Notes under the pieces: generated by a model
The model's input: the letters and a program-made list of their open reading frames with translations, nothing else
What the model was told of the DNA's origin: nothing
Databases searched by the model: none
IMG/VR virus record: IMGVR_UViG_3300017408_000001
Span: 1-43,448 of that record
DNA: 43,448 nucleotides
From: a virus
Reading direction: 5' to 3' (one strand)
Position numbers and translations under genes: made by a program
Part shown: piece by piece, positions 1 to 43,448 of the stretch
Layout of the letters: every line of letters starts with the position of its first letter
How positions within the stretch are numbered: position 1 is the first letter of the stretch

Positions 1-123
1 GCCTGGGTGGTGATATCGAACATGAGGATTTCCTTTCGCGGGAAGGTGCACCAGTCCAGCCCCACAGCCCGCGATGAGCAGGACGGAACTGGTGCGTAGA
101 TGCCGGCGCGGGCAGACCGGGCA
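1..123. repeat. Left copy of terminal direct repeat (identical to 43326-43448)
   Basis: Base-by-base comparison of both ends. The repeat contains the RBS and the first 23 nt (start codon plus seven more codons, MFDITTQA) of the minus-strand chaperone gene. Confidence 0.9.
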
Positions 124-132
124 CTCAAGACC

Positions 133-582
133 TTAGGCCGCGGCAACCTTCACGATGGCCGTGTTGATCTCGATGGTGGGCTTGACCATGATGATGCTGT
201 CGGCATTGCCGACATCTTCGGGATACCCGAACACGCGAGCCTGGAAGTAGCGCTTGGCGTTATCCGGGTACGTGATCATGAACGAGTAGAGGGCATTGTT
301 GGCCGGCTGCGAAGCGGTCTGCAGGAGCACCTGTCCGGCATCAGTGCTGTCGGCCGCAAGCGACGGCTGCAGCGAGCCGTAGTCGGTCGATCCCTTGTGC
401 TTCTGCTTCGGGCCTTTGAGCGGCTGAAACTCGACCTTGTTGGTCGTGGCGCCGATCGTGCCGAGCTGATCGGGGCCGCCGATCTCGGTGTACGTCAGGG
501 CCGCGTAACCGGTGGCGTCCTGAGTTGTTGGTGCTGCGGCCGAGATTGCAATCGCGGTGCCCGCTGCAGTGGTGGATCCCAT
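133..582 (-). CDS. Major tail (tube) protein, TP901-1/GTA-like
   Basis: 149-aa ORF with an AGGAGA RBS 6 nt before the ATG. In transcription order it lies just before chaperone G/GT and the tape measure. The sequence resembles GTA-type major tail proteins by eye. Confidence 0.75.
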   Translation of the reverse strand: MGSTTAAGTAIAISAAAPTTQDATGYAALTYTEIGGPDQLGTIGATTNKVEFQPLKGPKQKHKGSTDYGSLQPSLAADSTDAGQVLLQTASQPANNALYSFMITYPDNAKRYFQARVFGYPEDVGNADSIIMVKPTIEINTAIVKVAAA

Positions 583-648
583 CTACTTTCTCCTGTGGGG
601 GTTGCCGGCTGATCCGGCAGGAACCGTCCGCGCGGGCGGACGAACTAG

Positions 649-867
649 TTAGCCAGCGGCCTTACCGTCGGGCTTGGCTGGCTTAGTCTCGGTGGTGGAC
701 CTGTCCTCGGCCGTCGGCTTGCGCACGAGGCCGGCAGCCTCATAGTTGATGAACTGCCCTTCGGGGATGCGCTTGGTTTCACCCTGCGTGAAGCGCTGCT
801 GAGTGCCATCGTCTTTGAAGTCGCGGATGATGAAAGCGCTGACGGTGGTTTCGGTCCTATCGGTCAT
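649..867 (-). CDS. Hypothetical 72-aa protein (structural module)
   Basis: An internal ATG at 867 is chosen because the longer ORF (to 1026) would overlap the upstream gene, which ends at 882. Sequence starts MTDRTETTVSAFIIRDFKDDG... Confidence 0.5.
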   Translation of the reverse strand: MTDRTETTVSAFIIRDFKDDGTQQRFTQGETKRIPEGQFINYEAAGLVRKPTAEDRSTTETKPAKPDGKAAG

Positions 868-881
868 GACGATCTCCTGTC

Positions 882-1283
882 TCAAACGGGCGCGTCGAAG
901 CTGACGCGGAAGTCTTGGGTTTGCTCGAACGTGTCGCCGGGACCGTTCACGTCGGGTCCGAGGCCTGCTGTGAGGATCGACACACGTGTGCCGCCCCCGA
1001 TGTTGCCGGTCCGACCGGCGCAGCAAGCGCGCACAAGGCCGATTACCTGTTCCTGCTGAAGGTAGTTCGCCGCGCGCACCGCAACGGAGATCCTAGCTGT
1101 CGTCCGCTCCCATCCCGAGCGCTTGAGCGGGTGCCGCTCGATGACGCTGACGGTCCGCACCAGCAGCGCTGGCAGCGGAGTGTCGTCGGGTAGCCGACCG
1201 GCCTTGATGCTGTCTGGTTGGACAACTGCCACCAGATCGGCGCTCGCAAGCAGCAACGCGCCGATGATGTCATTGCCGCTCAC
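882..1283 (-). CDS. DUF3168-like tail completion / tail terminator protein
   Basis: 133 aa. The GTG start overlaps the upstream stop as GTGA. It sits after the HK97 gp10-like gene, and the sequence style matches GTA gp11-like proteins. Confidence 0.6.
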   Translation of the reverse strand: MSGNDIIGALLLASADLVAVVQPDSIKAGRLPDDTPLPALLVRTVSVIERHPLKRSGWERTTARISVAVRAANYLQQEQVIGLVRACCAGRTGNIGGGTRVSILTAGLGPDVNGPGDTFEQTQDFRVSFDAPV

Positions 1284-1819
1284 GCGTCGTCATCCTGGTC
1301 AGCGCCGCCGAGGATGCCGCCGCGCGATACGCGGGCGTTGATGTAAGCCTGCGCTGCTTTCACCGCTTCGGCCTCCTTCGTGTCGAGCGCAGGGCGAAGG
1401 AACGGGTGCGCCTGCGCGCCTGGGTGGAACACGGTCTTGCCGACGAACTTGCCGCCGATCACAAGCGACCCGTCGCCGTCGGCTTCAAGCACCTTCGCGT
1501 TGATCCGCTGGATGCCCAGACCTTGGCGCTGCTCGTCAGCCACGCTGATGAAGTGCGGCGAGGTACCGTATTCACCCCAGAGCGCGAGCGAGTAAGCCCA
1601 GCCCGGCTTAACCGTGACGCGCACGACAATGCGGTCGTCCTTGCTCTTAGTTCGAACGACGATGGCATCGGCAACCTCGTCGGACCGCGAGCGGTGCTTT
1701 GCTTCGTCGGCAATGACGCGGCCTCCGGCGCGGCCAGCGCCTTGCAAGAGGCGCGTGAGCTGGTCGGGCAGTTTAGCCATGTAAGCCGATGCAGCAGCGC
1801 GGCCGGTCGCGGACGCCAT
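1280..1819 (-). CDS. HK97 gp10-family head-tail protein
   Basis: 179 aa with a TGATG stop/start junction to the upstream gene. The motif block ...VRVTVKPGWAYSLALWGEYGTSPHF...HPGAQAHPFLRPAL is typical of the HK97 gp10 family. Confidence 0.75.
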   Translation of the reverse strand: MASATGRAAASAYMAKLPDQLTRLLQGAGRAGGRVIADEAKHRSRSDEVADAIVVRTKSKDDRIVVRVTVKPGWAYSLALWGEYGTSPHFISVADEQRQGLGIQRINAKVLEADGDGSLVIGGKFVGKTVFHPGAQAHPFLRPALDTKEAEAVKAAQAYINARVSRGGILGGADQDDDA

Positions 1820-2226
1820 CAGGCGCTATTCCCGGCCGGCCGGTACTCCTCGACCATGAACTCTAGGCCTTCACGAAAGCCAAGCTCGGCGGGTTCGGTG
1901 ATTATCTGGACCGTGCGGTCGGTTATCCAGGCGCGTTCGCCATTCTGAATTACGTAGCGGCCGATCAGGCAGCGCATCGAACTGTTGATGCCGATGCGGA
2001 ACTGAATGCGTACCCGCGCCGGGCGAGAGGTGATGCTGATGCCATTGGCCAATCGCTCACCTCGACTCGGAAGCGCGTCCTGCACGTTTGCCCAAACCTC
2101 GCAGACAGGTACCCACGTACCCGAACCGGCACCTTTGAAGCCGCTTGCTGGCGCCGGCTCCTCAATGCGCAGACGCCGATCCAAGGCGCCCTTCTTCACA
2201 GCCGGTGAACCTTGAAGCCGCGGCAC
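1819..2226 (-). CDS. Head-tail adaptor / head closure protein (Phage_H_T_join-like)
   Basis: 135-aa ORF. An alternative GTG start at 2199 forms a GTGA overlap with the upstream stop and may be the true start. The position and the RLRIEEP...W..VWA... pattern fit SPP1 gp16 / HK97 gp9-type adaptors. Confidence 0.65.
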   Translation of the reverse strand: MPRLQGSPAVKKGALDRRLRIEEPAPASGFKGAGSGTWVPVCEVWANVQDALPSRGERLANGISITSRPARVRIQFRIGINSSMRCLIGRYVIQNGERAWITDRTVQIITEPAELGFREGLEFMVEEYRPAGNSA

Positions 2227-2723
2227 AGGCGAGTTGCTGCAACCTCAGCTGCAGCCAGAACAGCCCCACCCTCACGATCCTCATCGTAAGCGCCGATGAG
2301 CACCAGCATGGCGCGACGAAAGTTGCGAGGCACGTCGGCCGGGTTCTCGTAGCCTGCGCGGATCGTCACGGTGAGCGACTGAGCAGGATCGAAAACCGGC
2401 CAGCACAATCCCAGGCCGGGCAGTACCCGCGCGGGGCGGCGCGATAGATCCAGCCGGACTAGGTCGACGGTACCAGGCCCATTCGGTCCCGTGTAGGAAA
2501 TGACGGGCGCGGCGTCGTGGTTGATCGGCCAGGCACGTAGCTCGATCGATCTTGCCGGCGCTCGAAAGCGCTCGACTACGTCGCGAGCCTCAAGGATATG
2601 GCCGGTGTACTGCTCGACCCACGCCGCGGCGTCGAGGATGAAGCTGGTGATCTCGTCGTCGCGCTCGCCGGGTTCGGCGCGCAGCTGAGTACGAGCGTCT
2701 TCAATGGAGACAGGAAGGGTCAT
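2196..2723 (-). CDS. Head-tail connector protein (gp6-like, Phage_connect_1-like)
   Basis: 175 aa. The N-terminus ...LPVSIEDARTQLRAE...DDEITSFILDAAAWVEQYTG is typical of gp6-like connector / DNA-packaging proteins. It follows the capsid genes. Confidence 0.7.
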   Translation of the reverse strand: MTLPVSIEDARTQLRAEPGERDDEITSFILDAAAWVEQYTGHILEARDVVERFRAPARSIELRAWPINHDAAPVISYTGPNGPGTVDLVRLDLSRRPARVLPGLGLCWPVFDPAQSLTVTIRAGYENPADVPRNFRRAMLVLIGAYDEDREGGAVLAAAEVAATRLCRGFKVHRL

Positions 2724-2754
2724 GCCAGTCTCCTTTCCCAGGGGTCAAAGGAGC

Positions 2755-2787
2755 GGCAGCGCGGCACCACAAGGCGTCGGCGCTGCC
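2755..2787 (-). terminator. GC-rich hairpin between the small post-capsid ORF and the connector gene
   Basis: GGCAGCGC (2755-2762) pairs with GCGCTGCC (2780-2787), giving an 8-bp stem and a 17-nt loop. On the minus strand it is followed by GCTCCTTTG. It could be a partial terminator or an mRNA stabiliser after the capsid genes. Confidence 0.3.
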
Positions 2788-2793
2788 ACCTGA

Positions 2794-3096
2794 TCAGTTC
2801 TTGGCTTGGTCGCCCAGGATCTTCTCGACGGCCGCCTGCGTGTCGAGATGCGGGTCGTTGAAGTCGATCTGGTTGGCGATCTTCGGCTGACCCTTGCGCG
2901 GGTTGTTGTCGACGGCAGGATGCTCGACGTCGATACGCTCGACGATCTCAGGTTCGATAAAGGCGCCACTGGCCGCCACCGCGGTCGCGGGCGTCAGGGT
3001 GTCTTCGGTCGTCCCTGCAGTGTCCGACACGCCGGGCACGGCAGAAGGCTTGACGTCGGTCGTGTCGACCGTGGCTTTGGTGCTGCTCATGTTCAT
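2794..3096 (-). CDS. Hypothetical acidic 100-aa protein after the major capsid gene
   Basis: A GGAG RBS lies upstream of two in-frame ATGs (3096 and 3090). The ORF-track start at 3135 has no RBS and would run into the capsid stop region. A head decoration or scaffold-like role is only a positional guess. Confidence 0.5.
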   Translation of the reverse strand: MNMSSTKATVDTTDVKPSAVPGVSDTAGTTEDTLTPATAVAASGAFIEPEIVERIDVEHPAVDNNPRKGQPKIANQIDFNDPHLDTQAAVEKILGDQAKN

Positions 3097-3146
3097 CACT
3101 CCGTGAGCGAGGGACAGGGTGGGTGAAACGCCCACCCTGCGAGAGG

Positions 3147-4406
3147 TTACGCGCTGATCTTGAGCGCGCGCATGGCGGTGGGGTTCTTCACACCGCCGCC
3201 GACGCGCTTCGTGGTGTAGAACAGCACGAAGGGCTTGGCGGTGTACGGGTCGCGAAGGACGCGTACGCCGGTGCGGTCGATGACTTGGTAGGTCTCAACC
3301 ATGTCGCCGTAGAGCGCCGCGATGTTACCCGCACCCACGTTTGGCATGCCCGGCATGTCGACGACGGGCTCGCCAGCCAGCGTGGGAGGCAAGCCGAGGG
3401 CAAGGCTGGGCTGCCACAGGTAGGCACCATCGCCGGTCTTCAGCTTGCGGAAGGCTGCCTGCGCGCCGCGGTTCATGAAGAACTTAGCGTTCGGCAGAAA
3501 TTCCTGCGGCAGATCCGCCTGCAAGTCGAACAGCGCGTCGGCGGTCACAGCCGCTGCGGCGCCCGAGTTGAGCGCCAAGATGGCGCCGAACGGATGCTTG
3601 GCAGCGTTCGAGCCGCCCGTGACGTACGTGAGCACGCCGTCGGGCTTGTTCGAGCCGTCACCCGACAGGAAAGCGACGCCCTCCTGCTTATCGAACTCGG
3701 TCGACACCTCGTCAGCCAGCCAGGCTTCGACGTCGATCTCGGCGTCATCCAGAAGTCCCTGCGACGCGGCAGGATTGGCGTAGATCTCGCCCATCGTGAA
3801 GCCGAGCGAGGTAAGGCCGGGCGTGGTCGTCTGCGGACGCGCCGCAGTCTCACCGACCCAGCCCGAGCCTACGATGCCATCGGAGTAGACCTTCTTGAAG
3901 CCCGAGCTGCTGATCGTGATGACCGAACTGTTCTGGCGCATCGGCGAGATAACCTTCTGCCGCTTGCTGATCGTTCGGTCCCACTCGATCGGTGCGAGGT
4001 AGCCGCCCTCGCCGTCGGTCTTGGTCGCAGCAGCGCGCAGCTCTTCCAGCTTTGCGCTCGGCTCGCGGCCTTGGAAGTAGGCCTGGAACTCGGCCGTGTA
4101 CTCGGGATCGCGCGGCTTGGCGCTGTCGTGACCATCGCCAATCTGCGCCTTGAGGTTGACGCTCTCGATGGTCTCCTGGAGCTTATCCAGCTCCGCTTCG
4201 ATCTTGGTCAGCTTGTCAGCCGTGACGACGTCGGTCTTGCCGGCCTTGATCTCGTCGATCTGGTCGGTGTGGGTCTTCTTGAACGCCTCGAAAGCAACGT
4301 TCAGATCCTCGATGCTGGCGATCTTCTTGGGCTGGGCTTCGGCGCGGACGGCGACGAGGCCCCGGCCTGCTACGGCACGGCCGCGCAGGTTGGTCATCAT
4401 GTTCAT
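3147..4406 (-). CDS. Major capsid protein, HK97 family
   Basis: 419 aa with an N-terminal delta-like coiled segment (IEDLNVAFEAFKKTHTDQIDEIK...). The core motifs GGYLAPIEW..., ...FLSGDGSNKPDGVL..., ...YLWQPSL...G.P.TL.G.PV are present. An AGGA RBS precedes the start. Confidence 0.95.
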   Translation of the reverse strand: MNMMTNLRGRAVAGRGLVAVRAEAQPKKIASIEDLNVAFEAFKKTHTDQIDEIKAGKTDVVTADKLTKIEAELDKLQETIESVNLKAQIGDGHDSAKPRDPEYTAEFQAYFQGREPSAKLEELRAAATKTDGEGGYLAPIEWDRTISKRQKVISPMRQNSSVITISSSGFKKVYSDGIVGSGWVGETAARPQTTTPGLTSLGFTMGEIYANPAASQGLLDDAEIDVEAWLADEVSTEFDKQEGVAFLSGDGSNKPDGVLTYVTGGSNAAKHPFGAILALNSGAAAAVTADALFDLQADLPQEFLPNAKFFMNRGAQAAFRKLKTGDGAYLWQPSLALGLPPTLAGEPVVDMPGMPNVGAGNIAALYGDMVETYQVIDRTGVRVLRDPYTAKPFVLFYTTKRVGGGVKNPTAMRALKISA

Positions 4407-4417
4407 GTCTGTTTCCT

Positions 4418-5290
4418 TCAGACGGAGAGGGCAGTGAGCCCGGCGAACCAGGGCTCGGCGTCGTCGCCAGCGCGAAGCGTGGCAGGGTCGGGTTCGGCAG
4501 CGGTTCGCGTGCCATCTCCCATCGCGCGGAACAGATCACGGCGCGCGCTGCGCGGCATGTTCTGCTTCGCGAGAAAGCGATCGAGCGACGCTTTGTCGCT
4601 CGGGAAGTCATCAGCCGAGGCATAGACAGGCATCTGCGCCTCGCGCTCCATCAGTGTGTCGGCGAGACCAGCGTCGATCGCCTCTTGGCCGCGAAAGTAG
4701 ACATCCTTGCCCGCGATCATGGCCGCGAACTCTTCGGCAGGCCGGCCGGACCGCGCCGCATAAGTGGCGGTCATCGCGTCGTCGACATGCTGGAGCACGG
4801 TGACGGCTTCGGCCATCTCCGACTTCGTGCCGATGAAGATGCCCTGCGCCTCGTGGATCATGATCTCGGCGTTGGCCGCAATCTCGATGGTGTCGCCGGC
4901 CATGGCAATGACGGAAGCAGCGCTGGCGGCGATGCCCAGGATCTGCACGTTGACCGGTTGCGAGTGGCGCCGCAGCAGATTGTAGATCGCGACGCCTTCG
5001 AAGTAGTTGCCGCCAGGCGAGTTCATCTCGACGTTGATCGGCTTGTCGCCGATCGAGCGCAGAGCGGCCGCGATGCGCTTAGTGTTGACGCCGCCACCTT
5101 CGCCGTCATCACCGATGTAATCGAAGATCGAGATGGTGGGCGTGTCGGAGGCCAGCGCAGTCACTTCAAAGTGGCGGAAGTCCTCGGCCAGCGCCTTCAT
5201 CTCGAACTGCCAACCGCTGCCACCACCGATGCCGGTGATCTCGGGCGGCCGGCCGGCCAGGACGGAGAGCAAGTTCTTGCGGTTCATCAT
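4418..5290 (-). CDS. Prohead maturation protease, ClpP/S14-like
   Basis: Start is taken at the ATG 5290-5288, which overlaps the portal stop as ATGA. The ORF-track N-terminal extension overlaps the portal gene. Motifs: INSPGGNYFEG..., ...GIAASAASVIAMAGD..., ...MIHEA. Confidence 0.9.
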   Translation of the reverse strand: MMNRKNLLSVLAGRPPEITGIGGGSGWQFEMKALAEDFRHFEVTALASDTPTISIFDYIGDDGEGGGVNTKRIAAALRSIGDKPINVEMNSPGGNYFEGVAIYNLLRRHSQPVNVQILGIAASAASVIAMAGDTIEIAANAEIMIHEAQGIFIGTKSEMAEAVTVLQHVDDAMTATYAARSGRPAEEFAAMIAGKDVYFRGQEAIDAGLADTLMEREAQMPVYASADDFPSDKASLDRFLAKQNMPRSARRDLFRAMGDGTRTAAEPDPATLRAGDDAEPWFAGLTALSV

Positions 5291-6621
5291 TGGTCCTCGA
5301 CGATAGCGGCAGCGGCGGTGCCCGGTCGGGGCAGTTGGCCGCCGTCGGCGTGCGGGTTCATGTCCTGCGTTTCGCGGGCTTCGTTCTGCGTGATCCACGG
5401 CATTCCGCCGCCGGAGCCCAGCGCTCGCGCCAAGAATTCGGCCTGGTCCTTCATCGAGCCGCGCAGCAGCGCGCGCTCATTGAACTTGGCGTAAAGGACG
5501 TCGCCGTTGCGAGCCTGCTTCTCCTGGCGGCTGAGCAGACGCCAGATGGCTTCTTCCCAGGTGACGAACCACGGCAGCAGGCAGTAGACCACCATGTAGA
5601 GGCCCAGCTGCTCGATCCCGCTGCCCCAAGCCGTCTCGTCGAACATGAGCAGCGGGCGCGGAACGCCAGTGAAGCGCGATCCCTGCTCCGCCTCGAACTT
5701 GCGCAGCTCGACAAGCTGTGTGTCCTTGGCCGACCCCGAAAAGGGCTTGGCTTCCATGCCCTCTTCCAAGAGCATCCAGTCGCCCGCGCCGTCGGCGCCA
5801 GCGTAGTCTTCCTTCAAGCTTTCCTTCAGCCGGGCATACGCCTCGTCGCTAAGCGACTCCTTTGCCTGCAGCGCGCCGCCTGCCATCACGCCTTTGCTGA
5901 GCAAGTTTGCCATTGCCCGCTCGGCGATATGCGCGAGCCCGATCGTGTCCGCCGCAACGTCCAGCAAGCCAAGGCCGTGCAAGCCGTCGAGCGAAACCGG
6001 GGCGCGGAAGTGGAACACATCGGCGGACGACAGGTACTCTACGCGGCCATCCTTCGGGGTGTGCTTGAAGCGCAGCGTCCCCCCTGAAAACTCCTTCGTG
6101 ACGGTCTTACGGGCGAACGGCACGAGCGCCTGGATGTTGCCGTTCAGCCGGATCACACGAGCAAAGGCACCGCCGTCCAACAGCGCGGCAAGCTGCAGAA
6201 AACTCTTGAACTCGCTCGGCGTCATGGCGCCGTTGCCGAGCGGATCCAGCTTCAGAACCGACCGGAGCGGATGGTCGATCGCCTTCTCCGTCGTTCCGTC
6301 GGCCTTGCGGCGGTACATGTCGAGCGGCAGCATGCCGATGGAGCCGGCGATCAGCGACGTGGCGCGGAAGAACACCGAGTTCCGCATCGCCATCTTGTCG
6401 CTGATGGCGACGCCGGTCATCGCTTCCCGCCCGCCCCGCAGAAACGAGGCCAGAACCGGATCGCCTTCGCCTGCGATATCGTGCACCGAATAGGCATATA
6501 CCGAGCGCCGGTCGGCAGCCTGGTCTGGTGCTCCGTACCGCACTACGCCGGTCGGTGTGGATCGGCGGTAGCCCGAAGCGCGCCGGTAATCATCGTATGA
6601 CGGCACGCACCCTCCTATCAA
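5287..6621 (-). CDS. Portal protein, HK97 family
   Basis: 444-aa ORF with the typical block ...AMRNSVFFRATSLIAGSIGMLPLDMYRR.... The ORF-track start is TTG at 6621. A GTG at 6606, just after an AGGAGGG RBS, is an alternative, so the start is uncertain. Confidence 0.9.
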   Translation of the reverse strand: MIGGCVPSYDDYRRASGYRRSTPTGVVRYGAPDQAADRRSVYAYSVHDIAGEGDPVLASFLRGGREAMTGVAISDKMAMRNSVFFRATSLIAGSIGMLPLDMYRRKADGTTEKAIDHPLRSVLKLDPLGNGAMTPSEFKSFLQLAALLDGGAFARVIRLNGNIQALVPFARKTVTKEFSGGTLRFKHTPKDGRVEYLSSADVFHFRAPVSLDGLHGLGLLDVAADTIGLAHIAERAMANLLSKGVMAGGALQAKESLSDEAYARLKESLKEDYAGADGAGDWMLLEEGMEAKPFSGSAKDTQLVELRKFEAEQGSRFTGVPRPLLMFDETAWGSGIEQLGLYMVVYCLLPWFVTWEEAIWRLLSRQEKQARNGDVLYAKFNERALLRGSMKDQAEFLARALGSGGGMPWITQNEARETQDMNPHADGGQLPRPGTAAAAIVEDQ

Positions 6622-8432
6622 ACACGGCGGATGCCACGGCTCTCGTAGACCGACTTCTTCTTCGGTTTAGCCGTTGCCGTCGCGGCGCCGACCGCCATTG
6701 CGATCGTCACCATGCCGTCGATGCGGCCGCGGGACTTCTTCTTGTTGAACATCCGGTTCCCGAGCCCATCAGGCTCGATGAAGGCATTGGCTGCGCACGA
6801 GTACGTGACCGGCGACTCATCGACCAAGAGCTTACCGTCGAGAATGTGATCTTCCGTGCGCGTGATCGAGTGAGGCATGCACAGCTGCCGGTCCTCGAAC
6901 ATGATGCGCTGGCCCTGAGCATGCTTGATGATCTTGAGCCCGCGTCCCTCTGGCTTGCCCGGCCCTTCCCACAGCCACCACTCCAGCCCGACCTGATCGC
7001 AAGCGTCGGTGAACGAAGTGAGGAACGCCGGGTCAACTACCAGCGCGTCGACGTCGTGTTCGGCCAGCTGCTGCTGCACCTGCACCGCGACGAAGGTGTA
7101 GTCGATCGTCGCACCAGGTGTGGCGGTCAGATACTTGTCTTCGACCCAATCGAGATAGGGCGCCTTGTCTTCGTCGGCGCGCTGCTCGAGCCCTTCCCGC
7201 GCAGTCCAGTACCAGGTCTTTACCGCCACCAGATCGTCGGGAAGCTCCCACGCTTGCGACAGGGCGGTGAGATCGTTCTTCTTGGACAAGTCGAGCGACA
7301 GCCAGGACTTGCGGCCACGCATCGCTCGAGCGTCTACCACGCCCTGAACTGCTGACCACTTCTCTTCGCTGATCCAGAAGTCCGCGGCCGCGCTGTCGAT
7401 GCCGAAGTAGAGGCGCTTGACGCTGGACTTCGTGGAAGGTCGCAACTTCGCGGAGTTGACCGTCTCCCGGATATTCTCGATCGGGAAGGTCTCGCCGAGT
7501 GCCGGCAGCGACTTCTGCCAGGCGCGCTCGTTCTCGAATATGGTCTCGCGGTCGCCCTTGTCGATGCGAGCAATGAAAGCGAAGGCGGTATCGTCTTTGG
7601 CGTCGCCCTTCACGATCGCCTGGTAGGTGTCCGAGTAGGACGTGCCGACATGCTGGGTCGAACGGGCTGGCGTGTTGGTGCCCAGCAGCATCAGCGCGTT
7701 ACCGGCGACCTTGTCGATCGCGGCCTTCCACGTCAGCAACGCCGCTTCCGACTTCAGCTCGTGGATCTCGTCGGCAGCCACCAGTGAAGGGCGCGGGCCG
7801 GACTGTGACTCGCCGCTGGCGATCGGCATGAAGAACGAGCCGCTGTCCGGGTGCTCGATCTTCCAGGCGTTCTCCAGCTCGCCCCGGATAATGACTTCGC
7901 CGAGGCCTTCCAGGCTCTCGCCTTCGTCGCCGTCTGGAATGTCAGCGCGACACATAGCGACGGCATCGCGGAACAAGACGTTCGCCGTCGCCTTGTCTTC
8001 CCCGATCGCGTAGCACTGCGCACGCGGGATGTCGCACCAGCCCATGATGTAGACGCCGATCGCGCCCATGAGCGGCGACTTCGCCTGACCCTTGCCAGTT
8101 TCCAGCCAGCCTGTGCGATAGCGCCAGCGATTGGTCGCAGTGCGCCAGCCGAACAGGTTGCCGCCGACGAAGGTGTGGTACTCCAGCGGGTAGAATGGCT
8201 CGCCGGCAGCAGGACCATCTGTGACCTGAAACACCGACGGCAGGAAGTTCAGAAAGTGCGCAGCTGCGTCCGGCCGCCAGTAGATGCCGCGCCGTTCCCC
8301 ATCGCGCAGATCGCGCAGGTGCCGCTCGGCAGCGTGCCGCACCAACTCGCCGCAGGTGAACAGCTTCCCATCTACTGCCGCCTTCGCCCAAGATGTCGTC
8401 GGATCGGGGTCGGCGAGGAAGCGGTTAGCCAC
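6618..8432 (-). CDS. terL: Terminase large subunit (Terminase_1-like)
   Basis: 604 aa. There is a Walker-A-like TGWLETGKGQAKSPL and a nuclease-half pattern. The GTG start overlaps the terS stop by 8 nt. Confidence 0.93.
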   Translation of the reverse strand: MANRFLADPDPTTSWAKAAVDGKLFTCGELVRHAAERHLRDLRDGERRGIYWRPDAAAHFLNFLPSVFQVTDGPAAGEPFYPLEYHTFVGGNLFGWRTATNRWRYRTGWLETGKGQAKSPLMGAIGVYIMGWCDIPRAQCYAIGEDKATANVLFRDAVAMCRADIPDGDEGESLEGLGEVIIRGELENAWKIEHPDSGSFFMPIASGESQSGPRPSLVAADEIHELKSEAALLTWKAAIDKVAGNALMLLGTNTPARSTQHVGTSYSDTYQAIVKGDAKDDTAFAFIARIDKGDRETIFENERAWQKSLPALGETFPIENIRETVNSAKLRPSTKSSVKRLYFGIDSAAADFWISEEKWSAVQGVVDARAMRGRKSWLSLDLSKKNDLTALSQAWELPDDLVAVKTWYWTAREGLEQRADEDKAPYLDWVEDKYLTATPGATIDYTFVAVQVQQQLAEHDVDALVVDPAFLTSFTDACDQVGLEWWLWEGPGKPEGRGLKIIKHAQGQRIMFEDRQLCMPHSITRTEDHILDGKLLVDESPVTYSCAANAFIEPDGLGNRMFNKKKSRGRIDGMVTIAMAVGAATATAKPKKKSVYESRGIRRV

Positions 8433-8859
8433 GGTTCTTCAGGTAGCCGCCGCCAGTGCTGCGCGTGACCTTCTTCACCGCCTTGGTGGCGCCCGCTCGT
8501 CGCCGGGGCGACAAGCCAAGCTCCTGTTCCTGGCGATCAGCGTCCGAGCCCGCTTCCCGCATCGCGGTGAAGTACGGGCTCAGCCGTGCGATGGCCTTGG
8601 GATTGCCGCGCTTCGGCTTCAGGACCGCGCCGTTGTCGGCAACTTCGCGCGAGCACCGGTCGAACACGATGTAGGCGAGCACCAGCCGCTGAATGGCGTG
8701 GGCATTTGCCGGAGCAAGGATCTCCCGCTCTTTCATTTCGGTCGTGATCCGCCGCCAGTGCTCGGTCGCGGCGGCAAGCTCGATCTCATCGCTGAGCAGC
8801 AGCGACCAGTCAGGTTCGGGCACGATCGCGCCGGTGCCGTCGATAGGGGTGACAGTCAT
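8425..8859 (-). CDS. terS: Terminase small subunit, P27 family-like
   Basis: 144 aa with an AGGGGG RBS. The pattern ...AIQRLVLAYIVFDRCSREV...GAVLK......NP.....L is typical of P27-family TerS. It lies directly upstream of terL. Confidence 0.8.
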   Translation of the reverse strand: MTVTPIDGTGAIVPEPDWSLLLSDEIELAAATEHWRRITTEMKEREILAPANAHAIQRLVLAYIVFDRCSREVADNGAVLKPKRGNPKAIARLSPYFTAMREAGSDADRQEQELGLSPRRRAGATKAVKKVTRSTGGGYLKNRG

Positions 8860-8977
8860 GTTCCAACCCCCTTTCGAGGCAACTTTTTAGTCTGAATTTT
8901 GCTCTCGCAGCGTACGGAGGGCCGTGACCGGTCTAGGGGGCCGGCCATCCCAGACTTTGACCCGGGGGGTAGTCTGT

Positions 8978-9169
8978 TCAGGTTCGCACCCCGATTTGAT
9001 GAACGTTGCGAGCCTTGGCTGCCTTGCGCTCGGCTGCGCGGCGTCGCTGCCTGGTCATCGTGTCAGGCCATGCCTTGCGAGGCGCAGGGTTGGACAGCAG
9101 GCCCGAGTAGTGGACGCCTGGCCGGCCATACAGGAACTCGTAGTCGGAGGCGGACAGACGCTCGCTCAT
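8978..9169 (-). CDS. Small basic hypothetical protein (63 aa) between HNH and the cos/terS region
   Basis: An AGGAG RBS lies 6 nt before the ATG at 9169. The start overlaps the HNH stop by 1 nt (TGATG). The C-terminus is Arg/Lys-rich (RQRRRAAERKAAKARN). Confidence 0.45.
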   Translation of the reverse strand: MSERLSASDYEFLYGRPGVHYSGLLSNPAPRKAWPDTMTRQRRRAAERKAAKARNVHQIGVRT

Positions 9170-9513
9170 CACTTGCTCCTGTTCCACGGGTGCGCCGGGT
9201 CGAGAGGGCGGCCATCACGGCCCGTGCCGTGCACGATGCCGCTCCGCTCCTCGCGCTGGATCTCGCCATCGTGGTGCGGCTTGCACACAGGCTCCCAGTT
9301 CTTTCGGTCCCAGAACAGCTTCAGGTCGCCCTTGTGTGGCACCTTGTGGTTGACCACCGTGGCCGGCACCGATCGGCCTTGCGCCTCGCACCTTGTGCAG
9401 AGCGGGTGTGCGTCAAGGAACGCCAGCCTGGCCCTCTGCCACTTGCCGCCATAGCCGCGCTCAGTGGATGAGCGCTTGTCGCTGCGCCAGCTGGGCTCGG
9501 GCATGTGAACCAT
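9169..9513 (-). CDS. HNH endonuclease (packaging-associated)
   Basis: Motifs CTRCEAQGR...VNHKVPHKGD...FWDRKNWEPVCKPHHD form a Cys4 plus H-N-H pattern. The start is trimmed to ATG 9513 (or 9504) because the longer ORF runs through the tRNA gene. Confidence 0.85.
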   Translation of the reverse strand: MVHMPEPSWRSDKRSSTERGYGGKWQRARLAFLDAHPLCTRCEAQGRSVPATVVNHKVPHKGDLKLFWDRKNWEPVCKPHHDGEIQREERSGIVHGTGRDGRPLDPAHPWNRSK

Positions 9514-9531
9514 TTCCAAACTGGAAAGCGT

Positions 9532-9605
9532 TGGAGCGACCAGCCGGGTTCGAACCGGCATCATCAGGGTGGAAGCCTGAGGCCCTACCGTTGGACGATG
9601 GTCGC
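9532..9605 (-). tRNA. tRNA-Gly (anticodon UCC) with encoded CCA
   Basis: The reverse complement folds as a 74-nt cloverleaf. Acceptor GCGACCA/TGGTCGC, D arm GTCC-AACGGTA-GGGC, anticodon arm TCAGG-CTTCCAC-CCTGA, variable TGAT, T arm GCCGG-TTCGAAC-CCGGC, discriminator T, CCA. Confidence 0.9.
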
Positions 9606-9756
9606 TTGAGGGGCCTTGCTTCGCCACGGCGGCCGGGACCGTGTAACAACCGGCGGGGCCGGGAGCGAGTTTCGCCGCATTTTGCGGATCAATTCAGGTC
9701 TTGCAGATTGCAGCACCTGAGTTCCGCGACAGAATGGCGCAAAACCGGTTTGCCAA

Positions 9757-9779
9757 AAATCGGACAACCTGACCGATTT
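9757..9779 (-). terminator. Candidate intrinsic terminator upstream of the tRNA and late genes
   Basis: The minus strand reads AAATCGG-tcaggttgt-CCGATTT followed by TTGG. This gives a 7-bp stem whose 3' arm runs into a 5-T tract. It starts 41 nt downstream of the stop of the 9820-10062 gene. Confidence 0.4.
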
Positions 9780-9819
9780 ACGTCCAACATGGACGACAAT
9801 TGCTGAGCAATCCGTCCGA

Positions 9820-10062
9820 TCAGATCGGCTTGAGGATCACCACGACATCGCCGTGCTTATCTTCGGTCACCAGCTCACCGGCCACCGCGATCGGGTTGCC
9901 TGCAGCGTCCGTGACGTACCTGGTGACGGTGCCGCTATCGACGTCATACGCGATCACCTGATGTTGCTCGACGTCGTCGAGGCTGATGATCAGCCGGCGG
10001 GCAAACTCGGGATCAAAGGTTAGGTCGTGAACAGACATGCGGGTAGGGATTGCGTGACGCAT
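9820..10062 (-). CDS. Hypothetical 80-aa protein
   Basis: A GAGG RBS lies 8 nt before the ATG at 10062. The longer ORF-track start has no RBS. Confidence 0.55.
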   Translation of the reverse strand: MRHAIPTRMSVHDLTFDPEFARRLIISLDDVEQHQVIAYDVDSGTVTRYVTDAAGNPIAVAGELVTEDKHGDVVVILKPI

Positions 10063-10186
10063 CTGACCTACCTCGCATCCCTGCCATCGAACATGCTTCC
10101 GCACTCTCGCAGAAGCGCCGCTTCGTCGAGGTGGTGACGAGGGTTGCTACGCCCGATGTGGGCCGGCTTGCCTCTCGCCAGGGTCA

Positions 10187-10819
10187 TCATGTGACCGGAG
10201 CCTGTTCAGGCTGCGCACCTTCTACATGAACCGGTCGGACGTCGCAAGTCTCAACTACGATCTCGCCGAGGAAGCCGCCCAGGTCGATGACGAGCGAGCC
10301 GTTCTTCTTGCTCTCGACCACCTTGGCGGTCAGTCCCTGAAAGGCTGGGCCCTCTACATGAACCGTCTGTCCCAGCACGTAGGACCTGGCTGCATTCGAC
10401 CGACCCTTAGTCCGACGCCGGCCCTTCTTCTTGCGGATACGCTCTAGCCGCGCCCTCTCTTGGGCAGCGACGAAGCCGGTCCACTCGATCGCCTTGTCGA
10501 TCTCAAAGGCGCGCAGCGGATCTAGGCTAGCATCAAGGACCCGACCGTAGGCGCCCTGATGCATCAGCAGCGAGAACGAAGGATGCTGTGAAACTGGCGA
10601 CTGCGCAGCTGCACTGAGACGAGCCGCATCCTCGTAAGGTGCGAAGACGACCCCGGTGAGCAGCGCTATCGGATCATCCCGATATTTGGTCGAGCGCGGG
10701 CGGAACCGGCGCACCATTCCCGTGGGCGCCCACACGTCGAAGCCAGCCGATCGAAGCGAGCGAACGACGGCCAGCGTTCGGCCGCCGGATGTCTGGAGGA
10801 TGCACCAGGACGTGGTCAT
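10187..10819 (-). CDS. NusG/RfaH-like transcription elongation (antitermination) factor
   Basis: The N-terminus looks like an NGN domain (WCILQTSGGRTLAVVRSLRSAGFDVWAP...PIALLTGVVFAPYED). The C-terminus looks like a KOW domain (GQTVHVEGPAFQGLTAKVVESKKNGSLVIDL). The start overlaps the upstream gene as ATGA. Confidence 0.7.
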   Translation of the reverse strand: MTTSWCILQTSGGRTLAVVRSLRSAGFDVWAPTGMVRRFRPRSTKYRDDPIALLTGVVFAPYEDAARLSAAAQSPVSQHPSFSLLMHQGAYGRVLDASLDPLRAFEIDKAIEWTGFVAAQERARLERIRKKKGRRRTKGRSNAARSYVLGQTVHVEGPAFQGLTAKVVESKKNGSLVIDLGGFLGEIVVETCDVRPVHVEGAQPEQAPVT

Positions 10820-11427
10820 GCAAGCGCCTTTGGGGGCCAGACGAACAGCTCGTATTCGTCGACCAGTTTGGATGATGGAAAGCCCAGCCGGCGCAGGCAG
10901 TCGTTCTCGGTATGCAACCGGCTCAGCGATGTTTCACCTCTGTCGCAGTCTGCCCAAGGGCTGAGATCGGTCGTTGTGCCGTAGCGCCAGGCGTGCAGAT
11001 CCTTCGGCAAGTCGGCGGGTCGATCCCGCGCGACAGTCGCGCCTTGTTGGAAACCGCGCCGGTAGGATCGCTCAGCGGCACGCGCAGCCAGCCGAGCCAC
11101 CTCGAGCATCTGCTCGTCGGTCAACGAGCGGAATACGGCCTCGTCGATCCCGTGGGCAATCGAGTAGGCGGTTACGGTATCGCCTGGCGTGGGCGTGATG
11201 TCGATCATGTCGGTCAAGACTTTCTCCGCAGGGTTCGAGGGGATCGGCTGGTCCAGGGCGACCAGATCACGGGCCGCTGCGCTGAGCCGCGTGAATGCGT
11301 TGCGGGATACCTGCCCGGATCGCAGCGCCCGTAGGCTTACGCCGCTCATCTGCGACAGCAGCACCGCCGCGAACTCCTCCGCGCCGTGATCTGGTCGCGC
11401 GGACGGCAGGATCGGGTGCAGGCTCAC
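10816..11427 (-). CDS. Hypothetical protein (203 aa)
   Basis: GTGA-coupled to the upstream gene. GC3-rich ORF in the early-right operon with no recognisable motif. Confidence 0.6.
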   Translation of the reverse strand: MSLHPILPSARPDHGAEEFAAVLLSQMSGVSLRALRSGQVSRNAFTRLSAAARDLVALDQPIPSNPAEKVLTDMIDITPTPGDTVTAYSIAHGIDEAVFRSLTDEQMLEVARLAARAAERSYRRGFQQGATVARDRPADLPKDLHAWRYGTTTDLSPWADCDRGETSLSRLHTENDCLRRLGFPSSKLVDEYELFVWPPKALA

Positions 11428-12029
11428 TTGGCAAACCTCGCTTGGTCGCGCTCGTGGGCCTCGCGCTCACGCCGCCTCTGCGCGCGGGTCGCCGTGGCGA
11501 TCGGATCGGCGAGTGCGGCCTTCATCTGCTCGAGGCGGCTAAGCTGGGTGCGACGCAGGCTTGCAAGGGGATCTGCGTGCTTGCGGATCTCGCCAACGGA
11601 CGGGATGAACCCATGCGGGCTCGTACGAATAGCTTCGTCGATTGCGAACGCGACAATGTCGTGCGGGAGATCGCACAGCAGGTTAGCCGCCTCTGACATC
11701 CACACGGTCAAGGCGCGTTCATCGACGTCACGTGCCACCATGAACATCGTCCAGAGTACGCCCAGCCGTTTGGTAAGCCACTGGTATGAGGGCGGCGTCA
11801 TGGCGATTGCCAAAGTGGTAAGCGTCTCTTCGACCAGATGCTCGACCCCGTTCCGGTGCGCAAAATCAAGGGCATGCTCCGCAGCCCATGCTGGCTGCCC
11901 CCCGTGACGGTATTCACGATCCTCCAGTACCGAGGCGATCAAGGGCTCGACTGACCGCATCGACGGGGCTGCGGGGGCCGCTCGAGGGCCGGCCGCTGAC
12001 GACGGCGAGTTGATTATGTTGTTCGTCAT
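11424..12029 (-). CDS. Hypothetical protein (201 aa), replication module
   Basis: A GAGGGG RBS lies about 10 nt before the ATG at 12029. It overlaps the 3' end of the DUF1376 gene by 116 nt in another frame. Confidence 0.55.
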   Translation of the reverse strand: MTNNIINSPSSAAGPRAAPAAPSMRSVEPLIASVLEDREYRHGGQPAWAAEHALDFAHRNGVEHLVEETLTTLAIAMTPPSYQWLTKRLGVLWTMFMVARDVDERALTVWMSEAANLLCDLPHDIVAFAIDEAIRTSPHGFIPSVGEIRKHADPLASLRRTQLSRLEQMKAALADPIATATRAQRRREREAHERDQARFAK

Positions 12030-12783
12030 GGTCGTAGTTCCCCTCGATGACTTTGGTCAGGTTTTTAGGCTCAAGCATCCAGTCAATTTCAGCTGACCAA
12101 TTGGTCGTGTCGCCGCGCAGCAGCGGCGATCCTTCAACCGAAGCAAGGCAGCGATCCCAGGCATCAAGCCCGCCGATCTCCTTCAAGCGCTTGGTCAGCT
12201 TGCCACGGCGCTGGGAGGTGAACGTAAGCGGCCGCGTCTTTGGCCGAATGCGAGAGCGCAGCTGCTGCCATCGATCAAAGGCAATCTTCGCGTCATCCGG
12301 CAGGTCGGCCAAGCGCGGCAGCGCCGGCTGACAAGAAGGAGCTTTAGCTCCTTCTCTTTCTTCTATGGGTATGGTTATGGGTATGGGTATGGATGCTTCA
12401 GCCTTGCTTTCGTTTTGCTGAGCATTTGCTGAAGCTTTGCTTGCGTCAAAACCGTTCTCTTTCAGGGCCTTAGCCGAGGCACCCTTCTTGCCGGCCCTAC
12501 TTCGCTTGGCCTTAAGCTCGTGAACAGACTCAAATTCCTGCAGCAAACGTTTCTGCGAAATACGTCCACGTACGCGCTTGAAGAACTCCGAAATGATCGG
12601 CTCAACCAGTCGGTCGTAGGCAGCACGGTCGACGCGCATGCGGCGCATGATCCATTCTGCATCGTCAGGAATTGAGCAGCGTGGAGTACGCCAGCACAGG
12701 CGCAGGAGGCGCATGTAAGTGCCGTCTTCCTCGACGGAGAGGTGAGCGGTCGCCGCGTCATAGTCGTCGACGTACAGCGGCAT
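11914..12783 (-). CDS. DUF1376 (YdaU-like) replication initiation/organiser protein
   Basis: Start is taken at ATG 12783 (MPLYVDDYDAATAHLSVEEDGTYMRLLRLCW..., the DUF1376 signature). A low-GC linker encoding IPIPITIPI separates the N- and C-terminal halves. It lies directly downstream of dnaB. Confidence 0.8.
   Translation of the reverse strand: MPLYVDDYDAATAHLSVEEDGTYMRLLRLCWRTPRCSIPDDAEWIMRRMRVDRAAYDRLVEPIISEFFKRVRGRISQKRLLQEFESVHELKAKRSRAGKKGASAKALKENGFDASKASANAQQNESKAEASIPIPITIPIEEREGAKAPSCQPALPRLADLPDDAKIAFDRWQQLRSRIRPKTRPLTFTSQRRGKLTKRLKEIGGLDAWDRCLASVEGSPLLRGDTTNWSAEIDWMLEPKNLTKVIEGNYDHDEQHNQLAVVSGRPSSGPRSPVDAVSRALDRLGTGGS
12364..12441. repeat. Hexamer tandem repeat plus four 11-bp-phased TTGCT iterons (candidate ori) inside the DUF1376 gene
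   Basis: TATGGG/TATGGT repeats about 4.5 times at 12364-12390. TTGCT starts at 12404, 12415, 12426 and 12437, an exact 11-nt period that is not a multiple of 3. An adjacent palindrome AGGAGCTTTAGCTCCT lies at 12337-12352. Confidence 0.5.
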
Positions 12784-12806
12784 GTAGGGAAGCCTATCCG
12801 CCAAGA

Positions 12807-14195
12807 TCACCCACCCCGCATGTAGAAATCGGAGTTGCGGATCGATTGGCGGTTTCCAAAGAACCACGATGTGCGACGGCAGAGCGCGCCTTGGCGGTTC
12901 TTCGCGGAGTAGATTTCAAGCTTGTCTTTCGCCGCCGCCATATCCTCCTCCCATTTCTGCCGTTTGGCATCCATGGAGTTGGGCTCGGTGCGCTCGAGAT
13001 AATACTGATCGCGGTAGACGAAGACGACAATGTCAGCGTCCTGCTCTAGCGAGCCACTGTCACGCAGGTCGCGCAGCTCGGGGTGTTTATCTTCGCGCTG
13101 TTCAACGGACCGGTTTAGCTGCGTCAACACGATCACCGGGACCCGGTTCGATCGCGCAGCCATCTTGATGGCTTTGCTGATCGCGGTGACCTCCTCGTTG
13201 CGGTTAGTCGCCGGTGGCGGGTCGACCAAGCCGAGATAGTCGATCACGACCAGTCCGAGCTTGTGCCCTCGCTGCTCGAACTTGCGAGCCTGCTGCCGTA
13301 TGACGGCGTTGATCTGGTCGGCACCGAATGTTTCTGGATCGATGATGACGAGCGGCCAGTCGCGGATCTTAGCGCCGATCCTGCGCAATAGAACCTTGTC
13401 ATTGTCGGAGACATTGCCCTCACGAATATCCTGAAAGGTCGCTTCCCCGCCATACTTGGCCAGGAGGTCCGCCTGTATGCGCGGCATCAGTTCCACGATG
13501 TCCATCTCGCGGCTGATGTACAGCACACCATGCCCAGCCGCCGCCGCGCGCCAGGACACGCCCAAGGACAGCGCGGTCTTACCCATGCTCGGCCGCCCGC
13601 CGATCAGGATGTATGCGCCAGGCATCATGCCGCGCGTAATGTCATCCCAGTCCTGCAAGTCTCTGAGCAAGATGCCGGGCTCGATCTCACCAGCTTGGAT
13701 GCTGTCGATCCGGTCATTGGCCGTCGCGAACGCATCCACCAGGGTATAGGTTCTCGCATTCAATCCTGGGGTCGCTTCGGGCGGAACCTCACCTTGTGCC
13801 GCGACTGCATCAACGGTGATGGAAAGGTCCGAGCAAGCGTGGGTCGCGGCTACGAAGCGCTCGCGCAGATTACGCCTAAGCGCCAAGTCAATCAGCTGAT
13901 CGGCCAGACCTTGGGGTCCAAGCAGGCCCATCCCGTCAGACGTCAGCCTCGCAAGATACCCAACGCCGCCCAGCTGCGGCAGATCGGGATCGTCGTCAAA
14001 ATGGGGCTTGAGGATAACCGGAGTTACAGTCTTGCCGCCGCCGTGCATTTTCAGCACCGCCGCGTAGATGCGCTGGTGGATCGGGAGAGAAAAATGATCA
14101 GGCCGCAACCGGTCAGCCACCAAGTCGATCACTGCGGCATCGCCGACCATCAACGCCCCAAGGAGCGCAGCTTCTGCCTCGACGTTTTCAAGCAC
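12807..14195 (-). CDS. dnaB: Replicative DNA helicase DnaB
   Basis: 462 aa. N-terminus AEAALLGALM.... Walker A GGRPSMGKTALSL. Also VVIDYLGLV, LTQLNRSVEQR and RDSGSLEQDADIV. Confidence 0.95.
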   Translation of the reverse strand: MLENVEAEAALLGALMVGDAAVIDLVADRLRPDHFSLPIHQRIYAAVLKMHGGGKTVTPVILKPHFDDDPDLPQLGGVGYLARLTSDGMGLLGPQGLADQLIDLALRRNLRERFVAATHACSDLSITVDAVAAQGEVPPEATPGLNARTYTLVDAFATANDRIDSIQAGEIEPGILLRDLQDWDDITRGMMPGAYILIGGRPSMGKTALSLGVSWRAAAAGHGVLYISREMDIVELMPRIQADLLAKYGGEATFQDIREGNVSDNDKVLLRRIGAKIRDWPLVIIDPETFGADQINAVIRQQARKFEQRGHKLGLVVIDYLGLVDPPPATNRNEEVTAISKAIKMAARSNRVPVIVLTQLNRSVEQREDKHPELRDLRDSGSLEQDADIVVFVYRDQYYLERTEPNSMDAKRQKWEEDMAAAKDKLEIYSAKNRQGALCRRTSWFFGNRQSIRNSDFYMRGG

Positions 14196-14197
14196 GG

Positions 14198-14398
14198 TTA
14201 GTAACCCTGCGGCGCGAAGAAGTCGTTGGCCTGAACAGCGCCACGTGTCTCGCGGGCAATAGCTGCCATAAACCTAGGCCTAGGAACCCGTTTGCCGCAG
14301 GCATATTTTCCCACGACACCCGCATTTGCGACCCCGATACGGTTCGCAAAATCAGCGTAAGTGATATTGGCCGCCGCCAGATAATCCTTCAGGTGCAT
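14198..14398 (-). CDS. Cro/YdaS-like HTH regulator (lytic-side switch gene)
   Basis: 66 aa from ATG 14398 (MHLKDYLAAANITYADFANRIGVANAGVVGKYACGKRVP...). It is divergent from the cI-like gene. There is no SD, and a -10-like CATACT lies 8 nt upstream, so the mRNA may be leaderless. Confidence 0.7.
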   Translation of the reverse strand: MHLKDYLAAANITYADFANRIGVANAGVVGKYACGKRVPRPRFMAAIARETRGAVQANDFFAPQGY

Positions 14399-14410
14399 GC
14401 CCGCACAGTA

Positions 14411-14457
14411 TGTCCATTTTGGGCACACGGCAAGTCGCTTGTGTCCAATTTGTGCAC
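14411..14457. promoter_or_regulatory. Two related operator-like sites in the cI/cro intergenic region
   Basis: TGTCCATTTTGGGCACA at 14411-14427 and TGTCCAATTTGTGCAC at 14442-14457. The shared pattern is TGTCC-N7-GCAC, and the starts are 31 bp apart. A weaker third match, TGTCCGTTTTAAGCG, overlaps the cI start (14511). Confidence 0.6.
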
Positions 14458-14509
14458 TGTTTCTTAATATCCGAAGCGGATAAACGGTTCTCTCAACCGG
14501 GGAAGTAAC

Positions 14510-15115
14510 ATGTCCGTTTTAAGCGAAGCCATCCCAAGCCGTGTCCGTGCATTGCGTATGGAAAAGGGATGGTCGCTGGCTGAATTAGCAGAGCGGGCAG
14601 GGACGACGGCGTCACAGATCATGAAGCTCGAGAAGTCCCAGCGTCGGCTTGATCTCGCGTGGATAGAGCGCCTTGCTGCCGCTTTTGAGATTTCAGGGGG
14701 CGAGCTGCTTGGCAACGCTCCGCAGTATCCAGTTCACCCCTTTATGATCCCCTTGATCGGAGACATCGCCGCTGGGAACTGGATGGAGGCAGTACAGCAG
14801 AACCCCGAGATGATCTTCTCTCCCGTGGACGACCTCAGCGACAAAGCTTTCGCGCTACGCACGAAGGGCGACAGCATGGACAAGATCATCCCCGATGGCG
14901 GTTACGTAGTGATCGACCCGACGGACGCGGAGTTGCGCGAGGGCAAGGTGTACGCGGTGATGAACTCTGATGGTGAGACAACGATCAAGCGCTTTCGGAG
15001 CGATCCAGCAAGGCTGGAACCATGCTCAAACAATCCAGAGCACCAGCCGATAAGCTTGGGTCGGGAGCAGTTTGTTGTGCTTGGGCAGGCAAAGGGCGCT
15101 TTCGTGCCTCTCTAA
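14510..15115 (+). CDS. cI: CI/LexA-like repressor (XRE HTH + S24 autopeptidase)
   Basis: HTH: IPSRVRALRMEKGWSLAELAERAGTTASQIMKLEKSQR. LexA-type cleavage context: PLIGDIAAGNW. Catalytic motifs GDSM and a downstream Lys (TIKRF). Confidence 0.92.
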   Translation: MSVLSEAIPSRVRALRMEKGWSLAELAERAGTTASQIMKLEKSQRRLDLAWIERLAAAFEISGGELLGNAPQYPVHPFMIPLIGDIAAGNWMEAVQQNPEMIFSPVDDLSDKAFALRTKGDSMDKIIPDGGYVVIDPTDAELREGKVYAVMNSDGETTIKRFRSDPARLEPCSNNPEHQPISLGREQFVVLGQAKGAFVPL

Positions 15116-15155
15116 ATTAATTTTTCCATTCTGGACATGAAGCACTTGCAAGACG

Positions 15156-15170
15156 TGTCCAATTAGGACA
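15156..15170. promoter_or_regulatory. Perfect palindromic operator-like site downstream of cI (candidate OL)
   Basis: TGTCCAATTAGGACA uses the same TGTCC half-site as the switch operators. It lies in the 193-bp gap before the first early-left gene. Confidence 0.5.
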
Positions 15171-15274
15171 ACCTTAAGGCATCGGAGACGATCGCCGCAT
15201 GGCCGCTGACCCTCCGATCCGCAGGTAAGGGAAAGCGCGCTGTGTGTCCGTAGTATGCTCGGGCCGGCCTCCGC

Positions 15275-15305
15275 CAACCTCCTGCCTCACATTGAGAGGA
15301 GGTTG
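15275..15305 (+). promoter_or_regulatory. 5'-leader hairpin that sequesters the Shine-Dalgarno of the first early-left gene
   Basis: CAACCTCCT (15275-15283) is the exact complement of AGGAGGTTG (15297-15305), giving a 9-bp stem and a 13-nt loop. The ATG lies at 15309. Confidence 0.5.
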
Positions 15306-15308
15306 CCC

Positions 15309-15506
15309 ATGGGCGCCGCAGTCAACATCGCAGCACAAGCTGCCGCCAAAATTCTGAATAGCCTCGAGCCCTGGTACGACTGGGGTCGGACCTTCATAAC
15401 CCGGCTGGACACGAACGACGAAGGCCCCGGCCGGTTTTTCGAGTTGCAGTGGCTCGGCTTGAACGTGACGGTCTTTATCGGCCGCACCCCGAAGCGGGAG
15501 GGCTGA
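15309..15506 (+). CDS. Hypothetical 65-aa protein
   Basis: A GAGGAGG RBS lies 6 nt upstream. First gene of the plus-strand early-left operon. Confidence 0.6.
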   Translation: MGAAVNIAAQAAAKILNSLEPWYDWGRTFITRLDTNDEGPGRFFELQWLGLNVTVFIGRTPKREG

Positions 15507-15508
15507 CC

Positions 15509-16084
15509 ATGGCTCAGCCCATCATCAAGCCCTCGATTGAGTGGCCCACCCCTCAGATCAACGACGGCCATGGCGCCCTTGAAGATGTGTCGTGCCTGAT
15601 CGAGCGGCTTCTGGCCCTGATGAAGCATAACATTGACGAGATGCAGGAGGCGGTCATTAACCGCCCGGTCGCCGACGAGTTTCAGGCCAGTTGGATCAAC
15701 AATGTCTGGATGATTTTCCGGCTTGCTGACGAGAAACTGCAGGAAGTCGACACGATCGTCACGGCGATCGTTGAGGCGGGCCTCGCACCGCGCCGATCAT
15801 CGTTAGTCAGCCATACTCAGCAGTCAAGAAGCCGGGACTGGCGTCTCGCGCTCAATGCGGCGAATGCCGCCAACACGTCTGCCGACATGAGCGACGGTGC
15901 GATTGCTCTCGCCGGACGGCTCTTCGAACAGGCTGTGCGGACGCGCGTGGGATCTCTCGACGACTTCCGCGAAAAGCTCGGACTGCTTGACTCGAACTGC
16001 GGCTTCACCGGGCCGCATCTGGACGAGTTGTTCCGCGACCTCGACGCCCTTGGCGCTCGCGCGAGCCGTGAGTTGGCAGCATGA
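15509..16084 (+). CDS. Hypothetical 191-aa helical protein
   Basis: GGAGGG RBS. The start is 2 nt after the previous stop. Confidence 0.65.
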   Translation: MAQPIIKPSIEWPTPQINDGHGALEDVSCLIERLLALMKHNIDEMQEAVINRPVADEFQASWINNVWMIFRLADEKLQEVDTIVTAIVEAGLAPRRSSLVSHTQQSRSRDWRLALNAANAANTSADMSDGAIALAGRLFEQAVRTRVGSLDDFREKLGLLDSNCGFTGPHLDELFRDLDALGARASRELAA

Positions 16085-16836
16085 GCGCCCCCGCTTCCAT
16101 CGCGGAGGTCCTTGCTTCGATCAACGCTAAGCTGACCTTCCCTTCCCACGACCAAAATCACCCTAGCGACGAGATCATCAGCGCCTGGGAGAAGGTACGC
16201 GGCTGGAGGGATTGGCTCTACCAACAAGACGACATCAAGGGCTGCGGCACCGATGGTTGGACGGCAGAGCGCACCAACCTTCTTGATCGGGAGCAGCAAG
16301 ACCTTGAGCGTTTTGTCACCGGTAATTGGGCAACGACAATCGCCGGGGTGGTTGCCCAGCTATCGCTCGCCATCATCGACATCGATCAAAGCGCTTTGGT
16401 CGAGCGGTGCATCGTGCAGTCAGGACTTCGCGCCGCCTATCTCCAGCGCGACGGCTTGGACGGCGGCACCCAGCAGCTGATCGTAGCAGCCTATGAACTT
16501 CAGTGCATGGACTGGGAGGATGTAGTTGCGGCTTATGAGCGGTCGAAGCCATCTGGGAAGCTGGCGCATGACACGCTCAACGCAATCGACGCGCTGATGC
16601 GTCGGCGTCCGGAATTGGCGGATGATCTTGCTGCGCTGCGAACCTTAGCAAGCGCAAGTGAGCGCGCCACCAGCAATCACGAAACAGTCGACCGACTCAT
16701 GAAGACGTTGGTCGCCGAACCCGACGAGCTGCCGCGCAAGATCCAGATCCTGATCGATGAGGGCATGCTTGATGAGGCCGGGCCATGGCTGCTGCGCGAC
16801 GTCGCTTACCTCAACGCCAGCATAAAGGAGGCATAA
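16081..16836 (+). CDS. Hypothetical 251-aa helical protein
   Basis: ATGA overlap with the previous gene. Confidence 0.65.
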   Translation: MSAPASIAEVLASINAKLTFPSHDQNHPSDEIISAWEKVRGWRDWLYQQDDIKGCGTDGWTAERTNLLDREQQDLERFVTGNWATTIAGVVAQLSLAIIDIDQSALVERCIVQSGLRAAYLQRDGLDGGTQQLIVAAYELQCMDWEDVVAAYERSKPSGKLAHDTLNAIDALMRRRPELADDLAALRTLASASERATSNHETVDRLMKTLVAEPDELPRKIQILIDEGMLDEAGPWLLRDVAYLNASIKEA

Positions 16837-16838
16837 CC

Positions 16839-17777
16839 ATGCGCTTCCATATAACACGCGAGTTCTCGGCTGCACGGTCCGCTCATGCCGCCGCGTACGC
16901 CGCATGGGATGAGATCTCCGACAATCCTGACCCGCAGATTGCCGATCACTCGCCGGAAGCCAAGGCGGCGAGCCAAGCAGAATGCGAAGCGCTTGATGCC
17001 GTACTGTCCTTCGGCGCAACAACGCCGGCAGAGATCCAGGCCAAGCTCGCCTTTATGCGAGAGCGTGAAATCGACTCCTGCGCCACAGGTCACGCCGCTT
17101 GGATGGAGCAGATCGAGCGCGAGCTGATCGAGCTTCAGCGTCCGTGCGTCAGCCCTTCCATGGCACAGGCATTCGACGCATGGCGAGAAGCGTGGACGAC
17201 GTTCATTGAGAGCCCGGACGACGACCATAAGGCGCGGATAAGCGGCGAGACCTTCATCGCGTTGATGGACGCGCCCTGCTTCACTCCTGGCGACTTCATC
17301 ACGAAGGTCTATGTCAACCAGCTTGGCGAACATGGCCATACGCTTGGCGACGAAGACGCTGGCGCATTCCCCTTTGAGCTTGACCAACGACACCTGACTG
17401 GAAGCGGCGGCACGCACGATGATGCCGCGCAAGTTGCCTTGGCTCGGGACATCCGGGAATGTGACCTCGGCCGTTGCATGCTCGCGCTGGGGCGGGTCGA
17501 CTTTGATCCGGCGGATTGGGTTGCCGCCGCTCAGCGTGCGCAGATGGTGGTCTACGTTGCCATCCATCGGGATGGCACTCGATGGCTCTGCACTAGCGAG
17601 CCTGACGGTGACGCCAATGAAGGCCATGGCGATCGTTTTATCACCTGCCAAGCCCTGATAGCTGGCGGCCTTGGCGTAGTCGGTCAAGCCCGTCGTCAGG
17701 CAGTCATCGAACACATAATCGAACACGCACCCACGCTTCTCTTGGATTGCCGTGAGTGCGCGGAGGCAGCGGCATGA
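16839..17777 (+). CDS. Hypothetical 312-aa protein
   Basis: An AAGGAGG RBS precedes ATG 16839, which lies 2 nt after the previous stop. Confidence 0.65.
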   Translation: MRFHITREFSAARSAHAAAYAAWDEISDNPDPQIADHSPEAKAASQAECEALDAVLSFGATTPAEIQAKLAFMREREIDSCATGHAAWMEQIERELIELQRPCVSPSMAQAFDAWREAWTTFIESPDDDHKARISGETFIALMDAPCFTPGDFITKVYVNQLGEHGHTLGDEDAGAFPFELDQRHLTGSGGTHDDAAQVALARDIRECDLGRCMLALGRVDFDPADWVAAAQRAQMVVYVAIHRDGTRWLCTSEPDGDANEGHGDRFITCQALIAGGLGVVGQARRQAVIEHIIEHAPTLLLDCRECAEAAA

Positions 17778-17950
17778 TCGCCCGATGCGCCATGACTATC
17801 CACGCGATCTGCATAGCGTTGCAGATAGGCTTCTGCATCAACAGGCTGCTTCTCCATCCAGGCGACGCTACGCCGATTTGGCTGGGCATGATGCTAGCCC
17901 TGAACGTGGGATGCGCTCTCTCGTCATATCGCATGTTGCGGCAGCCATGA
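17774..17950 (+). CDS. Small hydrophobic protein (58 aa)
   Basis: ATGA overlap with the previous gene. A GGAGG RBS lies 7 nt upstream. There are two hydrophobic stretches: AICIALQIGFCI and IWLGMMLALNVGCAL. Confidence 0.5.
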   Translation: MIARCAMTIHAICIALQIGFCINRLLLHPGDATPIWLGMMLALNVGCALSSYRMLRQP

Positions 17951-18255
17951 CCCAGATAGGCAATTCAGTTCCCGCCAGCACCCACGCGGGAGTGTCGGCA
18001 ACGGCGATCCACGCTCCTCCCGCGCCGCCCCTGTTGGCCGAAGCATGGCTTCTCGCCTGGGGCCGCATAGGCGGCGCTGTCACCATCGGCACGGATGCGC
18101 GGATCTATCCGTGGTTCCGCCCCGGCATCGGCTGCGCTGATGACGACTGCGCCACTGTGCTGATGGCCGAGTTGATCGACACCCCCGGTTTACCGGCCGC
18201 CGTGCGTATCATTGTCGCGGCATCTCTTCATCCTAAGCGAAGGCGAGCAGCATGA
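17947..18255 (+). CDS. Hypothetical 102-aa protein
   Basis: ATGA overlap with the previous gene. The ORF-track frame is trimmed to this coupled ATG. Confidence 0.5.
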   Translation: MTQIGNSVPASTHAGVSATAIHAPPAPPLLAEAWLLAWGRIGGAVTIGTDARIYPWFRPGIGCADDDCATVLMAELIDTPGLPAAVRIIVAASLHPKRRRAA

Positions 18256-18368
18256 GCCCTGACGCCATAGTCCTAAGCCTCTTCGCGATGATCTGGATCG
18301 GATGGCCGCTGCACAACATCGCTCACGATCTGCGGCTCCTGCGTAAGCTGGCGAGGAAAGAACCATGA
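18252..18368 (+). CDS. Micro-ORF, 38-aa hydrophobic peptide (below the ORF-track cutoff)
   Basis: ATGA-coupled at both ends (18252 and 18365). Encodes MSPDAIVLSLFAMIWIGWPLHNIAHDLRLLRKLARKEP. Confidence 0.45.
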   Translation: MSPDAIVLSLFAMIWIGWPLHNIAHDLRLLRKLARKEP

Positions 18369-19345
18369 CTCAGCCTTTAAACTACACGATCAAGGCGATC
18401 GAGGATCTTCGGGCGCTTCGCGACAAGGGCACGTGGTCACCTCACGATCGCATGGGCATCGACTTCATCATCAGCAAGCTGATCAAGGCGGAGGTTTTCG
18501 TGCTGCCCGACTTGGGGCAGCTGCTCGATCGCACGAAGCCCCGGCCCGAGGTCGCAGGCGAAGTCTACCGTCCGCCGCACCCCATCGTAGCGCTCGAGTA
18601 TCAAAGCGCGGTACCCGGCTGGACCCCAACATCGGAGTATGATGCTGCCCCGTCATCGCGGCGCATAGCGCTCGCATGGGACTGGGACGGCGTGTTCCCT
18701 GGCCCCGCATCGGCCAAGGAGCAGCACGACGTAGGCGAAGGCGTCTTTGTCGCGTCCATCTCATACTACGACAATCTCGGCATCTGGGTGCCCACGGGCG
18801 CGGCGCTGATGATGGGCTATGAGGCGGAGTACCGTGTTCCAGATCCTAGCGCCTACCGCGACAGCATGGTCGCCAGCGGCAGGGTCTCGCGAAAGACGGC
18901 GCAGGCGCCGACGCTCGTCATCCGCGACATGATGACGCTGCTGCCCGACAGCATGATGCAGCAGATCAAGAAGACCGGCGAGCAGGCGGCAGTTCAGGCT
19001 TTCGCAGCCGACGTGATGGACGAAGCCAACGCCTATAGCGATCTCTGCCTGGCGCTCGCCTGCAACAACGTCTCGACGACCAGGAACGGCCAGCCGGACC
19101 GGCTGAACCGCGCTCGCATCAAAGCAGGCAAGATCCCGCTGAAGGATTTCCATGTCCTCAAGATTGCGGGCGGTGGCGACGGCGGTGACGCGGGTCAGCC
19201 GCTCGGCAGCGGCGGGGTTCGGTCGCACCTGCGACGCGGGCACGTACGCCGCCTAAGCGCTGACCGCATCACTTGGGTGAACGCCACCATGGTTCGCGGC
19301 TCCCGGCCGGGCTTCGCCGACAAGCTCTATCAGATCAACAGCTAA
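18365..19345 (+). CDS. Hypothetical 326-aa protein
   Basis: ATGA-coupled. The C-terminus has a basic H-x-RRGH-x-RR...W...V motif. No family recognised. Confidence 0.65.
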   Translation: MTQPLNYTIKAIEDLRALRDKGTWSPHDRMGIDFIISKLIKAEVFVLPDLGQLLDRTKPRPEVAGEVYRPPHPIVALEYQSAVPGWTPTSEYDAAPSSRRIALAWDWDGVFPGPASAKEQHDVGEGVFVASISYYDNLGIWVPTGAALMMGYEAEYRVPDPSAYRDSMVASGRVSRKTAQAPTLVIRDMMTLLPDSMMQQIKKTGEQAAVQAFAADVMDEANAYSDLCLALACNNVSTTRNGQPDRLNRARIKAGKIPLKDFHVLKIAGGGDGGDAGQPLGSGGVRSHLRRGHVRRLSADRITWVNATMVRGSRPGFADKLYQINS

Positions 19346-19354
19346 GGACCTGCC

Positions 19355-19612
19355 ATGGATACCATCATCAGTGCGGCGCCGATCGGGGCGCAGACGAAGA
19401 CCTTCAGCGGTAACTATCTCGTCTGGCGCAAGGTCGGGCAGAAGCTGCGCAAGGGCTCTCCCGGAGGAGCATCGGGCAATCCGCGTTTTCGCCACCCGAC
19501 GTTCGAGGCCGCTGAAACCGAGGCGCAACGTCTAGCCAGACTGTTCCCGGCCAGCACGTTCGTCATCTTGCAAGAGGTGGCACGGGTGAAGCTCAGCGAG
19601 GTGGCGACATGA
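19355..19612 (+). CDS. Hypothetical 85-aa protein
   Basis: ORF in the operon, 9 nt after the previous stop. Confidence 0.55.
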   Translation: MDTIISAAPIGAQTKTFSGNYLVWRKVGQKLRKGSPGGASGNPRFRHPTFEAAETEAQRLARLFPASTFVILQEVARVKLSEVAT

Positions 19613-19887
19613 AAGGCAGTGCTCAAGTGACGGACCCTGAGTTTCAGGACATGATCTCGCGCCTTATGGCTGCCGAAAAGGACCTGACTGACGACTTCTG
19701 GGCCGTCGCGTCCGTTCAAGTTCTTGCGGAGACCATGGCCGCAATCAAGGCTCGGCTGACGGATGAAGAGCTTGCCATGCTGATTGGTGTGGGGGCCGTA
19801 TTGATCCGCCTTAGCCGCGACGAGGCAATGGCGGGCGTCCGTGCTGGCCTGGCTATTCAGAGGGCTAAGCATAATGGCGGACGATAA
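19609..19887 (+). CDS. Hypothetical 92-aa protein
   Basis: ATGA overlap with the previous gene. Confidence 0.55.
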   Translation: MKGSAQVTDPEFQDMISRLMAAEKDLTDDFWAVASVQVLAETMAAIKARLTDEELAMLIGVGAVLIRLSRDEAMAGVRAGLAIQRAKHNGGR

Positions 19888-20341
19888 GGCACTAGCCGTC
19901 TTTACGCACGTCGAGGGGCTGTTGCCGCCGCTTCCCGAACTTGCGGATGCGCTGGAGGTGCAATGCGAGAAGGCCGGCGACCTCGGGCCGCAAATCAATC
20001 TGCCAGCGGTGTATGTAAGCATTATGATCCAAGCCTTCCGGCTTGAACGGCTGACGCGCCAGCACGATCAGATGCAAAACGTCATTAACCGGGCGGCTCG
20101 CAAACCTTCTGCACCATTGGTAGACGACCAGGCCATGGCGCTGGCCGTCCACCTTGCCAACGAGGCGATGGCGATGAGCTTTGAGCCTTTGGAAGCTGCT
20201 GGTGCGCTGTGGCACGCGGCCGCCACAATTGCCGTCGCCCACCTCCCTTCGGAGAATGCCCTGAGTGCCTTGGACGGCATGCACGCGATCGTGCGCGCAG
20301 ATGTCGCCGAGGCGATCGGAAAAGGAGCGACAAGGCAATGA
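19874..20341 (+). CDS. Hypothetical 155-aa protein
   Basis: ATG 19874 (MADDKALAVF...) overlaps the previous gene by 14 nt. Confidence 0.55.
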   Translation: MADDKALAVFTHVEGLLPPLPELADALEVQCEKAGDLGPQINLPAVYVSIMIQAFRLERLTRQHDQMQNVINRAARKPSAPLVDDQAMALAVHLANEAMAMSFEPLEAAGALWHAAATIAVAHLPSENALSALDGMHAIVRADVAEAIGKGATRQ

Positions 20342-20526
20342 GCCCGCCTCAACCCACCGGCGAGACCGTGATCTTTTTCCGCGAAAACATGTTCTACCCC
20401 ATCCAGCTTTCTGGTCTCAAGCCCAGCGCGAAGGAGGCGGCCGATCACGCCGCTTACAATCCCGGAACGTTGCGCATCGAGACCTTGGCCGGCGAAGTGC
20501 TCTGGCCAGAGGGAACCAAGCAATGA
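20338..20526 (+). CDS. Hypothetical 62-aa protein
   Basis: ATGA overlap. An AAAGGAG RBS lies upstream. Confidence 0.5.
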   Translation: MSPPQPTGETVIFFRENMFYPIQLSGLKPSAKEAADHAAYNPGTLRIETLAGEVLWPEGTKQ

Positions 20527-20822
20527 AGCGCCGTCACACCTGTCGCACCTGCGACCACTTCCGGCCAGGGGCGTCATCAAACATGAGCTGGCCCGCGCCG
20601 ATCGAAAGCGATGATGAACTGGGCGTCTGCGAGTACACCCAGCCGGAGCCGGCGCAGCTACCTATCGGAGGGCCATCCACAATCGGGCTGCAGCCGGTAG
20701 TTCACGAAAGCCGCTCGTGCGCGGAATACATGCCGCATGCCGATTACGATGGTGACGACGATGGCGGTGGCGAAACGGTCACAGCGTCCAACGGGAAGTC
20801 TATTCTCAAGGCCGTGGCATGA
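20523..20822 (+). CDS. Hypothetical 99-aa Cys-containing protein with acidic tail
   Basis: ATGA overlap. A CRTC pair plus two further Cys suggest a zinc ribbon. The C-terminus is DYDGDDDGGGE. Confidence 0.5.
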   Translation: MKRRHTCRTCDHFRPGASSNMSWPAPIESDDELGVCEYTQPEPAQLPIGGPSTIGLQPVVHESRSCAEYMPHADYDGDDDGGGETVTASNGKSILKAVA

Positions 20823-21037
20823 CCGGAGCGGCACAGCGCGACCGTCGGCGCGACAATCTCGTGCGCCTATCTGATGTGAAGGCCCGTACCGGCCTGTCAC
20901 GTTCAACCATCTACCGGCGCATGGGCGCTGGCACTTTCCCTGTGTCGCAGCCGCTCAGCACCGGCATGGTCGCTTGGTACGAGAGCGACATTGATGCGTG
21001 GGTTGCTGACCCTATGGGGTGGAGGGCGACGGCATGA
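20819..21037 (+). CDS. AlpA-family HTH regulator / excisionase candidate
   Basis: LVRLSDVKARTGLSRSTIYRRMGAGTFPVSQPLSTGMVAWYESDIDAWV matches the Phage_AlpA/HTH_17 pattern. It lies near int. Confidence 0.8.
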   Translation: MTGAAQRDRRRDNLVRLSDVKARTGLSRSTIYRRMGAGTFPVSQPLSTGMVAWYESDIDAWVADPMGWRATA

Positions 21038-21300
21038 GGATACCGGAGATCCGCGATCGGCTGCACCAGCTGGCCGACGAACATGGCATAGCTGAACTAC
21101 ATGACTTGGCCGAAGAAACCCGCCGACGGTCGCCGTTGCGCGTAGTTCGGGCGAGATGGCCCCGCCTGACGCCAGAGCAACAGCAGGCCGTTCGGTCGGA
21201 ATTCGAGGACAATCCCAGCCTAGGCGTGAAGGACTTAGCCGACCGGTTCAACACATCGATCGGCCGCATATCCGAGACGATAAGAGGCTTTAGATCATGA
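21034..21300 (+). CDS. Hypothetical 88-aa protein with C-terminal HTH-like segment
   Basis: ATGA overlap and a GGAGGG RBS. Contains LGVKDLADRFNTSIGRISETIRG. Confidence 0.5.
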   Translation: MRIPEIRDRLHQLADEHGIAELHDLAEETRRRSPLRVVRARWPRLTPEQQQAVRSEFEDNPSLGVKDLADRFNTSIGRISETIRGFRS

Positions 21301-21572
21301 GCGACCAGCCGACCAACCGGGATGAGGACTACCAGGATCAACTCGACCATCGGGCGCAACTACTGGCTAATCTAGCGGGTGAGCTAGTGGACGATCCCGA
21401 TGAGACATTAGGCTTACTTGCTCAGGCCCAGATGCTTGCCGCCATGGAGCACTTAACCCTGAAACAGTGGGCAGACGTTCAGCTTGAGACGGCCGAGAAC
21501 ATGTACGCGTCTATTCAAGCACGCCTGCTGGATGGAGAAGATGATAACTACAAGCCTCAGTTCCGTCGTTGA
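21297..21572 (+). CDS. Hypothetical acidic 91-aa protein
   Basis: ATGA overlap. Its 3' end overlaps the convergent int 3' end by 16 nt. Confidence 0.5.
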   Translation: MSDQPTNRDEDYQDQLDHRAQLLANLAGELVDDPDETLGLLAQAQMLAAMEHLTLKQWADVQLETAENMYASIQARLLDGEDDNYKPQFRR

Positions 21573-22858
21573 CCGTCCATCAGCGCGGCGGCGGGGGCCA
21601 TGTCCTTTATCAGCAGATCGGCCCATTCCTGCGATAGCTCGCGCCGCCGCTCCATGTGGCCGGCGCGATCGTAGGCGGCCTTGACCTTGTTCTCCGGCAC
21701 GTGAGCCAGCATCAGCTCGATCACGGCCGGGTCGCTCAAGCTCTTCCGCTTGACCGCCAGGCTGTTCATCGTCGTCGAGAAGCTGGATCGCCAGCCGTGC
21801 GGCACATGGCGCCCGAAGAACCCGACCCGGTTGTAGAGGTAGCCGATCGCGTTCTCGCTGATCGGCCGGTGGCTGTGGCGCTGACCGGGGAATACCAGCC
21901 GCCCACGCCCAGTGAGCCGGTACACGGCGCGCAGAACTTCGACGGCCTGCCAGCATAGTGGCACCTGATGCTCGAAATGTTCTTCGTCCTTCAGATCCAA
22001 GACCAGCTTCATGCGCTGCGCCGGGATTGTCCACGTAGGCAGGAAAGGGCCGAATGCGGTATCTTCCCAGTCGATGCCCTCGAACTCCGACCATTCGGCA
22101 CCGCGCACCATGCCTGGGCGCGACTGCGTGAGAGCGAGGAACCGCGAGGCCAGTTTGGTTACAGGTGAAGCGCCTGAAGCCTCGGCGGCGATCAGTACCT
22201 CGCGGGCCGCGTTCGGATCGGTAATTGCCGGCTGCTTGCCCTTCTTCGGCAACGGCTTGAGAGCCTTGCCGACGGCGGCGGCCGGGTCGACCGCCACGAT
22301 GCCTTCCGAGATCGCGTAGGAATAGACGGATGATATGCGCTGGCGCAGCCGCTTGGCCGTTTCGATGGAGCCCCTGTCCTCAACGGCGCGCAGAGCCTTC
22401 AGGACTAGCGGCGCATCGATTGTCACCAGCGGCTTCGCGCCCAGCGCCGGGAAGACGTCACGCTGCAGGCTGGTGATCACGTCGTCAGCATGGACCGGCG
22501 CCCAGCGCGGAGCCTGGAGCGCGAACCACGTGCGAGCGGCCTGCTCGAAGGTGACGAGCTTGGCCTGCTCGGCCTTCTCCTGCTCCTTGGCGTCCTGGGC
22601 GCGCTTGCGCGCACCTGACGGGTCTTCGTGGTTTCGGATCTTGCGCCTGGCCTCGTCGCGCCGCTCGCGCGCCTCGCTCAGCTTCACGTCGGGGTACGGC
22701 CCGAATGTCAGCAGCTTCTCCTTGCCGTGGAGCCGGAACTTCATGCGCCAGGACTTGAGACCCGTCGTTGCGACATACAGGTAGAGGCCGCCAGCGTCGG
22801 CCATCTTGTACGGCTTCTCGCGAGCGGCAGCGCCCTTCACTTCCTTGTCTGTCAGCAC
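21557..22858 (-). CDS. int: Tyrosine integrase, P4-like (DUF4102 N-terminal arm-binding domain)
   Basis: N-terminus LTDKEVKGAAAREKPYKMADAGGLYLYVATTGLKSWRMKFRLHGKEKLLTFGPYPDVKLSEARERRDEAR. The C-terminal catalytic region has HGWRSSFST and LAHV...Y. GTG start. Confidence 0.95.
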   Translation of the reverse strand: MLTDKEVKGAAAREKPYKMADAGGLYLYVATTGLKSWRMKFRLHGKEKLLTFGPYPDVKLSEARERRDEARRKIRNHEDPSGARKRAQDAKEQEKAEQAKLVTFEQAARTWFALQAPRWAPVHADDVITSLQRDVFPALGAKPLVTIDAPLVLKALRAVEDRGSIETAKRLRQRISSVYSYAISEGIVAVDPAAAVGKALKPLPKKGKQPAITDPNAAREVLIAAEASGASPVTKLASRFLALTQSRPGMVRGAEWSEFEGIDWEDTAFGPFLPTWTIPAQRMKLVLDLKDEEHFEHQVPLCWQAVEVLRAVYRLTGRGRLVFPGQRHSHRPISENAIGYLYNRVGFFGRHVPHGWRSSFSTTMNSLAVKRKSLSDPAVIELMLAHVPENKVKAAYDRAGHMERRRELSQEWADLLIKDMAPAAALMDGQRRN

Positions 22859-23115
22859 GATACCCCGACCTCCAATTCCAGTACCCCGCCTTGTGCCACC
22901 AATACCCCCAAGCTGGGGCGGAACAAAGCGAGACGCCTTGGAACTCGGCCTTATCGGAGAAATGGCGGAAAAGCTACCCTCTCGGGACAGTTTGGCATTG
23001 GTTGGAGAGCAGTCTTGGCGGAGCGGGAGCCCATCACAAGGTTAGCGATAATCCGCAGAACTCCGCCATTCGTCCGGCTGTGATCCAGAGTGATACCCCG
23101 ACCGATACCCCGACC
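22859..23115. other. Candidate attP region with arm-type repeats
   Basis: GATACCCCGACC occurs at 22859-22870, 23092-23103 and 23104-23115. Degenerate copies are AGTACCCCGCC (22880) and AATACCCCCAA (22901). The three left-arm TACCCC cores are spaced exactly 21 bp apart, and all copies share one orientation. Confidence 0.55.
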
Positions 23116-23485
23116 CAAAATGAGACGCGGCAGGAAGCTCTGGTTCGTCTGCGACATCGGGATCCAAACTCACGCGCATAACCAGGCCGAGCGTCGCATC
23201 TGGCAGGTGCGATCCTTTCACCCTCTCGACTATCGCCCGCACGTCATAGCCGCGATCCATCTTGCTGCCGATCCAGACGGCGCGGTCCCGGCGCAGGTAG
23301 CCGACGCGGACACCACGGCAGCTGAACACGGCCACCGCCATGCGATCGTGCGGGTTCTCGGGCTCCCGCACCAGATGCACCTGCTCGCCCGGCGCGCATA
23401 GCGCCAGCTCGGCCTGACGGCTGGTGCCGTCCTCGTTGTCAAACCACTCGCCGACCGCCGGCAAGCTGAAGTCGTTCCAACCCAT
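23042..23485 (-). CDS. Stand-alone HIRAN-domain protein
   Basis: GEQVHLVREPENPHDRMAVAVFSCRGVRVGYLRRDRAVWIGSKMDRGYDVRAIV matches the HIRAN pattern (...L.REP.NP.D..A..V....G..IGY...). The low-complexity C-terminal tail (GSGYRSGYHSGS) is encoded by the att-arm repeats. Confidence 0.7.
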   Translation of the reverse strand: MGWNDFSLPAVGEWFDNEDGTSRQAELALCAPGEQVHLVREPENPHDRMAVAVFSCRGVRVGYLRRDRAVWIGSKMDRGYDVRAIVERVKGSHLPDATLGLVMRVSLDPDVADEPELPAASHFGSGYRSGYHSGSQPDEWRSSADYR

Positions 23486-23502
23486 GCGCGTCTACTCTAT
23501 GA

Positions 23503-23527
23503 GAACATAAGTGGAACATGCTAGAAC
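23503..23527. promoter_or_regulatory. Putative LexA (SOS) box, alphaproteobacterial type
   Basis: GAAC-ATAAGTG-GAAC (23503-23517) matches GAAC-N7-GAAC exactly. A third GAAC lies at 23524-23527 after 6 nt. It is centred in the 75-bp divergent intergenic region. Confidence 0.5.
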
Positions 23528-23560
23528 GAAGTCAGTCGAGTCGCATAGAGGGATTTGCAC

Positions 23561-23953
23561 ATGGAAAATGCTTCGAAGCTGGACGAGTTGAGAGCCGAAG
23601 TGGCCAGGATCGAAAGCGAGCCGGGGTTTGACTTCGCGGCCTCGGTGCCGTCGCAGCGCCCTGCCCCCACGCCCGCTCCTGCGCCACTGCCGGACGAGCT
23701 ACCGCCTGTGGTCGGCCAGTTCGATGATGTCGCCGAGGTCGACGGCGCTCGCCAGCCGTTCGGCGCGTGGCTGCTCGAGCAGGGCCAGCGCAAAGGCTGG
23801 ATCGCCGACCTGGCCAAGTGGGCGAAGTCCGATCGGGGCTTCCCCAAGAACGGCAGCGTCGAGGATGTGCGCAAGCGACTTACGGCGGTCTATGCTGAGG
23901 GCGACGCGTACGAGGCGCTGGAAGATGCTGAGCTGGACTGGGCAGCGCTATGA
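23561..23953 (+). CDS. Protein with Pro-rich linker and C-terminal YozE-like SAM-like domain
   Basis: A GAGGGA RBS lies 7 nt before ATG 23561. The C-terminus FGAWLLEQGQRKGWIADLAKWAKSDRGFPKNGSVEDVRKRL...AYEALEDAELDW resembles the YozE_SAM_like pattern (F..WL...I..LA....D..FP....). Confidence 0.5.
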   Translation: MENASKLDELRAEVARIESEPGFDFAASVPSQRPAPTPAPAPLPDELPPVVGQFDDVAEVDGARQPFGAWLLEQGQRKGWIADLAKWAKSDRGFPKNGSVEDVRKRLTAVYAEGDAYEALEDAELDWAAL

Positions 23954-24273
23954 GCCCGACCGCCATCGTTGAGGGATCGGACGTCCGCGCCAAGGTACAG
24001 CAGCTGGCCAACGGGCGGCACGTGAGCCTCGCAAGCCTGTCGCGTCTGGTGGGCAAGAATGCCAGCTACCTGCAGCAGTTCGTGACGCGGGGTTCGCCGA
24101 AGCAGTTGGGCGAAGACGAGCGTCTGGTGCTGGCGCAGTTCTTCGGGATCGATGAGCGCGAACTTGGCGCGCGGGAGCCGTGGCACCCGGCGCAGGGCGC
24201 CAGCACTTGTAGACGCGAGGCTGCGGACAGGCGCATGACGGTTGAGGCGAGTCGGCCTGATCGCGGAGCGTGA
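23950..24273 (+). CDS. HTH-type putative transcriptional regulator (107 aa)
   Basis: ATGA overlap with the previous gene. SLASLSRLVGKNASYLQQFVTRGSPKQLGEDERLVLAQFFGIDEREL resembles XRE/phage-repressor HTH proteins. Confidence 0.5.
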   Translation: MSPTAIVEGSDVRAKVQQLANGRHVSLASLSRLVGKNASYLQQFVTRGSPKQLGEDERLVLAQFFGIDERELGAREPWHPAQGASTCRREAADRRMTVEASRPDRGA

Positions 24274-24275
24274 CG

Positions 24276-24476
24276 ATGACAAGCACTGAACTGGCGGATT
24301 GGAAGTATGCGAGCGAGTTCATGGCGCAATTCGGTGACGATGCGCCAGACGAGCTTCTTCGGCAGCTCAAGCATCTTAACGAGGTGGGCGACCATGAGGG
24401 TGGCCGCCGCCTGATCAAGCTGGTCGACCTGATCCAGGCACTTACGCCGGGTCCAGAGGATGGCGCGGCGAACTAG
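24276..24476 (+). CDS. Hypothetical acidic 66-aa protein
   Basis: GGAG lies 6-7 nt before ATG 24276. An in-frame GTG at 24270 overlaps the previous stop. Confidence 0.45.
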   Translation: MTSTELADWKYASEFMAQFGDDAPDELLRQLKHLNEVGDHEGGRRLIKLVDLIQALTPGPEDGAAN

Positions 24477-24487
24477 CACCAATGAAA

Positions 24488-24519
24488 AAGGGCGCCCTGG
24501 CCGAAGCCGGGACGCCCTT
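24488..24519 (-). terminator. Rho-independent terminator between convergent genes
   Basis: AAGGGCGCCC...GGGACGCCCTT forms a 7+3-bp stem with a one-base bulge. On the minus strand it is followed by TTTTTCATT, so it is oriented for the dam transcript. It probably also stops the plus-strand operon. Confidence 0.7.
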
Positions 24520-24551
24520 CTGCGTACATGGGGGAATGCACGGGCGGGCGC

Positions 24552-25481
24552 TTACCCGTTCGTGACGATCAGTTCACCCGCCCGCTTGCCTTTACCCACG
24601 GTCGCGGTCGCCAGCGTGTAGGTGGTCTGCACCTCGTCGAACGCAAACCGTCCGAACACGTCTCGCGCGCCGGCTGTGTCGTTGATCGACAGAATGAACC
24701 GGCCCGCGATCCCGGCCAGCTGCTCGGCCAGCCGTTCGAAGTCGGCCCGCTCGAACCCGCTGTCGCCATAGTCCGTCTCGCAGTCCCAGTAGGGCGGATC
24801 GAGATAGAACAGGACGTCGGGCCCATCATAGCGTCGGATCAGATCGCTGTAGTTCAGCTGTTCGATCACGACGCCAGCAAGCCGATCGTGGATCTCGGCC
24901 AGCAGCGGCTCCAGCTTGCTCACGTCGAACCGGCCGGGAGTGCGCCGATCGACACCGAAGTTGCGCCCGTTCACCTTGCCGCCGAACGCCAGGCGCTGGA
25001 GGTAGAGGAACCGGGCCGCGCGCTCCAAGTCGGTCAGCGTGCCAGCGTCGACCTTCACCAGCCGCGCGAACTCGGCCCGACTGGTGATCTGCCAACGCAG
25101 CACATCCATGAACTGCGGATAGTGCCGCTGCAGGATGCGGAACAGGTTGGCCACGTCGCCCGACAGGTCGTTGATGACCTCGGCACGTGGCCGGCTGGTG
25201 CGGCGCAGGAACACGCCGCCCATGCCCACGAACGGCTCGACGTAAGTGTTGTGCGGGATGGTGGCAATCTGGGCGACGAGGCGCTGCGCCAGGTTGCGCT
25301 TGCCGCCGACGTAAGGCGCGGCCGGCGAGGCCGGGCGCACAGGCGTAAGGTCCCCTGGAATTCCAAGGCACCCTTCCGAAACGGGAATACCCGTTTCGGC
25401 TTGCGGGAAGTCAACGGGGATTGCCGTAGACGTCTGCTGGTCCCTGCTGATCTGCAGGGACCGATCTTCGATAGACTCCAT
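24552..25481 (-). CDS. dam: Orphan DNA adenine methyltransferase, Dam/D12 class
   Basis: Motifs PYVGGKRNLAQRL (motif X/I region), FVEPFVGMGGVF (AdoMet site) and FYLDPPYW (DPPY catalytic motif). There is a 55-aa N-terminal extension, and an internal GTG start is possible. No adjacent restriction gene was recognised. Confidence 0.9.
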   Translation of the reverse strand: MESIEDRSLQISRDQQTSTAIPVDFPQAETGIPVSEGCLGIPGDLTPVRPASPAAPYVGGKRNLAQRLVAQIATIPHNTYVEPFVGMGGVFLRRTSRPRAEVINDLSGDVANLFRILQRHYPQFMDVLRWQITSRAEFARLVKVDAGTLTDLERAARFLYLQRLAFGGKVNGRNFGVDRRTPGRFDVSKLEPLLAEIHDRLAGVVIEQLNYSDLIRRYDGPDVLFYLDPPYWDCETDYGDSGFERADFERLAEQLAGIAGRFILSINDTAGARDVFGRFAFDEVQTTYTLATATVGKGKRAGELIVTNG

Positions 25482-25859
25482 GATGTGTGGTGCTCATACA
25501 AGCCCCGCCCTGTCAGGGCAGCGGGGCGTTAGCGGCTAGGCCAGCCGCGCGTGACGAGGAGGTGCCCACCACTCGTCGGTTGCCGTGTTAGCGCACGGCA
25601 CCCCCGCTCCGGCCTAAATACGGGATTTGCCCGTAATTAGATGCCAGGCGGACGTGTCTCTTAAGGCGTGGATCCGAACTACCGGGAAATATGCGGTAGT
25701 TGCCTAAAAAATGGCGGTTTTCTGCGGCTTTGACCGTGGATCCGAAGGTGGTGAGTCCGCAGGCCCGAAATGGCAGTGAGCAGCACCCGAAAGCCGCAGA
25801 TTTCTGCGGTTTATAGGGGGTGATCCGACCTGGAGCGCACAACCCCCTTTTCAGGTCTA
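25482..25859. other. 378-bp hairpin-rich non-coding spacer (candidate sRNA/leader/terminator cluster)
   Basis: Stem-loops lie at 25502-25527, 25553-25577, 25581-25600, 25619-25635, 25677-25701, 25794-25809 and 25815-25848 (the last is followed by TTTT on plus). An 11-nt inverted repeat pairs TCTGCGGCTTT (25721) with AAAGCCGCAGA (25790). A 12-nt direct repeat CGTGGATCCGAA lies at 25667 and 25735. No ORF with an RBS is present. Confidence 0.6.
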
Positions 25860-26366
25860 TCACGGTACGGCGATAACGTCGAAGACGATGCCAGCGCCAG
25901 CCACCTTGCGTGGAAATAGCCCCAGGCCACCGATCGACTGATCGATGTAACATTTGATCGTGGCGCCGGTCGTAGTGACGGTGCCGATCACGCCGTAGCA
26001 TTGCGGCACCGCCTGGTCCGCGCTGGTGACGTACTCGGTGATGTCGAGCGCAGGCACGGTCGGCATCGCAGCCCACGTGATCGTTGCCGTGCCGTTCGAC
26101 CCGGTCACCGCTTGCTTGACCGACCGCGTGATCCGAGGCGCCTGCGCGCCGATCGGACGGAACACGAGCGACGGGTCGGCCACTCCTGTCGTAGTCATGT
26201 CGGGCGATGGGATCGTCGTGGCGGGCTGCGGGATCTGCGCGGCGATCGCCGTCACTTCCGACTTCGTCGCAAGCGTGCTCGTGTCGACAGGCTTGGGCAC
26301 GACAGCGAGCTGCGCGTGCGCGGCGCCAGGAAGCGCTAGAGCGAGGGCATAGATCAGATGGCGCAT
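25860..26366 (-). CDS. Secreted hypothetical protein (168 aa)
   Basis: An AAGGAG RBS lies 5 nt before ATG 26366. The N-terminus MRHLIYALALALPGAAHAQ looks like a signal peptide. The rest is Thr/Ala/Pro-rich and looks beta-rich. Confidence 0.6.
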   Translation of the reverse strand: MRHLIYALALALPGAAHAQLAVVPKPVDTSTLATKSEVTAIAAQIPQPATTIPSPDMTTTGVADPSLVFRPIGAQAPRITRSVKQAVTGSNGTATITWAAMPTVPALDITEYVTSADQAVPQCYGVIGTVTTTGATIKCYIDQSIGGLGLFPRKVAGAGIVFDVIAVP

Positions 26367-26380
26367 GGTCACTCCTTGCT

Positions 26381-26629
26381 TTAAGCGGGCGGTCGCCCAA
26401 ACACTGAGAGGTGCAGATCGCGCTGGATCTGCTCGAGCGTGGCCGTAGGCTCGACAAGACAGCGGAACTCAGCCGGACCGCTGAGCAACAAGGCATCGAG
26501 CTGCTTGATGATGTCGCGCATGACGATACGCGGCCCGCTGTAGCGAGGGCTCCCATCCCATAGCTTGATCTTGGCAAGCGCGATCAGCCGCATGTCCGAG
26601 ATGTGTTGCACGTCGTCACGGGTCAGCAT
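26381..26629 (-). CDS. Hypothetical 82-aa cytoplasmic protein
   Basis: A GAGG RBS lies 8 nt before ATG 26629. The ORF-track N-terminal extension overlaps the beta-helix gene. Confidence 0.5.
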   Translation of the reverse strand: MLTRDDVQHISDMRLIALAKIKLWDGSPRYSGPRIVMRDIIKQLDALLLSGPAEFRCLVEPTATLEQIQRDLHLSVFGRPPA

Positions 26630-26712
26630 CGGCCCAGCCTCGTGATCAGCACTACGGCTGTTACCAACACACGGGCGGTGCCGATCGCCAGGCGGTCCAT
26701 GAGCGCGCTCAT
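26623..26712 (-). CDS. Micro-ORF, 29-aa hydrophobic peptide
   Basis: The ATG 26712 overlaps the beta-helix gene stop as ATGA. Its own stop overlaps the next start (ATGCTGA). Encodes MSALMDRLAIGTARVLVTAVVLITRLGRC. Confidence 0.35.
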   Translation of the reverse strand: MSALMDRLAIGTARVLVTAVVLITRLGRC

Positions 26713-28937
26713 CGGGTAACCCCCGCGCTGCGCCTGTCACGCACGTTGCCATCGATGTCCCAAGGTAGGAACTCGTTGTCGTTGGCCGCCATGAGGCCGA
26801 TGACCGGACTTCCCGCCTGGAGCGTGTAGGTGCCGCCGCCCGGCCCAGCCACGCCAGTCGAGCCCGTGTTCGTGGTACCCCGGTAATCGGTCCAGAGGGG
26901 ATCGTTGCGCACCGTGTTGCTGGTGCCGTAGATCGACCCGCGCCCCGCATAGTCCTGCGAGAACACGGCACCCTGGCCCACTACGCCGCCGTCGGCCGCG
27001 ACGTACTGGCTCCAGTTGTAGGCCCAGCCCACGCCATATCGCTGCGACCAGTTGCCCGTAGCGTTCGGAGCATTGGTCGGATCTGGCGTGCCGTTGTTGT
27101 TGGTCGCGACGAAGACGTCGCCCTTCATGTTCACCTGCGTAAAGATGTTCTGACGCACCAGCCACAGCTTGTGCACGCGGCTCTGGGCTCCGCTGGCGAG
27201 CGTACCGTCGACGTAAGCCCAGTTGTGCCGGTGATACTCGTTGAAGCCGGTGAAGGTGTTGTACGCGACGATCAGGTTGGTGACATTCCCGATGCCGCTG
27301 TCTCCGCCAAAGCGGTTCGTATCGGTGGCGGCTGACCCGACGTACTCGGACAGGTTCGAGACGAAGGCGTAGCCTGTCAGGTTGTAGCTCTGCCCGAAGC
27401 CCATCAGCTGATTGGCTACGCGCTGGAACCGATTGAAGGCCGTAATTCCACCATTTGCCGGACGCGCCGACACGTCGCCCAGCGATGCGCCATTCTGGAA
27501 GTTGCTGCCGAGCACGAGATAACCCTCGATCGCGGTCGGCGCCGTGCCGCTGACCGACAAACCTCGCAGCAGACGATCCTCATAGGCGGTCGAAGCGCCA
27601 AGGATGTTGCCCGCCGCGTTCGTGATGGTTAGGCCGTTTGCGGCGATCGAGGTGCTGACCATGGCGGTGGTCTGCCCGGCATTGTCGATCTGGACGTTCT
27701 CGGCGCGAAGGCTCGGACTGGCGCCTGTGGTGGTTCGGGAGAGCTTGATATTGCGATAGAGCAGATAGAGCTGGCGATTGTTGGCGACGGGCGCCGTCAC
27801 CACTGCCGTACTGTCGGCCGGATCCGCCTCGATGGTGAGCGAGCCGCCGTTCGTGTTCTGATACGTGCCGGTGGTCCACGCCGTCGAGTTCGGCACTGAT
27901 CCCTGGATGCGGATGATCGCGCCCGAGGTGACGCCGCCGGTCAGCATCGTCGCGGATTGCAGCGCTCGCGCCGCTCCCGTGGTGCTCGCGAGCGTAGCGA
28001 AGGGATTGGCGCAAGCGGTCGCCGGGTTGGTGGAGACCTTGACCACGCCGCCGCTGGTCGCCCCTGAGGCGAGCACAGCGACATCCACCCCGGTTGTCGC
28101 GTTGACGCACACGTAGGGCGGTGCCGCGGCCTTGGCGGTATCCTTGAAGAAGTACCGCGGGCTGAACTCGCGAGCGACGGCACTGTCCGCTGATCGCAGT
28201 ATCGACGCCGAAGAGCCGACACGTGGGTAGACCTCGGCGTTTACGGTGATCACCGCGCTGTTGGCGAGCGCGCTGATGTCGGTGGCCGGAAGAATATATG
28301 CCTGCACGACGCCCTGGTCGGTGCTGTAGTTCGTCGACTTGCTGATCGTGGGCACGTTGACCGTGATCGTCGTCGTGCCATCGCTAATCAGGTAGCGCAC
28401 GTCGGCGATGCCATTGCGATGGAAGGCTACCACCTCGATCGGCACGACGCTTCCACCGATGGTGTTGCCGACGACCTTCTGGTCGAGCGTGGCGAAGTTG
28501 GCCACGGCCTTGGGGCTGGCCTCGGCCGAGTTGTTGACGACGCCTGGGGCGGTGTCGGTCGAGTAGACGTAATCGGAGAGCGCGACAGTCGAGGCGGTCA
28601 GGCTCGCCTGGTTGGGATAGGGCAGGCGAACGCGCGTGGTGACGTAGACCGTGTCGCTGATCGTCGTCGTGTTGCCCGAGCCGTCGTACCCTTGCCTCGA
28701 CAGCGATAAGGGCAGCGGCGAGCTGATCGACGGCGTCGAGGGCGTGTCAGCCTGCCAGCCACTGCTGGCGATCGAGGCGATCGGGCTTGAGTTGACCGGC
28801 AGGAACGAGCGAAGCAGCTGCATCTGCTGCATGCGAGGCCGGTTGATGATCGACTGCGCGGGACTCGGTGCAACCAAGCCCAGGCCGAAGGCGACAACGA
28901 GCGCATAGAAAAGCGCGAGACAGCGGCGCCGGATCAT
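26709..28937 (-). CDS. Right-handed beta-helix (pectate-lyase-fold) protein with N-terminal signal peptide
   Basis: Start ATG 28937 overlaps the upstream stop as ATGA. The N-terminus is MIRRRCLALFYALVVAFGLGLVAPSPAQS. The body is long and Asn/Gly/Thr/Ser-rich. The C-terminal pattern YTLQAGSPVIGLM......LPWDIDGNVR is typical of parallel beta-helix polysaccharide enzymes. Confidence 0.65.
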   Translation of the reverse strand: MIRRRCLALFYALVVAFGLGLVAPSPAQSIINRPRMQQMQLLRSFLPVNSSPIASIASSGWQADTPSTPSISSPLPLSLSRQGYDGSGNTTTISDTVYVTTRVRLPYPNQASLTASTVALSDYVYSTDTAPGVVNNSAEASPKAVANFATLDQKVVGNTIGGSVVPIEVVAFHRNGIADVRYLISDGTTTITVNVPTISKSTNYSTDQGVVQAYILPATDISALANSAVITVNAEVYPRVGSSASILRSADSAVAREFSPRYFFKDTAKAAAPPYVCVNATTGVDVAVLASGATSGGVVKVSTNPATACANPFATLASTTGAARALQSATMLTGGVTSGAIIRIQGSVPNSTAWTTGTYQNTNGGSLTIEADPADSTAVVTAPVANNRQLYLLYRNIKLSRTTTGASPSLRAENVQIDNAGQTTAMVSTSIAANGLTITNAAGNILGASTAYEDRLLRGLSVSGTAPTAIEGYLVLGSNFQNGASLGDVSARPANGGITAFNRFQRVANQLMGFGQSYNLTGYAFVSNLSEYVGSAATDTNRFGGDSGIGNVTNLIVAYNTFTGFNEYHRHNWAYVDGTLASGAQSRVHKLWLVRQNIFTQVNMKGDVFVATNNNGTPDPTNAPNATGNWSQRYGVGWAYNWSQYVAADGGVVGQGAVFSQDYAGRGSIYGTSNTVRNDPLWTDYRGTTNTGSTGVAGPGGGTYTLQAGSPVIGLMAANDNEFLPWDIDGNVRDRRSAGVTR

Positions 28938-29755
28938 GGCGCGACCCAGCTGTTCGCTACCACGATAGGCGTGCCGGTGGTGAAGGCGTAGAGCGCGGTC
29001 GAAGGCGCGAACAGGAACGTGTACGTCGTGCCTGCCCCGGCACCGCTCGGGATCAACGCATCGTAGCTCGTCGCGCTGCATGCGGTCGCCTGCGTGGTGC
29101 AAAGGAACAGGTTGGCGGTCAGCGCGGCCTCGACCTGGACAGTAAGGCCGATGCGCCCTGACGCGGCCCCGCTGATGCTCGTGGCGGTGCTCGCGGTCAG
29201 TGTGGTGCGGGTCGATGCGGCAAGGCCTTGTGCAGGCGCGAGACCGCCCCGCGTGTCAGTGCTGAGCGCCCGCAGGTTGCCGCTCGGGCCCGTGCCCGCG
29301 ATCTGCTGGGCATAGGCCGGGGCAGCGCCGCCCGGCGTGCCGGTCGATGGCGTGGCGCTGGTCGTGTTGACGGTCCAGGTGCCCGACTGCGTGACCGCGT
29401 GCGTGCCGACTGTCAGCGGCGCCGTGAGCAGGCTCTTCACGTCAATCAGCAGCGCGTTGGTGGAGCCTGCTGCCGGCGATGTCGTCGCGCCAATGCGGTC
29501 GCGGATCGCCTGCTCCGCCGTGATCTGCGTCGTCTGGTTCGCGGCGGAAGCATCGCCGCCCCCGCCACCTCCGCCCCCGCCTCCCGACGTACATGGCGCC
29601 CATGTCGTGCCGCTGTCGGCCGAGCAGAAAGATGCTTGTCCCGGAAGGAAGCCGGCCGGTGCCTTGGCTGTCGTGCCTGGGGCTACCTGGGCGAAGGCTA
29701 CGCACGGAAGAAGGGCAAGCGCCATCGCGCCCGCAATGCGGGTTAGAAATCTCAT
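28934..29755 (-). CDS. Secreted hypothetical protein (273 aa) with Gly10 tract
   Basis: An AAAGGA RBS precedes the start. Signal peptide MRFLTRIAGAMALALLPCVAFAQV. G58-G67 is a run of ten glycines. The rest is Thr/Ala/Ser-rich. Confidence 0.6.
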   Translation of the reverse strand: MRFLTRIAGAMALALLPCVAFAQVAPGTTAKAPAGFLPGQASFCSADSGTTWAPCTSGGGGGGGGGGDASAANQTTQITAEQAIRDRIGATTSPAAGSTNALLIDVKSLLTAPLTVGTHAVTQSGTWTVNTTSATPSTGTPGGAAPAYAQQIAGTGPSGNLRALSTDTRGGLAPAQGLAASTRTTLTASTATSISGAASGRIGLTVQVEAALTANLFLCTTQATACSATSYDALIPSGAGAGTTYTFLFAPSTALYAFTTGTPIVVANSWVAP

Positions 29756-29781
29756 GGCAGTCCTTTCGGTGGAGGTGGCGC

Positions 29782-30354
29782 TCAGGCGCCCAGAATGATC
29801 TTGGTAAGCAGCGGAAGCACATCGACGCGCTTGGGGCCGATTGGCCGGTAGGACGGCCTGGCCACGCCGCTGTAGACCAGGGCCCGCAGATCGGCCGGCC
29901 ACTTGCCGTCGAAGAACATGGCGCGCTCGATCTTGGCGCGCTCCAGTGCGTTGCCCCGGTCGGTCCAATTCATGAAGCTGGCGCGGCTCTTGTCGCGCTT
30001 GCCGGCGCACCAGTGCTCGACCCAATCGGCAGTTCCAATCGCGCCAAAGTGCCATTGAAACGACAGAGCGGCGGCGAGCTGGATCTCGGTTAGGTCATGT
30101 TCGGCGAAGGCGCGGTGGACGGCCGGGTAGTACTGCTTGCGCATGAGGTCGACGGTCGCGCGCAGGCACGTTTCCAGTGACTGCGGCTTGTCCTTGTACT
30201 GCAGCACGTCGAAACCCGACTTTGTTGAGATCCCGCCCGCCCAGGTCCACACCGGCGGCTTGGCATTGTCCTTGTACGCCTCGAGCACGATGCCCTCGAC
30301 GCTGCAGCAGTACGCGGCAATGCGCGGCGTTAACGCCGTGACGATGATGTCCAT
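29782..30354 (-). CDS. Putative endolysin (lysozyme-like)
   Basis: AAGG lies 7 nt before ATG 30354. SVEGIVLEAYKDNAKPPVWTWAGGIST resembles the E-x8-D-x5-T catalytic arrangement of GH24-type lysozymes. It lies directly after two membrane-protein genes. Confidence 0.6.
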   Translation of the reverse strand: MDIIVTALTPRIAAYCCSVEGIVLEAYKDNAKPPVWTWAGGISTKSGFDVLQYKDKPQSLETCLRATVDLMRKQYYPAVHRAFAEHDLTEIQLAAALSFQWHFGAIGTADWVEHWCAGKRDKSRASFMNWTDRGNALERAKIERAMFFDGKWPADLRALVYSGVARPSYRPIGPKRVDVLPLLTKIILGA

Positions 30355-30400
30355 CAATCTACCTTTCGGGGAGAGCGCGGCGCGATGCCTGCGCGGGGAC

Positions 30401-30784
30401 TTACTTGCCCGTTTTCTTGGGGGAGCAGCGCACTAGGTCGTGGATGCGGTTCAGTCGCGCCCAGACGGCCACCGGGTATCGCTGGCGTAGGACGTTGTAG
30501 AGCATCGACCCCTTGTAGACGAAGGTGGAGAACGCCAGCAGTACGCCCATGCCGGTCACACCGGGCGGCACTGTGGCGCCTTCGCCGGTGCCCCACGACC
30601 AGAGGAAACGCAGGCCAGCGTAGATCAGCACCGAAGAGAAGGCGAAGAACACGTTCAACAGCCACTTGGGCGCTTTGGGGTAGTTCGCCATGCCAGGTTC
30701 GAGCAGGAAGTGCCGCAACAGCCCGCATAGCCCTGCGATGAGGTAGAACAGGCCAGCGAATAGCGAGTTGATCAGTGGGGTCAT
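30401..30784 (-). CDS. Membrane protein (127 aa, 3-4 TM), holin/antiholin candidate
   Basis: ATGA overlap with the upstream holin-like gene. Hydrophobic segments include LFAGLFYLIAGLCGLL, LLNVFFAFSSVLIYAGL and GMGVLLAFSTFVY. Confidence 0.5.
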   Translation of the reverse strand: MTPLINSLFAGLFYLIAGLCGLLRHFLLEPGMANYPKAPKWLLNVFFAFSSVLIYAGLRFLWSWGTGEGATVPPGVTGMGVLLAFSTFVYKGSMLYNVLRQRYPVAVWARLNRIHDLVRCSPKKTGK

Positions 30785-31098
30785 GACTTGGAACCTCCGA
30801 GCTTGAACGACTCTGCCCAGTCGCGGATCTTGCCGACAAAGATTGGAATGAGGGGGTTGCAGACGAGGCCGACCGCAATGGCGAGCGGGAACGGCTCGGG
30901 TTGCACCAGGAACCCCCATCGGTGGCCGAGCGCTGGCACTAGCAAGGGCGCGAGTACGGCACCGGTGAACACCGAAAACAGCAGGACCACGAAAGCGAAC
31001 TTGCCGGGCGGGTCCGCGCTGGCGGCGGCCAGGTACATCGGGAAAGCGTAGATCAACGCACCGATGCCGCCGAAGAGGTAAAGTAGGGGGTTGTTCAT
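30781..31098 (-). CDS. Holin-like membrane protein (105 aa, 3 TM)
   Basis: GGAG lies 5 nt before ATG 31098. Hydrophobic segments: LLYLFGGIGALIYAFPMYLAA, FAFVVLLFSVFTGAVLAPLLV and LAIAVGLVCNPLIPIFV. Confidence 0.5.
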   Translation of the reverse strand: MNNPLLYLFGGIGALIYAFPMYLAAASADPPGKFAFVVLLFSVFTGAVLAPLLVPALGHRWGFLVQPEPFPLAIAVGLVCNPLIPIFVGKIRDWAESFKLGGSKS

Positions 31099-31149
31099 AC
31101 CAACTCCGTGGTGGTTGATCATGTGGCGCGCGGGCTGTAGGAACTAGGG

Positions 31150-32355
31150 CTAGATGCCCGACATCAAGGCAGTGTTCGCCGCCGCGAGTGCGTCCAGCTG
31201 GTACTGGCGCGGCGTACCCACATCGACATTCCACGCATCGATGCCGCTTCCATTCGCGACGTAACCGTAATTCCATAGAGCGGAGAGCGGCACTCGCTCG
31301 CGGACGATCGCTGCCAGCATTGTGGTGAATTGCGCCGTCTCGGCCGCAGCGTCCGCAGTCACACCGGCGTCGCCCCTGATGGCTCCGAACTCTCCAAGGA
31401 ACAGAGGCCGGCCGTGATGCTCCGCCATGGTCTTGAGCAGACCGATCAGCTGATCGGGCGTTGCCTTAGCAAAGGTCTGATCATTCCAGTACCAGAAGGC
31501 CTTGCGTGCTGCCTGGTAAGAATGGGCACACAGCGTATCGAAGCACCTGGGGTTCTCGTATTCCGGCCAAGGCAGCGCGCCCGGTGCGCCGCTCATCCAC
31601 TGGGCATAGGTGTCCAGACCGGCGCTGATGTTGTTGAATTGATTATACCGGTTGGGCAGTGAGATCGCCGCGCCGCTCGACAAAAGTCGCCCATGTGGGT
31701 CATTGGCTCTGACAACCGCGCACCAATCGGCTGCCGCGTTGAAAAGGTCGGCGGTTGTCAGCTGATCGGTAGTGCCGTTGGCATTAGCGGGTGCGGCGGC
31801 GTAACTAGCTGGACCTCCGTCAGCCAAAGGCGGGAAGCTGGCTCGCGGGAAGAGGTCCGCATAGGACTCGTACTCGTTGCCCATTTCCCACCCGAAGATT
31901 GCGGGGCTTTCCGCATATCGCTTCACGAATTCCGCCGTGTACGCACGCATGAACTGGCGCGTGTTGGAGGCTGGGTTGCCCCACTGGCCGATCGTATCGC
32001 GCTTGCCGGCCGAGGTGAAAGCCATAAGATCACAGGTGGTCGCGTGGCGCCAGAACATGGACGGGATGAGACCGATGCCGGCACTCTCGGCCGCGCTGAC
32101 GATCGCTGCGTTCTTCGCCCACCATCCCGCCGGGTTTGTGAGGTACTGCCGCCAGCCCGCATTGCCATTGGCGCCTGCCTCGAACTGCCCGGCGTTGTAC
32201 CGCACGAAGGGTACACCTTTGGCAGCTAGCAAAGCAAACTGCTGTGCAAGGTCATCGTGATTGAACAGGCTGTAGAAGTTGAGCCCAATAGCGCGGTACG
32301 GCCTGCCGCCCTTCAGGATTTGCGAGCGCGAGGCGGAAAGTCCGAGACGGGTCAT
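31150..32355 (-). CDS. Glycoside hydrolase family 5-like enzyme (candidate virion depolymerase)
   Basis: IFGWEMGNEY (acid/base NE motif) and RPLFLGEFGA (nucleophile Glu motif) sit in a TIM-barrel-like order. ATGA-coupled to the upstream tail-module gene. Confidence 0.7.
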   Translation of the reverse strand: MTRLGLSASRSQILKGGRPYRAIGLNFYSLFNHDDLAQQFALLAAKGVPFVRYNAGQFEAGANGNAGWRQYLTNPAGWWAKNAAIVSAAESAGIGLIPSMFWRHATTCDLMAFTSAGKRDTIGQWGNPASNTRQFMRAYTAEFVKRYAESPAIFGWEMGNEYESYADLFPRASFPPLADGGPASYAAAPANANGTTDQLTTADLFNAAADWCAVVRANDPHGRLLSSGAAISLPNRYNQFNNISAGLDTYAQWMSGAPGALPWPEYENPRCFDTLCAHSYQAARKAFWYWNDQTFAKATPDQLIGLLKTMAEHHGRPLFLGEFGAIRGDAGVTADAAAETAQFTTMLAAIVRERVPLSALWNYGYVANGSGIDAWNVDVGTPRQYQLDALAAANTALMSGI

Positions 32356-33311
32356 TGCGTAAATCCACTGATGGAGGCCACGAGCGCGGTGTTGCCGGTA
32401 CCGGCCGCCGGCACCGTCAGGACAATGGGTGTGTTGACGAAGCTATTCGCCAGTGGCCGGTCAAACGTCAGCCGATGGTGGAATGCGGTAGTCGGCCCTG
32501 CCGGGATACCGATGACGAAGCTACGTTGCCCTCCGACCAGGCCATCGATGGTGCAGGTCAGCAACGCTGCGGAGGTTGCGCCGCCGCCGGAAATATCGAT
32601 CTCGGTAAGGTAGTTCTTCGACGGAACTGCCGCCATTGTCGCGATGGCTTGGGCATTCGCCTTCAAACCCGATGACGCCGCGGCAGGCGAAGCACCCCAT
32701 GGATAAGGCTGCACAGCAACGCCAACCGGCGACGTATTGGTGTTCGCAATCGAGACCGACTCTGTCGTGAAGTCTTGGGTATGCAGCGCTACCCGCCCTG
32801 CCAGTACGCCCGTGGCGAGTGCCAAGACCTTGACCCGCATGCGAACGCCAAAAACGCGAAACGCGTACGCTTGCTGAGCAGCGCTGAAGTTGTTGTTCGA
32901 TCCGACAAGGCCTAGAAATTGCGCACCCGCGCCGTAGACTGGGAACCATCCCACGATGCCTGCCGGATCAAGCGTCTGCTCGTAAGTCACCTGCGCGCCG
33001 GTATAGGTGCCTTCGAGTGCAACGACGACGCTGCCGAAGCCGTCGATCGGGAAGCCGGTAGGGTCGGTGGGGACGTCACTCAGGTAGCGGCGCGGATCGC
33101 TTGTCGTGAACGGAGATGGCACCAGCCAAGCTCCCGGCGGCGACACGAGCAAGCTCGCCGAAAGCTGGCGCGACTTGCGATCCGCCGCAGTGTTCGGAGG
33201 CGCTGTTGGCAAGCCTGCGAGGGCATCCGTCGCACCGAGGTCTAGCGGGAGCCGGTCACGTACAGCGCCAAGGGTCACATCTCGAGATGGCAGATTGTCG
33301 CTAAGCGCCAT
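32352..33311 (-). CDS. Hypothetical tail-module protein (319 aa, beta-rich)
   Basis: ORF in the fibre module, 3 nt after the previous stop. No family recognised. Confidence 0.6.
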   Translation of the reverse strand: MALSDNLPSRDVTLGAVRDRLPLDLGATDALAGLPTAPPNTAADRKSRQLSASLLVSPPGAWLVPSPFTTSDPRRYLSDVPTDPTGFPIDGFGSVVVALEGTYTGAQVTYEQTLDPAGIVGWFPVYGAGAQFLGLVGSNNNFSAAQQAYAFRVFGVRMRVKVLALATGVLAGRVALHTQDFTTESVSIANTNTSPVGVAVQPYPWGASPAAASSGLKANAQAIATMAAVPSKNYLTEIDISGGGATSAALLTCTIDGLVGGQRSFVIGIPAGPTTAFHHRLTFDRPLANSFVNTPIVLTVPAAGTGNTALVASISGFTQ

Positions 33312-33314
33312 AGG

Positions 33315-33869
33315 TCAGGCTCCATGCTGGTAGTTGAGAGCGTAGCGCCACGCGCCATCGCCAGGAGCCCGGCTAAAGGTCAGCGAGAAGCCCGAGGCGT
33401 CTGCAGAAAAGATGGCCTGACCATCAATCGTCGCACCGTTGCCATCGATTAAGAGTGGCCGCTCACCCCAGCTTCCAGCCTTGTCGATCACGACGACAAT
33501 GCCGCCATCCGCCGGCAGCGTAAGCGTGAAGCTGCCTGCGCTAGTGTCGGCGGCCACTGTATCCCCCGAAGCTGCGACATAGGGCGAAACCGCGCGGGTC
33601 ACTGCCAACAATCCATCAAGGCCTAGATCACCGGGATTGGCGTAAGGACCGACGTCGACATAGCCAGGATCTTCAGCGGTCCGCCGATAGCGCCTCCGCT
33701 TGCCGGTGACCGGATCAACGCTGCTGTAGAATGTGTCATAGGGCAGATCGAGCCCGCTCTCCGGGGTGTCTCGACGATACTCGACACCAGCCTGGATCGG
33801 CTCCAGCCCGGCGAACAGCGCCGCATTCTTCGCAAGAAGATCGGCGAGCATCGTCTCGTTGGTGGGCAC
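33315..33869 (-). CDS. Hypothetical tail-module protein (184 aa)
   Basis: GGAG lies 8 nt before GTG 33869. The ORF-track ATG start would overlap the upstream gene by 76 nt. Confidence 0.5.
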   Translation of the reverse strand: MPTNETMLADLLAKNAALFAGLEPIQAGVEYRRDTPESGLDLPYDTFYSSVDPVTGKRRRYRRTAEDPGYVDVGPYANPGDLGLDGLLAVTRAVSPYVAASGDTVAADTSAGSFTLTLPADGGIVVVIDKAGSWGERPLLIDGNGATIDGQAIFSADASGFSLTFSRAPGDGAWRYALNYQHGA

Positions 33870-33883
33870 GATCGGGTCTCCGC

Positions 33884-34153
33884 TCAGCTGACCAGCTTGC
33901 GCAGGCGCGCAAGCTCGATCCCACTCAGCTTCACCAAGGCTTCTCGAGCGCGGACCCATTGCTCGATCCGGCGCCGGGTCGCCTCATCCAAGGACGAAGC
34001 AGCAGCGGTCACGCGGTCAAGCAATTGGGTCAACTCGTCGCTGCCGAGCAGCGCCATCAGTTCTTCAGTGGGCGCAATCGTGGCATCGGCCAGCTGCTGG
34101 TCGAGTTGATCACGCCGCGCGCGCAGATCGTTCAGGTCGGGTGCTTTGGTCAT
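33884..34153 (-). CDS. Hypothetical coiled-coil protein (89 aa)
   Basis: GAGGAA lies 4 nt before ATG 34153. An alternative ATG at 34165 overlaps the fibre-gene stop. Confidence 0.5.
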   Translation of the reverse strand: MTKAPDLNDLRARRDQLDQQLADATIAPTEELMALLGSDELTQLLDRVTAAASSLDEATRRRIEQWVRAREALVKLSGIELARLRKLVS

Positions 34154-34161
34154 GCTGTTCC

Positions 34162-37053
34162 TCATCTGCCGAATGCCAGCCAGTCGAAGCCGTCGAGGTG
34201 CTGGGAATTGCTCGTGGCGGCCTGTGTCCCGACGGTCGCGCCGAACTTGGTTTTCGCGCCTACGACCTGAAGCCAAAGGTCGCGGTTGTTGTTGAAGACG
34301 GTCAGGTAGGGCACCGGAACGAAGCTCTGGCACTCGTTCGGAAACGGATCATCAAACACGACGGAGAGCTGCACTTCGTCGTTGATGGCGCCGCGAAACT
34401 TGCCCCACTTCATCACGACGCCGCCGGGTAGCTCCTGCGAGCCTTGGTCGGCCGACATGTCCTGCTTGAGCAGGAACTCGTAATCCATGGCGCCGACCTT
34501 GAGGGTGTCGACCTCGACGTCGTGCATCTTCACGACGCCGTCCTCGACCGCGAATACGGGCTGGCCGCCGTTCCCATCTGCGTCGAAGATGCGGAAGTAG
34601 TCGGCGACGAAGTCGAAGCCGCCTTCCACCCCGTCATTGTTGGCAAGGAAGCCGATCACGTGGCCGTTGCTGTCCAGCTTCACGCCGTAGCGCAGCAGCA
34701 CGCCGTCGATCGACTCGGCCAGCACCGCGAGTTCCGCGGTCTGGCCGTTGAAGGAGGTCTCCAGCGACAGCAGCTGCGTTGCCAGCGCACCGTCTTCATC
34801 GGCGCGCGCGATCTCTTCCGCGAGCACCATCGCGCTGACGTCCGCGATGTCGCTGGCGAGCGTGGCGGCCAGGGCCTGCCGAGCGGTCGCTTCCGCTTCG
34901 TCACCGCTCACCCGTGCCGACGCCTCGTTCAGGACGGCTGCATCTACATCAGCGATGTCGCTGCTCAGGGACGCGGAGAGTGCCTCGCGCAGCGCAGCCT
35001 CGGCGCTGACCGCATCGGCGCGCGTCGTCGCTTCGGTGGCGATTGCGGCCTCAAGGTCCGACACATGCCCGTCGACCACGCCCTGCAGAGCCGAGAGCCC
35101 CAGGTTGCGCTGCGCAGTCTCGGCTAGATCGGCCTCCGCGCGCGTGGTCGCCTCGCTGCTGATCGCCGCTTGCGTGGTAAGCAGCTTGCCGTCGACTTCG
35201 GTCCGCAGCGTGGAGATGGCGAGTTCGCGCTGCGAAGTTTCGGCACTGTCCGCGTCGGCGCGCGTCGTCGCTTCACTGCTGATCGCCGCCTGCAAGTCCG
35301 ACACATGGCCATCGACTTCGGTATGGAACAGCGAGATGGCGAGTTCGCGCGACATGGTCTCGGCGGCATCAGCCGAAGCGCGCACTGTCTGCTCAAGCTC
35401 AATAGCCGCCATGGCCGCATTGATGCCGTCGGTCGCGGCCGCTTCGATCTCGGTGATGAGCTGGACGAACGCCTCACCTTGCTCGACCCGCTCGTTGATC
35501 TCCTGCCGTACCCGGGTCGTAACCTCGATGCCGTCGAGGTGGAGCAGGCGCTCCCACCGGGCTTTACGCTCCTCGCCGAGCAGCTGAGCCGCGTAGGAGG
35601 CCAGCAGATTATTGCGGTGCTGGTCGACCAGCGACTGCACGCCTTCGACGATGTCGGCCGCCGAGGTGGTGGAGCCCAGCTTCTTGAGGGCTTCAATGAC
35701 GTTGTCGGCGGTGCCTTCGCCGACCGGCGTGCCTGGGGGAGCACCAACGGTCGCATTGTCCTCCGGCTTGGTGCCGTCCGGGTCCGCGATGTCGGGCCAG
35801 TTCACGATGGTGCCTATCGGCTCCACCTTGCCCGCGGTGCTCAGCCCCTCGACGGAGAGCGTCAAGTTGCTGACGGACTGCCCGACTTCAATCGAGAAGT
35901 CCTTGAAGAAGCCGTACACCGCAAGCGCATCCAGTGCGTCATCAGCAATCCACAGCGCCGGCCGTGCGCGGACTGCGGCGATCCGGCCGGCGACGATGTC
36001 GATCGCGTCGGTATCGATCAGCGCCTTCGCACTCATCCGCTTCGACCAGGCACGCTTGACGATCGTCACCTCGCCGAAGTCGTCGACCTCCTTGCGGCTG
36101 AAGTCGGTGATGCCGGCGCTCGGCGCGGCTTCCGTGAGACCAAGCCCGATGAGCTTGCCGATCATCAGCGTGCCGATAGACACTTGCCCCGTGCCCACGA
36201 TTGTCACGACGGCAGAGTCGGTGGTCGCCGGCAGATCGAGGAACAGCGCAGAGCCGCCCTCGCCGGGCGCGATGGTGCGGTCGTAGTAGCTGCCGATCCG
36301 CACCCGCACGGTGTCAGCTGTCACATCGAGCAGCGCGATCGCGTTGATCTCGCCGTTCTGCACCTCGACCTCAACGGGCCCGGCGGCGGTTGTTGCGGAG
36401 CCGAGAGCTTCGTCGAACATGGCCCAGCGGTTCGTTGGGCCGATGTCGGTCCACATGCCCGAAGCGCCAGTAGGATCACTGCCCTGGCTTGGCGCAGCGC
36501 TCTCATAGATCCGGTGCGTCGCCTGCTTGATCACGCGCGCGCCGAGCGGATAAGCCGTCCCTGCGGCCCACTCGGGATAGTCGTCTTCGACCACGGTGCT
36601 GGCGATCAGCGCCGGGCCTTGGATCGAGGCGGGCTGCAGCAGCCGCAGGGTCGACACGCCGCCTTCAGGCGCTGGGTCGGTGCCCGGATCGTTGAAGGGC
36701 TCCGATGCGGCGAGACCCTCGATCGTCAGAGTGCAATAGCTCACTGGCGGCAAAGCCAGATCAACCGAGAAGTCCTTGTAGAACCCCCGGAAGTCGAGCC
36801 AGGCGAACCGGTCGTCCGCAACCCACCGCGCCGCGGTGGCGCGCAGATCAGCAACCCGCCGCTGGAGTTCGTCGACGCCGTCGGTGGGCACGAGCAGCTT
36901 GACCGACATGCGCCGTGCAAAGGCGCGCGGCACGACCTTGGTGACACCGAAATCATCGGTGACACGCCGGCTGTAGTCGGTCAGCCCGATCGTCGGGGTT
37001 TCTTCAAGCGTGCCGAGCTGGAACTCGGCGCCGCCGTCCAAGACAACCTTCAA
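34162..37053 (-). CDS. Large tail fibre / host-specificity protein (963 aa)
   Basis: The TTG start overlaps the tape-measure stop. Parts, in order:
- a duplicated about 105-aa N-terminal domain (aa 11-116 and 291-406);
- a CBM5/12-like W..G..Y..G..V......Y...........P......W segment;
- 40-aa coiled repeats (AE..QR.L..S.L...VDG.....QAAISSEATTRA.AD);
- a C-terminal globular domain. Confidence 0.8.
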   Translation of the reverse strand: MKVVLDGGAEFQLGTLEETPTIGLTDYSRRVTDDFGVTKVVPRAFARRMSVKLLVPTDGVDELQRRVADLRATAARWVADDRFAWLDFRGFYKDFSVDLALPPVSYCTLTIEGLAASEPFNDPGTDPAPEGGVSTLRLLQPASIQGPALIASTVVEDDYPEWAAGTAYPLGARVIKQATHRIYESAAPSQGSDPTGASGMWTDIGPTNRWAMFDEALGSATTAAGPVEVEVQNGEINAIALLDVTADTVRVRIGSYYDRTIAPGEGGSALFLDLPATTDSAVVTIVGTGQVSIGTLMIGKLIGLGLTEAAPSAGITDFSRKEVDDFGEVTIVKRAWSKRMSAKALIDTDAIDIVAGRIAAVRARPALWIADDALDALAVYGFFKDFSIEVGQSVSNLTLSVEGLSTAGKVEPIGTIVNWPDIADPDGTKPEDNATVGAPPGTPVGEGTADNVIEALKKLGSTTSAADIVEGVQSLVDQHRNNLLASYAAQLLGEERKARWERLLHLDGIEVTTRVRQEINERVEQGEAFVQLITEIEAAATDGINAAMAAIELEQTVRASADAAETMSRELAISLFHTEVDGHVSDLQAAISSEATTRADADSAETSQRELAISTLRTEVDGKLLTTQAAISSEATTRAEADLAETAQRNLGLSALQGVVDGHVSDLEAAIATEATTRADAVSAEAALREALSASLSSDIADVDAAVLNEASARVSGDEAEATARQALAATLASDIADVSAMVLAEEIARADEDGALATQLLSLETSFNGQTAELAVLAESIDGVLLRYGVKLDSNGHVIGFLANNDGVEGGFDFVADYFRIFDADGNGGQPVFAVEDGVVKMHDVEVDTLKVGAMDYEFLLKQDMSADQGSQELPGGVVMKWGKFRGAINDEVQLSVVFDDPFPNECQSFVPVPYLTVFNNNRDLWLQVVGAKTKFGATVGTQAATSNSQHLDGFDWLAFGR
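35005..35364. repeat. Three tandem 120-nt repeats (with degenerate copies down to about 34780) inside the fibre gene
   Basis: Units start (minus strand) at 35364, 35244 and 35124. They encode the 40-aa repeats beginning at A564, A604 and A644. Confidence 0.8.
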
Positions 37054-40000
37054 CTGCCGGCCGCCACGCTGATAGCGGTACCGCCGCTCTCCGCCGTAAC
37101 ATCGTCCAGCTTGCTAGCTATGCGGCCTGTGTTCCCGGTGATTGCCGCATTGCCGCTGTTCATGTCGCTGCGCATTTGGGCAAGCTCCGCACGCAACGCC
37201 CTGATCTCATCAACCAGATTGTCGTTGGCCGGTGGGCTTGTCTCTGTGGCCGTACTTGCGTTCGCGGCAGAAGCGAGGGCGCCAATGATAGAGGCTGGGT
37301 CGTTCGCGCCAGTGATTGCACCGATAAGGTTGTATGTACCCTCCAAGCTCGCTGCAATCTGCGCCTGCACACGATCCAGCTCCTGCCTGCTGGTCGCAGT
37401 GTCGCCCGCAACCGACAACAGCGACTGACTGAGGCCCACGAGCTTGTTAGCCGCTTCCTGGTCCCCGCCGCGCGCTGCAAGGGTCGCAGCGTTGAACTGG
37501 CCCATCAGCTGCGCAAAGCTGCCGGAACTGCTGCCATTTGTGATGCCGCGAATGCGGTTCACTTCGGCCATGATGCCGTCGCCTACTGAGGTCCAGGCCT
37601 GGCGCAGCTGGTCGGCCGCCGCCGCGGCGTCCTTGGCGTCCTGCAATGCCCAGATCTGCTCCTGCAGCGCCTTGTTGCTGGGGTCGATCTTGGCAAGGTC
37701 GAGTGCGCGGATCGCCGCAGTGTCGCCCTGCAGTTCCAGCAGCTGGCGCTGCAGGTCCTGCTGTTCGGCCAGGATGTCGGCTGCGCTCTTCGCGCCGTTC
37801 ATGGCCGTCTGCAGATCGGCGAACGCGGGAGCAAGCTGCAGCAGCGTCGCATAGGTCGACTGCCCGGCCGCCGTGGTGAGATCCTGCGCTTCGACCAGCG
37901 CACGGAAGCCGGCGAGCGTGCCGGGCATCGCCAGGCCGAGGCTGTCGAACACTTGGGCGAACTGTCGGGTCTTCGCGGCGGCCTGCTCCTCCTTGCTGTA
38001 GTACGCGTCGAAGTAGGCGCCGATCGCGCTGGTAAAATCGCTCACGCTGTCGAACTGGTCGGCCAGTGCGAGCTTCGCATCGATGCTCATGGTGGCCGCA
38101 GAGCTGCTCAGCAGGCCCAGCGAGGCGGACACGCTCTCGACGGTCGACGACACCCGCACCAGCGTCTCGAACAAGCCCTCGCCGGCCTTCTGGAACTTCT
38201 CAATGCCGGGGAAGGCGGCGGTGGCCATCTTGTCGGCTGCGGCGCCGAAGACGGCGCTCAGCTTTTCCTCGATCTCGTCGCCGGTGAGGCCTTGGAGGTC
38301 GATCTTGCCGATGTCGACGACGAAGCCGCTAAGCTTGCTCTTGATCGCGTCGGTGCTTTCGCCCAGCGGGCCAGCCGCAGCGAGGATCGCATCATTGAAC
38401 TGGCGCAGGATCAGCGTGAACTGGTTCTCCAGCCCCGCATCGGCATCGCTGTACTTCGTCGAATACTTGGTCGACGTGGTAATGCCGAAGAGCTTCTTCT
38501 TCTTTTGCACGTCGGAATAGTAGGACGCGTCGAAGCCACCGGAGAGGATGTCGCCGAGCGTCTGATCGTCGCCGAACAGGCCGCTGCCCACCACCTTGGT
38601 CTTGGTGCCGAACAGGCCCTTCAGGATGCCGCCAACGAGCGGGATGGAACCGAGCACCGAGCCAATCGCATTGGCCTTGAAGCCCTGCGTCACGTCGCTG
38701 TTCGCGTTCACGTCGCCCGTGCGCAGCACCAGCGCAGCGAACCCGCCGATCTGGCTTTCGATCGAGCGAAGCGAAGCAGCCATCTGGCGCGAGTAGGTGA
38801 GCATGGTCGTGTCCACCTGCCTGAGCGCGTCGATCGAACGCTTGATGCTTTCCGACTTCGCCGTGGCGTCGCCCAGCACAGTGCCGGTGCCGTCGTTTGC
38901 CTTGGGCAAGGTGTTCTTGCCTCCTCCAAGCGAACCCACGACCGAGATGCCGGCCGCCACCAACGCTGCAGCGGTTGCGGCCATGGCGGCGAGGTTGAGG
39001 GGGAAAGGCAGCTTGGACTGCGAGGCAATGCCAGCCGTGCCCTCTGCGGTCGCAACAGCAGCTGCACCAGCGACCTTCGTCGTGGTCTCGAGTGCGCTCT
39101 GGATCATCGACTGCAGCGACATCGCAAGCTGGATCGCGCGGAACACCTTCTCGGCAGCCTCCATGGCTTTGTAGCCGGTAGAGTGCTCCTTGAAGAAACC
39201 CTTCGCCGCATCGGTCATGTCGCCGAAGGCTGCGATTTGTGCTCCAGACGAACGCAGAGCCCAACGCTCGCGCTCCTGGGCCAGCAGCTTCTCGTTGCCG
39301 CCCGCCTGCGTGATCTTTTCGGCGTGCTCCTGCTCGGCACGGGTGCGGCTCGCCTGGTAGGTAGCATAGATGGATGCCATGTCGCCGATCGCGCGACCGG
39401 CATTCCCGAACGCATCCGCCATGCCCTGGCCGGCGGACTGAACCTTGCCCGCGATGATGTCCCACTTCTCGGCGGTGAGTGTGAGGCTGTCGTTGTAAGC
39501 GTTCTGCGCCTGAGCGTTGCGGACACCTTGAACAGCAAGATCGCCCTGCTGCTTGACGAAAGCTTCAACCTTCGCCGGGTTGGCACCGCCAGTGAGCCAA
39601 GTGGCCGCCTGCTGCCGAGCCTTCAGCTCTGCCATGCCGCGTGCGCGCGCCTCCTCGGTAGCGCCGATCAGGCGCAGCTCCTCGCGCAGTTCAGCGAGAC
39701 GATCCTTGCCGCCCTGTAGCGCCGCAAGCAGCTGAGCATCGGCCTCGGCCTTCGTCAGACTTGCACGGGCGACGCGCTGATCCTCCAAGGCGCGAGTGAT
39801 CTCCTTGATACCCTGCAGATCCTTGGTCTTCTGGGCCGCTTCCAGCGCAGCCAGCAATGGCAGCTGCGCGATACGGTCACGCACGAGATCGGCGGCGCGC
39901 GATGCGGGTACCAGCCCGTCCTGCACCAGCGCATTGACCTGCTCCTGTGCGGCGGCCTGGTCGCGCATGGCCGCAGTCGCCTTCGCCGCGTCCACAACCC

Positions 40001-42113
40001 GCTGCGCTATCGCCAGGCGAACCTGCCGCGCGACAAACTCCTCGATGTCGCCGCGCTTCTTGATCGCGTCGGACTCGGCCTTCGCGCGTGCCTCGGCGAT
40101 CAGTGCTTCACCACCGGACACCCGATAAGCTGCCGCCAGCTTGTAGAGGTTCTTGATCTGCGCTTCGATCGCCGCGGCCTCGCGCGCAAGCTGCTCGGCG
40201 TGCTTGTCGGTCTTGCCCTTCTCAGGGTCGAGGAAGCCTTTGTCCTCGGCCTGCTTGCGCAGCCGTGCCTGAGCGTTCAGTCGGGCCTGGGCCGCCAGAG
40301 CCGCCTTCCCGATGCCGACATAGTCCTTGTCGACCTTGGTCGAGAGCACATTGTCCCACGCCTTGGCGACCTTGTCGGCAGCGCCCTTGTGGTTGTTGAC
40401 GATGGTGGCGATCTGCGGCGCAGAAAGGGTGGGTAGCGCCAAGCCAGCCTTGCCGAGCACGCCATTGGCCGACGTGATAAACGAGTTCAGGCCGGTGACC
40501 GACTTCCTGATCAGATTGTTCAGCGCCTCGATAGCCGAGTTGACCGCGCTCACAAAAACGTCGGACATCGCCGCCGGGAACATCTTCCACGTCGCCATGA
40601 AGGCATCGTACGCGCGCACGCCGCGACTGATCAGCAGGTTAAGATAGTTGGTCGTGGCGGCGCCGGCCCAATCCAGCCAGCCCTTCATCCAGTCCCACGT
40701 CTTCGTGACCGAGCCGCCGATCGCGTCCCAGATGGCTGCGCCGGCAAGCTGGAACACCGCTTTGGTGGTGTCGCCGTAGGTCACGGTGACATCGTCCAGT
40801 TGCCGGATCTCCTTGGCGGTCAGACCGAGCGACGCCACGTAAGCCTTCATGGGCTCACCCTCGTTCGCCGCGTCGTTTACGACCTTCAGGCCGACCGCAA
40901 AGGCAGCAAGAGCAGCGACGCTAGCGATCACGGCTGTGCTGGTTGCAGCAAAGCCGAGTGCCGCCTTCGCAGCATTGCCGAGCTGCCCGGCGAAACCCTT
41001 CAGGCCGCCTTCGGCCATCATGCCGATCTGGGCGATCTGGCCGCCCTGTTGAATAAAGACCGTCATCGGGTGCTGCCCGCTCAACAGGCCCTGCACGATG
41101 TCAGGCGTCTGAATAGCGAACTGCTTCAAGGCAAAGCTACTCTTGCCGGCGGAGACGGCGAGGGCGTCGTGCTGATGCCCTGCTGAAGCAAGGCGAGCGG
41201 TCAGAACCTGCTGCTGCCGGGCGTACTCGGTCGGCGCAGTAGCGCCCGCATGGTACAGGCGCGTCGACTCCGCAATCTCGGCGTTGAGGCGCTTCGTGGC
41301 TGCGTAAAGCGGGTCAGTCGCCATCCGCAGGCGCTCGGCGGCCTCAGCATCAGCCAGCTGCGCGGCGTGCGAGCCGCGTACAAGATCGGTCAAGCGCTGC
41401 TGCTCGTCAGCCAGGCGCTTAGTTGCAAGCGCCGCCGCGTCCTTCTCGCGCTTTTCGTCCGCTAGAAACTTTTCGGTAAGCGCACTGTAAGTCGCGCCCA
41501 TTCCGGGATCGGTCGCCTTCTCTCGACCAAGGCCTGTATTGCGCCTGATAGCGGCCTCGATCTGCTCGCGCGACGCCAAGGCGGAATTGACGCGTTGGAT
41601 CGCCTCGATCTCCGCCTGGGCGGCGCGCTCCGCAGCAATGACACGCGCTTGCGCTGCATCAGCGGCGGCCGCAGCCATCTTGCCCTGCAGCGCGATCTCT
41701 TCATTGATCAGCCGCCCGGCAAGTTCGGTGAGACCGGCTTGCTCCGCGGCAAGCGCAGCAGCCACGGTCTTCGTTTCGCGCAGCTCGTCACGTGATTTGC
41801 CGAAGGTGGCGTTCTGGCGCTCCAATTGACGCACCAGCGCCTCGCCGGACTTCTCGATCTGACCGAGTGAACGGGCAGCGCTCGCCGCTTCGCGTCCAAC
41901 GGCGTTGCCGAACGAAGTGATCTGCGCAGTAGCATTGCTGAGGTTCAACGTGCCGCGCGATGCGGCCTCGATCTTCTGGAACTCCCGCACGGCATTTGCC
42001 TGGGTGACGCCAATCAGGTCGTCCAGCGACCTGAGCCGCCCGAACGAGTCATGGAAGTCGATGGCGAAGCCGACGCCAAGCATCGCCCCTTCTTCATCCA
42101 TGCGGACCTCCAT
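37050..42113 (-). CDS. Tail tape measure protein (1687 aa)
   Basis: Size, long Ala/Gln/Glu-rich coiled regions and a central hydrophobic block (GFAGQLGNAAKAALGFAATSTAVIASVAALAAFAVGL). It lies between the chaperones and the fibre gene. Confidence 0.9.
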   Translation of the reverse strand: MEVRMDEEGAMLGVGFAIDFHDSFGRLRSLDDLIGVTQANAVREFQKIEAASRGTLNLSNATAQITSFGNAVGREAASAARSLGQIEKSGEALVRQLERQNATFGKSRDELRETKTVAAALAAEQAGLTELAGRLINEEIALQGKMAAAAADAAQARVIAAERAAQAEIEAIQRVNSALASREQIEAAIRRNTGLGREKATDPGMGATYSALTEKFLADEKREKDAAALATKRLADEQQRLTDLVRGSHAAQLADAEAAERLRMATDPLYAATKRLNAEIAESTRLYHAGATAPTEYARQQQVLTARLASAGHQHDALAVSAGKSSFALKQFAIQTPDIVQGLLSGQHPMTVFIQQGGQIAQIGMMAEGGLKGFAGQLGNAAKAALGFAATSTAVIASVAALAAFAVGLKVVNDAANEGEPMKAYVASLGLTAKEIRQLDDVTVTYGDTTKAVFQLAGAAIWDAIGGSVTKTWDWMKGWLDWAGAATTNYLNLLISRGVRAYDAFMATWKMFPAAMSDVFVSAVNSAIEALNNLIRKSVTGLNSFITSANGVLGKAGLALPTLSAPQIATIVNNHKGAADKVAKAWDNVLSTKVDKDYVGIGKAALAAQARLNAQARLRKQAEDKGFLDPEKGKTDKHAEQLAREAAAIEAQIKNLYKLAAAYRVSGGEALIAEARAKAESDAIKKRGDIEEFVARQVRLAIAQRVVDAAKATAAMRDQAAAQEQVNALVQDGLVPASRAADLVRDRIAQLPLLAALEAAQKTKDLQGIKEITRALEDQRVARASLTKAEADAQLLAALQGGKDRLAELREELRLIGATEEARARGMAELKARQQAATWLTGGANPAKVEAFVKQQGDLAVQGVRNAQAQNAYNDSLTLTAEKWDIIAGKVQSAGQGMADAFGNAGRAIGDMASIYATYQASRTRAEQEHAEKITQAGGNEKLLAQERERWALRSSGAQIAAFGDMTDAAKGFFKEHSTGYKAMEAAEKVFRAIQLAMSLQSMIQSALETTTKVAGAAAVATAEGTAGIASQSKLPFPLNLAAMAATAAALVAAGISVVGSLGGGKNTLPKANDGTGTVLGDATAKSESIKRSIDALRQVDTTMLTYSRQMAASLRSIESQIGGFAALVLRTGDVNANSDVTQGFKANAIGSVLGSIPLVGGILKGLFGTKTKVVGSGLFGDDQTLGDILSGGFDASYYSDVQKKKKLFGITTSTKYSTKYSDADAGLENQFTLILRQFNDAILAAAGPLGESTDAIKSKLSGFVVDIGKIDLQGLTGDEIEEKLSAVFGAAADKMATAAFPGIEKFQKAGEGLFETLVRVSSTVESVSASLGLLSSSAATMSIDAKLALADQFDSVSDFTSAIGAYFDAYYSKEEQAAAKTRQFAQVFDSLGLAMPGTLAGFRALVEAQDLTTAAGQSTYATLLQLAPAFADLQTAMNGAKSAADILAEQQDLQRQLLELQGDTAAIRALDLAKIDPSNKALQEQIWALQDAKDAAAAADQLRQAWTSVGDGIMAEVNRIRGITNGSSSGSFAQLMGQFNAATLAARGGDQEAANKLVGLSQSLLSVAGDTATSRQELDRVQAQIAASLEGTYNLIGAITGANDPASIIGALASAANASTATETSPPANDNLVDEIRALRAELAQMRSDMNSGNAAITGNTGRIASKLDDVTAESGGTAISVAAGS

Positions 42114-42153
42114 GATACAGGGCGCAAATACGAACCAAGGGACTCGGGTCGAT

Positions 42154-42501
42154 ATGATGCGGTGGATTTTCGCGGCTGCAGCGCTGACGGCACAACCAGC
42201 GGTGGCAGCGCCGACCTACTTGAACTGCTCGGTGGACAACGAGACTTCGGTGGCGAAGATCGACATTGCGCTAGACGAACAAGCCCAAACCGCCGTTTTT
42301 TCTTCACCTGCAGAAGGGAAGACCCAGACGCGAGCTGCCGCCTTCACAGCGCAGAGCGTCACTATTCCCGACACGGTCTTTACATGGACGATCGACCGCG
42401 TGTCTCTGGCGCTCACCAGAGTGACGACCATAGGTGAGAAGCGTTGGGACGACCGCGGCCAGTGCAAGATCGCGCCGGTGCCGGCGAACCGCGCCTTCTA
42501 A
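42154..42501 (+). CDS. Secreted 115-aa protein encoded antisense to the late operon (moron)
   Basis: Signal peptide MMRWIFAAAALTAQPAVAAP and two Cys residues. Local GC is lower (a TTTTTTCTTC run). Its stop overlaps the convergent stop of the chaperone T frame (CTAA). Confidence 0.6.
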   Translation: MMRWIFAAAALTAQPAVAAPTYLNCSVDNETSVAKIDIALDEQAQTAVFSSPAEGKTQTRAAAFTAQSVTIPDTVFTWTIDRVSLALTRVTTIGEKRWDDRGQCKIAPVPANRAF

Positions 42502-42965
42502 CCGAGAAGCATCCGCAACTTCTCGACTTCGACCTGCTTTTCGCGCTCGGTAACCGGCGCTCGCCATGGTGGCGGGCAGTTCTCATCCTCGGCACGTCGG
42601 CCTTCGGTCAGGTACTCCATCGACAACTTGCGGAGCAGCCTGATCTCCCACCGGGCAAGGTGGATACCCATCGCGTCCTGCCAACCCTTGATGCTCTGCC
42701 AGCTGATCGGGCCTGCGCCCATGCCGGCCACCTCTGTCAGTCCGATCTCCAGTAAGCGAGCCAGGATGTGCGGAGCAGGATTGGACGGCATGGCCGGAAC
42801 GATGCCATCCCGCTTCATCTGCTCCACACGACTGACTGGTGGCGGCTGATTGTCCGCCTTCGCCCGCTTGCTACCCTCTGCCGGCTTCGGCGTGGCATTG
42901 AGCCACGCCATGTGCCGGACGTAGAGCGTCAGGCCTCGGTCGACGCGGGCTTGAAGTTTCCCCAA
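42498..42965 (-). CDS. Tail assembly chaperone T segment (expressed as G-T fusion by -1 frameshift)
   Basis: The ORF is in the -1 frame relative to 42929-43348 and overlaps it by 37 nt. There is no convincing independent RBS, and the ORF-track start is TTG inside the slippery site. Confidence 0.6.
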   Translation of the reverse strand: MGKLQARVDRGLTLYVRHMAWLNATPKPAEGSKRAKADNQPPPVSRVEQMKRDGIVPAMPSNPAPHILARLLEIGLTEVAGMGAGPISWQSIKGWQDAMGIHLARWEIRLLRKLSMEYLTEGRRAEDENCPPPWRAPVTEREKQVEVEKLRMLLG

Positions 42966-43348
42966 TCACGCAGCGCTTTCTGCACCTGAACAACGATGAA
43001 GCCGAGCTTCTTGTCCGCGTAGAGGGCGCGAAACAACTCCTTGCCCTGCTTGTCGCCAGCCGGCGGGTAGCTGAGGTTTTCGAACGCAACGGTCAGCGCA
43101 GCCAGATCGTCGGCCTGCTCGGTATCGCGCTGCTCGAGCGGCGGCATGGCGACTTTGCCATCGTTGTCCTGCATCCGCTTCACCGCGCGAGCGGTCTGGC
43201 GATCTTCAACCTCGGCGAACGCCTGGGAGCCGGGGCTGTACAGCACGATGCGCACAGGCTTGCCGTCGACATAGAGGTGGTTGCCGTCCGCACCCTTGAT
43301 GTGGATCGGCGCGGTGTCAGCGACCGCCTGGGTGGTGATATCGAACAT
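42929..43348 (-). CDS. Tail assembly chaperone G
   Basis: AGGA lies 8 nt before ATG 43348. The 139-aa acidic protein follows the major tail gene across the circular junction and carries the slippery site near its 3' end. Confidence 0.65.
   Translation of the reverse strand: MFDITTQAVADTAPIHIKGADGNHLYVDGKPVRIVLYSPGSQAFAEVEDRQTARAVKRMQDNDGKVAMPPLEQRDTEQADDLAALTVAFENLSYPPAGDKQGKELFRALYADKKLGFIVVQVQKALRDWGNFKPASTEA
42956..42962 (-). other. Programmed -1 ribosomal frameshift slippery heptamer G GGA AAC
   Basis: The minus strand reads tgG GGA AAC in the G frame, an X XXY YYZ heptamer. It lies 8 codons before the G stop. Slipping gives GGG AAA in the T frame. Confidence 0.65.
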
Positions 43349-43448
43349 GAGGATTTCCTTTCGCGGGAAGGTGCACCAGTCCAGCCCCACAGCCCGCGAT
43401 GAGCAGGACGGAACTGGTGCGTAGATGCCGGCGCGGGCAGACCGGGCA
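43326..43448. repeat. Right copy of terminal direct repeat (identical to 1-123)
   Basis: Exact 123/123 match by manual alignment, anchored on the ORF-track frame of 42929-43390. Confidence 0.9.

Follow-up and report, generated by a model that had tools for sequence, protein, structure and literature searches.

The genes next to the attachment site of this temperate phage raise the question of whether they form one functional system and, if so, what that system might do. The window, that is, the whole stretch of DNA analysed (43,448 nt, IMG/VR virus record IMGVR_UViG_3300017408_000001), is best explained as a temperate sphingomonad (Sphingomonas-type) siphovirus-like phage that integrates into tRNA-Ser(GGA). 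An earlier note on this DNA had proposed that five genes, encoding a HIRAN protein, a YozE-like protein (ORF2), a helix-turn-helix (HTH) protein (ORF3), a small acidic protein (ORF4), and a Dam-class methylase, constitute an uncharacterized DNA-damage or anti-restriction/defence module. An independent gene caller applied to an identical contig from another sample recovered all five, with lengths of 147, 130, 107, 66, and 309 aa, respectively, and the gene coordinates of the earlier note hold.

Prophage geometry and the attachment site

The integrase gene (positions 21557..22858, minus strand) encodes a tyrosine integrase of 433 aa that matches the Pfam models Arm-DNA-bind_3 and Phage_int_M and, weakly, Phage_integrase, and that is 90% identical to the integrase of a relative, L002, where the gene adjoins tRNA-Ser(GGA). 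An alignment of the window with L002, which reads tRNA-Ser and then int, reveals an identical core of 14 nt, homology on the int side, and divergence toward HIRAN. An attL compared with an attP would be expected to look like this, so that attP is mapped and the prophage geometry is confirmed. The attP core lies at 23016..23029 on the minus strand, and its reverse complement, CTCCCGCTCCGCCA, is the 3' end of tRNA-Ser(GGA). Because the core is situated between int and the HIRAN gene, whose stop codon is 12 nt away, HIRAN is the final gene at the prophage end opposite int, which is where the earlier note had placed its attP-proximal island; numerous prophage-derived viral contigs stop 2–90 bp beyond the HIRAN 3' end. 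The sequence GATACCCCGACC is present in three exact copies in the window, all of them flanking the attP core: One constitutes the int-proximal attP arm (22859..22870, plus strand), and two are in tandem (23092..23115, plus strand) within codons of the C-terminal tail of the HIRAN protein. Related GGGGTA(T/C) motifs are found in the attL arm of L002, and the integrase would be expected to bind at these arm-type repeats. An Rfam scan gave a phage tRNA-Gly as its sole match.

In relatives, the same position is occupied by genes for a PanA toxin-antitoxin and an HTH-M78 peptidase. The attP end is a general cargo hotspot, and adjacency there is therefore weak evidence for a common function. One related phage carries as cargo SRAP, another SOS-associated DNA-damage protein.

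Domain content of the five proteins

The gene closest to the attP core (23042..23485, minus strand) encodes a stand-alone HIRAN-domain protein of 147 aa with a conserved core of ~117 aa; the tail beyond residue ~117 is not conserved across homologues. The HIRAN assignment made in the earlier note is borne out by a match to PF08797 well above the cutoff (E 5.5e-13, 49 bits, cutoff 24.7), and among the PHROGs the protein matches phrog_27141 at 2.5e-27. The family profile matches HIRAN structures of HLTF, with ENPHD aligned to NNPYD of HLTF (the NPxD motif), and 13 diverse homologues all have N44 and D47. In HLTF, this motif binds the 3'-OH end, with a role of its Asp reported in 2015 by Kile and colleagues and by Hishiki and colleagues. 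The phage protein has the same Pfam domain as eukaryotic HLTF/Rad5 and has kept the NPxD motif with its invariant Asp; in contrast to these proteins, it stands alone at ~117 aa with neither an SNF2 motor nor a RING domain, has a His where HLTF has the stacking Tyr, and is encoded by a phage gene under predicted SOS control. Stand-alone HIRAN proteins are, to our knowledge, common in phages and bacteria, and we know of none that has an assigned role and of no activity demonstrated in bacteria or phages for a HIRAN domain that is not joined to a motor or nuclease.

ORF2 (23561..23953, plus strand) is transcribed divergently from HIRAN and encodes a protein of 130 aa with an N-terminal helix, a Pro-rich disordered linker, and a putative C-terminal YozE/SAM-like four-helix domain. 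Its own score against YozE_SAM_like (PF06855), 19.3 bits, is under the Pfam cutoff of 25; at the level of the family, 24 of 28 members match this model (E<0.01; best 2.9e-6), and the two best PDB matches in a fold search are the UPF0346/YozE structures 2kvs and 2o6k, albeit with weak E-values and TM of 0.47–0.61. The fold search in BFVD returned nothing annotated, and in INPHARED homologues were found in no cultured phage and solely in unannotated metagenomic "Bacteriophage sp." records. ORF2 would resemble the YozE/UPF0346 family of small Firmicute proteins in its C-terminal ~65 aa, with a family-level Pfam match and a probable common small helical fold, but differs from it in the extra N-terminal helix and Pro-rich linker, in its origin from an alphaproteobacterial prophage, and in its predicted association with LexA. 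The likeness explains little because YozE itself is without known function.

ORF3 (23950..24273, plus strand) encodes a protein of 107 aa that is assigned to the XRE/Cro-C1-type HTH proteins by predicted-fold matches. The protein has no Pfam match, a comparison with the CI HTH using hhalign was not significant, and its profile gave only noise against PDB sequences, so the HTH was identified through the fold search, in which the AlphaFold model matched the CapH N-terminal domain, C.AhdI, SinR, and P22 c2 (Foldseek probability 1.00, TM 0.75–0.81); the model has the predicted five-helix HTH fold of XRE/Cro-C1 regulators. The ORF3 family comprises 635 proteins, mostly of ~80 aa, with weak matches to Pfam models of the HTH clan (HTH_31 in 10 of 45 members). 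Conservation covers residues ~10–80, and the final ~26 aa represent a read-through extension; in a close relative, L138, the homologue terminates at 81 aa and is followed by ORF4. ORF4 itself (24276..24476, plus strand) encodes an acidic ORFan of 66 aa (pI 4.5), which has just two homologues (85–86% identity) among 5.8 billion proteins, no family match in Pfam, PHROGs, PADLOC, or NCBIfam, and no homology to a 78-aa gene of relatives. These results support the HTH assignment of the earlier note and, chiefly at the level of the family, its YozE-like assignment. Its description of three genes coupled by ATGA is correct for ORF2 and ORF3, which overlap in this way, but not for ORF3 and ORF4, which are 2 nt apart (or overlap by GTGA). 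Between the convergent ORF4 and methylase genes, a G+C-rich hairpin with a predicted 13-bp stem (24488..24519) might conceivably act as a bidirectional terminator; the z-score of the whole segment, -0.98, is not significant, and a scan for E. coli-type terminators, which is uninformative for this host group, found nothing.

The fifth gene (24552..25481, minus strand) encodes a D12-class (Dam-like) N6-adenine DNA methyltransferase of 309 aa that matches PF02086 with 79 bits (cutoff 22), phrog_56, and the generic PADLOC models MTase_II/oMTase. Its score against TIGR00571 is below the subfamily cutoff (82 vs. 115), and GATC specificity is therefore not established. Many phages, alphaproteobacterial and others, have methylase genes with ~70% nucleotide identity to it. 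No restriction partner was recognized beside it: of its two neighbours, ORF4 has been described above, and a 170-aa protein likewise has no match in the same four collections. A type II restriction-modification system was rejected as there is no recognized nuclease partner, and the enzyme is, as the earlier note had called it, an orphan of the Dam class. Orphan Dam-like methylases of temperate phages (Rhizobium, Sinorhizobium, Ochrobactrum, P2-like) are of the same D12 class and also lie at the end of the late region, and nothing notable sets the enzyme of the window apart from them. A scan of the window found no LexA box upstream of the gene. On the best explanation, it encodes a separate, constitutive, and ordinary phage orphan methylase that lies outside the LexA-boxed cassette.

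A conserved LexA-type box between HIRAN and ORF2

HIRAN and ORF2 have in common a 75-bp intergenic region (23486..23560) that, judging from its sequence, would contain divergent promoters, and that is conserved in L002 and L004. A scan for E. coli-type promoters found none, which is expected and uninformative for this host group. The region includes a predicted alphaproteobacterial LexA (SOS) box, GAACATAAGTGGAAC (23503..23517, plus strand), located 17 nt from the ATG of HIRAN and 43 nt from that of ORF2. The motif agrees with the published alphaproteobacterial LexA site, the direct repeat GTTC-N7-GTTC (PMC3323433, PMC12700426). Two exact occurrences of GAAC-N7-GAAC in the window compare with 1.18 expected by chance, so this count is not significant by itself; the extended motif GAACA.A....GAACA has a single occurrence in the window, at 23503–23517.

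We collected 35 distinct orthologous boxes from sphingomonad prophages, located upstream of homologues of HIRAN, ORF2, or both, with the consensus tGAGAACAtAnnnnGAACAT, in which GAAC...GAAC is retained and the spacer is variable. Of 19 loci, 17 have the box ahead of their ORF2 homologue, and in 8 of 10 viral loci (at least 57% identity) it lies 25–36 nt upstream of HIRAN, whereas in a control set of more distant phage HIRAN loci just 4 of 70 have a box within 250 nt; over all retrieved DNA, boxes occur at 0.12 per kb, a figure that counts those of the module. No relevant E. coli-type LexA boxes (CTG-N10-CAG) were found upstream of the distant HIRAN genes. The box is the best-conserved feature of the locus, and the control of both the HIRAN and the ORF2 unit by host LexA, as predicted from these sequences, is well supported. 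The earlier note had reported both the divergent region and its LexA-type box, which are kept in relatives, and its proposed link to DNA damage is likewise supported. A CI operator was rejected as an explanation of the box because the cI/cro intergenic repeats differ and the box is kept on other phage backbones, and an autoregulatory ORF3 site was rejected because the box persists in many loci without ORF3.

Modularity of the locus and its possible roles

Among relatives, HIRAN is often, though not always, paired divergently with ORF2, and the pair moves from one phage backbone to another. The divergent HIRAN–box–ORF2 layout persists as HIRAN identity falls from 91% to 45% (the latter in L015) and with unrelated integrases; in L004, for example, HIRAN is 87% and ORF2 72% identical to those of the window, but the integrase just 28%. 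Each gene is also found on its own, HIRAN in L029, L033, L034, and L055 and ORF2 in ~20 loci including the Mu-like phages L008–L010, and a joint function is therefore not required. ORF3 is present in a minority of relatives, and the genes 3' of ORF2 vary among ORF3, a family of 74–83 aa, the PanA toxin-antitoxin, and the HTH-M78 peptidase. L055 has an ORF3 homologue next to HIRAN, but the order of the two differs and each has a separate LexA box. A single five-gene system is not upheld: the parts assort independently, ORF4 has only its two homologues, and the methylase is widespread and without a LexA box.

The solitary copies, the variable genes after ORF2, and the ORFan status of ORF4 would all suit a collection of independent morons at the attP cargo hotspot, in which the only thing common to HIRAN and the ORF2 operon is the LexA-controlled region between them and each carries out an unrelated task. 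However, the layout persists over the whole range of HIRAN identity and across unrelated integrases, L055 has its two genes together even though reordered and separately boxed, and common regulation is a functional link in itself; we regard this explanation as possible but doubtful. We lean instead, though not strongly, toward a LexA-repressed, DNA-damage-inducible accessory cassette whose targets during SOS/prophage induction would be stalled forks or the 3' ends of DNA.

Such a cassette would consist of two divergent units under one LexA operator, HIRAN, transcribed outward to attR, and the ORF2-led operon with ORF3 and ORF4. In the lysogen, host LexA would occupy the box, in or beside both core promoters, and keep both units off. 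DNA damage would activate RecA and thereby lead to self-cleavage of LexA and likewise of the phage CI, which carries a Peptidase_S24 self-cleavage domain; with both repressors cleaved after damage, expression of the cassette would coincide with prophage induction or slightly precede it. HIRAN, with its retained NPxD pocket for a free 3'-OH, would most likely bind 3' ends, whether of replicating phage DNA or at forks that have stalled or broken, and protect or remodel them, and the ORF2 operon would be a source of small partner or regulatory proteins.

The possession of a self-cleaving CI also bears on the idea that ORF2 and/or ORF3 control induction as a LexA-regulated antirepressor or switch that inactivates the phage repressor after damage, like Tum of coliphage 186 or Sar of SPbeta-like phages. 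Such antirepressors are characteristically small phage proteins behind LexA boxes (PMC4551915; bioRxiv 10.1101/2025.11.27.690993), ORF3 has a predicted Cro/CI-like HTH fold, and in Mu-like phages the repressor gene has a short ORF2 homologue as its immediate neighbour. Yet no antirepressor is needed where the repressor has an S24 domain, as in the phage CI and in the repressors of the ORF2-bearing Mu-like phages. Furthermore, no covariation of CI with ORF2 was seen (a phage with a 79%-identical CI has just a short ORF2 at 56% identity, and no close CI homologue was detected in a phage with an 83%-identical ORF2), and no PHROG antirepressor family is matched. The window shares with Tum, Sar, and the LexA-dependent promoters of GIL01 a phage promoter that contains a host SOS box, and small non-virion proteins, but there is no sequence or fold relationship, the proteins are instead HIRAN, C-terminally YozE-like, and XRE HTH proteins, and the box is the alphaproteobacterial direct repeat. 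We consider an antirepressor very unlikely.

Hardly more probable is an SOS-triggered role in defence, superinfection exclusion, abortive infection, or anti-defence, with HIRAN sensing the DNA ends of invading or replicating phages. Bacterial HIRAN domains have been proposed as DNA-end sensors in HipA-type kinase modules (PMC8262856, PMC11706625), the phage protein matches PDC-M03B, a PADLOC candidate, over its HIRAN portion (E 2.5e-7), a prophage end is a typical position for defence cargo, and relatives have toxin-antitoxin neighbours. The match, however, is limited to profile positions ~142–230, and although the window resembles HipN (HipS-HIRAN) antitoxins and PDC-M03 in having a bacterial HIRAN domain on mobile/defence-associated DNA, it has no HipS-like domain and no HipA-family kinase among the neighbours. 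Neither a kinase nor another effector (nuclease, NTPase, toxin) was found among the five genes with Pfam, PHROGs, PADLOC, and NCBIfam, and LexA repression would leave the genes silent at the entry of a new phage. PADLOC detected no complete known system; its matches are at the domain level only, being the partial HIRAN match and the generic methylase models, and a known defence or anti-defence system was rejected. The defence/anti-restriction module of the earlier note is thus not supported by these sequence comparisons.

Within the damage-inducible cassette that we favour, a bolder proposal, tentative and on present evidence unlikely, is that HIRAN, ORF2, and interchangeable partners (the XRE HTH protein or the 74–83-aa family) form an undescribed SOS-induced system that caps or remodels 3' ends. 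If true, it would rescue the replication of damaged prophages or shield phage DNA from host nucleases, and would be the first regulatory and functional tie of a stand-alone bacterial or phage HIRAN protein to the DNA-damage response; the papers searched contain nothing that connects a HIRAN protein of bacteria with LexA or SOS. That a phage HIRAN gene is preceded by a conserved LexA operator leads to a testable hypothesis, namely that synthesis of the protein is confined to DNA damage or prophage induction. This agrees with a prediction, reportedly from 2006, that HIRAN recognizes damaged DNA. The analysis also defines a family of YozE-like, SOS-boxed genes found in sphingomonad prophages, an integration site at attP/tRNA-Ser, and a cargo hotspot at which toxin-antitoxin and other accessory genes are exchanged.

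Phage genome and integration site

The window is nearly all of a metagenomic contig of 43.4 kb, from a temperate phage whose genome is of sphingomonad type (63% G+C). The late genes lie on the minus strand and include those for the large terminase (6618-8432), the endolysin (29782-30357), a tail-fiber-like protein (34162-37053), and the tape measure protein (37050-42113). An early operon with cro/DnaB is present, as are genes for a CI repressor with HTH and Peptidase_S24 domains (14510-15115), an excisionase-like protein (20819-21037), and a tyrosine integrase (21557-22858). Downstream of cI and on the same strand as the repressor, ~6 kb of genes (15255-20822, plus strand) gave zero Pfam matches; this block may be expressed in the lysogen. 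A tRNA-Gly(TCC) gene (9532-9605, minus strand) falls within a 152-aa ORF (9169-9627) that looks HNH-like by eye. Across the window, GANTC, the CcrM/HinfI-type site, is scarce (23 observed vs ~146 expected from base composition), and GATC is not avoided (426 observed vs 376 expected).

To map attP, we aligned the window with the tRNA-Ser(GGA)-integrase junction of L002, a 261-kb contig in which an integrase 90% identical to that of the window is encoded directly downstream of the tRNA gene. Fourteen identical bases, CTCCCGCTCCGCCA, correspond to the 3' end of tRNA-Ser(GGA) and lie at 23016-23029 on the minus strand. Beyond this core, L002 and the window remain homologous toward int and diverge toward HIRAN, as expected for a comparison of attL with attP. 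The core is flanked by three exact GATACCCCGACC repeats, two of which fall in codons of the nonconserved HIRAN tail. Because the core maps to this position, the HIRAN gene (23042-23485, minus strand), which is 12 nt away, is the terminal prophage gene at the end opposite int, as the earlier note had proposed; in agreement with this, many prophage-derived viral contigs stop 2-90 bp past the HIRAN 3' end. The int-attP cassette of L002 is inverted relative to the window, placing int and HIRAN at the same prophage end, and the L002 gene between them (8552-9511) matches the NCBIfam model "LAPAL motif-containing putative phage structural protein" (E value 4.4e-51).

Gene content and modularity of the attP-proximal locus

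The five genes that the earlier note had assigned to a cargo island at this end are real; on a second, identical contig from a different sample, an independent gene caller predicted all five. The HIRAN assignment is solid (PF08797, 5.5e-13): a family profile matches the HIRAN structures of HLTF, where NNPYD is the counterpart of ENPHD, and N44 and D47 are invariant across 13 diverse homologs. The divergent ORF2 (23561-23953, plus strand) encodes a protein whose N-terminal helix is joined by a disordered, Pro-rich linker to a C-terminal domain of four helices that is modeled with confidence. For YozE_SAM_like, the window protein scores below the threshold and 24 of 28 relatives match. UPF0346/YozE structures are the top two PDB fold matches of ORF2, and its profile retrieves 749 cluster representatives, mostly of 70-160 aa. 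ORF3 (23950-24273, plus strand) has no Pfam match; its model resembles XRE/Cro-C1 HTH domains (TM 0.75-0.81), and its family comprises 635 members, mostly of ~80 aa. Because ORF3 of the close relative L138 ends at 81 aa and is followed by a 113-nt spacer before ORF4, the 107-aa ORF3 of the window is a read-through product and its close spacing to ORF4 is incidental. Only two homologs of ORF4 (24276-24476, plus strand) were found anywhere. Dam (24552-25481, minus strand) is a D12-class methylase ~70% identical in DNA to methylases of many phages, and no nuclease partner for it was recognized. The 378-bp gap between Dam and a 170-aa gene (25482-25859) contains no convincing ORF, Rfam match, or LexA box.

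A single five-gene system, as envisaged in that note, is not borne out: HIRAN and ORF2 each occur alone, ORF3 is present in a subset of loci, and Dam lacks a box. What recurs is the divergent pair HIRAN-box-ORF2, found in ~18 nonredundant loci with HIRAN identities from 91% down to 45%. This pair moves as a unit, since in the related locus L004 it accompanies an unrelated integrase (28% identity). HIRAN occurs without ORF2 in L029, where the order is Dam, box, HIRAN and the ORF2 operon is absent, and in L033 and L034, and ~20 loci, among them Mu-like phages, carry boxed ORF2 homologs without HIRAN. ORF3 homologs follow ORF2 only in L011, L030, L031, L037-39, L051, and L061, and Dam is syntenic in five of nine close relatives. 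In Mu-like transposable phages of sphingomonads (L008 9007-9300; L009 9953-10240), a 79-aa homolog consisting of the YozE-like domain only has a LexA box and lies at the prophage end, immediately next to the gene for the S24 repressor.

A second conserved partnership is that of ORF2 with a family of 74-83-aa proteins (58-92% identical) that is absent from the window. The family replaces ORF3/ORF4 downstream of ORF2 in the HIRAN loci L002 (10393-10629), L004 (9712-9936), and L005 (1944-2180), and it lies upstream of ORF2 in four loci that lack HIRAN, L013 (7709-7960), L016 (1324-1575), L019 (208-459), and L020 (7560-7811); pairing in either order suggests that it is a functional partner of ORF2. 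The position of the cassette is a cargo hotspot, where relatives have PanA toxin-antitoxin pairs and a gene for an HTH-M78 peptidase. Other accessory genes that lie around the cassette in relatives (L004 18484-19700; L002 10911-11766; L051 1594-2476; L005 3079-4158) encode SRAP (SOS-response-associated peptidase) with an OLD-family nuclease, PanA/SocA_Panacea toxin-antitoxin pairs, and an HTH-Peptidase_M78 fusion.

The predicted LexA box between HIRAN and ORF2

Within the 75-bp divergent region (23486-23560), GAACATAAGTGGAAC (23503-23517) matches by motif the direct repeat published as the LexA site of alphaproteobacteria (PMC3323433, PMC12700426). The window contains two exact GAAC-N7-GAAC matches vs 1.18 expected by chance, a count that by itself proves nothing; the extended form GAACA.A....GAACA occurs once. 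Comparative sequence evidence for the box is strong. In one locus set, 17 of 19 ORF2 homologs have the box upstream, and eight of ten viral HIRAN loci with at least 57% identity have it 25-36 nt ahead of the HIRAN gene; more distant HIRAN loci, which serve as a built-in control, have it in only 4 of 70 cases. The spacer varies among 35 distinct boxes, while the two GAAC half-sites and the A/T positions that flank them are kept; the resulting consensus, tGAGAACAtAnnnnGAACAT, has a conserved TA after it that is consistent with a -10 element. On this conservation, the predicted control of the cassette by LexA is very likely.

Two other identities for the site were considered and rejected: it is unlike the cI/cro operator region, and dependence on ORF3 fails because the box is still present in loci without ORF3. 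At the prophage-chromosome junction of L055 (5992-6781; Sphingomonas leidyi chromosome CP170557), the order is chromosome, box and ORF3 homolog, HIRAN, second box, and an unrelated 146-aa gene, which is the partner of HIRAN there; the neighboring ORF3-family HTH gene and HIRAN each have their own LexA box (GTTCTATCAATGTTC and GAACATAGCGCGAAC).

A proposed SOS-responsive cassette

From the observed anatomy, attP, conserved SOS box, and modularity of the locus, we propose that LexA would repress both divergent promoters and that RecA-dependent LexA cleavage would switch the cassette on alongside CI cleavage. HIRAN would then bind 3' ends of DNA, either where forks are damaged or on intermediates of phage replication, and small proteins with partner or regulatory roles would come from the ORF2 operon. 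Repression by LexA would imply that these genes are needed upon DNA damage in the lysogen and not at the onset of a fresh infection, which weakens the anti-restriction or defense role that had been entertained for the island. That the cassette instead acts as an antirepressor is likewise a weakened reading, as CI has its own S24 domain and does not covary with ORF2.

The cassette matched no known defense system. In INPHARED, ORF2 was found in no cultured phage, and cultured phages carry only distant HIRAN genes that are annotated as hypothetical; a literature search found no paper connecting bacterial HIRAN with LexA. As a general kind, prophage genes controlled through an SOS box of the host are well known. 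What is new is the gene content and the link of HIRAN to an SOS box, in a cassette whose predicted regulation by LexA is well supported.

Follow-up and report, generated by a model that had tools for sequence, protein, structure and literature searches.

A candidate operator for the host LexA repressor in the divergent control region of an accessory module in a sphingomonad prophage

We analyzed a stretch of 43,448 nucleotides (IMG/VR virus record IMGVR_UViG_3300017408_000001, positions 1 to 43,448), here referred to as the window, which is a circularly permuted temperate phage genome with the structural genes on the minus strand. The site at 23503-23517 is likely to be the operator of the LexA repressor of a sphingomonad host, located in the divergent control region of an accessory ("moron") module at the attachment edge of the prophage. 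A sequence-only reading of the window had suggested that this site is an alphaproteobacterial LexA box that puts the flanking genes under host SOS control, and it is supported by how the site scores, by its unique placement and conservation, by the order of the host and by the motif identified in sphingomonad lexA promoters. The occupancy by LexA, the promoter elements, the repression in both directions and the role of the module are what we infer from these comparisons, and they are worded accordingly below.

An independent round of gene calling for the source contig (ENA ERZ27250644, k141_383180, 43,466 nt) recovered the genes identified in the window (Table 1). A megablast search with the whole window against the phage collection gave weak matches only, to methyltransferases of Sinorhizobium phages and, as a 78% match, to an integrase in an unannotated "Bacteriophage sp." record, and no annotated close relative was found. 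A tRNA-Gly(TCC) gene is located at 9532-9605 on the minus strand, among the structural genes.

Table 1. Coordinates of the features in the window that are discussed in the text, with the basis for each assignment.
Feature	Position	Strand	Basis or remark
DnaB	12807-14195		
cI repressor, HTH_3 and Peptidase_S24	14510-15115	+	AAG, GDSM and K self-cleavage motifs; separate switch
Tyrosine integrase (int), Arm-DNA-bind_3 type	21557-22858	-	
Gap between the HIRAN gene and int, probable attP region	22859-23041	-	Repeats, tRNA-like end and tRNA placement in relatives
Standalone HIRAN-domain protein, 147 aa	23042-23485	-	PF08797; phrog_27141; ATG 17 nt from the box
Putative -35-like hexamer ATGAGA, rightward promoter	23499-23504	+	Alignment; overlaps the first GAAC
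Candidate host LexA operator (alphaproteobacterial SOS box)	23503-23517	-	Sequence; 20.5/19.1 bits; conservation
Putative -10-like hexamer TAGAAC	23522-23527	+	17 nt after the -35; contains the third GAAC
CGAGTCG, fits YGAKTCK, contains a GANTC CcrM-type site	23537-23543		Invariant; separated from the box by 19 nt and followed closely by the Shine-Dalgarno sequence
YozE/UPF0346-like protein, 130 aa, first rightward gene	23561-23953	+	PF06855 sub-threshold; homologs; structure prediction
107-aa protein, weak HTH signal, second rightward gene	23950-24273	+	Some relatives only
Small ORF, 66 aa, last rightward gene	24276-24476	+	No family match
D12-class adenine methyltransferase	24552-25481		

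Score, conservation and host of the candidate box

The site reads GAACATAAGTGGAAC in the window and GTTCCACTTATGTTC on the minus strand, which is the coding strand of the HIRAN gene. It is an exact match to GAAC-N7-GAAC, with a third GAAC at 23524-23527 following after another 6 nt (ATGCTA), and it lies in the 75-nt gap between the start codons at 23485 (-) and 23561 (+); both the repeats and their placement were as described in the sequence-only reading, and the independent gene call gave the same genes. The LexA motif of Alphaproteobacteria is GTTC-N7-GTTC (PMC3323433, PMC9578287, PMC7987155).

We examined the frequency of the core and of the full 15-mer separately. The bare GAAC-N7-GAAC core was found twice in the window as compared to 1.18 expected, with two or more copies in 36 of 100 shuffled sequences, and matches with one mismatch numbered 27 as compared to 29.3 expected. 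The core is thus present at chance frequency, and its count by itself proves nothing. The full site was scored with a position weight matrix made from 32 Caulobacter LexA boxes in SOS promoters supported by ChIP-seq (PMC12700426 S6 table). With this matrix, which is not derived from the host order, the box scored 20.5 bits, as compared to 14.2-24.9 bits for the training boxes, and differs at one base from the box of Caulobacter CCNA_03319, GTTCCACTTTTGTTC. The runner-up in the window scored 12.1 bits, which is 8 bits lower, and the other exact match to the core (4492) scored less than 6 bits. A score of 20.5 bits was reached anywhere in just 2 of 300 simulated 43-kb sequences. With regard to the concern that the motif might occur at chance frequency throughout the genome, the full 15-mer is far from chance.

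A second matrix was made from sites in sphingomonad lexA promoters, and here the box scored 19.1 bits, with a median of 19.8 bits for the sites themselves and 11.3 bits for the runner-up in the window, a comparison that is partly circular because the sites had been pre-selected with the Caulobacter matrix. The box is 17 nt from the start codon of the HIRAN gene and 43 nt from that of the YozE-like gene, and both distances fall inside the distribution for the Caulobacter boxes, most of which are located 0-107 nt upstream of the coding sequence, with a few that overlap the coding sequence or are located inside it.

The box was retained in all of the 13 HIRAN-bearing relatives, which consist of three IMG/VR contigs and ten genomes, with scores of 15.8-24.0 bits for the Caulobacter matrix. 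The first base of the box is located 29-34 nt upstream of the HIRAN start codon in these relatives, and the GTTC half-sites always read toward the HIRAN gene (13/13). We aligned 13 of the intergenic regions (the window and 12 relatives), for which the mean column identity was 62%. The invariant columns correspond to AGAAC, GAAC, a single T, the G-A-N-T-C and parts of the Shine-Dalgarno sequence, such that the half-sites of the box are invariant, the spacer is variable and the surrounding sequence diverges among the relatives. A matrix scan for background, as suggested along with the sequence-only reading, showed that high-scoring sites are not scattered: in the 173 kb of the window and the 13 relatives, searched on both strands, only 16 sites scored at least 15.8 bits, of which 14 are copies of this box and two are located upstream of int (L009, L011).

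Three more distant loci with YozE-like genes also retain the box, with scores of 15.8 bits (L171/L172), 22.5 bits (L173) and 22.8 bits (L170). Locus L170, from a Rhizobiaceae MAG, has a gene for an SRAP protein (1236-1892) in the divergent position, where it replaces the HIRAN gene, while in L172 an SRAP gene (1910-2536) is located downstream in the rightward operon with the YozE-like gene. Both belong to PF02586, the SOS response associated peptidase, which owes its name to a genomic link with the SOS response (PMC3765255).

As a separate observation, a HIRAN homolog in Qipengyuania atrilutea (L016, 5900-6000), which has no YozE-like neighbor, is associated with a variant box, GATCTCTTTTTGTTC, of 17.1 bits, and a palindrome, GAACCCTTGTTC, is present about 40 nt further upstream.

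The relatives also point to the host. Proteins with 58-82% identity to the HIRAN protein were identified in Novosphingobium soli, N. resinovorum, N. silvae, N. panipatense, several Sphingomonas and Qipengyuania, and the 10 close relatives of the HIRAN gene that come from genomes, either named or MAGs, all belong to the Sphingomonadales (Alphaproteobacteria). We identified a lexA gene on a replicon of Sphingomonas parapaucimobilis by tblastn searches of plasmids and chromids, and its promoter reads cTTGACg...GTTCcatataaGTTCcgcgtctGTTC...ATG, with the arrangement GTTC-N7-GTTC-N7-GTTC. A scan of metagenomes with this LexA protein gave 80 loci with 66-93% identity, which were assigned to sphingomonads by the LexA identity alone. 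Among the 78 usable upstream regions of these sphingomonad-like lexA genes, 66 have a site that scores 13 bits or more no further than 120 nt from the start codon. The promoters (L088-L168) mostly carry the tandem GTTC-N7-GTTC-N7-GTTC, with two boxes that overlap, downstream of a conserved CTTGAC -35 element. A few of the upstream regions (L113, L135, L136, L153) have no recognizable box.

Since the sphingomonad lexA promoters carry GTTC-N7-GTTC, the host LexA protein very probably has this specificity, as judged from its autoregulatory sites. The sequence-only reading would fail with a host that is not an alphaproteobacterium of this LexA specificity, and both the order of the relatives and the lexA promoters argue for an alphaproteobacterial host with this specificity. 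A homolog search with a Caulobacter-like LexA query retrieved Caulobacter LexA proteins only and was uninformative with regard to the host order. Our search of the literature on the LexA regulon of sphingomonads recovered nothing directly relevant, and no experimentally defined regulon for the Sphingomonadales was found.

Phage regulators, integrase control and other explanations

One alternative is that the repeat is the operator of a regulator encoded by the phage or by the module itself, such as cI, the 107-aa HTH protein, or the YozE-like or HIRAN protein acting on its own promoter. Repeats that serve the phage's own regulators are common in phage control regions, an HTH-like gene is present within the operon, and the SAM-like fold predicted for the YozE-like protein could bind nucleic acid. 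However, cI differs from LexA, which has a winged helix, in its XRE-type HTH, and the candidate operators of cI, TGTCCAnTTTGnGCAC, are unlike the GAAC box. Most relatives that retain the box have no gene for the 107-aa HTH protein; both proteins were rejected as binders for these reasons. The similarity of the site to host LexA boxes extends beyond the tetramers to the spacer preferences, and the box is retained in L170 despite the replacement of HIRAN by SRAP. We therefore consider a phage or module regulator improbable. The candidate cI operators TGTCCATTTTGGGCAC and TGTCCAATTTGTGCAC adjoin the cI gene. The control of the module appears separate from that of cI, as the sequence-only reading had proposed. 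Two copies of TGTCCA(T/A)TTTG(G/T)GCAC, 31 nt apart (14411-14426 and 14442-14457), are located between a small cro-like ORF and the cI gene, and these repeats are probably the cI/Cro operators.

The second alternative accepts the site as a LexA operator but assigns it the control of int and excision as its main task. It was proposed because the HIRAN gene and int are arranged in tandem on the minus strand in the window, with HIRAN running from 23485 to 23042 and int, from 22858 to 21557, following after 183 nt. Furthermore, the loci L009 (7971-7985) and L011 (8363-8377) contain an identical, separate LexA-like box, TTTCCTGCTATGTTC, of 17.9 bits. It is found between the att-side tRNA gene and int, about 90 nt upstream of the latter, and suggests SOS control of int in these two prophages. 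The counterpart in the window (22921-22935, CGTCTCGCTTTGTTC) is degenerate, however, and scores only 8.3 bits. In addition, the linkage of the two genes varies, which implies that int control is not the conserved role of the box: int is convergent with the HIRAN gene in L003, L009 and L011 and located 3.8 kb upstream in L015, while host-like genes follow directly after the HIRAN gene in L008, L012, L013 and L017, with no int within 6 kb.

The gap between the two genes probably also contains attP, in which case HIRAN would be the terminal gene of the prophage and separated from int in the lysogen. The HIRAN stop codon is followed directly by a sequence similar to the 3' acceptor end of a tRNA, CTCCCGCTCCGCCA, at 23016-23029 (-). 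This sequence lies about 160 nt upstream of int, and tRNA genes are found at that distance upstream of the homologous int in L009 (tRNA-Ser) and L015 (tRNA-Lys); the tRNA-like sequence is probably the attP core. Immediately upstream of int are three direct repeats of GGGGTAYYG with an exact spacing of 21 nt at 22858-22908 (-), GGGGTATTGG, GGGGTACTGG and GGGGTATCG, of which the last overlaps the start codon. Four similar repeats are present upstream of int in L009, and the repeats are probably arm-type or autoregulatory sites of the integrase. We regard int control as a quite unlikely main task for the box.

Very unlikely, in our judgment, is a third alternative, in which another host regulator that binds direct repeats with an 11-bp period, such as a response regulator of the OmpR/PhoB family or CtrA, recognizes the site. 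Half-sites that are one helical turn apart are typical of winged-helix response regulators, and the half-sites of the CtrA box, TTAA-N7-TTAAC, are spaced as in GAAC-N7-GAAC. However, the half-site is GTTC and not TTAA, the score is mid-range among the LexA boxes of two orders, and the neighboring genes encode domains associated with DNA damage, HIRAN and SRAP (PMC3765255). Finally, a chance occurrence of two GAAC tetramers at a 7-nt spacing in intergenic DNA that is AT-richer and to which nothing binds, although compatible with the counts of the core and of its one-mismatch variants, is effectively refuted by the margin in full-site score within the window, by the restriction of comparable sites elsewhere in the 173 kb to the two upstream of int, and above all by the conservation at the same offset, amid variable flanks, in the 13 HIRAN-bearing relatives and the three distant loci, which are not near-identical sequences.

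Control region and a model for SOS control

The host LexA protein thus remains the preferred binder, and the arrangement of the region suggests how it could act. The order of elements is conserved: the HIRAN ATG, 17 nt, the box (15 nt), 19 nt, CGA(G/T)TCG, the Shine-Dalgarno sequence and the ATG of the YozE-like gene. A generic scan of 21000-26000 for sigma-70 consensus promoters and terminators gave none in either direction, and the -35 and -10 elements were consequently assigned by hand from the alignment. For the putative rightward promoter, we tabulated the -35 hexamer, the 17-nt spacer and the -10 hexamer at 16 loci. The hexamer at the -35 position is TTGAGA in 5 of the 15 aligned relatives, and xTGAGA or a near variant (TTGAGA/ATGAGA/GTGAGA, TGAAGA, CTTGGA) in 11 of the 15; it is xGTAGA in L010, L014, L015 and the reversed L170. 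The T at 23522, the first base of the -10-like hexamer, is invariant across the 13 aligned sequences.

The third GAAC, which coincides with this -10-like hexamer, was considered as a third half-site for LexA and rejected because its position is not conserved: it follows at a spacing of N6 in the window and N9 in L001 and L009, and is absent elsewhere. It is probably part of the -10 element. In the HIRAN direction, a search by hand gave no convincing pair of -35 and -10 elements. With the box only 17 nt from the start codon, the HIRAN promoter must either overlap the box or be located upstream of it.

The second conserved element, CGA(G/T)TCG, was identified at all 16 loci. It starts 33-36 nt after the start of the box in the 15 loci of the HIRAN type and in L170 it is found on the side toward the operon, about 30 nt downstream from the box. 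Its background frequency is 0.2 per kb per strand, and the GAGTC core is located at 23538-23542 in the window. YGAKTCK is the extended methylation motif of CcrM/GcrA (PMC7987155). The element may represent a second input, linked to the cell cycle, or a conserved element of the 5' untranslated region.

In the model, a LexA dimer would occupy GTTC-N7-GTTC in the undamaged lysogen, 17 nt from the HIRAN start codon, and on the other side it would fill the spacer and overlap the -35 element of the rightward promoter, so that both the HIRAN gene and the operon would stay off. Upon DNA damage, RecA would become active and LexA would cleave itself, by which the module would be expressed. The cI repressor, which contains an S24 self-cleavage domain, would be inactivated in parallel, and the SOS induction of the module would be independent of cI cleavage.

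The chromosomal SOS boxes of Caulobacter crescentus, Rhodobacter, Sinorhizobium and Rhizobium have the same direct-repeat core, with a T-rich spacer that ends in (T/C)GTTC, and share the range of distances to the start codon with the box in the window. They differ in that the box described here is located in a phage genome and serves a divergent gene pair rather than a chromosomal repair gene. In Gammaproteobacteria, LexA-controlled promoters of temperate phages include p95/tum of coliphage 186, those of the Gifsy antirepressors and PrstA of CTXphi. As in these phages, an operator for the host LexA protein inside the prophage would make a phage transcription unit respond directly to SOS. However, the operators of the gammaproteobacterial phages are CTGT-N8-ACAG palindromes, as compared to the alpha-type direct repeat in the window, and the genes that they control encode antirepressors or replication proteins that drive induction, where the module here consists of the HIRAN and YozE-like accessory genes. 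Nor does the phage belong to the class of 186 Tum and Gifsy, in which an antirepressor is paired with a repressor that is not cleaved in response to RecA, since the cI protein appears to be self-cleavable and searches of Pfam and PHROGs gave no match to an antirepressor family for the genes that flank the box. The control of prophage promoters by LexA is a general concept (PMC12527982), and the regulation described here is of a known and fairly ordinary kind, with no new regulatory principle.

If the site works as proposed, temperate phages of sphingomonads, besides having a cleavable repressor of their own, place an accessory module under the SOS repressor of the host, and the alphaproteobacterial LexA regulon would extend to mobile elements in an order for which no regulon has been mapped. 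It would also tie the standalone HIRAN protein, the YozE-like protein and, in relatives, SRAP to induction by DNA damage, which provides leads to their function. The model is easy to test because several lysogens are in culture, namely Novosphingobium soli CCM 7706 (L008), N. resinovorum (L009), N. silvae and N. panipatense.

The genes of the module

The HIRAN protein matched PF08797 with an E-value of 5.5e-13 and a score of 49 bits, which is above the cutoff of 24.7 bits. In contrast, the match of the 130-aa protein to PF06855 was below the cutoff (E-value 1.3e-3, 19.3 bits as compared to 25). Only 18 homologs of this protein were identified in a large protein collection, of which five have a precomputed hit to PF06855. 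A C-terminal domain of four helices (residues 66-130) was predicted with pLDDT values of about 76-91, mostly 88-91, and this domain is conserved in all relatives. The top PDB matches in a Foldseek search, 2kvs and 2o6k, are both proteins from S. aureus, the latter annotated as UPF0346, and they were weak (E-values of 0.5-3, target-normalized TM-scores of 0.47-0.60). Thus, the operon that the sequence-only reading had named after YozE was recovered with the same genes in the independent gene call, while the name itself, given the sub-threshold profile and structure matches, is plausible but not established.

The domains in the module suggest a role, although the association of HIRAN with the SOS response is not a general one. 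We asked whether distant HIRAN homologs in other phyla (L018-L087) have the LexA box class of their own hosts upstream, and in 33 kb found one CTGT-N8-ACAG and no GAAC-N4-GTTC, so that there is no general link between HIRAN and SOS. A literature search for a connection of HIRAN or YozE to LexA regulation gave no results. The cassettes of SRAP and other SOS-linked accessory genes, as defined by gene neighborhood (PMC3765255), have in common with the module that DNA-damage domains are linked to LexA control, but differ in that the window has no SRAP gene and the partners are the standalone HIRAN protein and the YozE-like protein. Because of HIRAN and, in relatives, SRAP, the role of the module is probably the handling of damaged or replicating DNA.

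A broader interpretation, which we regard as possible but doubtful, is that the conserved arrangement of the box, the invariant YGAKTCK element and the operon with the YozE-like gene, together with a HIRAN or SRAP partner, represents a previously undescribed, LexA-repressed damage module of prophages that would be under the control of both SOS and the CcrM/GcrA cell cycle. It would provide the first functional context for the YozE/UPF0346 fold, namely dealing with damaged or replicating DNA while the prophage is induced.

A further small protein was observed in the relatives. It consists of 60-98 amino acids (mostly 60-68), contains the motif RYRIAVFGRPRSPWR..EAMADAI.L.LASWD.S.REWFLAVPV and is absent from the window and without a Pfam match. 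Its gene follows the YozE-like gene in most relatives of the Novosphingobium type and was seen in L001, L002, L003, L008, L009, L011, L012 and L013.

Follow-up and report, generated by a model that had tools for sequence, protein, structure and literature searches.

What is encoded by a run of tightly coupled genes at the very end of a temperate phage's late operon, directly behind the lysis genes, when three of the products begin with apparent export signals: parts of the particle, tools of the lysogen, lysis factors, or something else sent to the cell surface? The window, by which we mean the whole 43,448-nucleotide stretch of viral DNA analysed (IMG/VR record IMGVR_UViG_3300017408_000001), belongs to a temperate HK97-type siphovirus of a sphingomonad, and its endolysin gene is followed by five tightly coupled minus-strand ORFs (25860-29755), at the positions given in an earlier note on this DNA. 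Four of them (A, B, D and E) make up a conserved, previously undescribed cassette with which the late operon ends. The features discussed below are as follows.

29782-30357, minus strand: endolysin gene, for context (Phage_lysozyme, E=5.7e-6; phrog_7, E=3.9e-9)
28934-29755, minus strand: ORF A, 273 aa
29690-29755, minus strand: predicted signal peptide of A, residues 1-22, MRFLTRIAGAMALALLPCVAFA followed by Q; site AFA/Q23
28937-29272, minus strand: C-terminal jelly-roll of A, about residues 162-273, with an invariant Cys pair
26709-28937, minus strand: ORF B, 742 aa
28857-28937, minus strand: predicted signal peptide of B, residues 1-27, MIRRRCLALFYALVVAFGLGLVAPSPA followed by Q; site SPA/Q28; twin-arginine-like RRxhh motif
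28824-28850, minus strand: candidate docking peptide of B, residues 30-38, IINRPRMQQ, just past the cleavage site
28143-28775, minus strand: N-terminal beta-sandwich region of B, about residues 55-265, the best-conserved part of the family
27138-27920, minus strand: beta-helix-like region of B, about residues 340-600, with short strands repeating every 20-30 residues
26623-26712, minus strand: ORF C, 29 aa, doubtful as a gene
26381-26629, minus strand: ORF D, 82 aa
25860-26366, minus strand: ORF E, 168 aa
26313-26366, minus strand: predicted signal peptide of E, residues 1-18; site AHA/Q19
25794-25847, minus strand: two-hairpin structured element, 13-66 nt past the stop of E; RNA fold of -38.3 kcal/mol

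Re-reading of the junctions confirmed the overlaps described before, ATGA at A/B and at B/C and ATGCTGA at C/D. The start of A, with AAAGGA as its ribosome-binding site, lies 27 nt beyond the endolysin stop, E is preceded by AAGGAG, and no sigma-70-like promoter was found upstream of A. Codon usage in the cassette matches that of the phage, with a GC3 equal to that of the structural genes. The two-hairpin element past E is unusually stable (z = -4.28; 0 of 200 shuffles as stable), its second hairpin is followed by CUUUC, and it probably marks the end of the transcription unit; a strict terminator scan did not call it. Close coupling to the endolysin gene, the lack of a promoter, the phage-like codon usage and the terminator-like element together make late co-transcription the simplest reading, and the proposal that the cluster remodels the surface of lysogens finds no support in how the genes of the window appear to be expressed. 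No homologue of ORF C, once listed as a membrane micro-ORF, was found in the related loci, one of which (L009) has a 157-nt non-coding spacer in its place. D, which has no signal peptide, is a conserved cassette member: L009 has an 86-aa ORF in the corresponding place (enzyme, D, E), with 67% identity to it. Searches of Pfam, NCBIfam, PADLOC and PDB sequences gave no match to D, and its PHROG match is non-significant (E=0.33).

The N-termini of A, B and E each combine a basic n-region, a hydrophobic core of 9-17 residues and a small-x-small site before Gln, with A-x-A/Q as the cleavage-site pattern. These calls come from a heuristic, rule-based scan of the window, A being judged by eye as its frame lies outside the GC3 filter of the scan, and no other credible signal-bearing gene in the window was flagged. 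By our own arithmetic, the chance that three signal proteins among about 52 genes all fall into one five-gene block is about 10/22100, or 5e-4. The signals are kept in the diverged orthologues of L002, L007, L010, L014 and L015, a family alignment of 47 members shows at least 90% conservation of the Ala at -1 in A (A22), and 67 of the 73 representatives bearing the C-terminal domain of A have a signal-like N-terminus. Structure models place a helix at residues 4-14 of A, followed by a low-confidence linker, and show residues 1-40 of B at low confidence except for a helix at 5-15; two pairs of Cys residues are moreover conserved in A, one of which staples a hairpin in the model, and these pairs count in favour of export. 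Judged from such sequence features, A, B and E are very probably exported. Three classical Sec-type signals had been proposed, of which the three export signals stand, on heuristic calls, while the Sec label may be wrong for B, because its RRRCL n-region fits the twin-arginine motif and the route is possibly Tat. Among the enzyme partners 8 of 14 contain RRxhh, versus 5 of 175 A-superfamily proteins, and a textbook twin-arginine signal, MMKRRDFLAGLAALL, is found in the cassette enzyme of L009 and L016.

The arrangement of A and an enzyme, with or without E, is found in the window and in at least ten related loci (L002, L007, L009, L010-12, L013, L014, L015, L016 and L017). The plan is constant: A comes first, then a swappable exported enzyme, which may be B-type, an SGNH esterase or another, and then often E, and the enzyme slot is swapped between otherwise syntenic phages. 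A is the hallmark of the cassette, an apparently exported fibre-like protein in which the signal peptide is followed by a Cys-stapled (disulfide) hairpin, a poly-Gly hinge, a stalk of two helices and a C-terminal jelly-roll knob. Its model has a pLDDT of 76.6, rising to 94-98 over residues 178-271 of the jelly-roll, which is conserved more strongly than any other part of the cassette (mean column identity 79% in 13 relatives). Homologues of A fall into 53 clusters, nearly all with signal peptides and every named one from a sphingomonad, and A has no match in Pfam, PHROG, NCBIfam or PADLOC. E, small and likewise fibre-like, is a second protein that appears to be exported, with seven clusters in a close-homologue search and diverged, signal-bearing E-like genes closing the cassette in L002, L009, L010 and L015. 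Foldseek matches of the A jelly-roll, at E of about 1e-3, include the cement protein of phage KHP40, Ena spore-appendage subunits, the N-domain of the lectin BC2L-C and cupins; no similarity of A or E to the phage's own tail proteins was found.

B is confidently modelled (pLDDT 89.6, pTM 0.89) as a pair of beta-sandwich domains with a beta-helix-like region behind them. The beta-sandwich region (pLDDT 94-98) has many near-invariant residues and weak Foldseek matches to tandem FN3/Ig domains; the beta-helix-like region has an Asn ladder in conserved columns (N502, N528, N560, N597) and invariant E531, R570, N572, Y575 and K605. The earlier description of B as a beta-helix enzyme therefore gains support from the confident model and the Asn ladder, though no match of fold or family is significant: the best fold matches, to the pectate lyases 3vmv and 2qy1 and the tailspike depolymerase 8oq0, are non-significant (E values no better than 0.03), B falls outside all Pfam, NCBIfam and PHROG families and does not match Pfam Beta_helix or Pectate_lyase, and these searches gave no significant match to prove it an enzyme rather than a lectin. 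B probably acts on polysaccharide, as argued from the model and the Asn ladder together with the occupation of its slot elsewhere by SGNH esterases and other beta-rich enzymes, and it probably recognises capsule or exopolysaccharide and also cleaves it.

The homologues of B, in at least 120 clusters, reveal a receptor-binding family represented in the head spikes of gene-transfer agents and in phage tails, and not the generic secreted-enzyme family that had been supposed. Three or more hydrophobic-G/A/S repeats open 27-35 of 120 B homologues, against a mean of 0.4 in control windows, and it is by a peptide of this IALGLGLGL type that the head fibre of RcGTA is fixed in the base pentamer (PMC7296036). 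The B homologue of L006 lies directly after a spike-base gene (NF048002, E=1.2e-31), and those of L005 and L006 both lie in capsule/EPS loci that encode a spike-base gene, as in R. capsulatus. Another (P0116) has a tail-fibre N-terminus and lies in a tail module, and further homologues are likewise tail-module proteins. AlgL and ExoK are exported glycanases encoded in exopolysaccharide clusters and, as proposed for the cassette, are signal-peptide proteins active on polysaccharide in or beyond the periplasm; the B homologues in Wzy/Wzz-type clusters, however, lack signal peptides and bear the head-fibre anchor instead; they are probably spike fibres of gene-transfer agents rather than cluster glycanases. 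In B itself a signal peptide stands in place of the (hydrophobic-Gly)n anchor and no spike-base gene was found in the window, so A, B and E are unlikely to be ordinary virion parts in this phage.

Just past its cleavage site B carries an N-R-P peptide, and this N/F-R/K-P motif recurs in 8 of 10 enzymes encoded after an A-type gene, across catalytic domains, and in 0 of 3 after other partner types, a distribution that makes it look like a docking peptide. The RcGTA spike (Rcc01079 base and Rcc01080 fibre; Bardy et al. 2020, PMC7296036; PMC10218006) likewise pairs a small jelly-roll gene with a following beta-rich capsule-binding gene, shares with homologues of B the N-terminal (hydrophobic-Gly)n anchor type, a likeness that runs via those homologues, and, as in the cassette, its conserved and presumably docking element is a short stretch at the N-terminus of the distal protein. 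The window differs in that both partners, A and B, carry export signals, B has the N-R-P peptide instead of the five-point-star anchor, the spike-base gene is missing, and B, at 742 aa versus 325 aa for Rcc01080, adds the beta-helix-like domain. Profile comparison gave a probability of 0.2% for the A jelly-roll and the spike base and so found no homology between them, and for this reason a model of A-B docking is an analogy only.

We propose, with a probability of roughly 45%, that the cassette encodes an exported non-virion complex built from receptor-binding-protein parts and acting on capsule or exopolysaccharide, probably a sugar-targeting complex sent to the cell surface rather than built into the particle. 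The cassette genes would be transcribed together with the lysis genes, and A, B and E would be exported across the inner membrane to fold in the periplasm, the virion anchor of B having presumably been replaced by a signal peptide of the Sec or Tat type. The N-R-P peptide at the mature N-terminus of B may then dock on the conserved jelly-roll of A, much as the head fibre is inserted by its N-terminus into a jelly-roll base. The complex would bind and trim the producer's own surface polysaccharide and be freed at lysis.

It is possible, if doubtful, that the complex is instead expressed from the prophage and trims or masks the capsule or exopolysaccharide of the lysogen, leading to superinfection exclusion or an altered host surface. 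The integrase-proximal end of the late operon is the usual place of cargo genes, and the cassette lies there, as the last unit before methylase and integrase or before the prophage end in the window, L002, L010, L014 and L015, a position that fits lysogenic conversion equally well. The known conversion genes gtrABC, oac and phage D3 wzy/iap are also integrase-proximal and alter surface polysaccharide, the phage receptor on which the cassette presumably acts; they encode inner-membrane transferases with their own promoters, whereas the cassette encodes a soluble exported fibre and enzyme, coupled to lysis. Swapping of the enzyme between syntenic phages would be expected if it tracked host surface types, and an Acyl_transf_3 gene, O-antigen-acetylase in type, is also present in L002. 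The cassette of L009 is an isolated block in opposite orientation, surrounded by replication genes and with 253 bp of spacer upstream, an arrangement that looks like independent, possibly lysogenic, expression. Against this stand the missing promoter and the mere 27-nt gap in the window, and equivalent genes that lie inside tail modules in the isolated phage L008 and in L018 and L019. The suggested matched pair of a tail-module GH5 enzyme and the cassette recurs in the syntenic phage L015, and the fit is loose.

Those tail-module homologues, signal-bearing and each preceded by a small signal-bearing protein, keep a virion-related role alive, in which A, B and E would be periplasm-folded receptor-binding accessories that join the particle at lysis, travel as free helpers or retain uncleaved assembly anchors. 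The family of B consists of virion head and tail fibres, A has a stalk-plus-knob architecture and a central motif found 9-14 times in giant fibre-like proteins, E-like proteins contain tail-fibre-like motifs, and in L003 a signal-bearing depolymerase-like protein is encoded ahead of the lysis genes. Tailspike and tail-fibre depolymerases of the right-handed beta-helix type (e.g. Acinetobacter phage APK09 gp48, PDB 8oq0) share with B a beta-helix-like body with an Asn ladder, relatives in tail modules and the exchange of a distal domain behind a conserved N-terminal peptide, the classic swappable receptor-binding pattern, but B has an export signal where they have a particle-binding N-terminal domain, and its fold matches are, as stated, non-significant. 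The textbook cleavage sites, some canonical Tat signals, the absence from the window of a spike base or other recognisable docking partner and the dissimilarity of A and E to the phage's tail proteins make such a role improbable. Tailed-phage particles assemble in the cytoplasm, and we know of no precedent for their periplasmic loading. The earlier contention that these are not virion parts is accordingly favoured by the exchanged anchor and the lack of a spike base, and weakened by the homologues of L008, L018 and L019.

Like spanin genes, the cassette directly follows the holin and endolysin genes and its signal-bearing products would be extracytoplasmic, and these exported proteins might weaken the outer membrane or capsule from the periplasm in place of spanins. 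A lipobox o-spanin ORF is absent from the lysis regions of seven signal-bearing loci, six with a post-lysis cassette (window, L002, L007, L010, L014, L015 and L018), and such an ORF is present in L003, the one prophage examined that has no cassette; annotated spanins of phage Scott adjoin holin homologues, and the SGNH esterases of some cassettes recall mycobacteriophage LysB. This correlation is weak and the sample small, recognisable spanins are absent from many phages, and L009, L018 and L019 carry the genes away from lysis genes. With neither membrane anchor, lipobox or other lipid modification after cleavage nor a periplasm-spanning coiled coil, and with large beta-rich domains of sugar-binding type instead, A, B and E cannot span the periplasm as spanins do, relatives of B bind capsule and not membrane (PMC10218006), and we regard a lysis accessory as very improbable.

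If the cassette does encode an exported, sugar-targeting complex released at lysis, destruction of the receptor or stripping of the capsule would favour the escape of progeny, reduce their re-adsorption to debris, or lessen superinfection.

We propose that the genes following the endolysin of this phage form a cassette whose predicted products are exported and directed to surface polysaccharide, and on the sequence evidence we put the probability of export together with polysaccharide targeting at about 0.8. The cassette itself is conserved, modular and uncharacterised, which confirms and extends the first observation. The full mechanism, in which the products act as an exported complex, we hold only tentatively, at a little under even odds. 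The phage is temperate and of siphovirus type, with a genome of 43.4 kb and a G+C content of about 63%. Among deposited phages, only Sphingomonas phage Scott is related to it at the DNA level, with the match confined to the holin-like genes, and its close protein relatives come from Sphingomonas, Sphingobium, Novosphingobium and Rhizorhabdus. The features, in order, are as follows.

Head block, minus strand: DnaB; large terminase; portal; ClpP-type protease; HK97-fold capsid
Tail block, minus strand, past the wrap-round of the window ends: tape measure of 1687 aa; tail-tip/fibre protein of 963 aa
Next, minus strand: two small unknowns
31150-32355, minus strand: stand-alone GH5 protein of 401 aa
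30401-31122 and 29782-30357, minus strand: lysis region, with two three-helix, holin-like membrane proteins and a lysozyme-family endolysin
28934-29755, minus strand: ORF A
26709-28937, minus strand: ORF B
26623-26712, minus strand: ORF C
26381-26629, minus strand: ORF D
25860-26366, minus strand: ORF E
24552-25481, minus strand: D12-class adenine methyltransferase of 309 aa
23042-23485, minus strand: protein of 147 aa
Last, minus strand: tyrosine integrase

The start of A lies 27 nt from the endolysin stop, and A to D are joined by the junctions ATGA, ATGA and ATGCTGA; on re-reading, the ORFs, coordinates and overlaps described in the earlier note were all matched exactly. Of its cluster members, C, the 29-aa membrane micro-ORF, never recurs among related cassettes; with a homologue found in none of the related loci, it was rejected as a conserved membrane peptide. 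D has a 67% identical counterpart in locus L009. Scans of A, B, D and E against Pfam, PHROGs, NCBIfam and PADLOC gave no meaningful match, nor did D match any PDB sequence. Elsewhere in the genome, the 147-aa protein between methylase and integrase matches the PADLOC candidate defence family PDC-M03B (best E=2.5e-7), and no partner nuclease is seen for the methyltransferase beside it. The GH5 protein, placed between the tail genes and the holins, has neither a signal peptide nor an obvious virion-binding N-terminus. A gap of 385 nt (window 42114-42497) separates the start of the tape measure (42113) from the putative tail-chaperone gene (42498-42965), and a minus-strand frame of 83 aa within it may be a frameshift extension of the G-T type. 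A plus-strand ORF with a signal-like N-terminus (42154-42501) was treated as spurious, probably antisense noise, because it runs antisense within this gap, where such an extension is expected.

Each of A, B and E has at its N-terminus a basic n-region, next a hydrophobic core without charged residues, and then a small-x-small site followed by Gln, with predicted cleavage at AFA/Q23, SPA/Q28 and AHA/Q19, respectively. These calls come from a heuristic rule set and not from SignalP, the rules for Sec being a basic n-region, an uncharged hydrophobic core of 7-15 or more residues and small residues at -3 and -1. When the credible genes of the window were all scanned by rule, only B and E were flagged, the remaining matches being antisense to known genes; the Gly/Ala-rich frame of A slipped past the crude gene filter of that scan, and A was inspected directly. 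The probability that three signal proteins among about 52 genes all fall in one five-gene block by chance is about 5e-4; conservation of the signals is the stronger argument for export. Orthologues at 45-60% identity retain the export signals. In a 47-member alignment only two columns are near-invariant, one of them being the -1 Ala of A, and 67 of 73 representatives with the C-terminal domain of A have a signal-like N-terminus. The three signal-peptide N-termini noticed earlier stand. A conserved Cys pair was kept as an argument for export of A and dropped for B, where it occurs only in the window protein and homologue P0002 and is absent from the signal-bearing homologues P0003 and P0004. 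A Cys in the signal peptide of A was rejected as a lipobox, having Pro at -1 and not being conserved.

Protein A has 53 close homologue clusters, and its profile, searched against 1.84 billion representatives, gives 964 matches at E<=1e-3 and 182 at <=1e-10. Its model runs from the signal helix through a hairpin, which carries the conserved Cys pair on its two strands, a poly-Gly hinge and two helices to a C-terminal jelly-roll (pLDDT 94-98). At E of about 1e-3 this last domain has matches to the cement protein of a phage capsid, the subunits of Ena appendages, cupins and a TNF-like lectin domain. The gene next after A always encodes a signal-bearing, presumably exported protein, the catalytic type of which differs between loci.

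Protein encoded next after A in the window and related loci
Window, L002, L007: B-type protein
L009, L016: 483-aa beta-rich protein with a canonical Tat signal
L010-12, L013, L015: one or two SGNH esterases
L014, L017: unrelated proteins of about 460-510 aa

In L002, L009, L010 and L015 the last gene of the cassette is E-like, diverged and signal-bearing. L015 shares its gene order with the window, from the GH5 tail protein through holin, lysozyme, cassette and D12 methylase to the integrase, and has an esterase at the place of B, so that the enzyme slot is swapped between related phages. Further scans yielded one locus in species-representative genomes, one in IMG/VR and two in JGI metagenomes, these low numbers being due to the strict search patterns, and the cassette was not found in literature on signal-peptide depolymerases and exclusion, sphingomonad prophage cargo or phages Ssp-JY42 and Yong-M4-211. 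Several observations stand beside these. Six proteins of 1100-2150 aa (P0207, P0208, P0226, P0228, P0230 and P0233), the majority of them with a signal-like N-terminus, repeat the central 'GGG-DASAANQ...' fibre motif of A 9-14 times and may represent a broader class of secreted fibrous proteins that share its stalk repeat. L002, the source of the closest B homologue, encodes at 6572-7630, between a pectate-lyase-like tailspike and the lysis genes, an Acyl_transf_3 membrane protein of the O-antigen-acetylase type, a classical surface-modifying conversion gene. In L015 (5550-7952) an 800-aa protein of the tail module includes the GH5 domain.

To the earlier note, protein B looked like a beta-helix enzyme. 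The AlphaFold2 model of B, built from 98 homologue clusters of the at least 120 found, is confident (pLDDT 89.6, pTM 0.89), residues 1-40 being of low confidence except for the signal helix. It places beta-sandwich domains at about 55-265 and a long series of short strands, repeating every 20-30 residues, at about 340-600. Asn 502, 528, 560 and 597, each at least 90% conserved in the context h-h-x-x-N-x-h, form an Asn ladder, which is typical of right-handed beta-helices, and E531, R570, N572, Y575 and K605, invariant in the family, are candidate catalytic residues. Curated families (Pfam, NCBIfam and PHROG, including Beta_helix and Pectate_lyase_3) gave no match, and tblastn against 50,697 phage records matched three records with B and none with A. 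Since Foldseek with the full model against PDB and BFVD returned nothing below E=0.03 (the best matches, pectate lyase 3vmv at E=0.033 and tailspike depolymerase 8oq0 at E=0.07, are not significant), and a search of PDB sequences with the family profile found no relative, a beta-helical, polysaccharide-active B is plausible, not proven, and B could be a lectin instead of an enzyme.

The key result on the family of B lies in the N-termini and gene contexts of its homologues. Only 8 of 120 have export signals; 27-35 of the 120 start instead with three or more hydrophobic-Gly/Ala/Ser pairs, against a control-window mean of 0.4, as in MNLGLGLGL or MIGIGIGIS followed by a Gly/Pro linker. This is the same type of peptide as IALGLGLGL (residues 2-10), with which the head fibre Rcc01080 of RcGTA binds a pentamer of the jelly-roll base Rcc01079 (PMC7296036), and this head fibre binds capsule (PMC10218006). 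In L006 (Novosphingobium G106) the gene before the B homologue matches the NCBIfam 'spike base protein, RCAP_Rcc01079 family' (NF048002, E=1.2e-31), and in L005 (a Paracoccaceae contig) a spike-base homologue lies near the B homologue. Both loci are inside Wzy/Wzz/glycosyltransferase clusters, just as rcc01079-80 adjoin capsule genes. A further homologue, P0116, has a tail-fibre N-terminal domain and a tail-module position, and that of L003 (Sphingobium sp. B2 prophage) follows the lysis genes without a signal. From these N-termini and contexts B is probably a member of a capsule-recognising receptor-binding family, in which the export signal has taken the place of the virion anchor in the clade of the window: unlike the RcGTA fibre, B has no (hydrophobic-Gly)n peptide and carries a signal peptide in its place, and no spike-base gene (NF048002) was found in the window. 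An annotation as fibre partner of an RcGTA-type spike base can now be given to this hitherto uncharacterised family. We also observed that in P0051 (889 aa) an HK97-type capsid domain (PF05065) at the N-terminus is joined to a B-type body from about B residue 168; this protein may be a genuine capsid-linked fibre or a chimera produced by gene calling or assembly. In L005 (13136-15276) a 505-aa Beta_helix protein and the spike-base homologue form a divergent pair, with the B homologue 3 kb off, and this polysaccharide locus may hold two alternative spike fibres.

The N-termini of the enzymes bear on both the route of export and the relation to A. The Sec-type label given to all three proteins holds in that A, B and E fit the signal-peptidase-I rules, but B may be a Tat substrate. 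A twin-arginine RRxhh motif, which in B reads RRRCL, is present in 8 of 14 partner enzymes versus 5 of 175 A-superfamily proteins, and the enzymes of L009 and L016 carry the canonical KRRDFLAG; the features looked for were an S/T-R-R-x-F-L-K-like n-region motif and a moderately hydrophobic core. Given this enrichment, folded Tat export of spike-type enzymes that fold in the cytoplasm is a real possibility, although the very hydrophobic signal core of B favours Sec. Just past the predicted cleavage site, 8 of 10 enzymes following an A-type gene share the peptide x-h-N/F-R/K-P-x-h-x-Q/R, whatever their catalytic domain (IINRPRMQQ in B), and none of three enzymes with other upstream partners does. 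An invariant jelly-roll gene beside interchangeable domains with a conserved N-terminal peptide mirrors a spike base and its fibre, and by this analogy the jelly-roll of A would hold the N-terminal peptide of the enzyme. Homology of the jelly-roll to the spike base was rejected (hhalign probability 0.2%) and the analogy retained.

With respect to expression, the simplest reading is that the cassette would be the tail end of the late transcript. The GC3 of A to E (0.77-0.83) is that of the phage structural genes, and E is followed by a strongly structured, terminator-like two-hairpin element (-38.3 kcal/mol, z = -4.28); a sigma-70-type promoter scan and a strict terminator scan of the minus strand found nothing. 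Cargo for lysogenic conversion would be equally expected from the integrase-proximal position of the cassette and from the L009 copy, which is stand-alone and oppositely oriented.

Repeated placement in tail modules is the main unexplained point, and because of it cassette-type proteins may yet have a virion-related role. The tail module of the isolated Synechococcus phage Ssp-JY42 (L008, PP438432.1; 8178-12026) encodes two signal-bearing proteins, one jelly-roll-like (138 aa) and one a B homologue (786 aa), together with a beta-helix-like protein of 351 aa; phage Yong-M4-211 has the same arrangement, and the tail modules of L018 and L019 likewise hold a small signal-bearing jelly-roll/fibre protein with a signal-bearing B homologue. 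In the tail module of L003, before the lysis genes (6018-7541), a protein of 507 aa that weakly matches Phage_depo_C and starts with a canonical signal peptide would, by this signal, be another exported depolymerase-like protein in the position of a receptor-binding protein. A search of the literature on Ssp-JY42 and Yong-M4-211 found no publication or proteome on isolated phages with this tail-module version. The tail genes of Ssp-JY42 have an alphaproteobacterial flavour, odd for a cyanophage record. In B, the N-terminal particle-binding domain of a virion tailspike or fibre is replaced by the signal peptide. Paralogy of A, B or E with the phage's own tail proteins was not found, and A or E as a paralogue of its tail-fibre tip was rejected, similarity being absent. 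With conserved signals and a window free of a spike base, exported surface-polysaccharide proteins that are not ordinary virion parts, as first suggested, remain the best-supported reading.

The same tail-module placement motivates a bolder proposal, which we consider improbable, that some alphaproteobacterial tailed phages run an extracytoplasmic biogenesis of receptor-binding proteins. After Sec or Tat export these would undergo disulfide folding in the periplasm as a base-plus-enzyme complex, the jelly-roll of A holding the N-R-P peptide of the swappable enzyme, and would contact particles only at lysis, when the complexes would load onto them or strip capsule for them as free 'satellite' receptor-binding complexes.

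That the proteins replace spanins, also raised at the outset, is the weakest alternative. Spanins were sought as an N-terminal TM anchor with a periplasmic coiled coil (i-spanin) or a lipobox lipoprotein (o- or u-spanin), and none is recognisable in the lysis region of the window. A lipobox ORF is missing from this region and from those of six other signal-bearing loci and present in the one prophage examined without the cassette, a small sample, and in phage Scott the holin-like gene homologues are followed by annotated spanins; but cleaved A, B and E would have no membrane anchor, and their cleavable signals and beta-rich bodies differ from spanins, so we rate the idea low.

Three corrections to the first reading follow, namely that the cassette proteins probably derive from virion receptor-binding modules, the possible Tat export of B and the unproven status of expression in lysogens. 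On present evidence the cassette belongs with known kinds, phage depolymerases and spike fibres and the surface-modifying cargo of prophages, and is not categorically new. If our reading is true, phages make exported tools out of receptor-binding modules of their own, exchanging the virion anchor for a Sec or Tat signal, and the swappable, conserved-anchor architecture of receptor-binding proteins is retained outside the particle. The cassette is also a source of new, predicted naturally secreted polysaccharide-active enzymes and esterases matched to industrially interesting hosts, and a testable system for receptor-destroying activity, superinfection exclusion and the maturation of tailed-phage components outside the cytoplasm. 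Finally, with 964 A-type representatives and at least 120 B clusters, it offers a family-level handle on receptor management by the temperate phages of capsule- and sphingan-producing sphingomonads.

Follow-up and report, generated by a model that had tools for sequence, protein, structure and literature searches.

A small gene that lies antisense between the tail chaperone and tape measure genes of an HK97-like siphophage of Sphingomonadales, here called ORF115 (42154..42501, plus strand), is with high confidence a genuine moron coding for an exported protein. Our main reading is that its product is a periplasmic accessory protein expressed from the prophage and beneficial to the lysogen, with superinfection exclusion as the leading candidate for this benefit; for the whole chain, taken loosely, we estimate a probability of roughly 0.45. 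All coordinates refer to the window, that is the whole stretch of 43,448 nucleotides that was analysed.

The window carries a direct repeat of 123 nt at its termini and therefore represents a closed circular contig of about 43.3 kb. It encodes an HK97-type morphogenesis module in the standard order, beginning with TerS, TerL, the portal, a ClpP-like protease, a PF05065 capsid protein and a gp6-like connector and continuing with an HK97 gp10-like protein and a tail completion protein, after which G/GT, ORF115 and the tape measure protein (TMP) follow across the circular junction. A tyrosine integrase (21557..22858, minus strand) and a repressor combining an HTH with an S24 CI/LexA-like domain (14510..15115, plus strand) are present in addition to DnaB and a Dam methylase, and by its integrase and S24 repressor genes the phage is temperate. 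No cultured phage of this lineage was found in a collection of 50,697 phage records: blastn and tblastn searches of these records with the region and with the family members described below gave no match, and the relatives of the T protein in the collection, which belong to Acinetobacter and Mannheimia phages, show just 25–32% identity.

The tail genes around ORF115 are located on the minus strand. From its position and the frameshift arrangement the tail assembly chaperone G was assigned to 42929..43348 (minus strand, 139 aa from MFDITTQ, TGA stop at 42929–42931), and the gene calls for G have 139–141 aa in the loci L005, L001 and L002. The slippery heptamer G_GGA_AAC (42956..42962, minus strand), whose X_XXY_YYZ register with the G frame was read directly, leads by a -1 frameshift into the T frame of the chaperone GT (42498..42962, minus strand, TAG stop at 42498–42500), the same arrangement as in the -1 frameshifted tail chaperone gp13/14 of HK97. 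T matches PF23812 (Phage_TAC_18, E 5e-8) in Pfam and the tail chaperonin phrog_3817 among the PHROGs, and it is 62–69% identical to T of the homologous loci that carry the ORF115 family. For TMP (37050..42101, minus strand) the first ATG of the ORF is at 42113; the likely start, giving 1683 aa, is ATG 42101, which has a GGAGG upstream at 5-nt spacing and is the start picked by gene callers in the identical public contig L005. The N-terminal part of TMP matches PF06791 (TMP_2, E 3e-11) and several tape measure PHROGs, its N-terminus MDEEGAMLGVGFAID is kept across 33 loci, and a muralytic domain was looked for in TMP and none was detectable.

The gene between them encodes a precursor of 115 aa, predicted to be a small exported β protein, which begins with MMRWIFAAAALTAQPAVAAP and has two cysteines, Cys25 and Cys104. 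Its TAA stop (42499–42501, plus strand) and the TAG of T (minus strand) converge in a CTAA overlap at 42498..42501. At its other end a divergent intergenic region of 52 nt (42102..42153) separates the likely TMP start from the ORF115 start and contains the TMP SD GGAGG on the minus strand, the SD-like AAGGGA of ORF115 and a weak hairpin at 42135..42147. The GC content of ORF115 is modestly lower than that of the window (0.606 vs 0.633), and its GC3 is 0.716 compared with 0.76–0.82 in G, T and TMP. The original prediction had described an opposite-strand ORF of 115 aa with two cysteines between T and TMP, a stop-codon overlap CTAA and a lower local GC, and all of these sequence statements hold; the gap of 384 bp that it gave is correct when counted to ATG 42113 and becomes 396 nt with the likely TMP start at 42101.

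An ORF of at least 115 codons occurred in 178 of 2000 shuffles of the region (9%), so that length alone is not significant, and it is the comparison with homologues that supports coding. When the six frames of the T–TMP gap were compared, the ORF115 frame alone was open in all three closest homologous loci, and as a conserved frame it has stayed open throughout the six lineages discussed below. A word-indexed protein search returned two homologues with 46% and 43% identity, each exactly 115 aa long and each located antisense between a Phage_TAC_18 gene and a gene for about 1650 aa that sits at the TMP position and has a TMP-like N-terminus; both loci share the 4-nt stop overlap with the window. 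By an exhaustive profile search 400 representatives of 50%-identity clusters were obtained at E ≤ 1e-3, among them 83 at E ≤ 1e-10, and nearly all of the representatives are 105–135 aa long. In an alignment of 79 sequences C25, R82 and C104 are invariant, and P20, L23, E42, F64, V69, L85, G102, R113 and F115 are nearly so. On these comparative grounds ORF115 is a real protein-coding gene. The ORFs of 83, 87 and 97 aa on the minus strand of the gap were rejected as genes as they are not conserved open in the homologues, and the one of 83 aa is the usual third-position shadow of ORF115.

T is better conserved (62–69% identity among carriers) and was used as bait, which led to 33 prophage loci, all from Sphingomonadales genomes, in which the gap was measured from the T stop to the conserved TMP N-terminus M-D-D-x-S-P-x-L-E-V-G-F-A-I-D. 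The gap is bimodal, with -8 to 52 nt in 17 of the 33 loci and 381–2319 nt in the other 16, and the GC content of the expanded gaps is 0.50–0.62 (0.50–0.59 in 15 of the 16 loci) compared with 0.61–0.67 in the flanks. The cargo of the slot is varied and occurs in either orientation: antisense members of the ORF115 family in L013 (Novosphingobium AP12) and L015 (a Sphingopyxis MAG) and a decayed fragment of one in L045, antisense TM2-domain proteins in L021 and L032, sense DUF6232 membrane proteins in L017 (by Pfam) and in L018 and L020 (by sequence resemblance), sense lipoproteins and other signal-peptide proteins in L016, L019, L025, L038 and L042, and ORFs assigned by eye as BrnT/BrnA toxin–antitoxin-like, Rha/KilA-type and HNH. 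The cargo found as an alternative to the ORF115 family, with its TM2, DUF6232, lipoprotein and signal-peptide proteins, thus consists mostly of envelope proteins. Among the closest relatives of T (at least 61% identity) the slot is occupied in nearly all, L028 excepted, and the cargo differs, which argues for a rapid turnover.

The T–TMP slot is a cargo hotspot in sphingomonad prophages. The view that G/GT and TMP are normally contiguous, on which the original prediction was built, applies to the 17 loci with gaps of -8 to 52 nt and fails for the other 16. Its interpretation of ORF115 as a moron gains from the same comparison, as the junction is tight in 17 of 33 loci and the other 16 hold varied cargo of lower GC. 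In two respects ORF115 agrees with a moron in the Juhala/Hendrix sense, as an extra gene at a junction that is tight in relatives and in its modest difference in base composition.

What has to be given up is the idea of a recent arrival that was implied by calling the gene inserted. Six diverged lineages keep a family gene in the antisense position with the identical 4-nt stop–stop overlap (the loci listed for them are window/L005, L001, L002–4, L006–9, L010–11, L012/13 and L015), and for this reason we regard the gene as a long-term resident and not as a recent insertion. Across these lineages the slot members are 110–119 aa long and the identity of their mature parts is 33–47%; the adjacent C-terminus of T is 55–72% identical between lineages and the N-terminus of TMP 45–66%, with the remnant L006 excluded because its truncated TMP start could not be placed. 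The gene evolves faster than its structural neighbours. Two of the lineages are independent prophage remnants. In L006–9 the ATPase half of TerL is fused to the end of T, followed by the family gene, a truncated TMP of 1010 aa and host genes, and in L010–11 a T of 106 aa, the family gene and a TMP stub of 303 aa are left, and head genes are missing within 16 kb. Both remnants have kept the family ORF intact, which suggests a selection at the level of the host that is independent of virion production.

The first 18 aa of the precursor (MMRWIFAAAALTAQPAVA, 42154..42207, plus strand) form a predicted Sec signal peptide that would be cleaved between AVA and AP; by heuristic Sec/SPase I criteria it shows the expected n-h-c organisation (MMR, WIFAAAALTA and QPAVA, followed by AP) with small residues at -3 and -1. 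In 74 family members the signal peptides are 18.5 aa long in the median and have a strongly hydrophobic core (median best 9-residue hydropathy 2.6), and A occupies position -3 in 58 and position -1 in 55 of the 74. These family-wide AXA-site statistics, which are likewise heuristic, back the signal peptide that had been proposed for ORF115 alone. The mature part has a median length of 96.5 aa and exactly two cysteines in all 74 members, and mature ORF115 is predicted to be an acidic protein of about 97 aa and 10.5 kDa. The first cysteine of the family follows 7 residues past the AXA site in the motif Y-L-x-C, where x is variable, with a charged or polar residue (N, S, T, Q, E, K, D or R) in many cases. 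Because the residue before Cys25 varies in this way there is no lipobox; a lipoprotein of the Llp/Cor/Bor/Ltp type was rejected, as ORF115 does not match the lipobox [LVI][ASTVI][GAS]C.

The structure prediction suggested along with the original prediction was run using AlphaFold2 and the 79-sequence alignment. It resulted in a model with a pLDDT of 91.1 and a pTM of 0.78 that shows an antiparallel β meander of 8 strands (residues 21–28, 33–41, 46–51, 56–61, 68–72, 76–81, 86–93 and 96–106), followed by the C-terminal tail P-x-[KN]-R-A-F, which is conserved and less ordered in the model. As the model places Cys25 in the first and Cys104 in the last strand, a disulfide between them that closes the barrel is plausible.

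Neither ORF115 nor any of the 79 family members matched an entry of Pfam, PHROGs, NCBIfam or PADLOC, and the Pfam scan of all 79 members was also without a match at E ≤ 0.1, with MliC/PliC and the lipocalins included. The best PADLOC result for ORF115 was a chance-level one to Cas5d (E 0.052), which does not place it among the known defence proteins, a profile search of the PDB sequences gave no family match, and searches of IMG/VR and GTDB with narrow peptide patterns taken from the closest three proteins were without a match. The few family members with a name are all annotated as ‘hypothetical protein’, as for example WP_157222357.1 from Novosphingobium sp. AP12. Judged from these searches, ORF115 belongs to a large family of exported proteins that has no name in the databases searched and comprises at least 400 50%-identity clusters.

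A Foldseek search of this model and of an earlier one built from 3 sequences against the PDB yielded nothing significant (best E 0.011–0.012, TM 0.24–0.46), the weak neighbours being all calycin-like binders (FABP, LolA, GID4 and a haemophore), and the best match in BFVD was an uncharacterised phage protein (A0A6J7WPL2, TM 0.65, E 3e-4) that carries no functional information. A weakly calycin-like fold would fit a ligand-binding role, too. Two more specific assignments were rejected. For a lysozyme inhibitor of the MliC/PliC type, PF09864 was unmatched in the 79 members and no such protein was among the top 50 Foldseek matches in the PDB. An outer-membrane barrel of the Ail/Lom/OmpX type found no Pfam match and would need about 150 residues or more and a C-terminal β-signal strand that ends in Phe; mature ORF115 has approximately 97 aa, its strands have 5–11 residues and its C-terminal PANRAF lies outside any strand.

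As the neighbouring genes for G, T, TMP and a tail protein of 963 aa are all late genes on the minus strand, ORF115 needs its own promoter, which would probably overlap the TMP start region and with which ORF115 could be transcribed in the lysogen when the late operon is shut off. A sigma-70 scan, which captures alphaproteobacterial promoters poorly, found no promoter for ORF115. A weakly conserved TTSRTC-N17-TAnAnn is present in five lineages and reaches from the 52-nt divergent region into the first codons of TMP; its version in the window (TTCATC at 42093–42098 and TACAGG at 42116–42121) agrees with 6 of the 12 consensus positions, and the candidate -35 sequence can be explained by the Met-Asp-Glu/Asp codons of TMP, which dictate it.

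On the downstream side a terminator after ORF115, including one embedded inside T, was looked for and not found. The original prediction had argued from the CTAA overlap that there is no room for a terminator, and both the overlap and the scan agree with this: the ORF115 stop overlaps that of T, which leaves the gene without a terminator, and its transcript must therefore continue into T and G in antisense direction. On the late strand, the AT-richer stretch with the promoter candidate forms the T-rich tail of a hairpin that immediately precedes the TMP SD. In many cargo-bearing loci this hairpin is clearly a terminator, as it is in HK97; tight junctions lack it. The hairpin of the window (42135..42147) is no stronger than those of shuffled sequences (z 0.05), and since it equals shuffled sequence we do not claim a terminator or attenuator at this site. 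Transcriptional interference between the late operon and ORF115 is a hypothesis that is reasonable on structural grounds.

The family is also found at other genomic positions, and these are linked to lysogeny. P0050 (L046/47) is located 2 nt downstream of a CI-like HTH/S24 repressor gene on the same strand at the end of a Mu-like prophage, P0024 (L055) follows a CI-like HTH/S24 repressor gene on the same strand and opposite the early genes, P0083 (L048) is part of an immunity region, where it is found downstream of an HTH repressor gene and opposite a YdaS/Cro-like gene, and P0062 (L049/50) comes after an integrase gene at the boundary of the element; two further contexts were examined and were uninformative. 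The contexts that were informative are all prophages or remnants of them, and a chromosomal housekeeping copy was not seen. Positions next to repressor, immunity and integrase genes are classic sites of genes expressed in lysogens. Because family members also occur far from any TMP, the neighbourhood of TMP reflects an insertion hotspot and not a functional tie. The lysogeny-linked positions of the family, the opposite strand and the survival in remnants are indirect evidence, by which an expression of ORF115 from the prophage is likely.

We propose the following model. The ORF115 precursor would be exported by Sec and cleaved between AVA and AP, and the mature protein would fold in the periplasm into an antiparallel β meander or barrel of 8 strands, which the disulfide Cys25–Cys104 probably closes, with the short conserved tail P-x-[KN]-R-A-F remaining at the C-terminus. 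The lysogen would thereby be protected at the envelope, and a superinfecting phage would be stopped during the passage of its tail tip and tape measure through the periplasm and the entry of its DNA. During lytic growth the late transcript would have to cross ORF115 antisense to reach TMP, which can be expected to damp ORF115 expression.

Superinfection exclusion, suggested by the analogy to HK97 gp15, is the most probable single benefit, and we assign it tentatively. It is favoured because gp15 occupies the same slot, because the alternative cargo consists mostly of envelope proteins and because the gene evolves faster than its neighbours; against it stands that no sequence or fold similarity to any known exclusion protein was found with PADLOC, Pfam, PHROG, NCBIfam and Foldseek against the PDB. 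A joint reading that goes further, and which as a whole we consider quite doubtful, would make the ORF115 family an unrecognised and widespread class of periplasmic superinfection-exclusion proteins of prophages in Sphingomonadales and other alphaproteobacteria, which comprises at least 400 50%-identity clusters and has no solved relative of its fold, and whose conserved free C-terminal tail P-x-K/N-R-A-F might bind the incoming TMP or tail tip or else a periplasmic entry factor of the host, and in which the antisense placement without a terminator might render the transcription of ORF115 and of the late tail genes mutually exclusive.

The main alternative to exclusion, in itself somewhat unlikely, is a lysogenic-conversion factor that is not aimed at phages, namely a periplasmic binder of a small hydrophobic ligand or of a host envelope protein that would increase host fitness, e.g. 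by tolerance to toxins, bacteriocins or lysozyme or by nutrient handling. The weak Foldseek neighbours with TM values of 0.35–0.46, all of them calycin-like binders, would suit such a factor, as would the intact gene in prophage remnants beside host genes, and the lysogeny-linked positions fit any benefit expressed from a prophage and not exclusion alone. Yet no fold match is significant (best E 0.011), none of the 79 members scanned matched MliC/PliC, lipocalins or any other Pfam family, and the informative contexts are all prophages or remnants with no housekeeping copy seen in a chromosome.

A function in the lytic cycle, such as lysis timing, release or the blocking of re-adsorption to or injection into lysing cells, is improbable. 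The location of ORF115 in the late region would agree with it, and T4 produces periplasmic or membrane proteins, Sp and Imm, in the course of infection; however, late transcription cannot express a gene on the strand opposite the late operon, about half of the related phages are without any gene in the slot, which makes it dispensable for growth, other family members are found in repressor or integrase operons, and the gene is kept in remnants that are unable to make virions. Still less probable is a mainly regulatory role in which convergent or antisense transcription tunes the tail genes or silences leaky late transcription and the protein is secondary: the stop–stop overlap without a terminator, which sends ORF115 transcripts antisense into T and G, and the hairpin with a T-rich stretch before the TMP SD in many cargo-bearing loci speak for it, but the protein is clearly constrained (invariant Cys and Arg, conserved signal peptide and C-terminal tail), the family functions at quite different genomic positions and the hairpin of the window is no better than shuffles. 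A chance ORF in a non-coding spacer or decayed remnant, for which the 9% of region shuffles with at least 115 codons might be cited, is already refuted by the frame that is open and conserved in all six lineages, the protein-level conservation pattern that yields 400 profile matches and the confident AlphaFold2 model.

A periplasmic protein expressed from the prophage in favour of the lysogen, with exclusion as its leading role, thus stays our preferred reading. It is mainly through morons that temperate phages alter their hosts, and to our knowledge few morons are understood outside enterobacteria and Pseudomonas. New is that the T–TMP slot, where HK97 carries the first-described moron, serves as a busy hotspot for cargo in a group of uncultured sphingomonad phages as well, and that a large unnamed family of exported proteins could be defined that has a confident structural model, no structural relative and lysogeny-linked positions. 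If the family excludes phages, it would represent a new mechanism of exclusion in the periplasm, found in a bacterial order of environmental importance, and a useful marker for the annotation of prophage accessory genes. As the arrangement is a conventional one, it is the family and not a new principle that gives the finding its value.

Among known systems, the calycin-like barrels (FABP, lipocalin, LolA, GID4) resemble the ORF115 model in their up-and-down antiparallel architecture of 8 strands and about 100 residues, but TM values of 0.24–0.46 and E values of at least 0.011 are below homology thresholds, and ORF115 has neither their helix-turn-helix lid nor a sequence match to them. Lambda bor and lom and other late-region morons are, like ORF115, accessory genes inside late operons with envelope products expressed from the prophage; Lom is cited as an example (PMC3594210). 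Lambda bor lies opposite the late genes. Bor is a lipoprotein whereas ORF115 is without a lipobox, and Lom is an outer-membrane barrel with 8 strands and about 200 aa, whereas the length of ORF115 does not suffice for a transmembrane barrel and a Pfam match is lacking. T4 Sp (spackle), T5 Llp, phi80/N15 Cor and Ltp of the Streptococcus phage TP-J34 are small signal-peptide proteins that block entry from outside the cytoplasm. T4 Sp inhibits the tail lysozyme and Ltp acts on the tape measure. A Sp-like mechanism as lysozyme inhibitor would have no obvious target in TMP, since TMP has no detectable muralytic domain, and no sequence or fold relationship of ORF115 to Sp, Llp, Cor or Ltp was found. 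Cor (PMC3594210) and Ltp (PMC3952083) have been described as exclusion factors of this kind.

The closest parallel is gene 15 of HK97, the first element to be called a moron, which lies in the slot between tail chaperone and TMP and whose product, a superinfection exclusion protein of the envelope, is expressed from the prophage and prevents DNA entry, an effect that is dependent on the tail region (PMC3594210). In the GenBank record of HK97 G/GT (7472..8145) is followed by gp15 on the same strand (8203..8391), a putative terminator (8398..8422) and TMP from 8435. Gene 15 is thus encoded on the strand of the tail genes with a terminator just before TMP, whereas ORF115 is antisense and without a terminator, and gp15 is a YebO-like inner-membrane protein of 62 aa, whereas ORF115 is predicted to be an exported β protein of 115 aa with a cleaved signal peptide; a BLASTP comparison of both gave no alignment at E ≤ 100, which sets ORF115 apart from the gp15/YebO group. 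What the two genes have in common is the same slot in an HK97-type morphogenesis module and their absence from related phages.

The family gene, as we call the homologues of ORF115, the predicted exported protein encoded antisense between the frameshifted tail chaperone frame T and the tape measure protein gene (TMP), is intact in two independent prophage remnants, in both of which the neighbouring genes are truncated. In the first (L006-L009, about 8001-8758, all locus coordinates being internal) the end of T is joined to the ATPase half of TerL, and TMP, 1010 aa long, adjoins host genes; in the second (L010/L011, about 7047-8656) T is 106 aa long and TMP is a stub of 303 aa. Judged from these sequences, the persistence of an intact gene amid truncated neighbours suggests selection for it at the level of the host. 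At locus L045 the gap between T and TMP is 388 nt and the sole trace of the family is a fragment on the antisense strand (about 5543..5785 (-)) matching family positions 52-74 (TGIVVTRRALFSPNEVRV), which appears from the sequence to be a decayed copy.

In the phage itself the palindrome CATG at 42111..42114 is shared by the first ATG of the TMP ORF (minus strand) and, on the plus strand, by an ATG lying upstream in the ORF115 reading frame. Homologue alignment together with the Shine-Dalgarno positions favours later starts for both, at 42101 for TMP and at 42154 or 42157 for ORF115. As 123 nt are identical at both termini (1..123 and 43326..43448) the window is a circularly closed contig, giving a genome of ~43,325 bp in which the tail operon runs across the window's end into its start. 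Among the distal tail genes a GH5 (cellulase-family) protein is encoded (31150..32355 (-)), which may be a tail-associated polysaccharide depolymerase, and a phage lysozyme gene (29782..30357 (-)) lies nearby. Several ORFs at 15449..17777 (+) and 18365..19345 (+), for which Pfam gave no match, lie downstream of the CI-like repressor (14510..15115) on the same strand and may be additional accessory genes expressed in the lysogen.

Cargo other than ORF115 also recurs in the T-TMP slot, namely DUF6232 membrane proteins in sense (L017 5439..5831 (+), by Pfam scan; L018 5450..5830 (+) and L020 5414..5842 (+), by sequence resemblance) and TM2-domain proteins in antisense orientation (L021 5405..5794 (-) and L032 5409..5726 (-)). 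Putative gene pairs that by look resemble BrnT/BrnA toxin-antitoxin were seen in L018 and L025.

Most cargo-bearing junctions carry a strong GC hairpin with a T-run on the late strand directly before the TMP Shine-Dalgarno sequence, within ~60 nt before the TMP start (L014, L016, L017, L019, L020, L021, L030, L035 and L042); in L021 and L030 the cargo is antisense, yet the hairpin is present. Tight junctions are without such a hairpin. In the hairpin-bearing phages late transcription must therefore read past a terminator before it enters TMP, and antitermination presumably allows this. In HK97 a hairpin with a T-run, a putative terminator, likewise sits directly before the TMP Shine-Dalgarno sequence, as in most of the cargo-bearing junctions described here.
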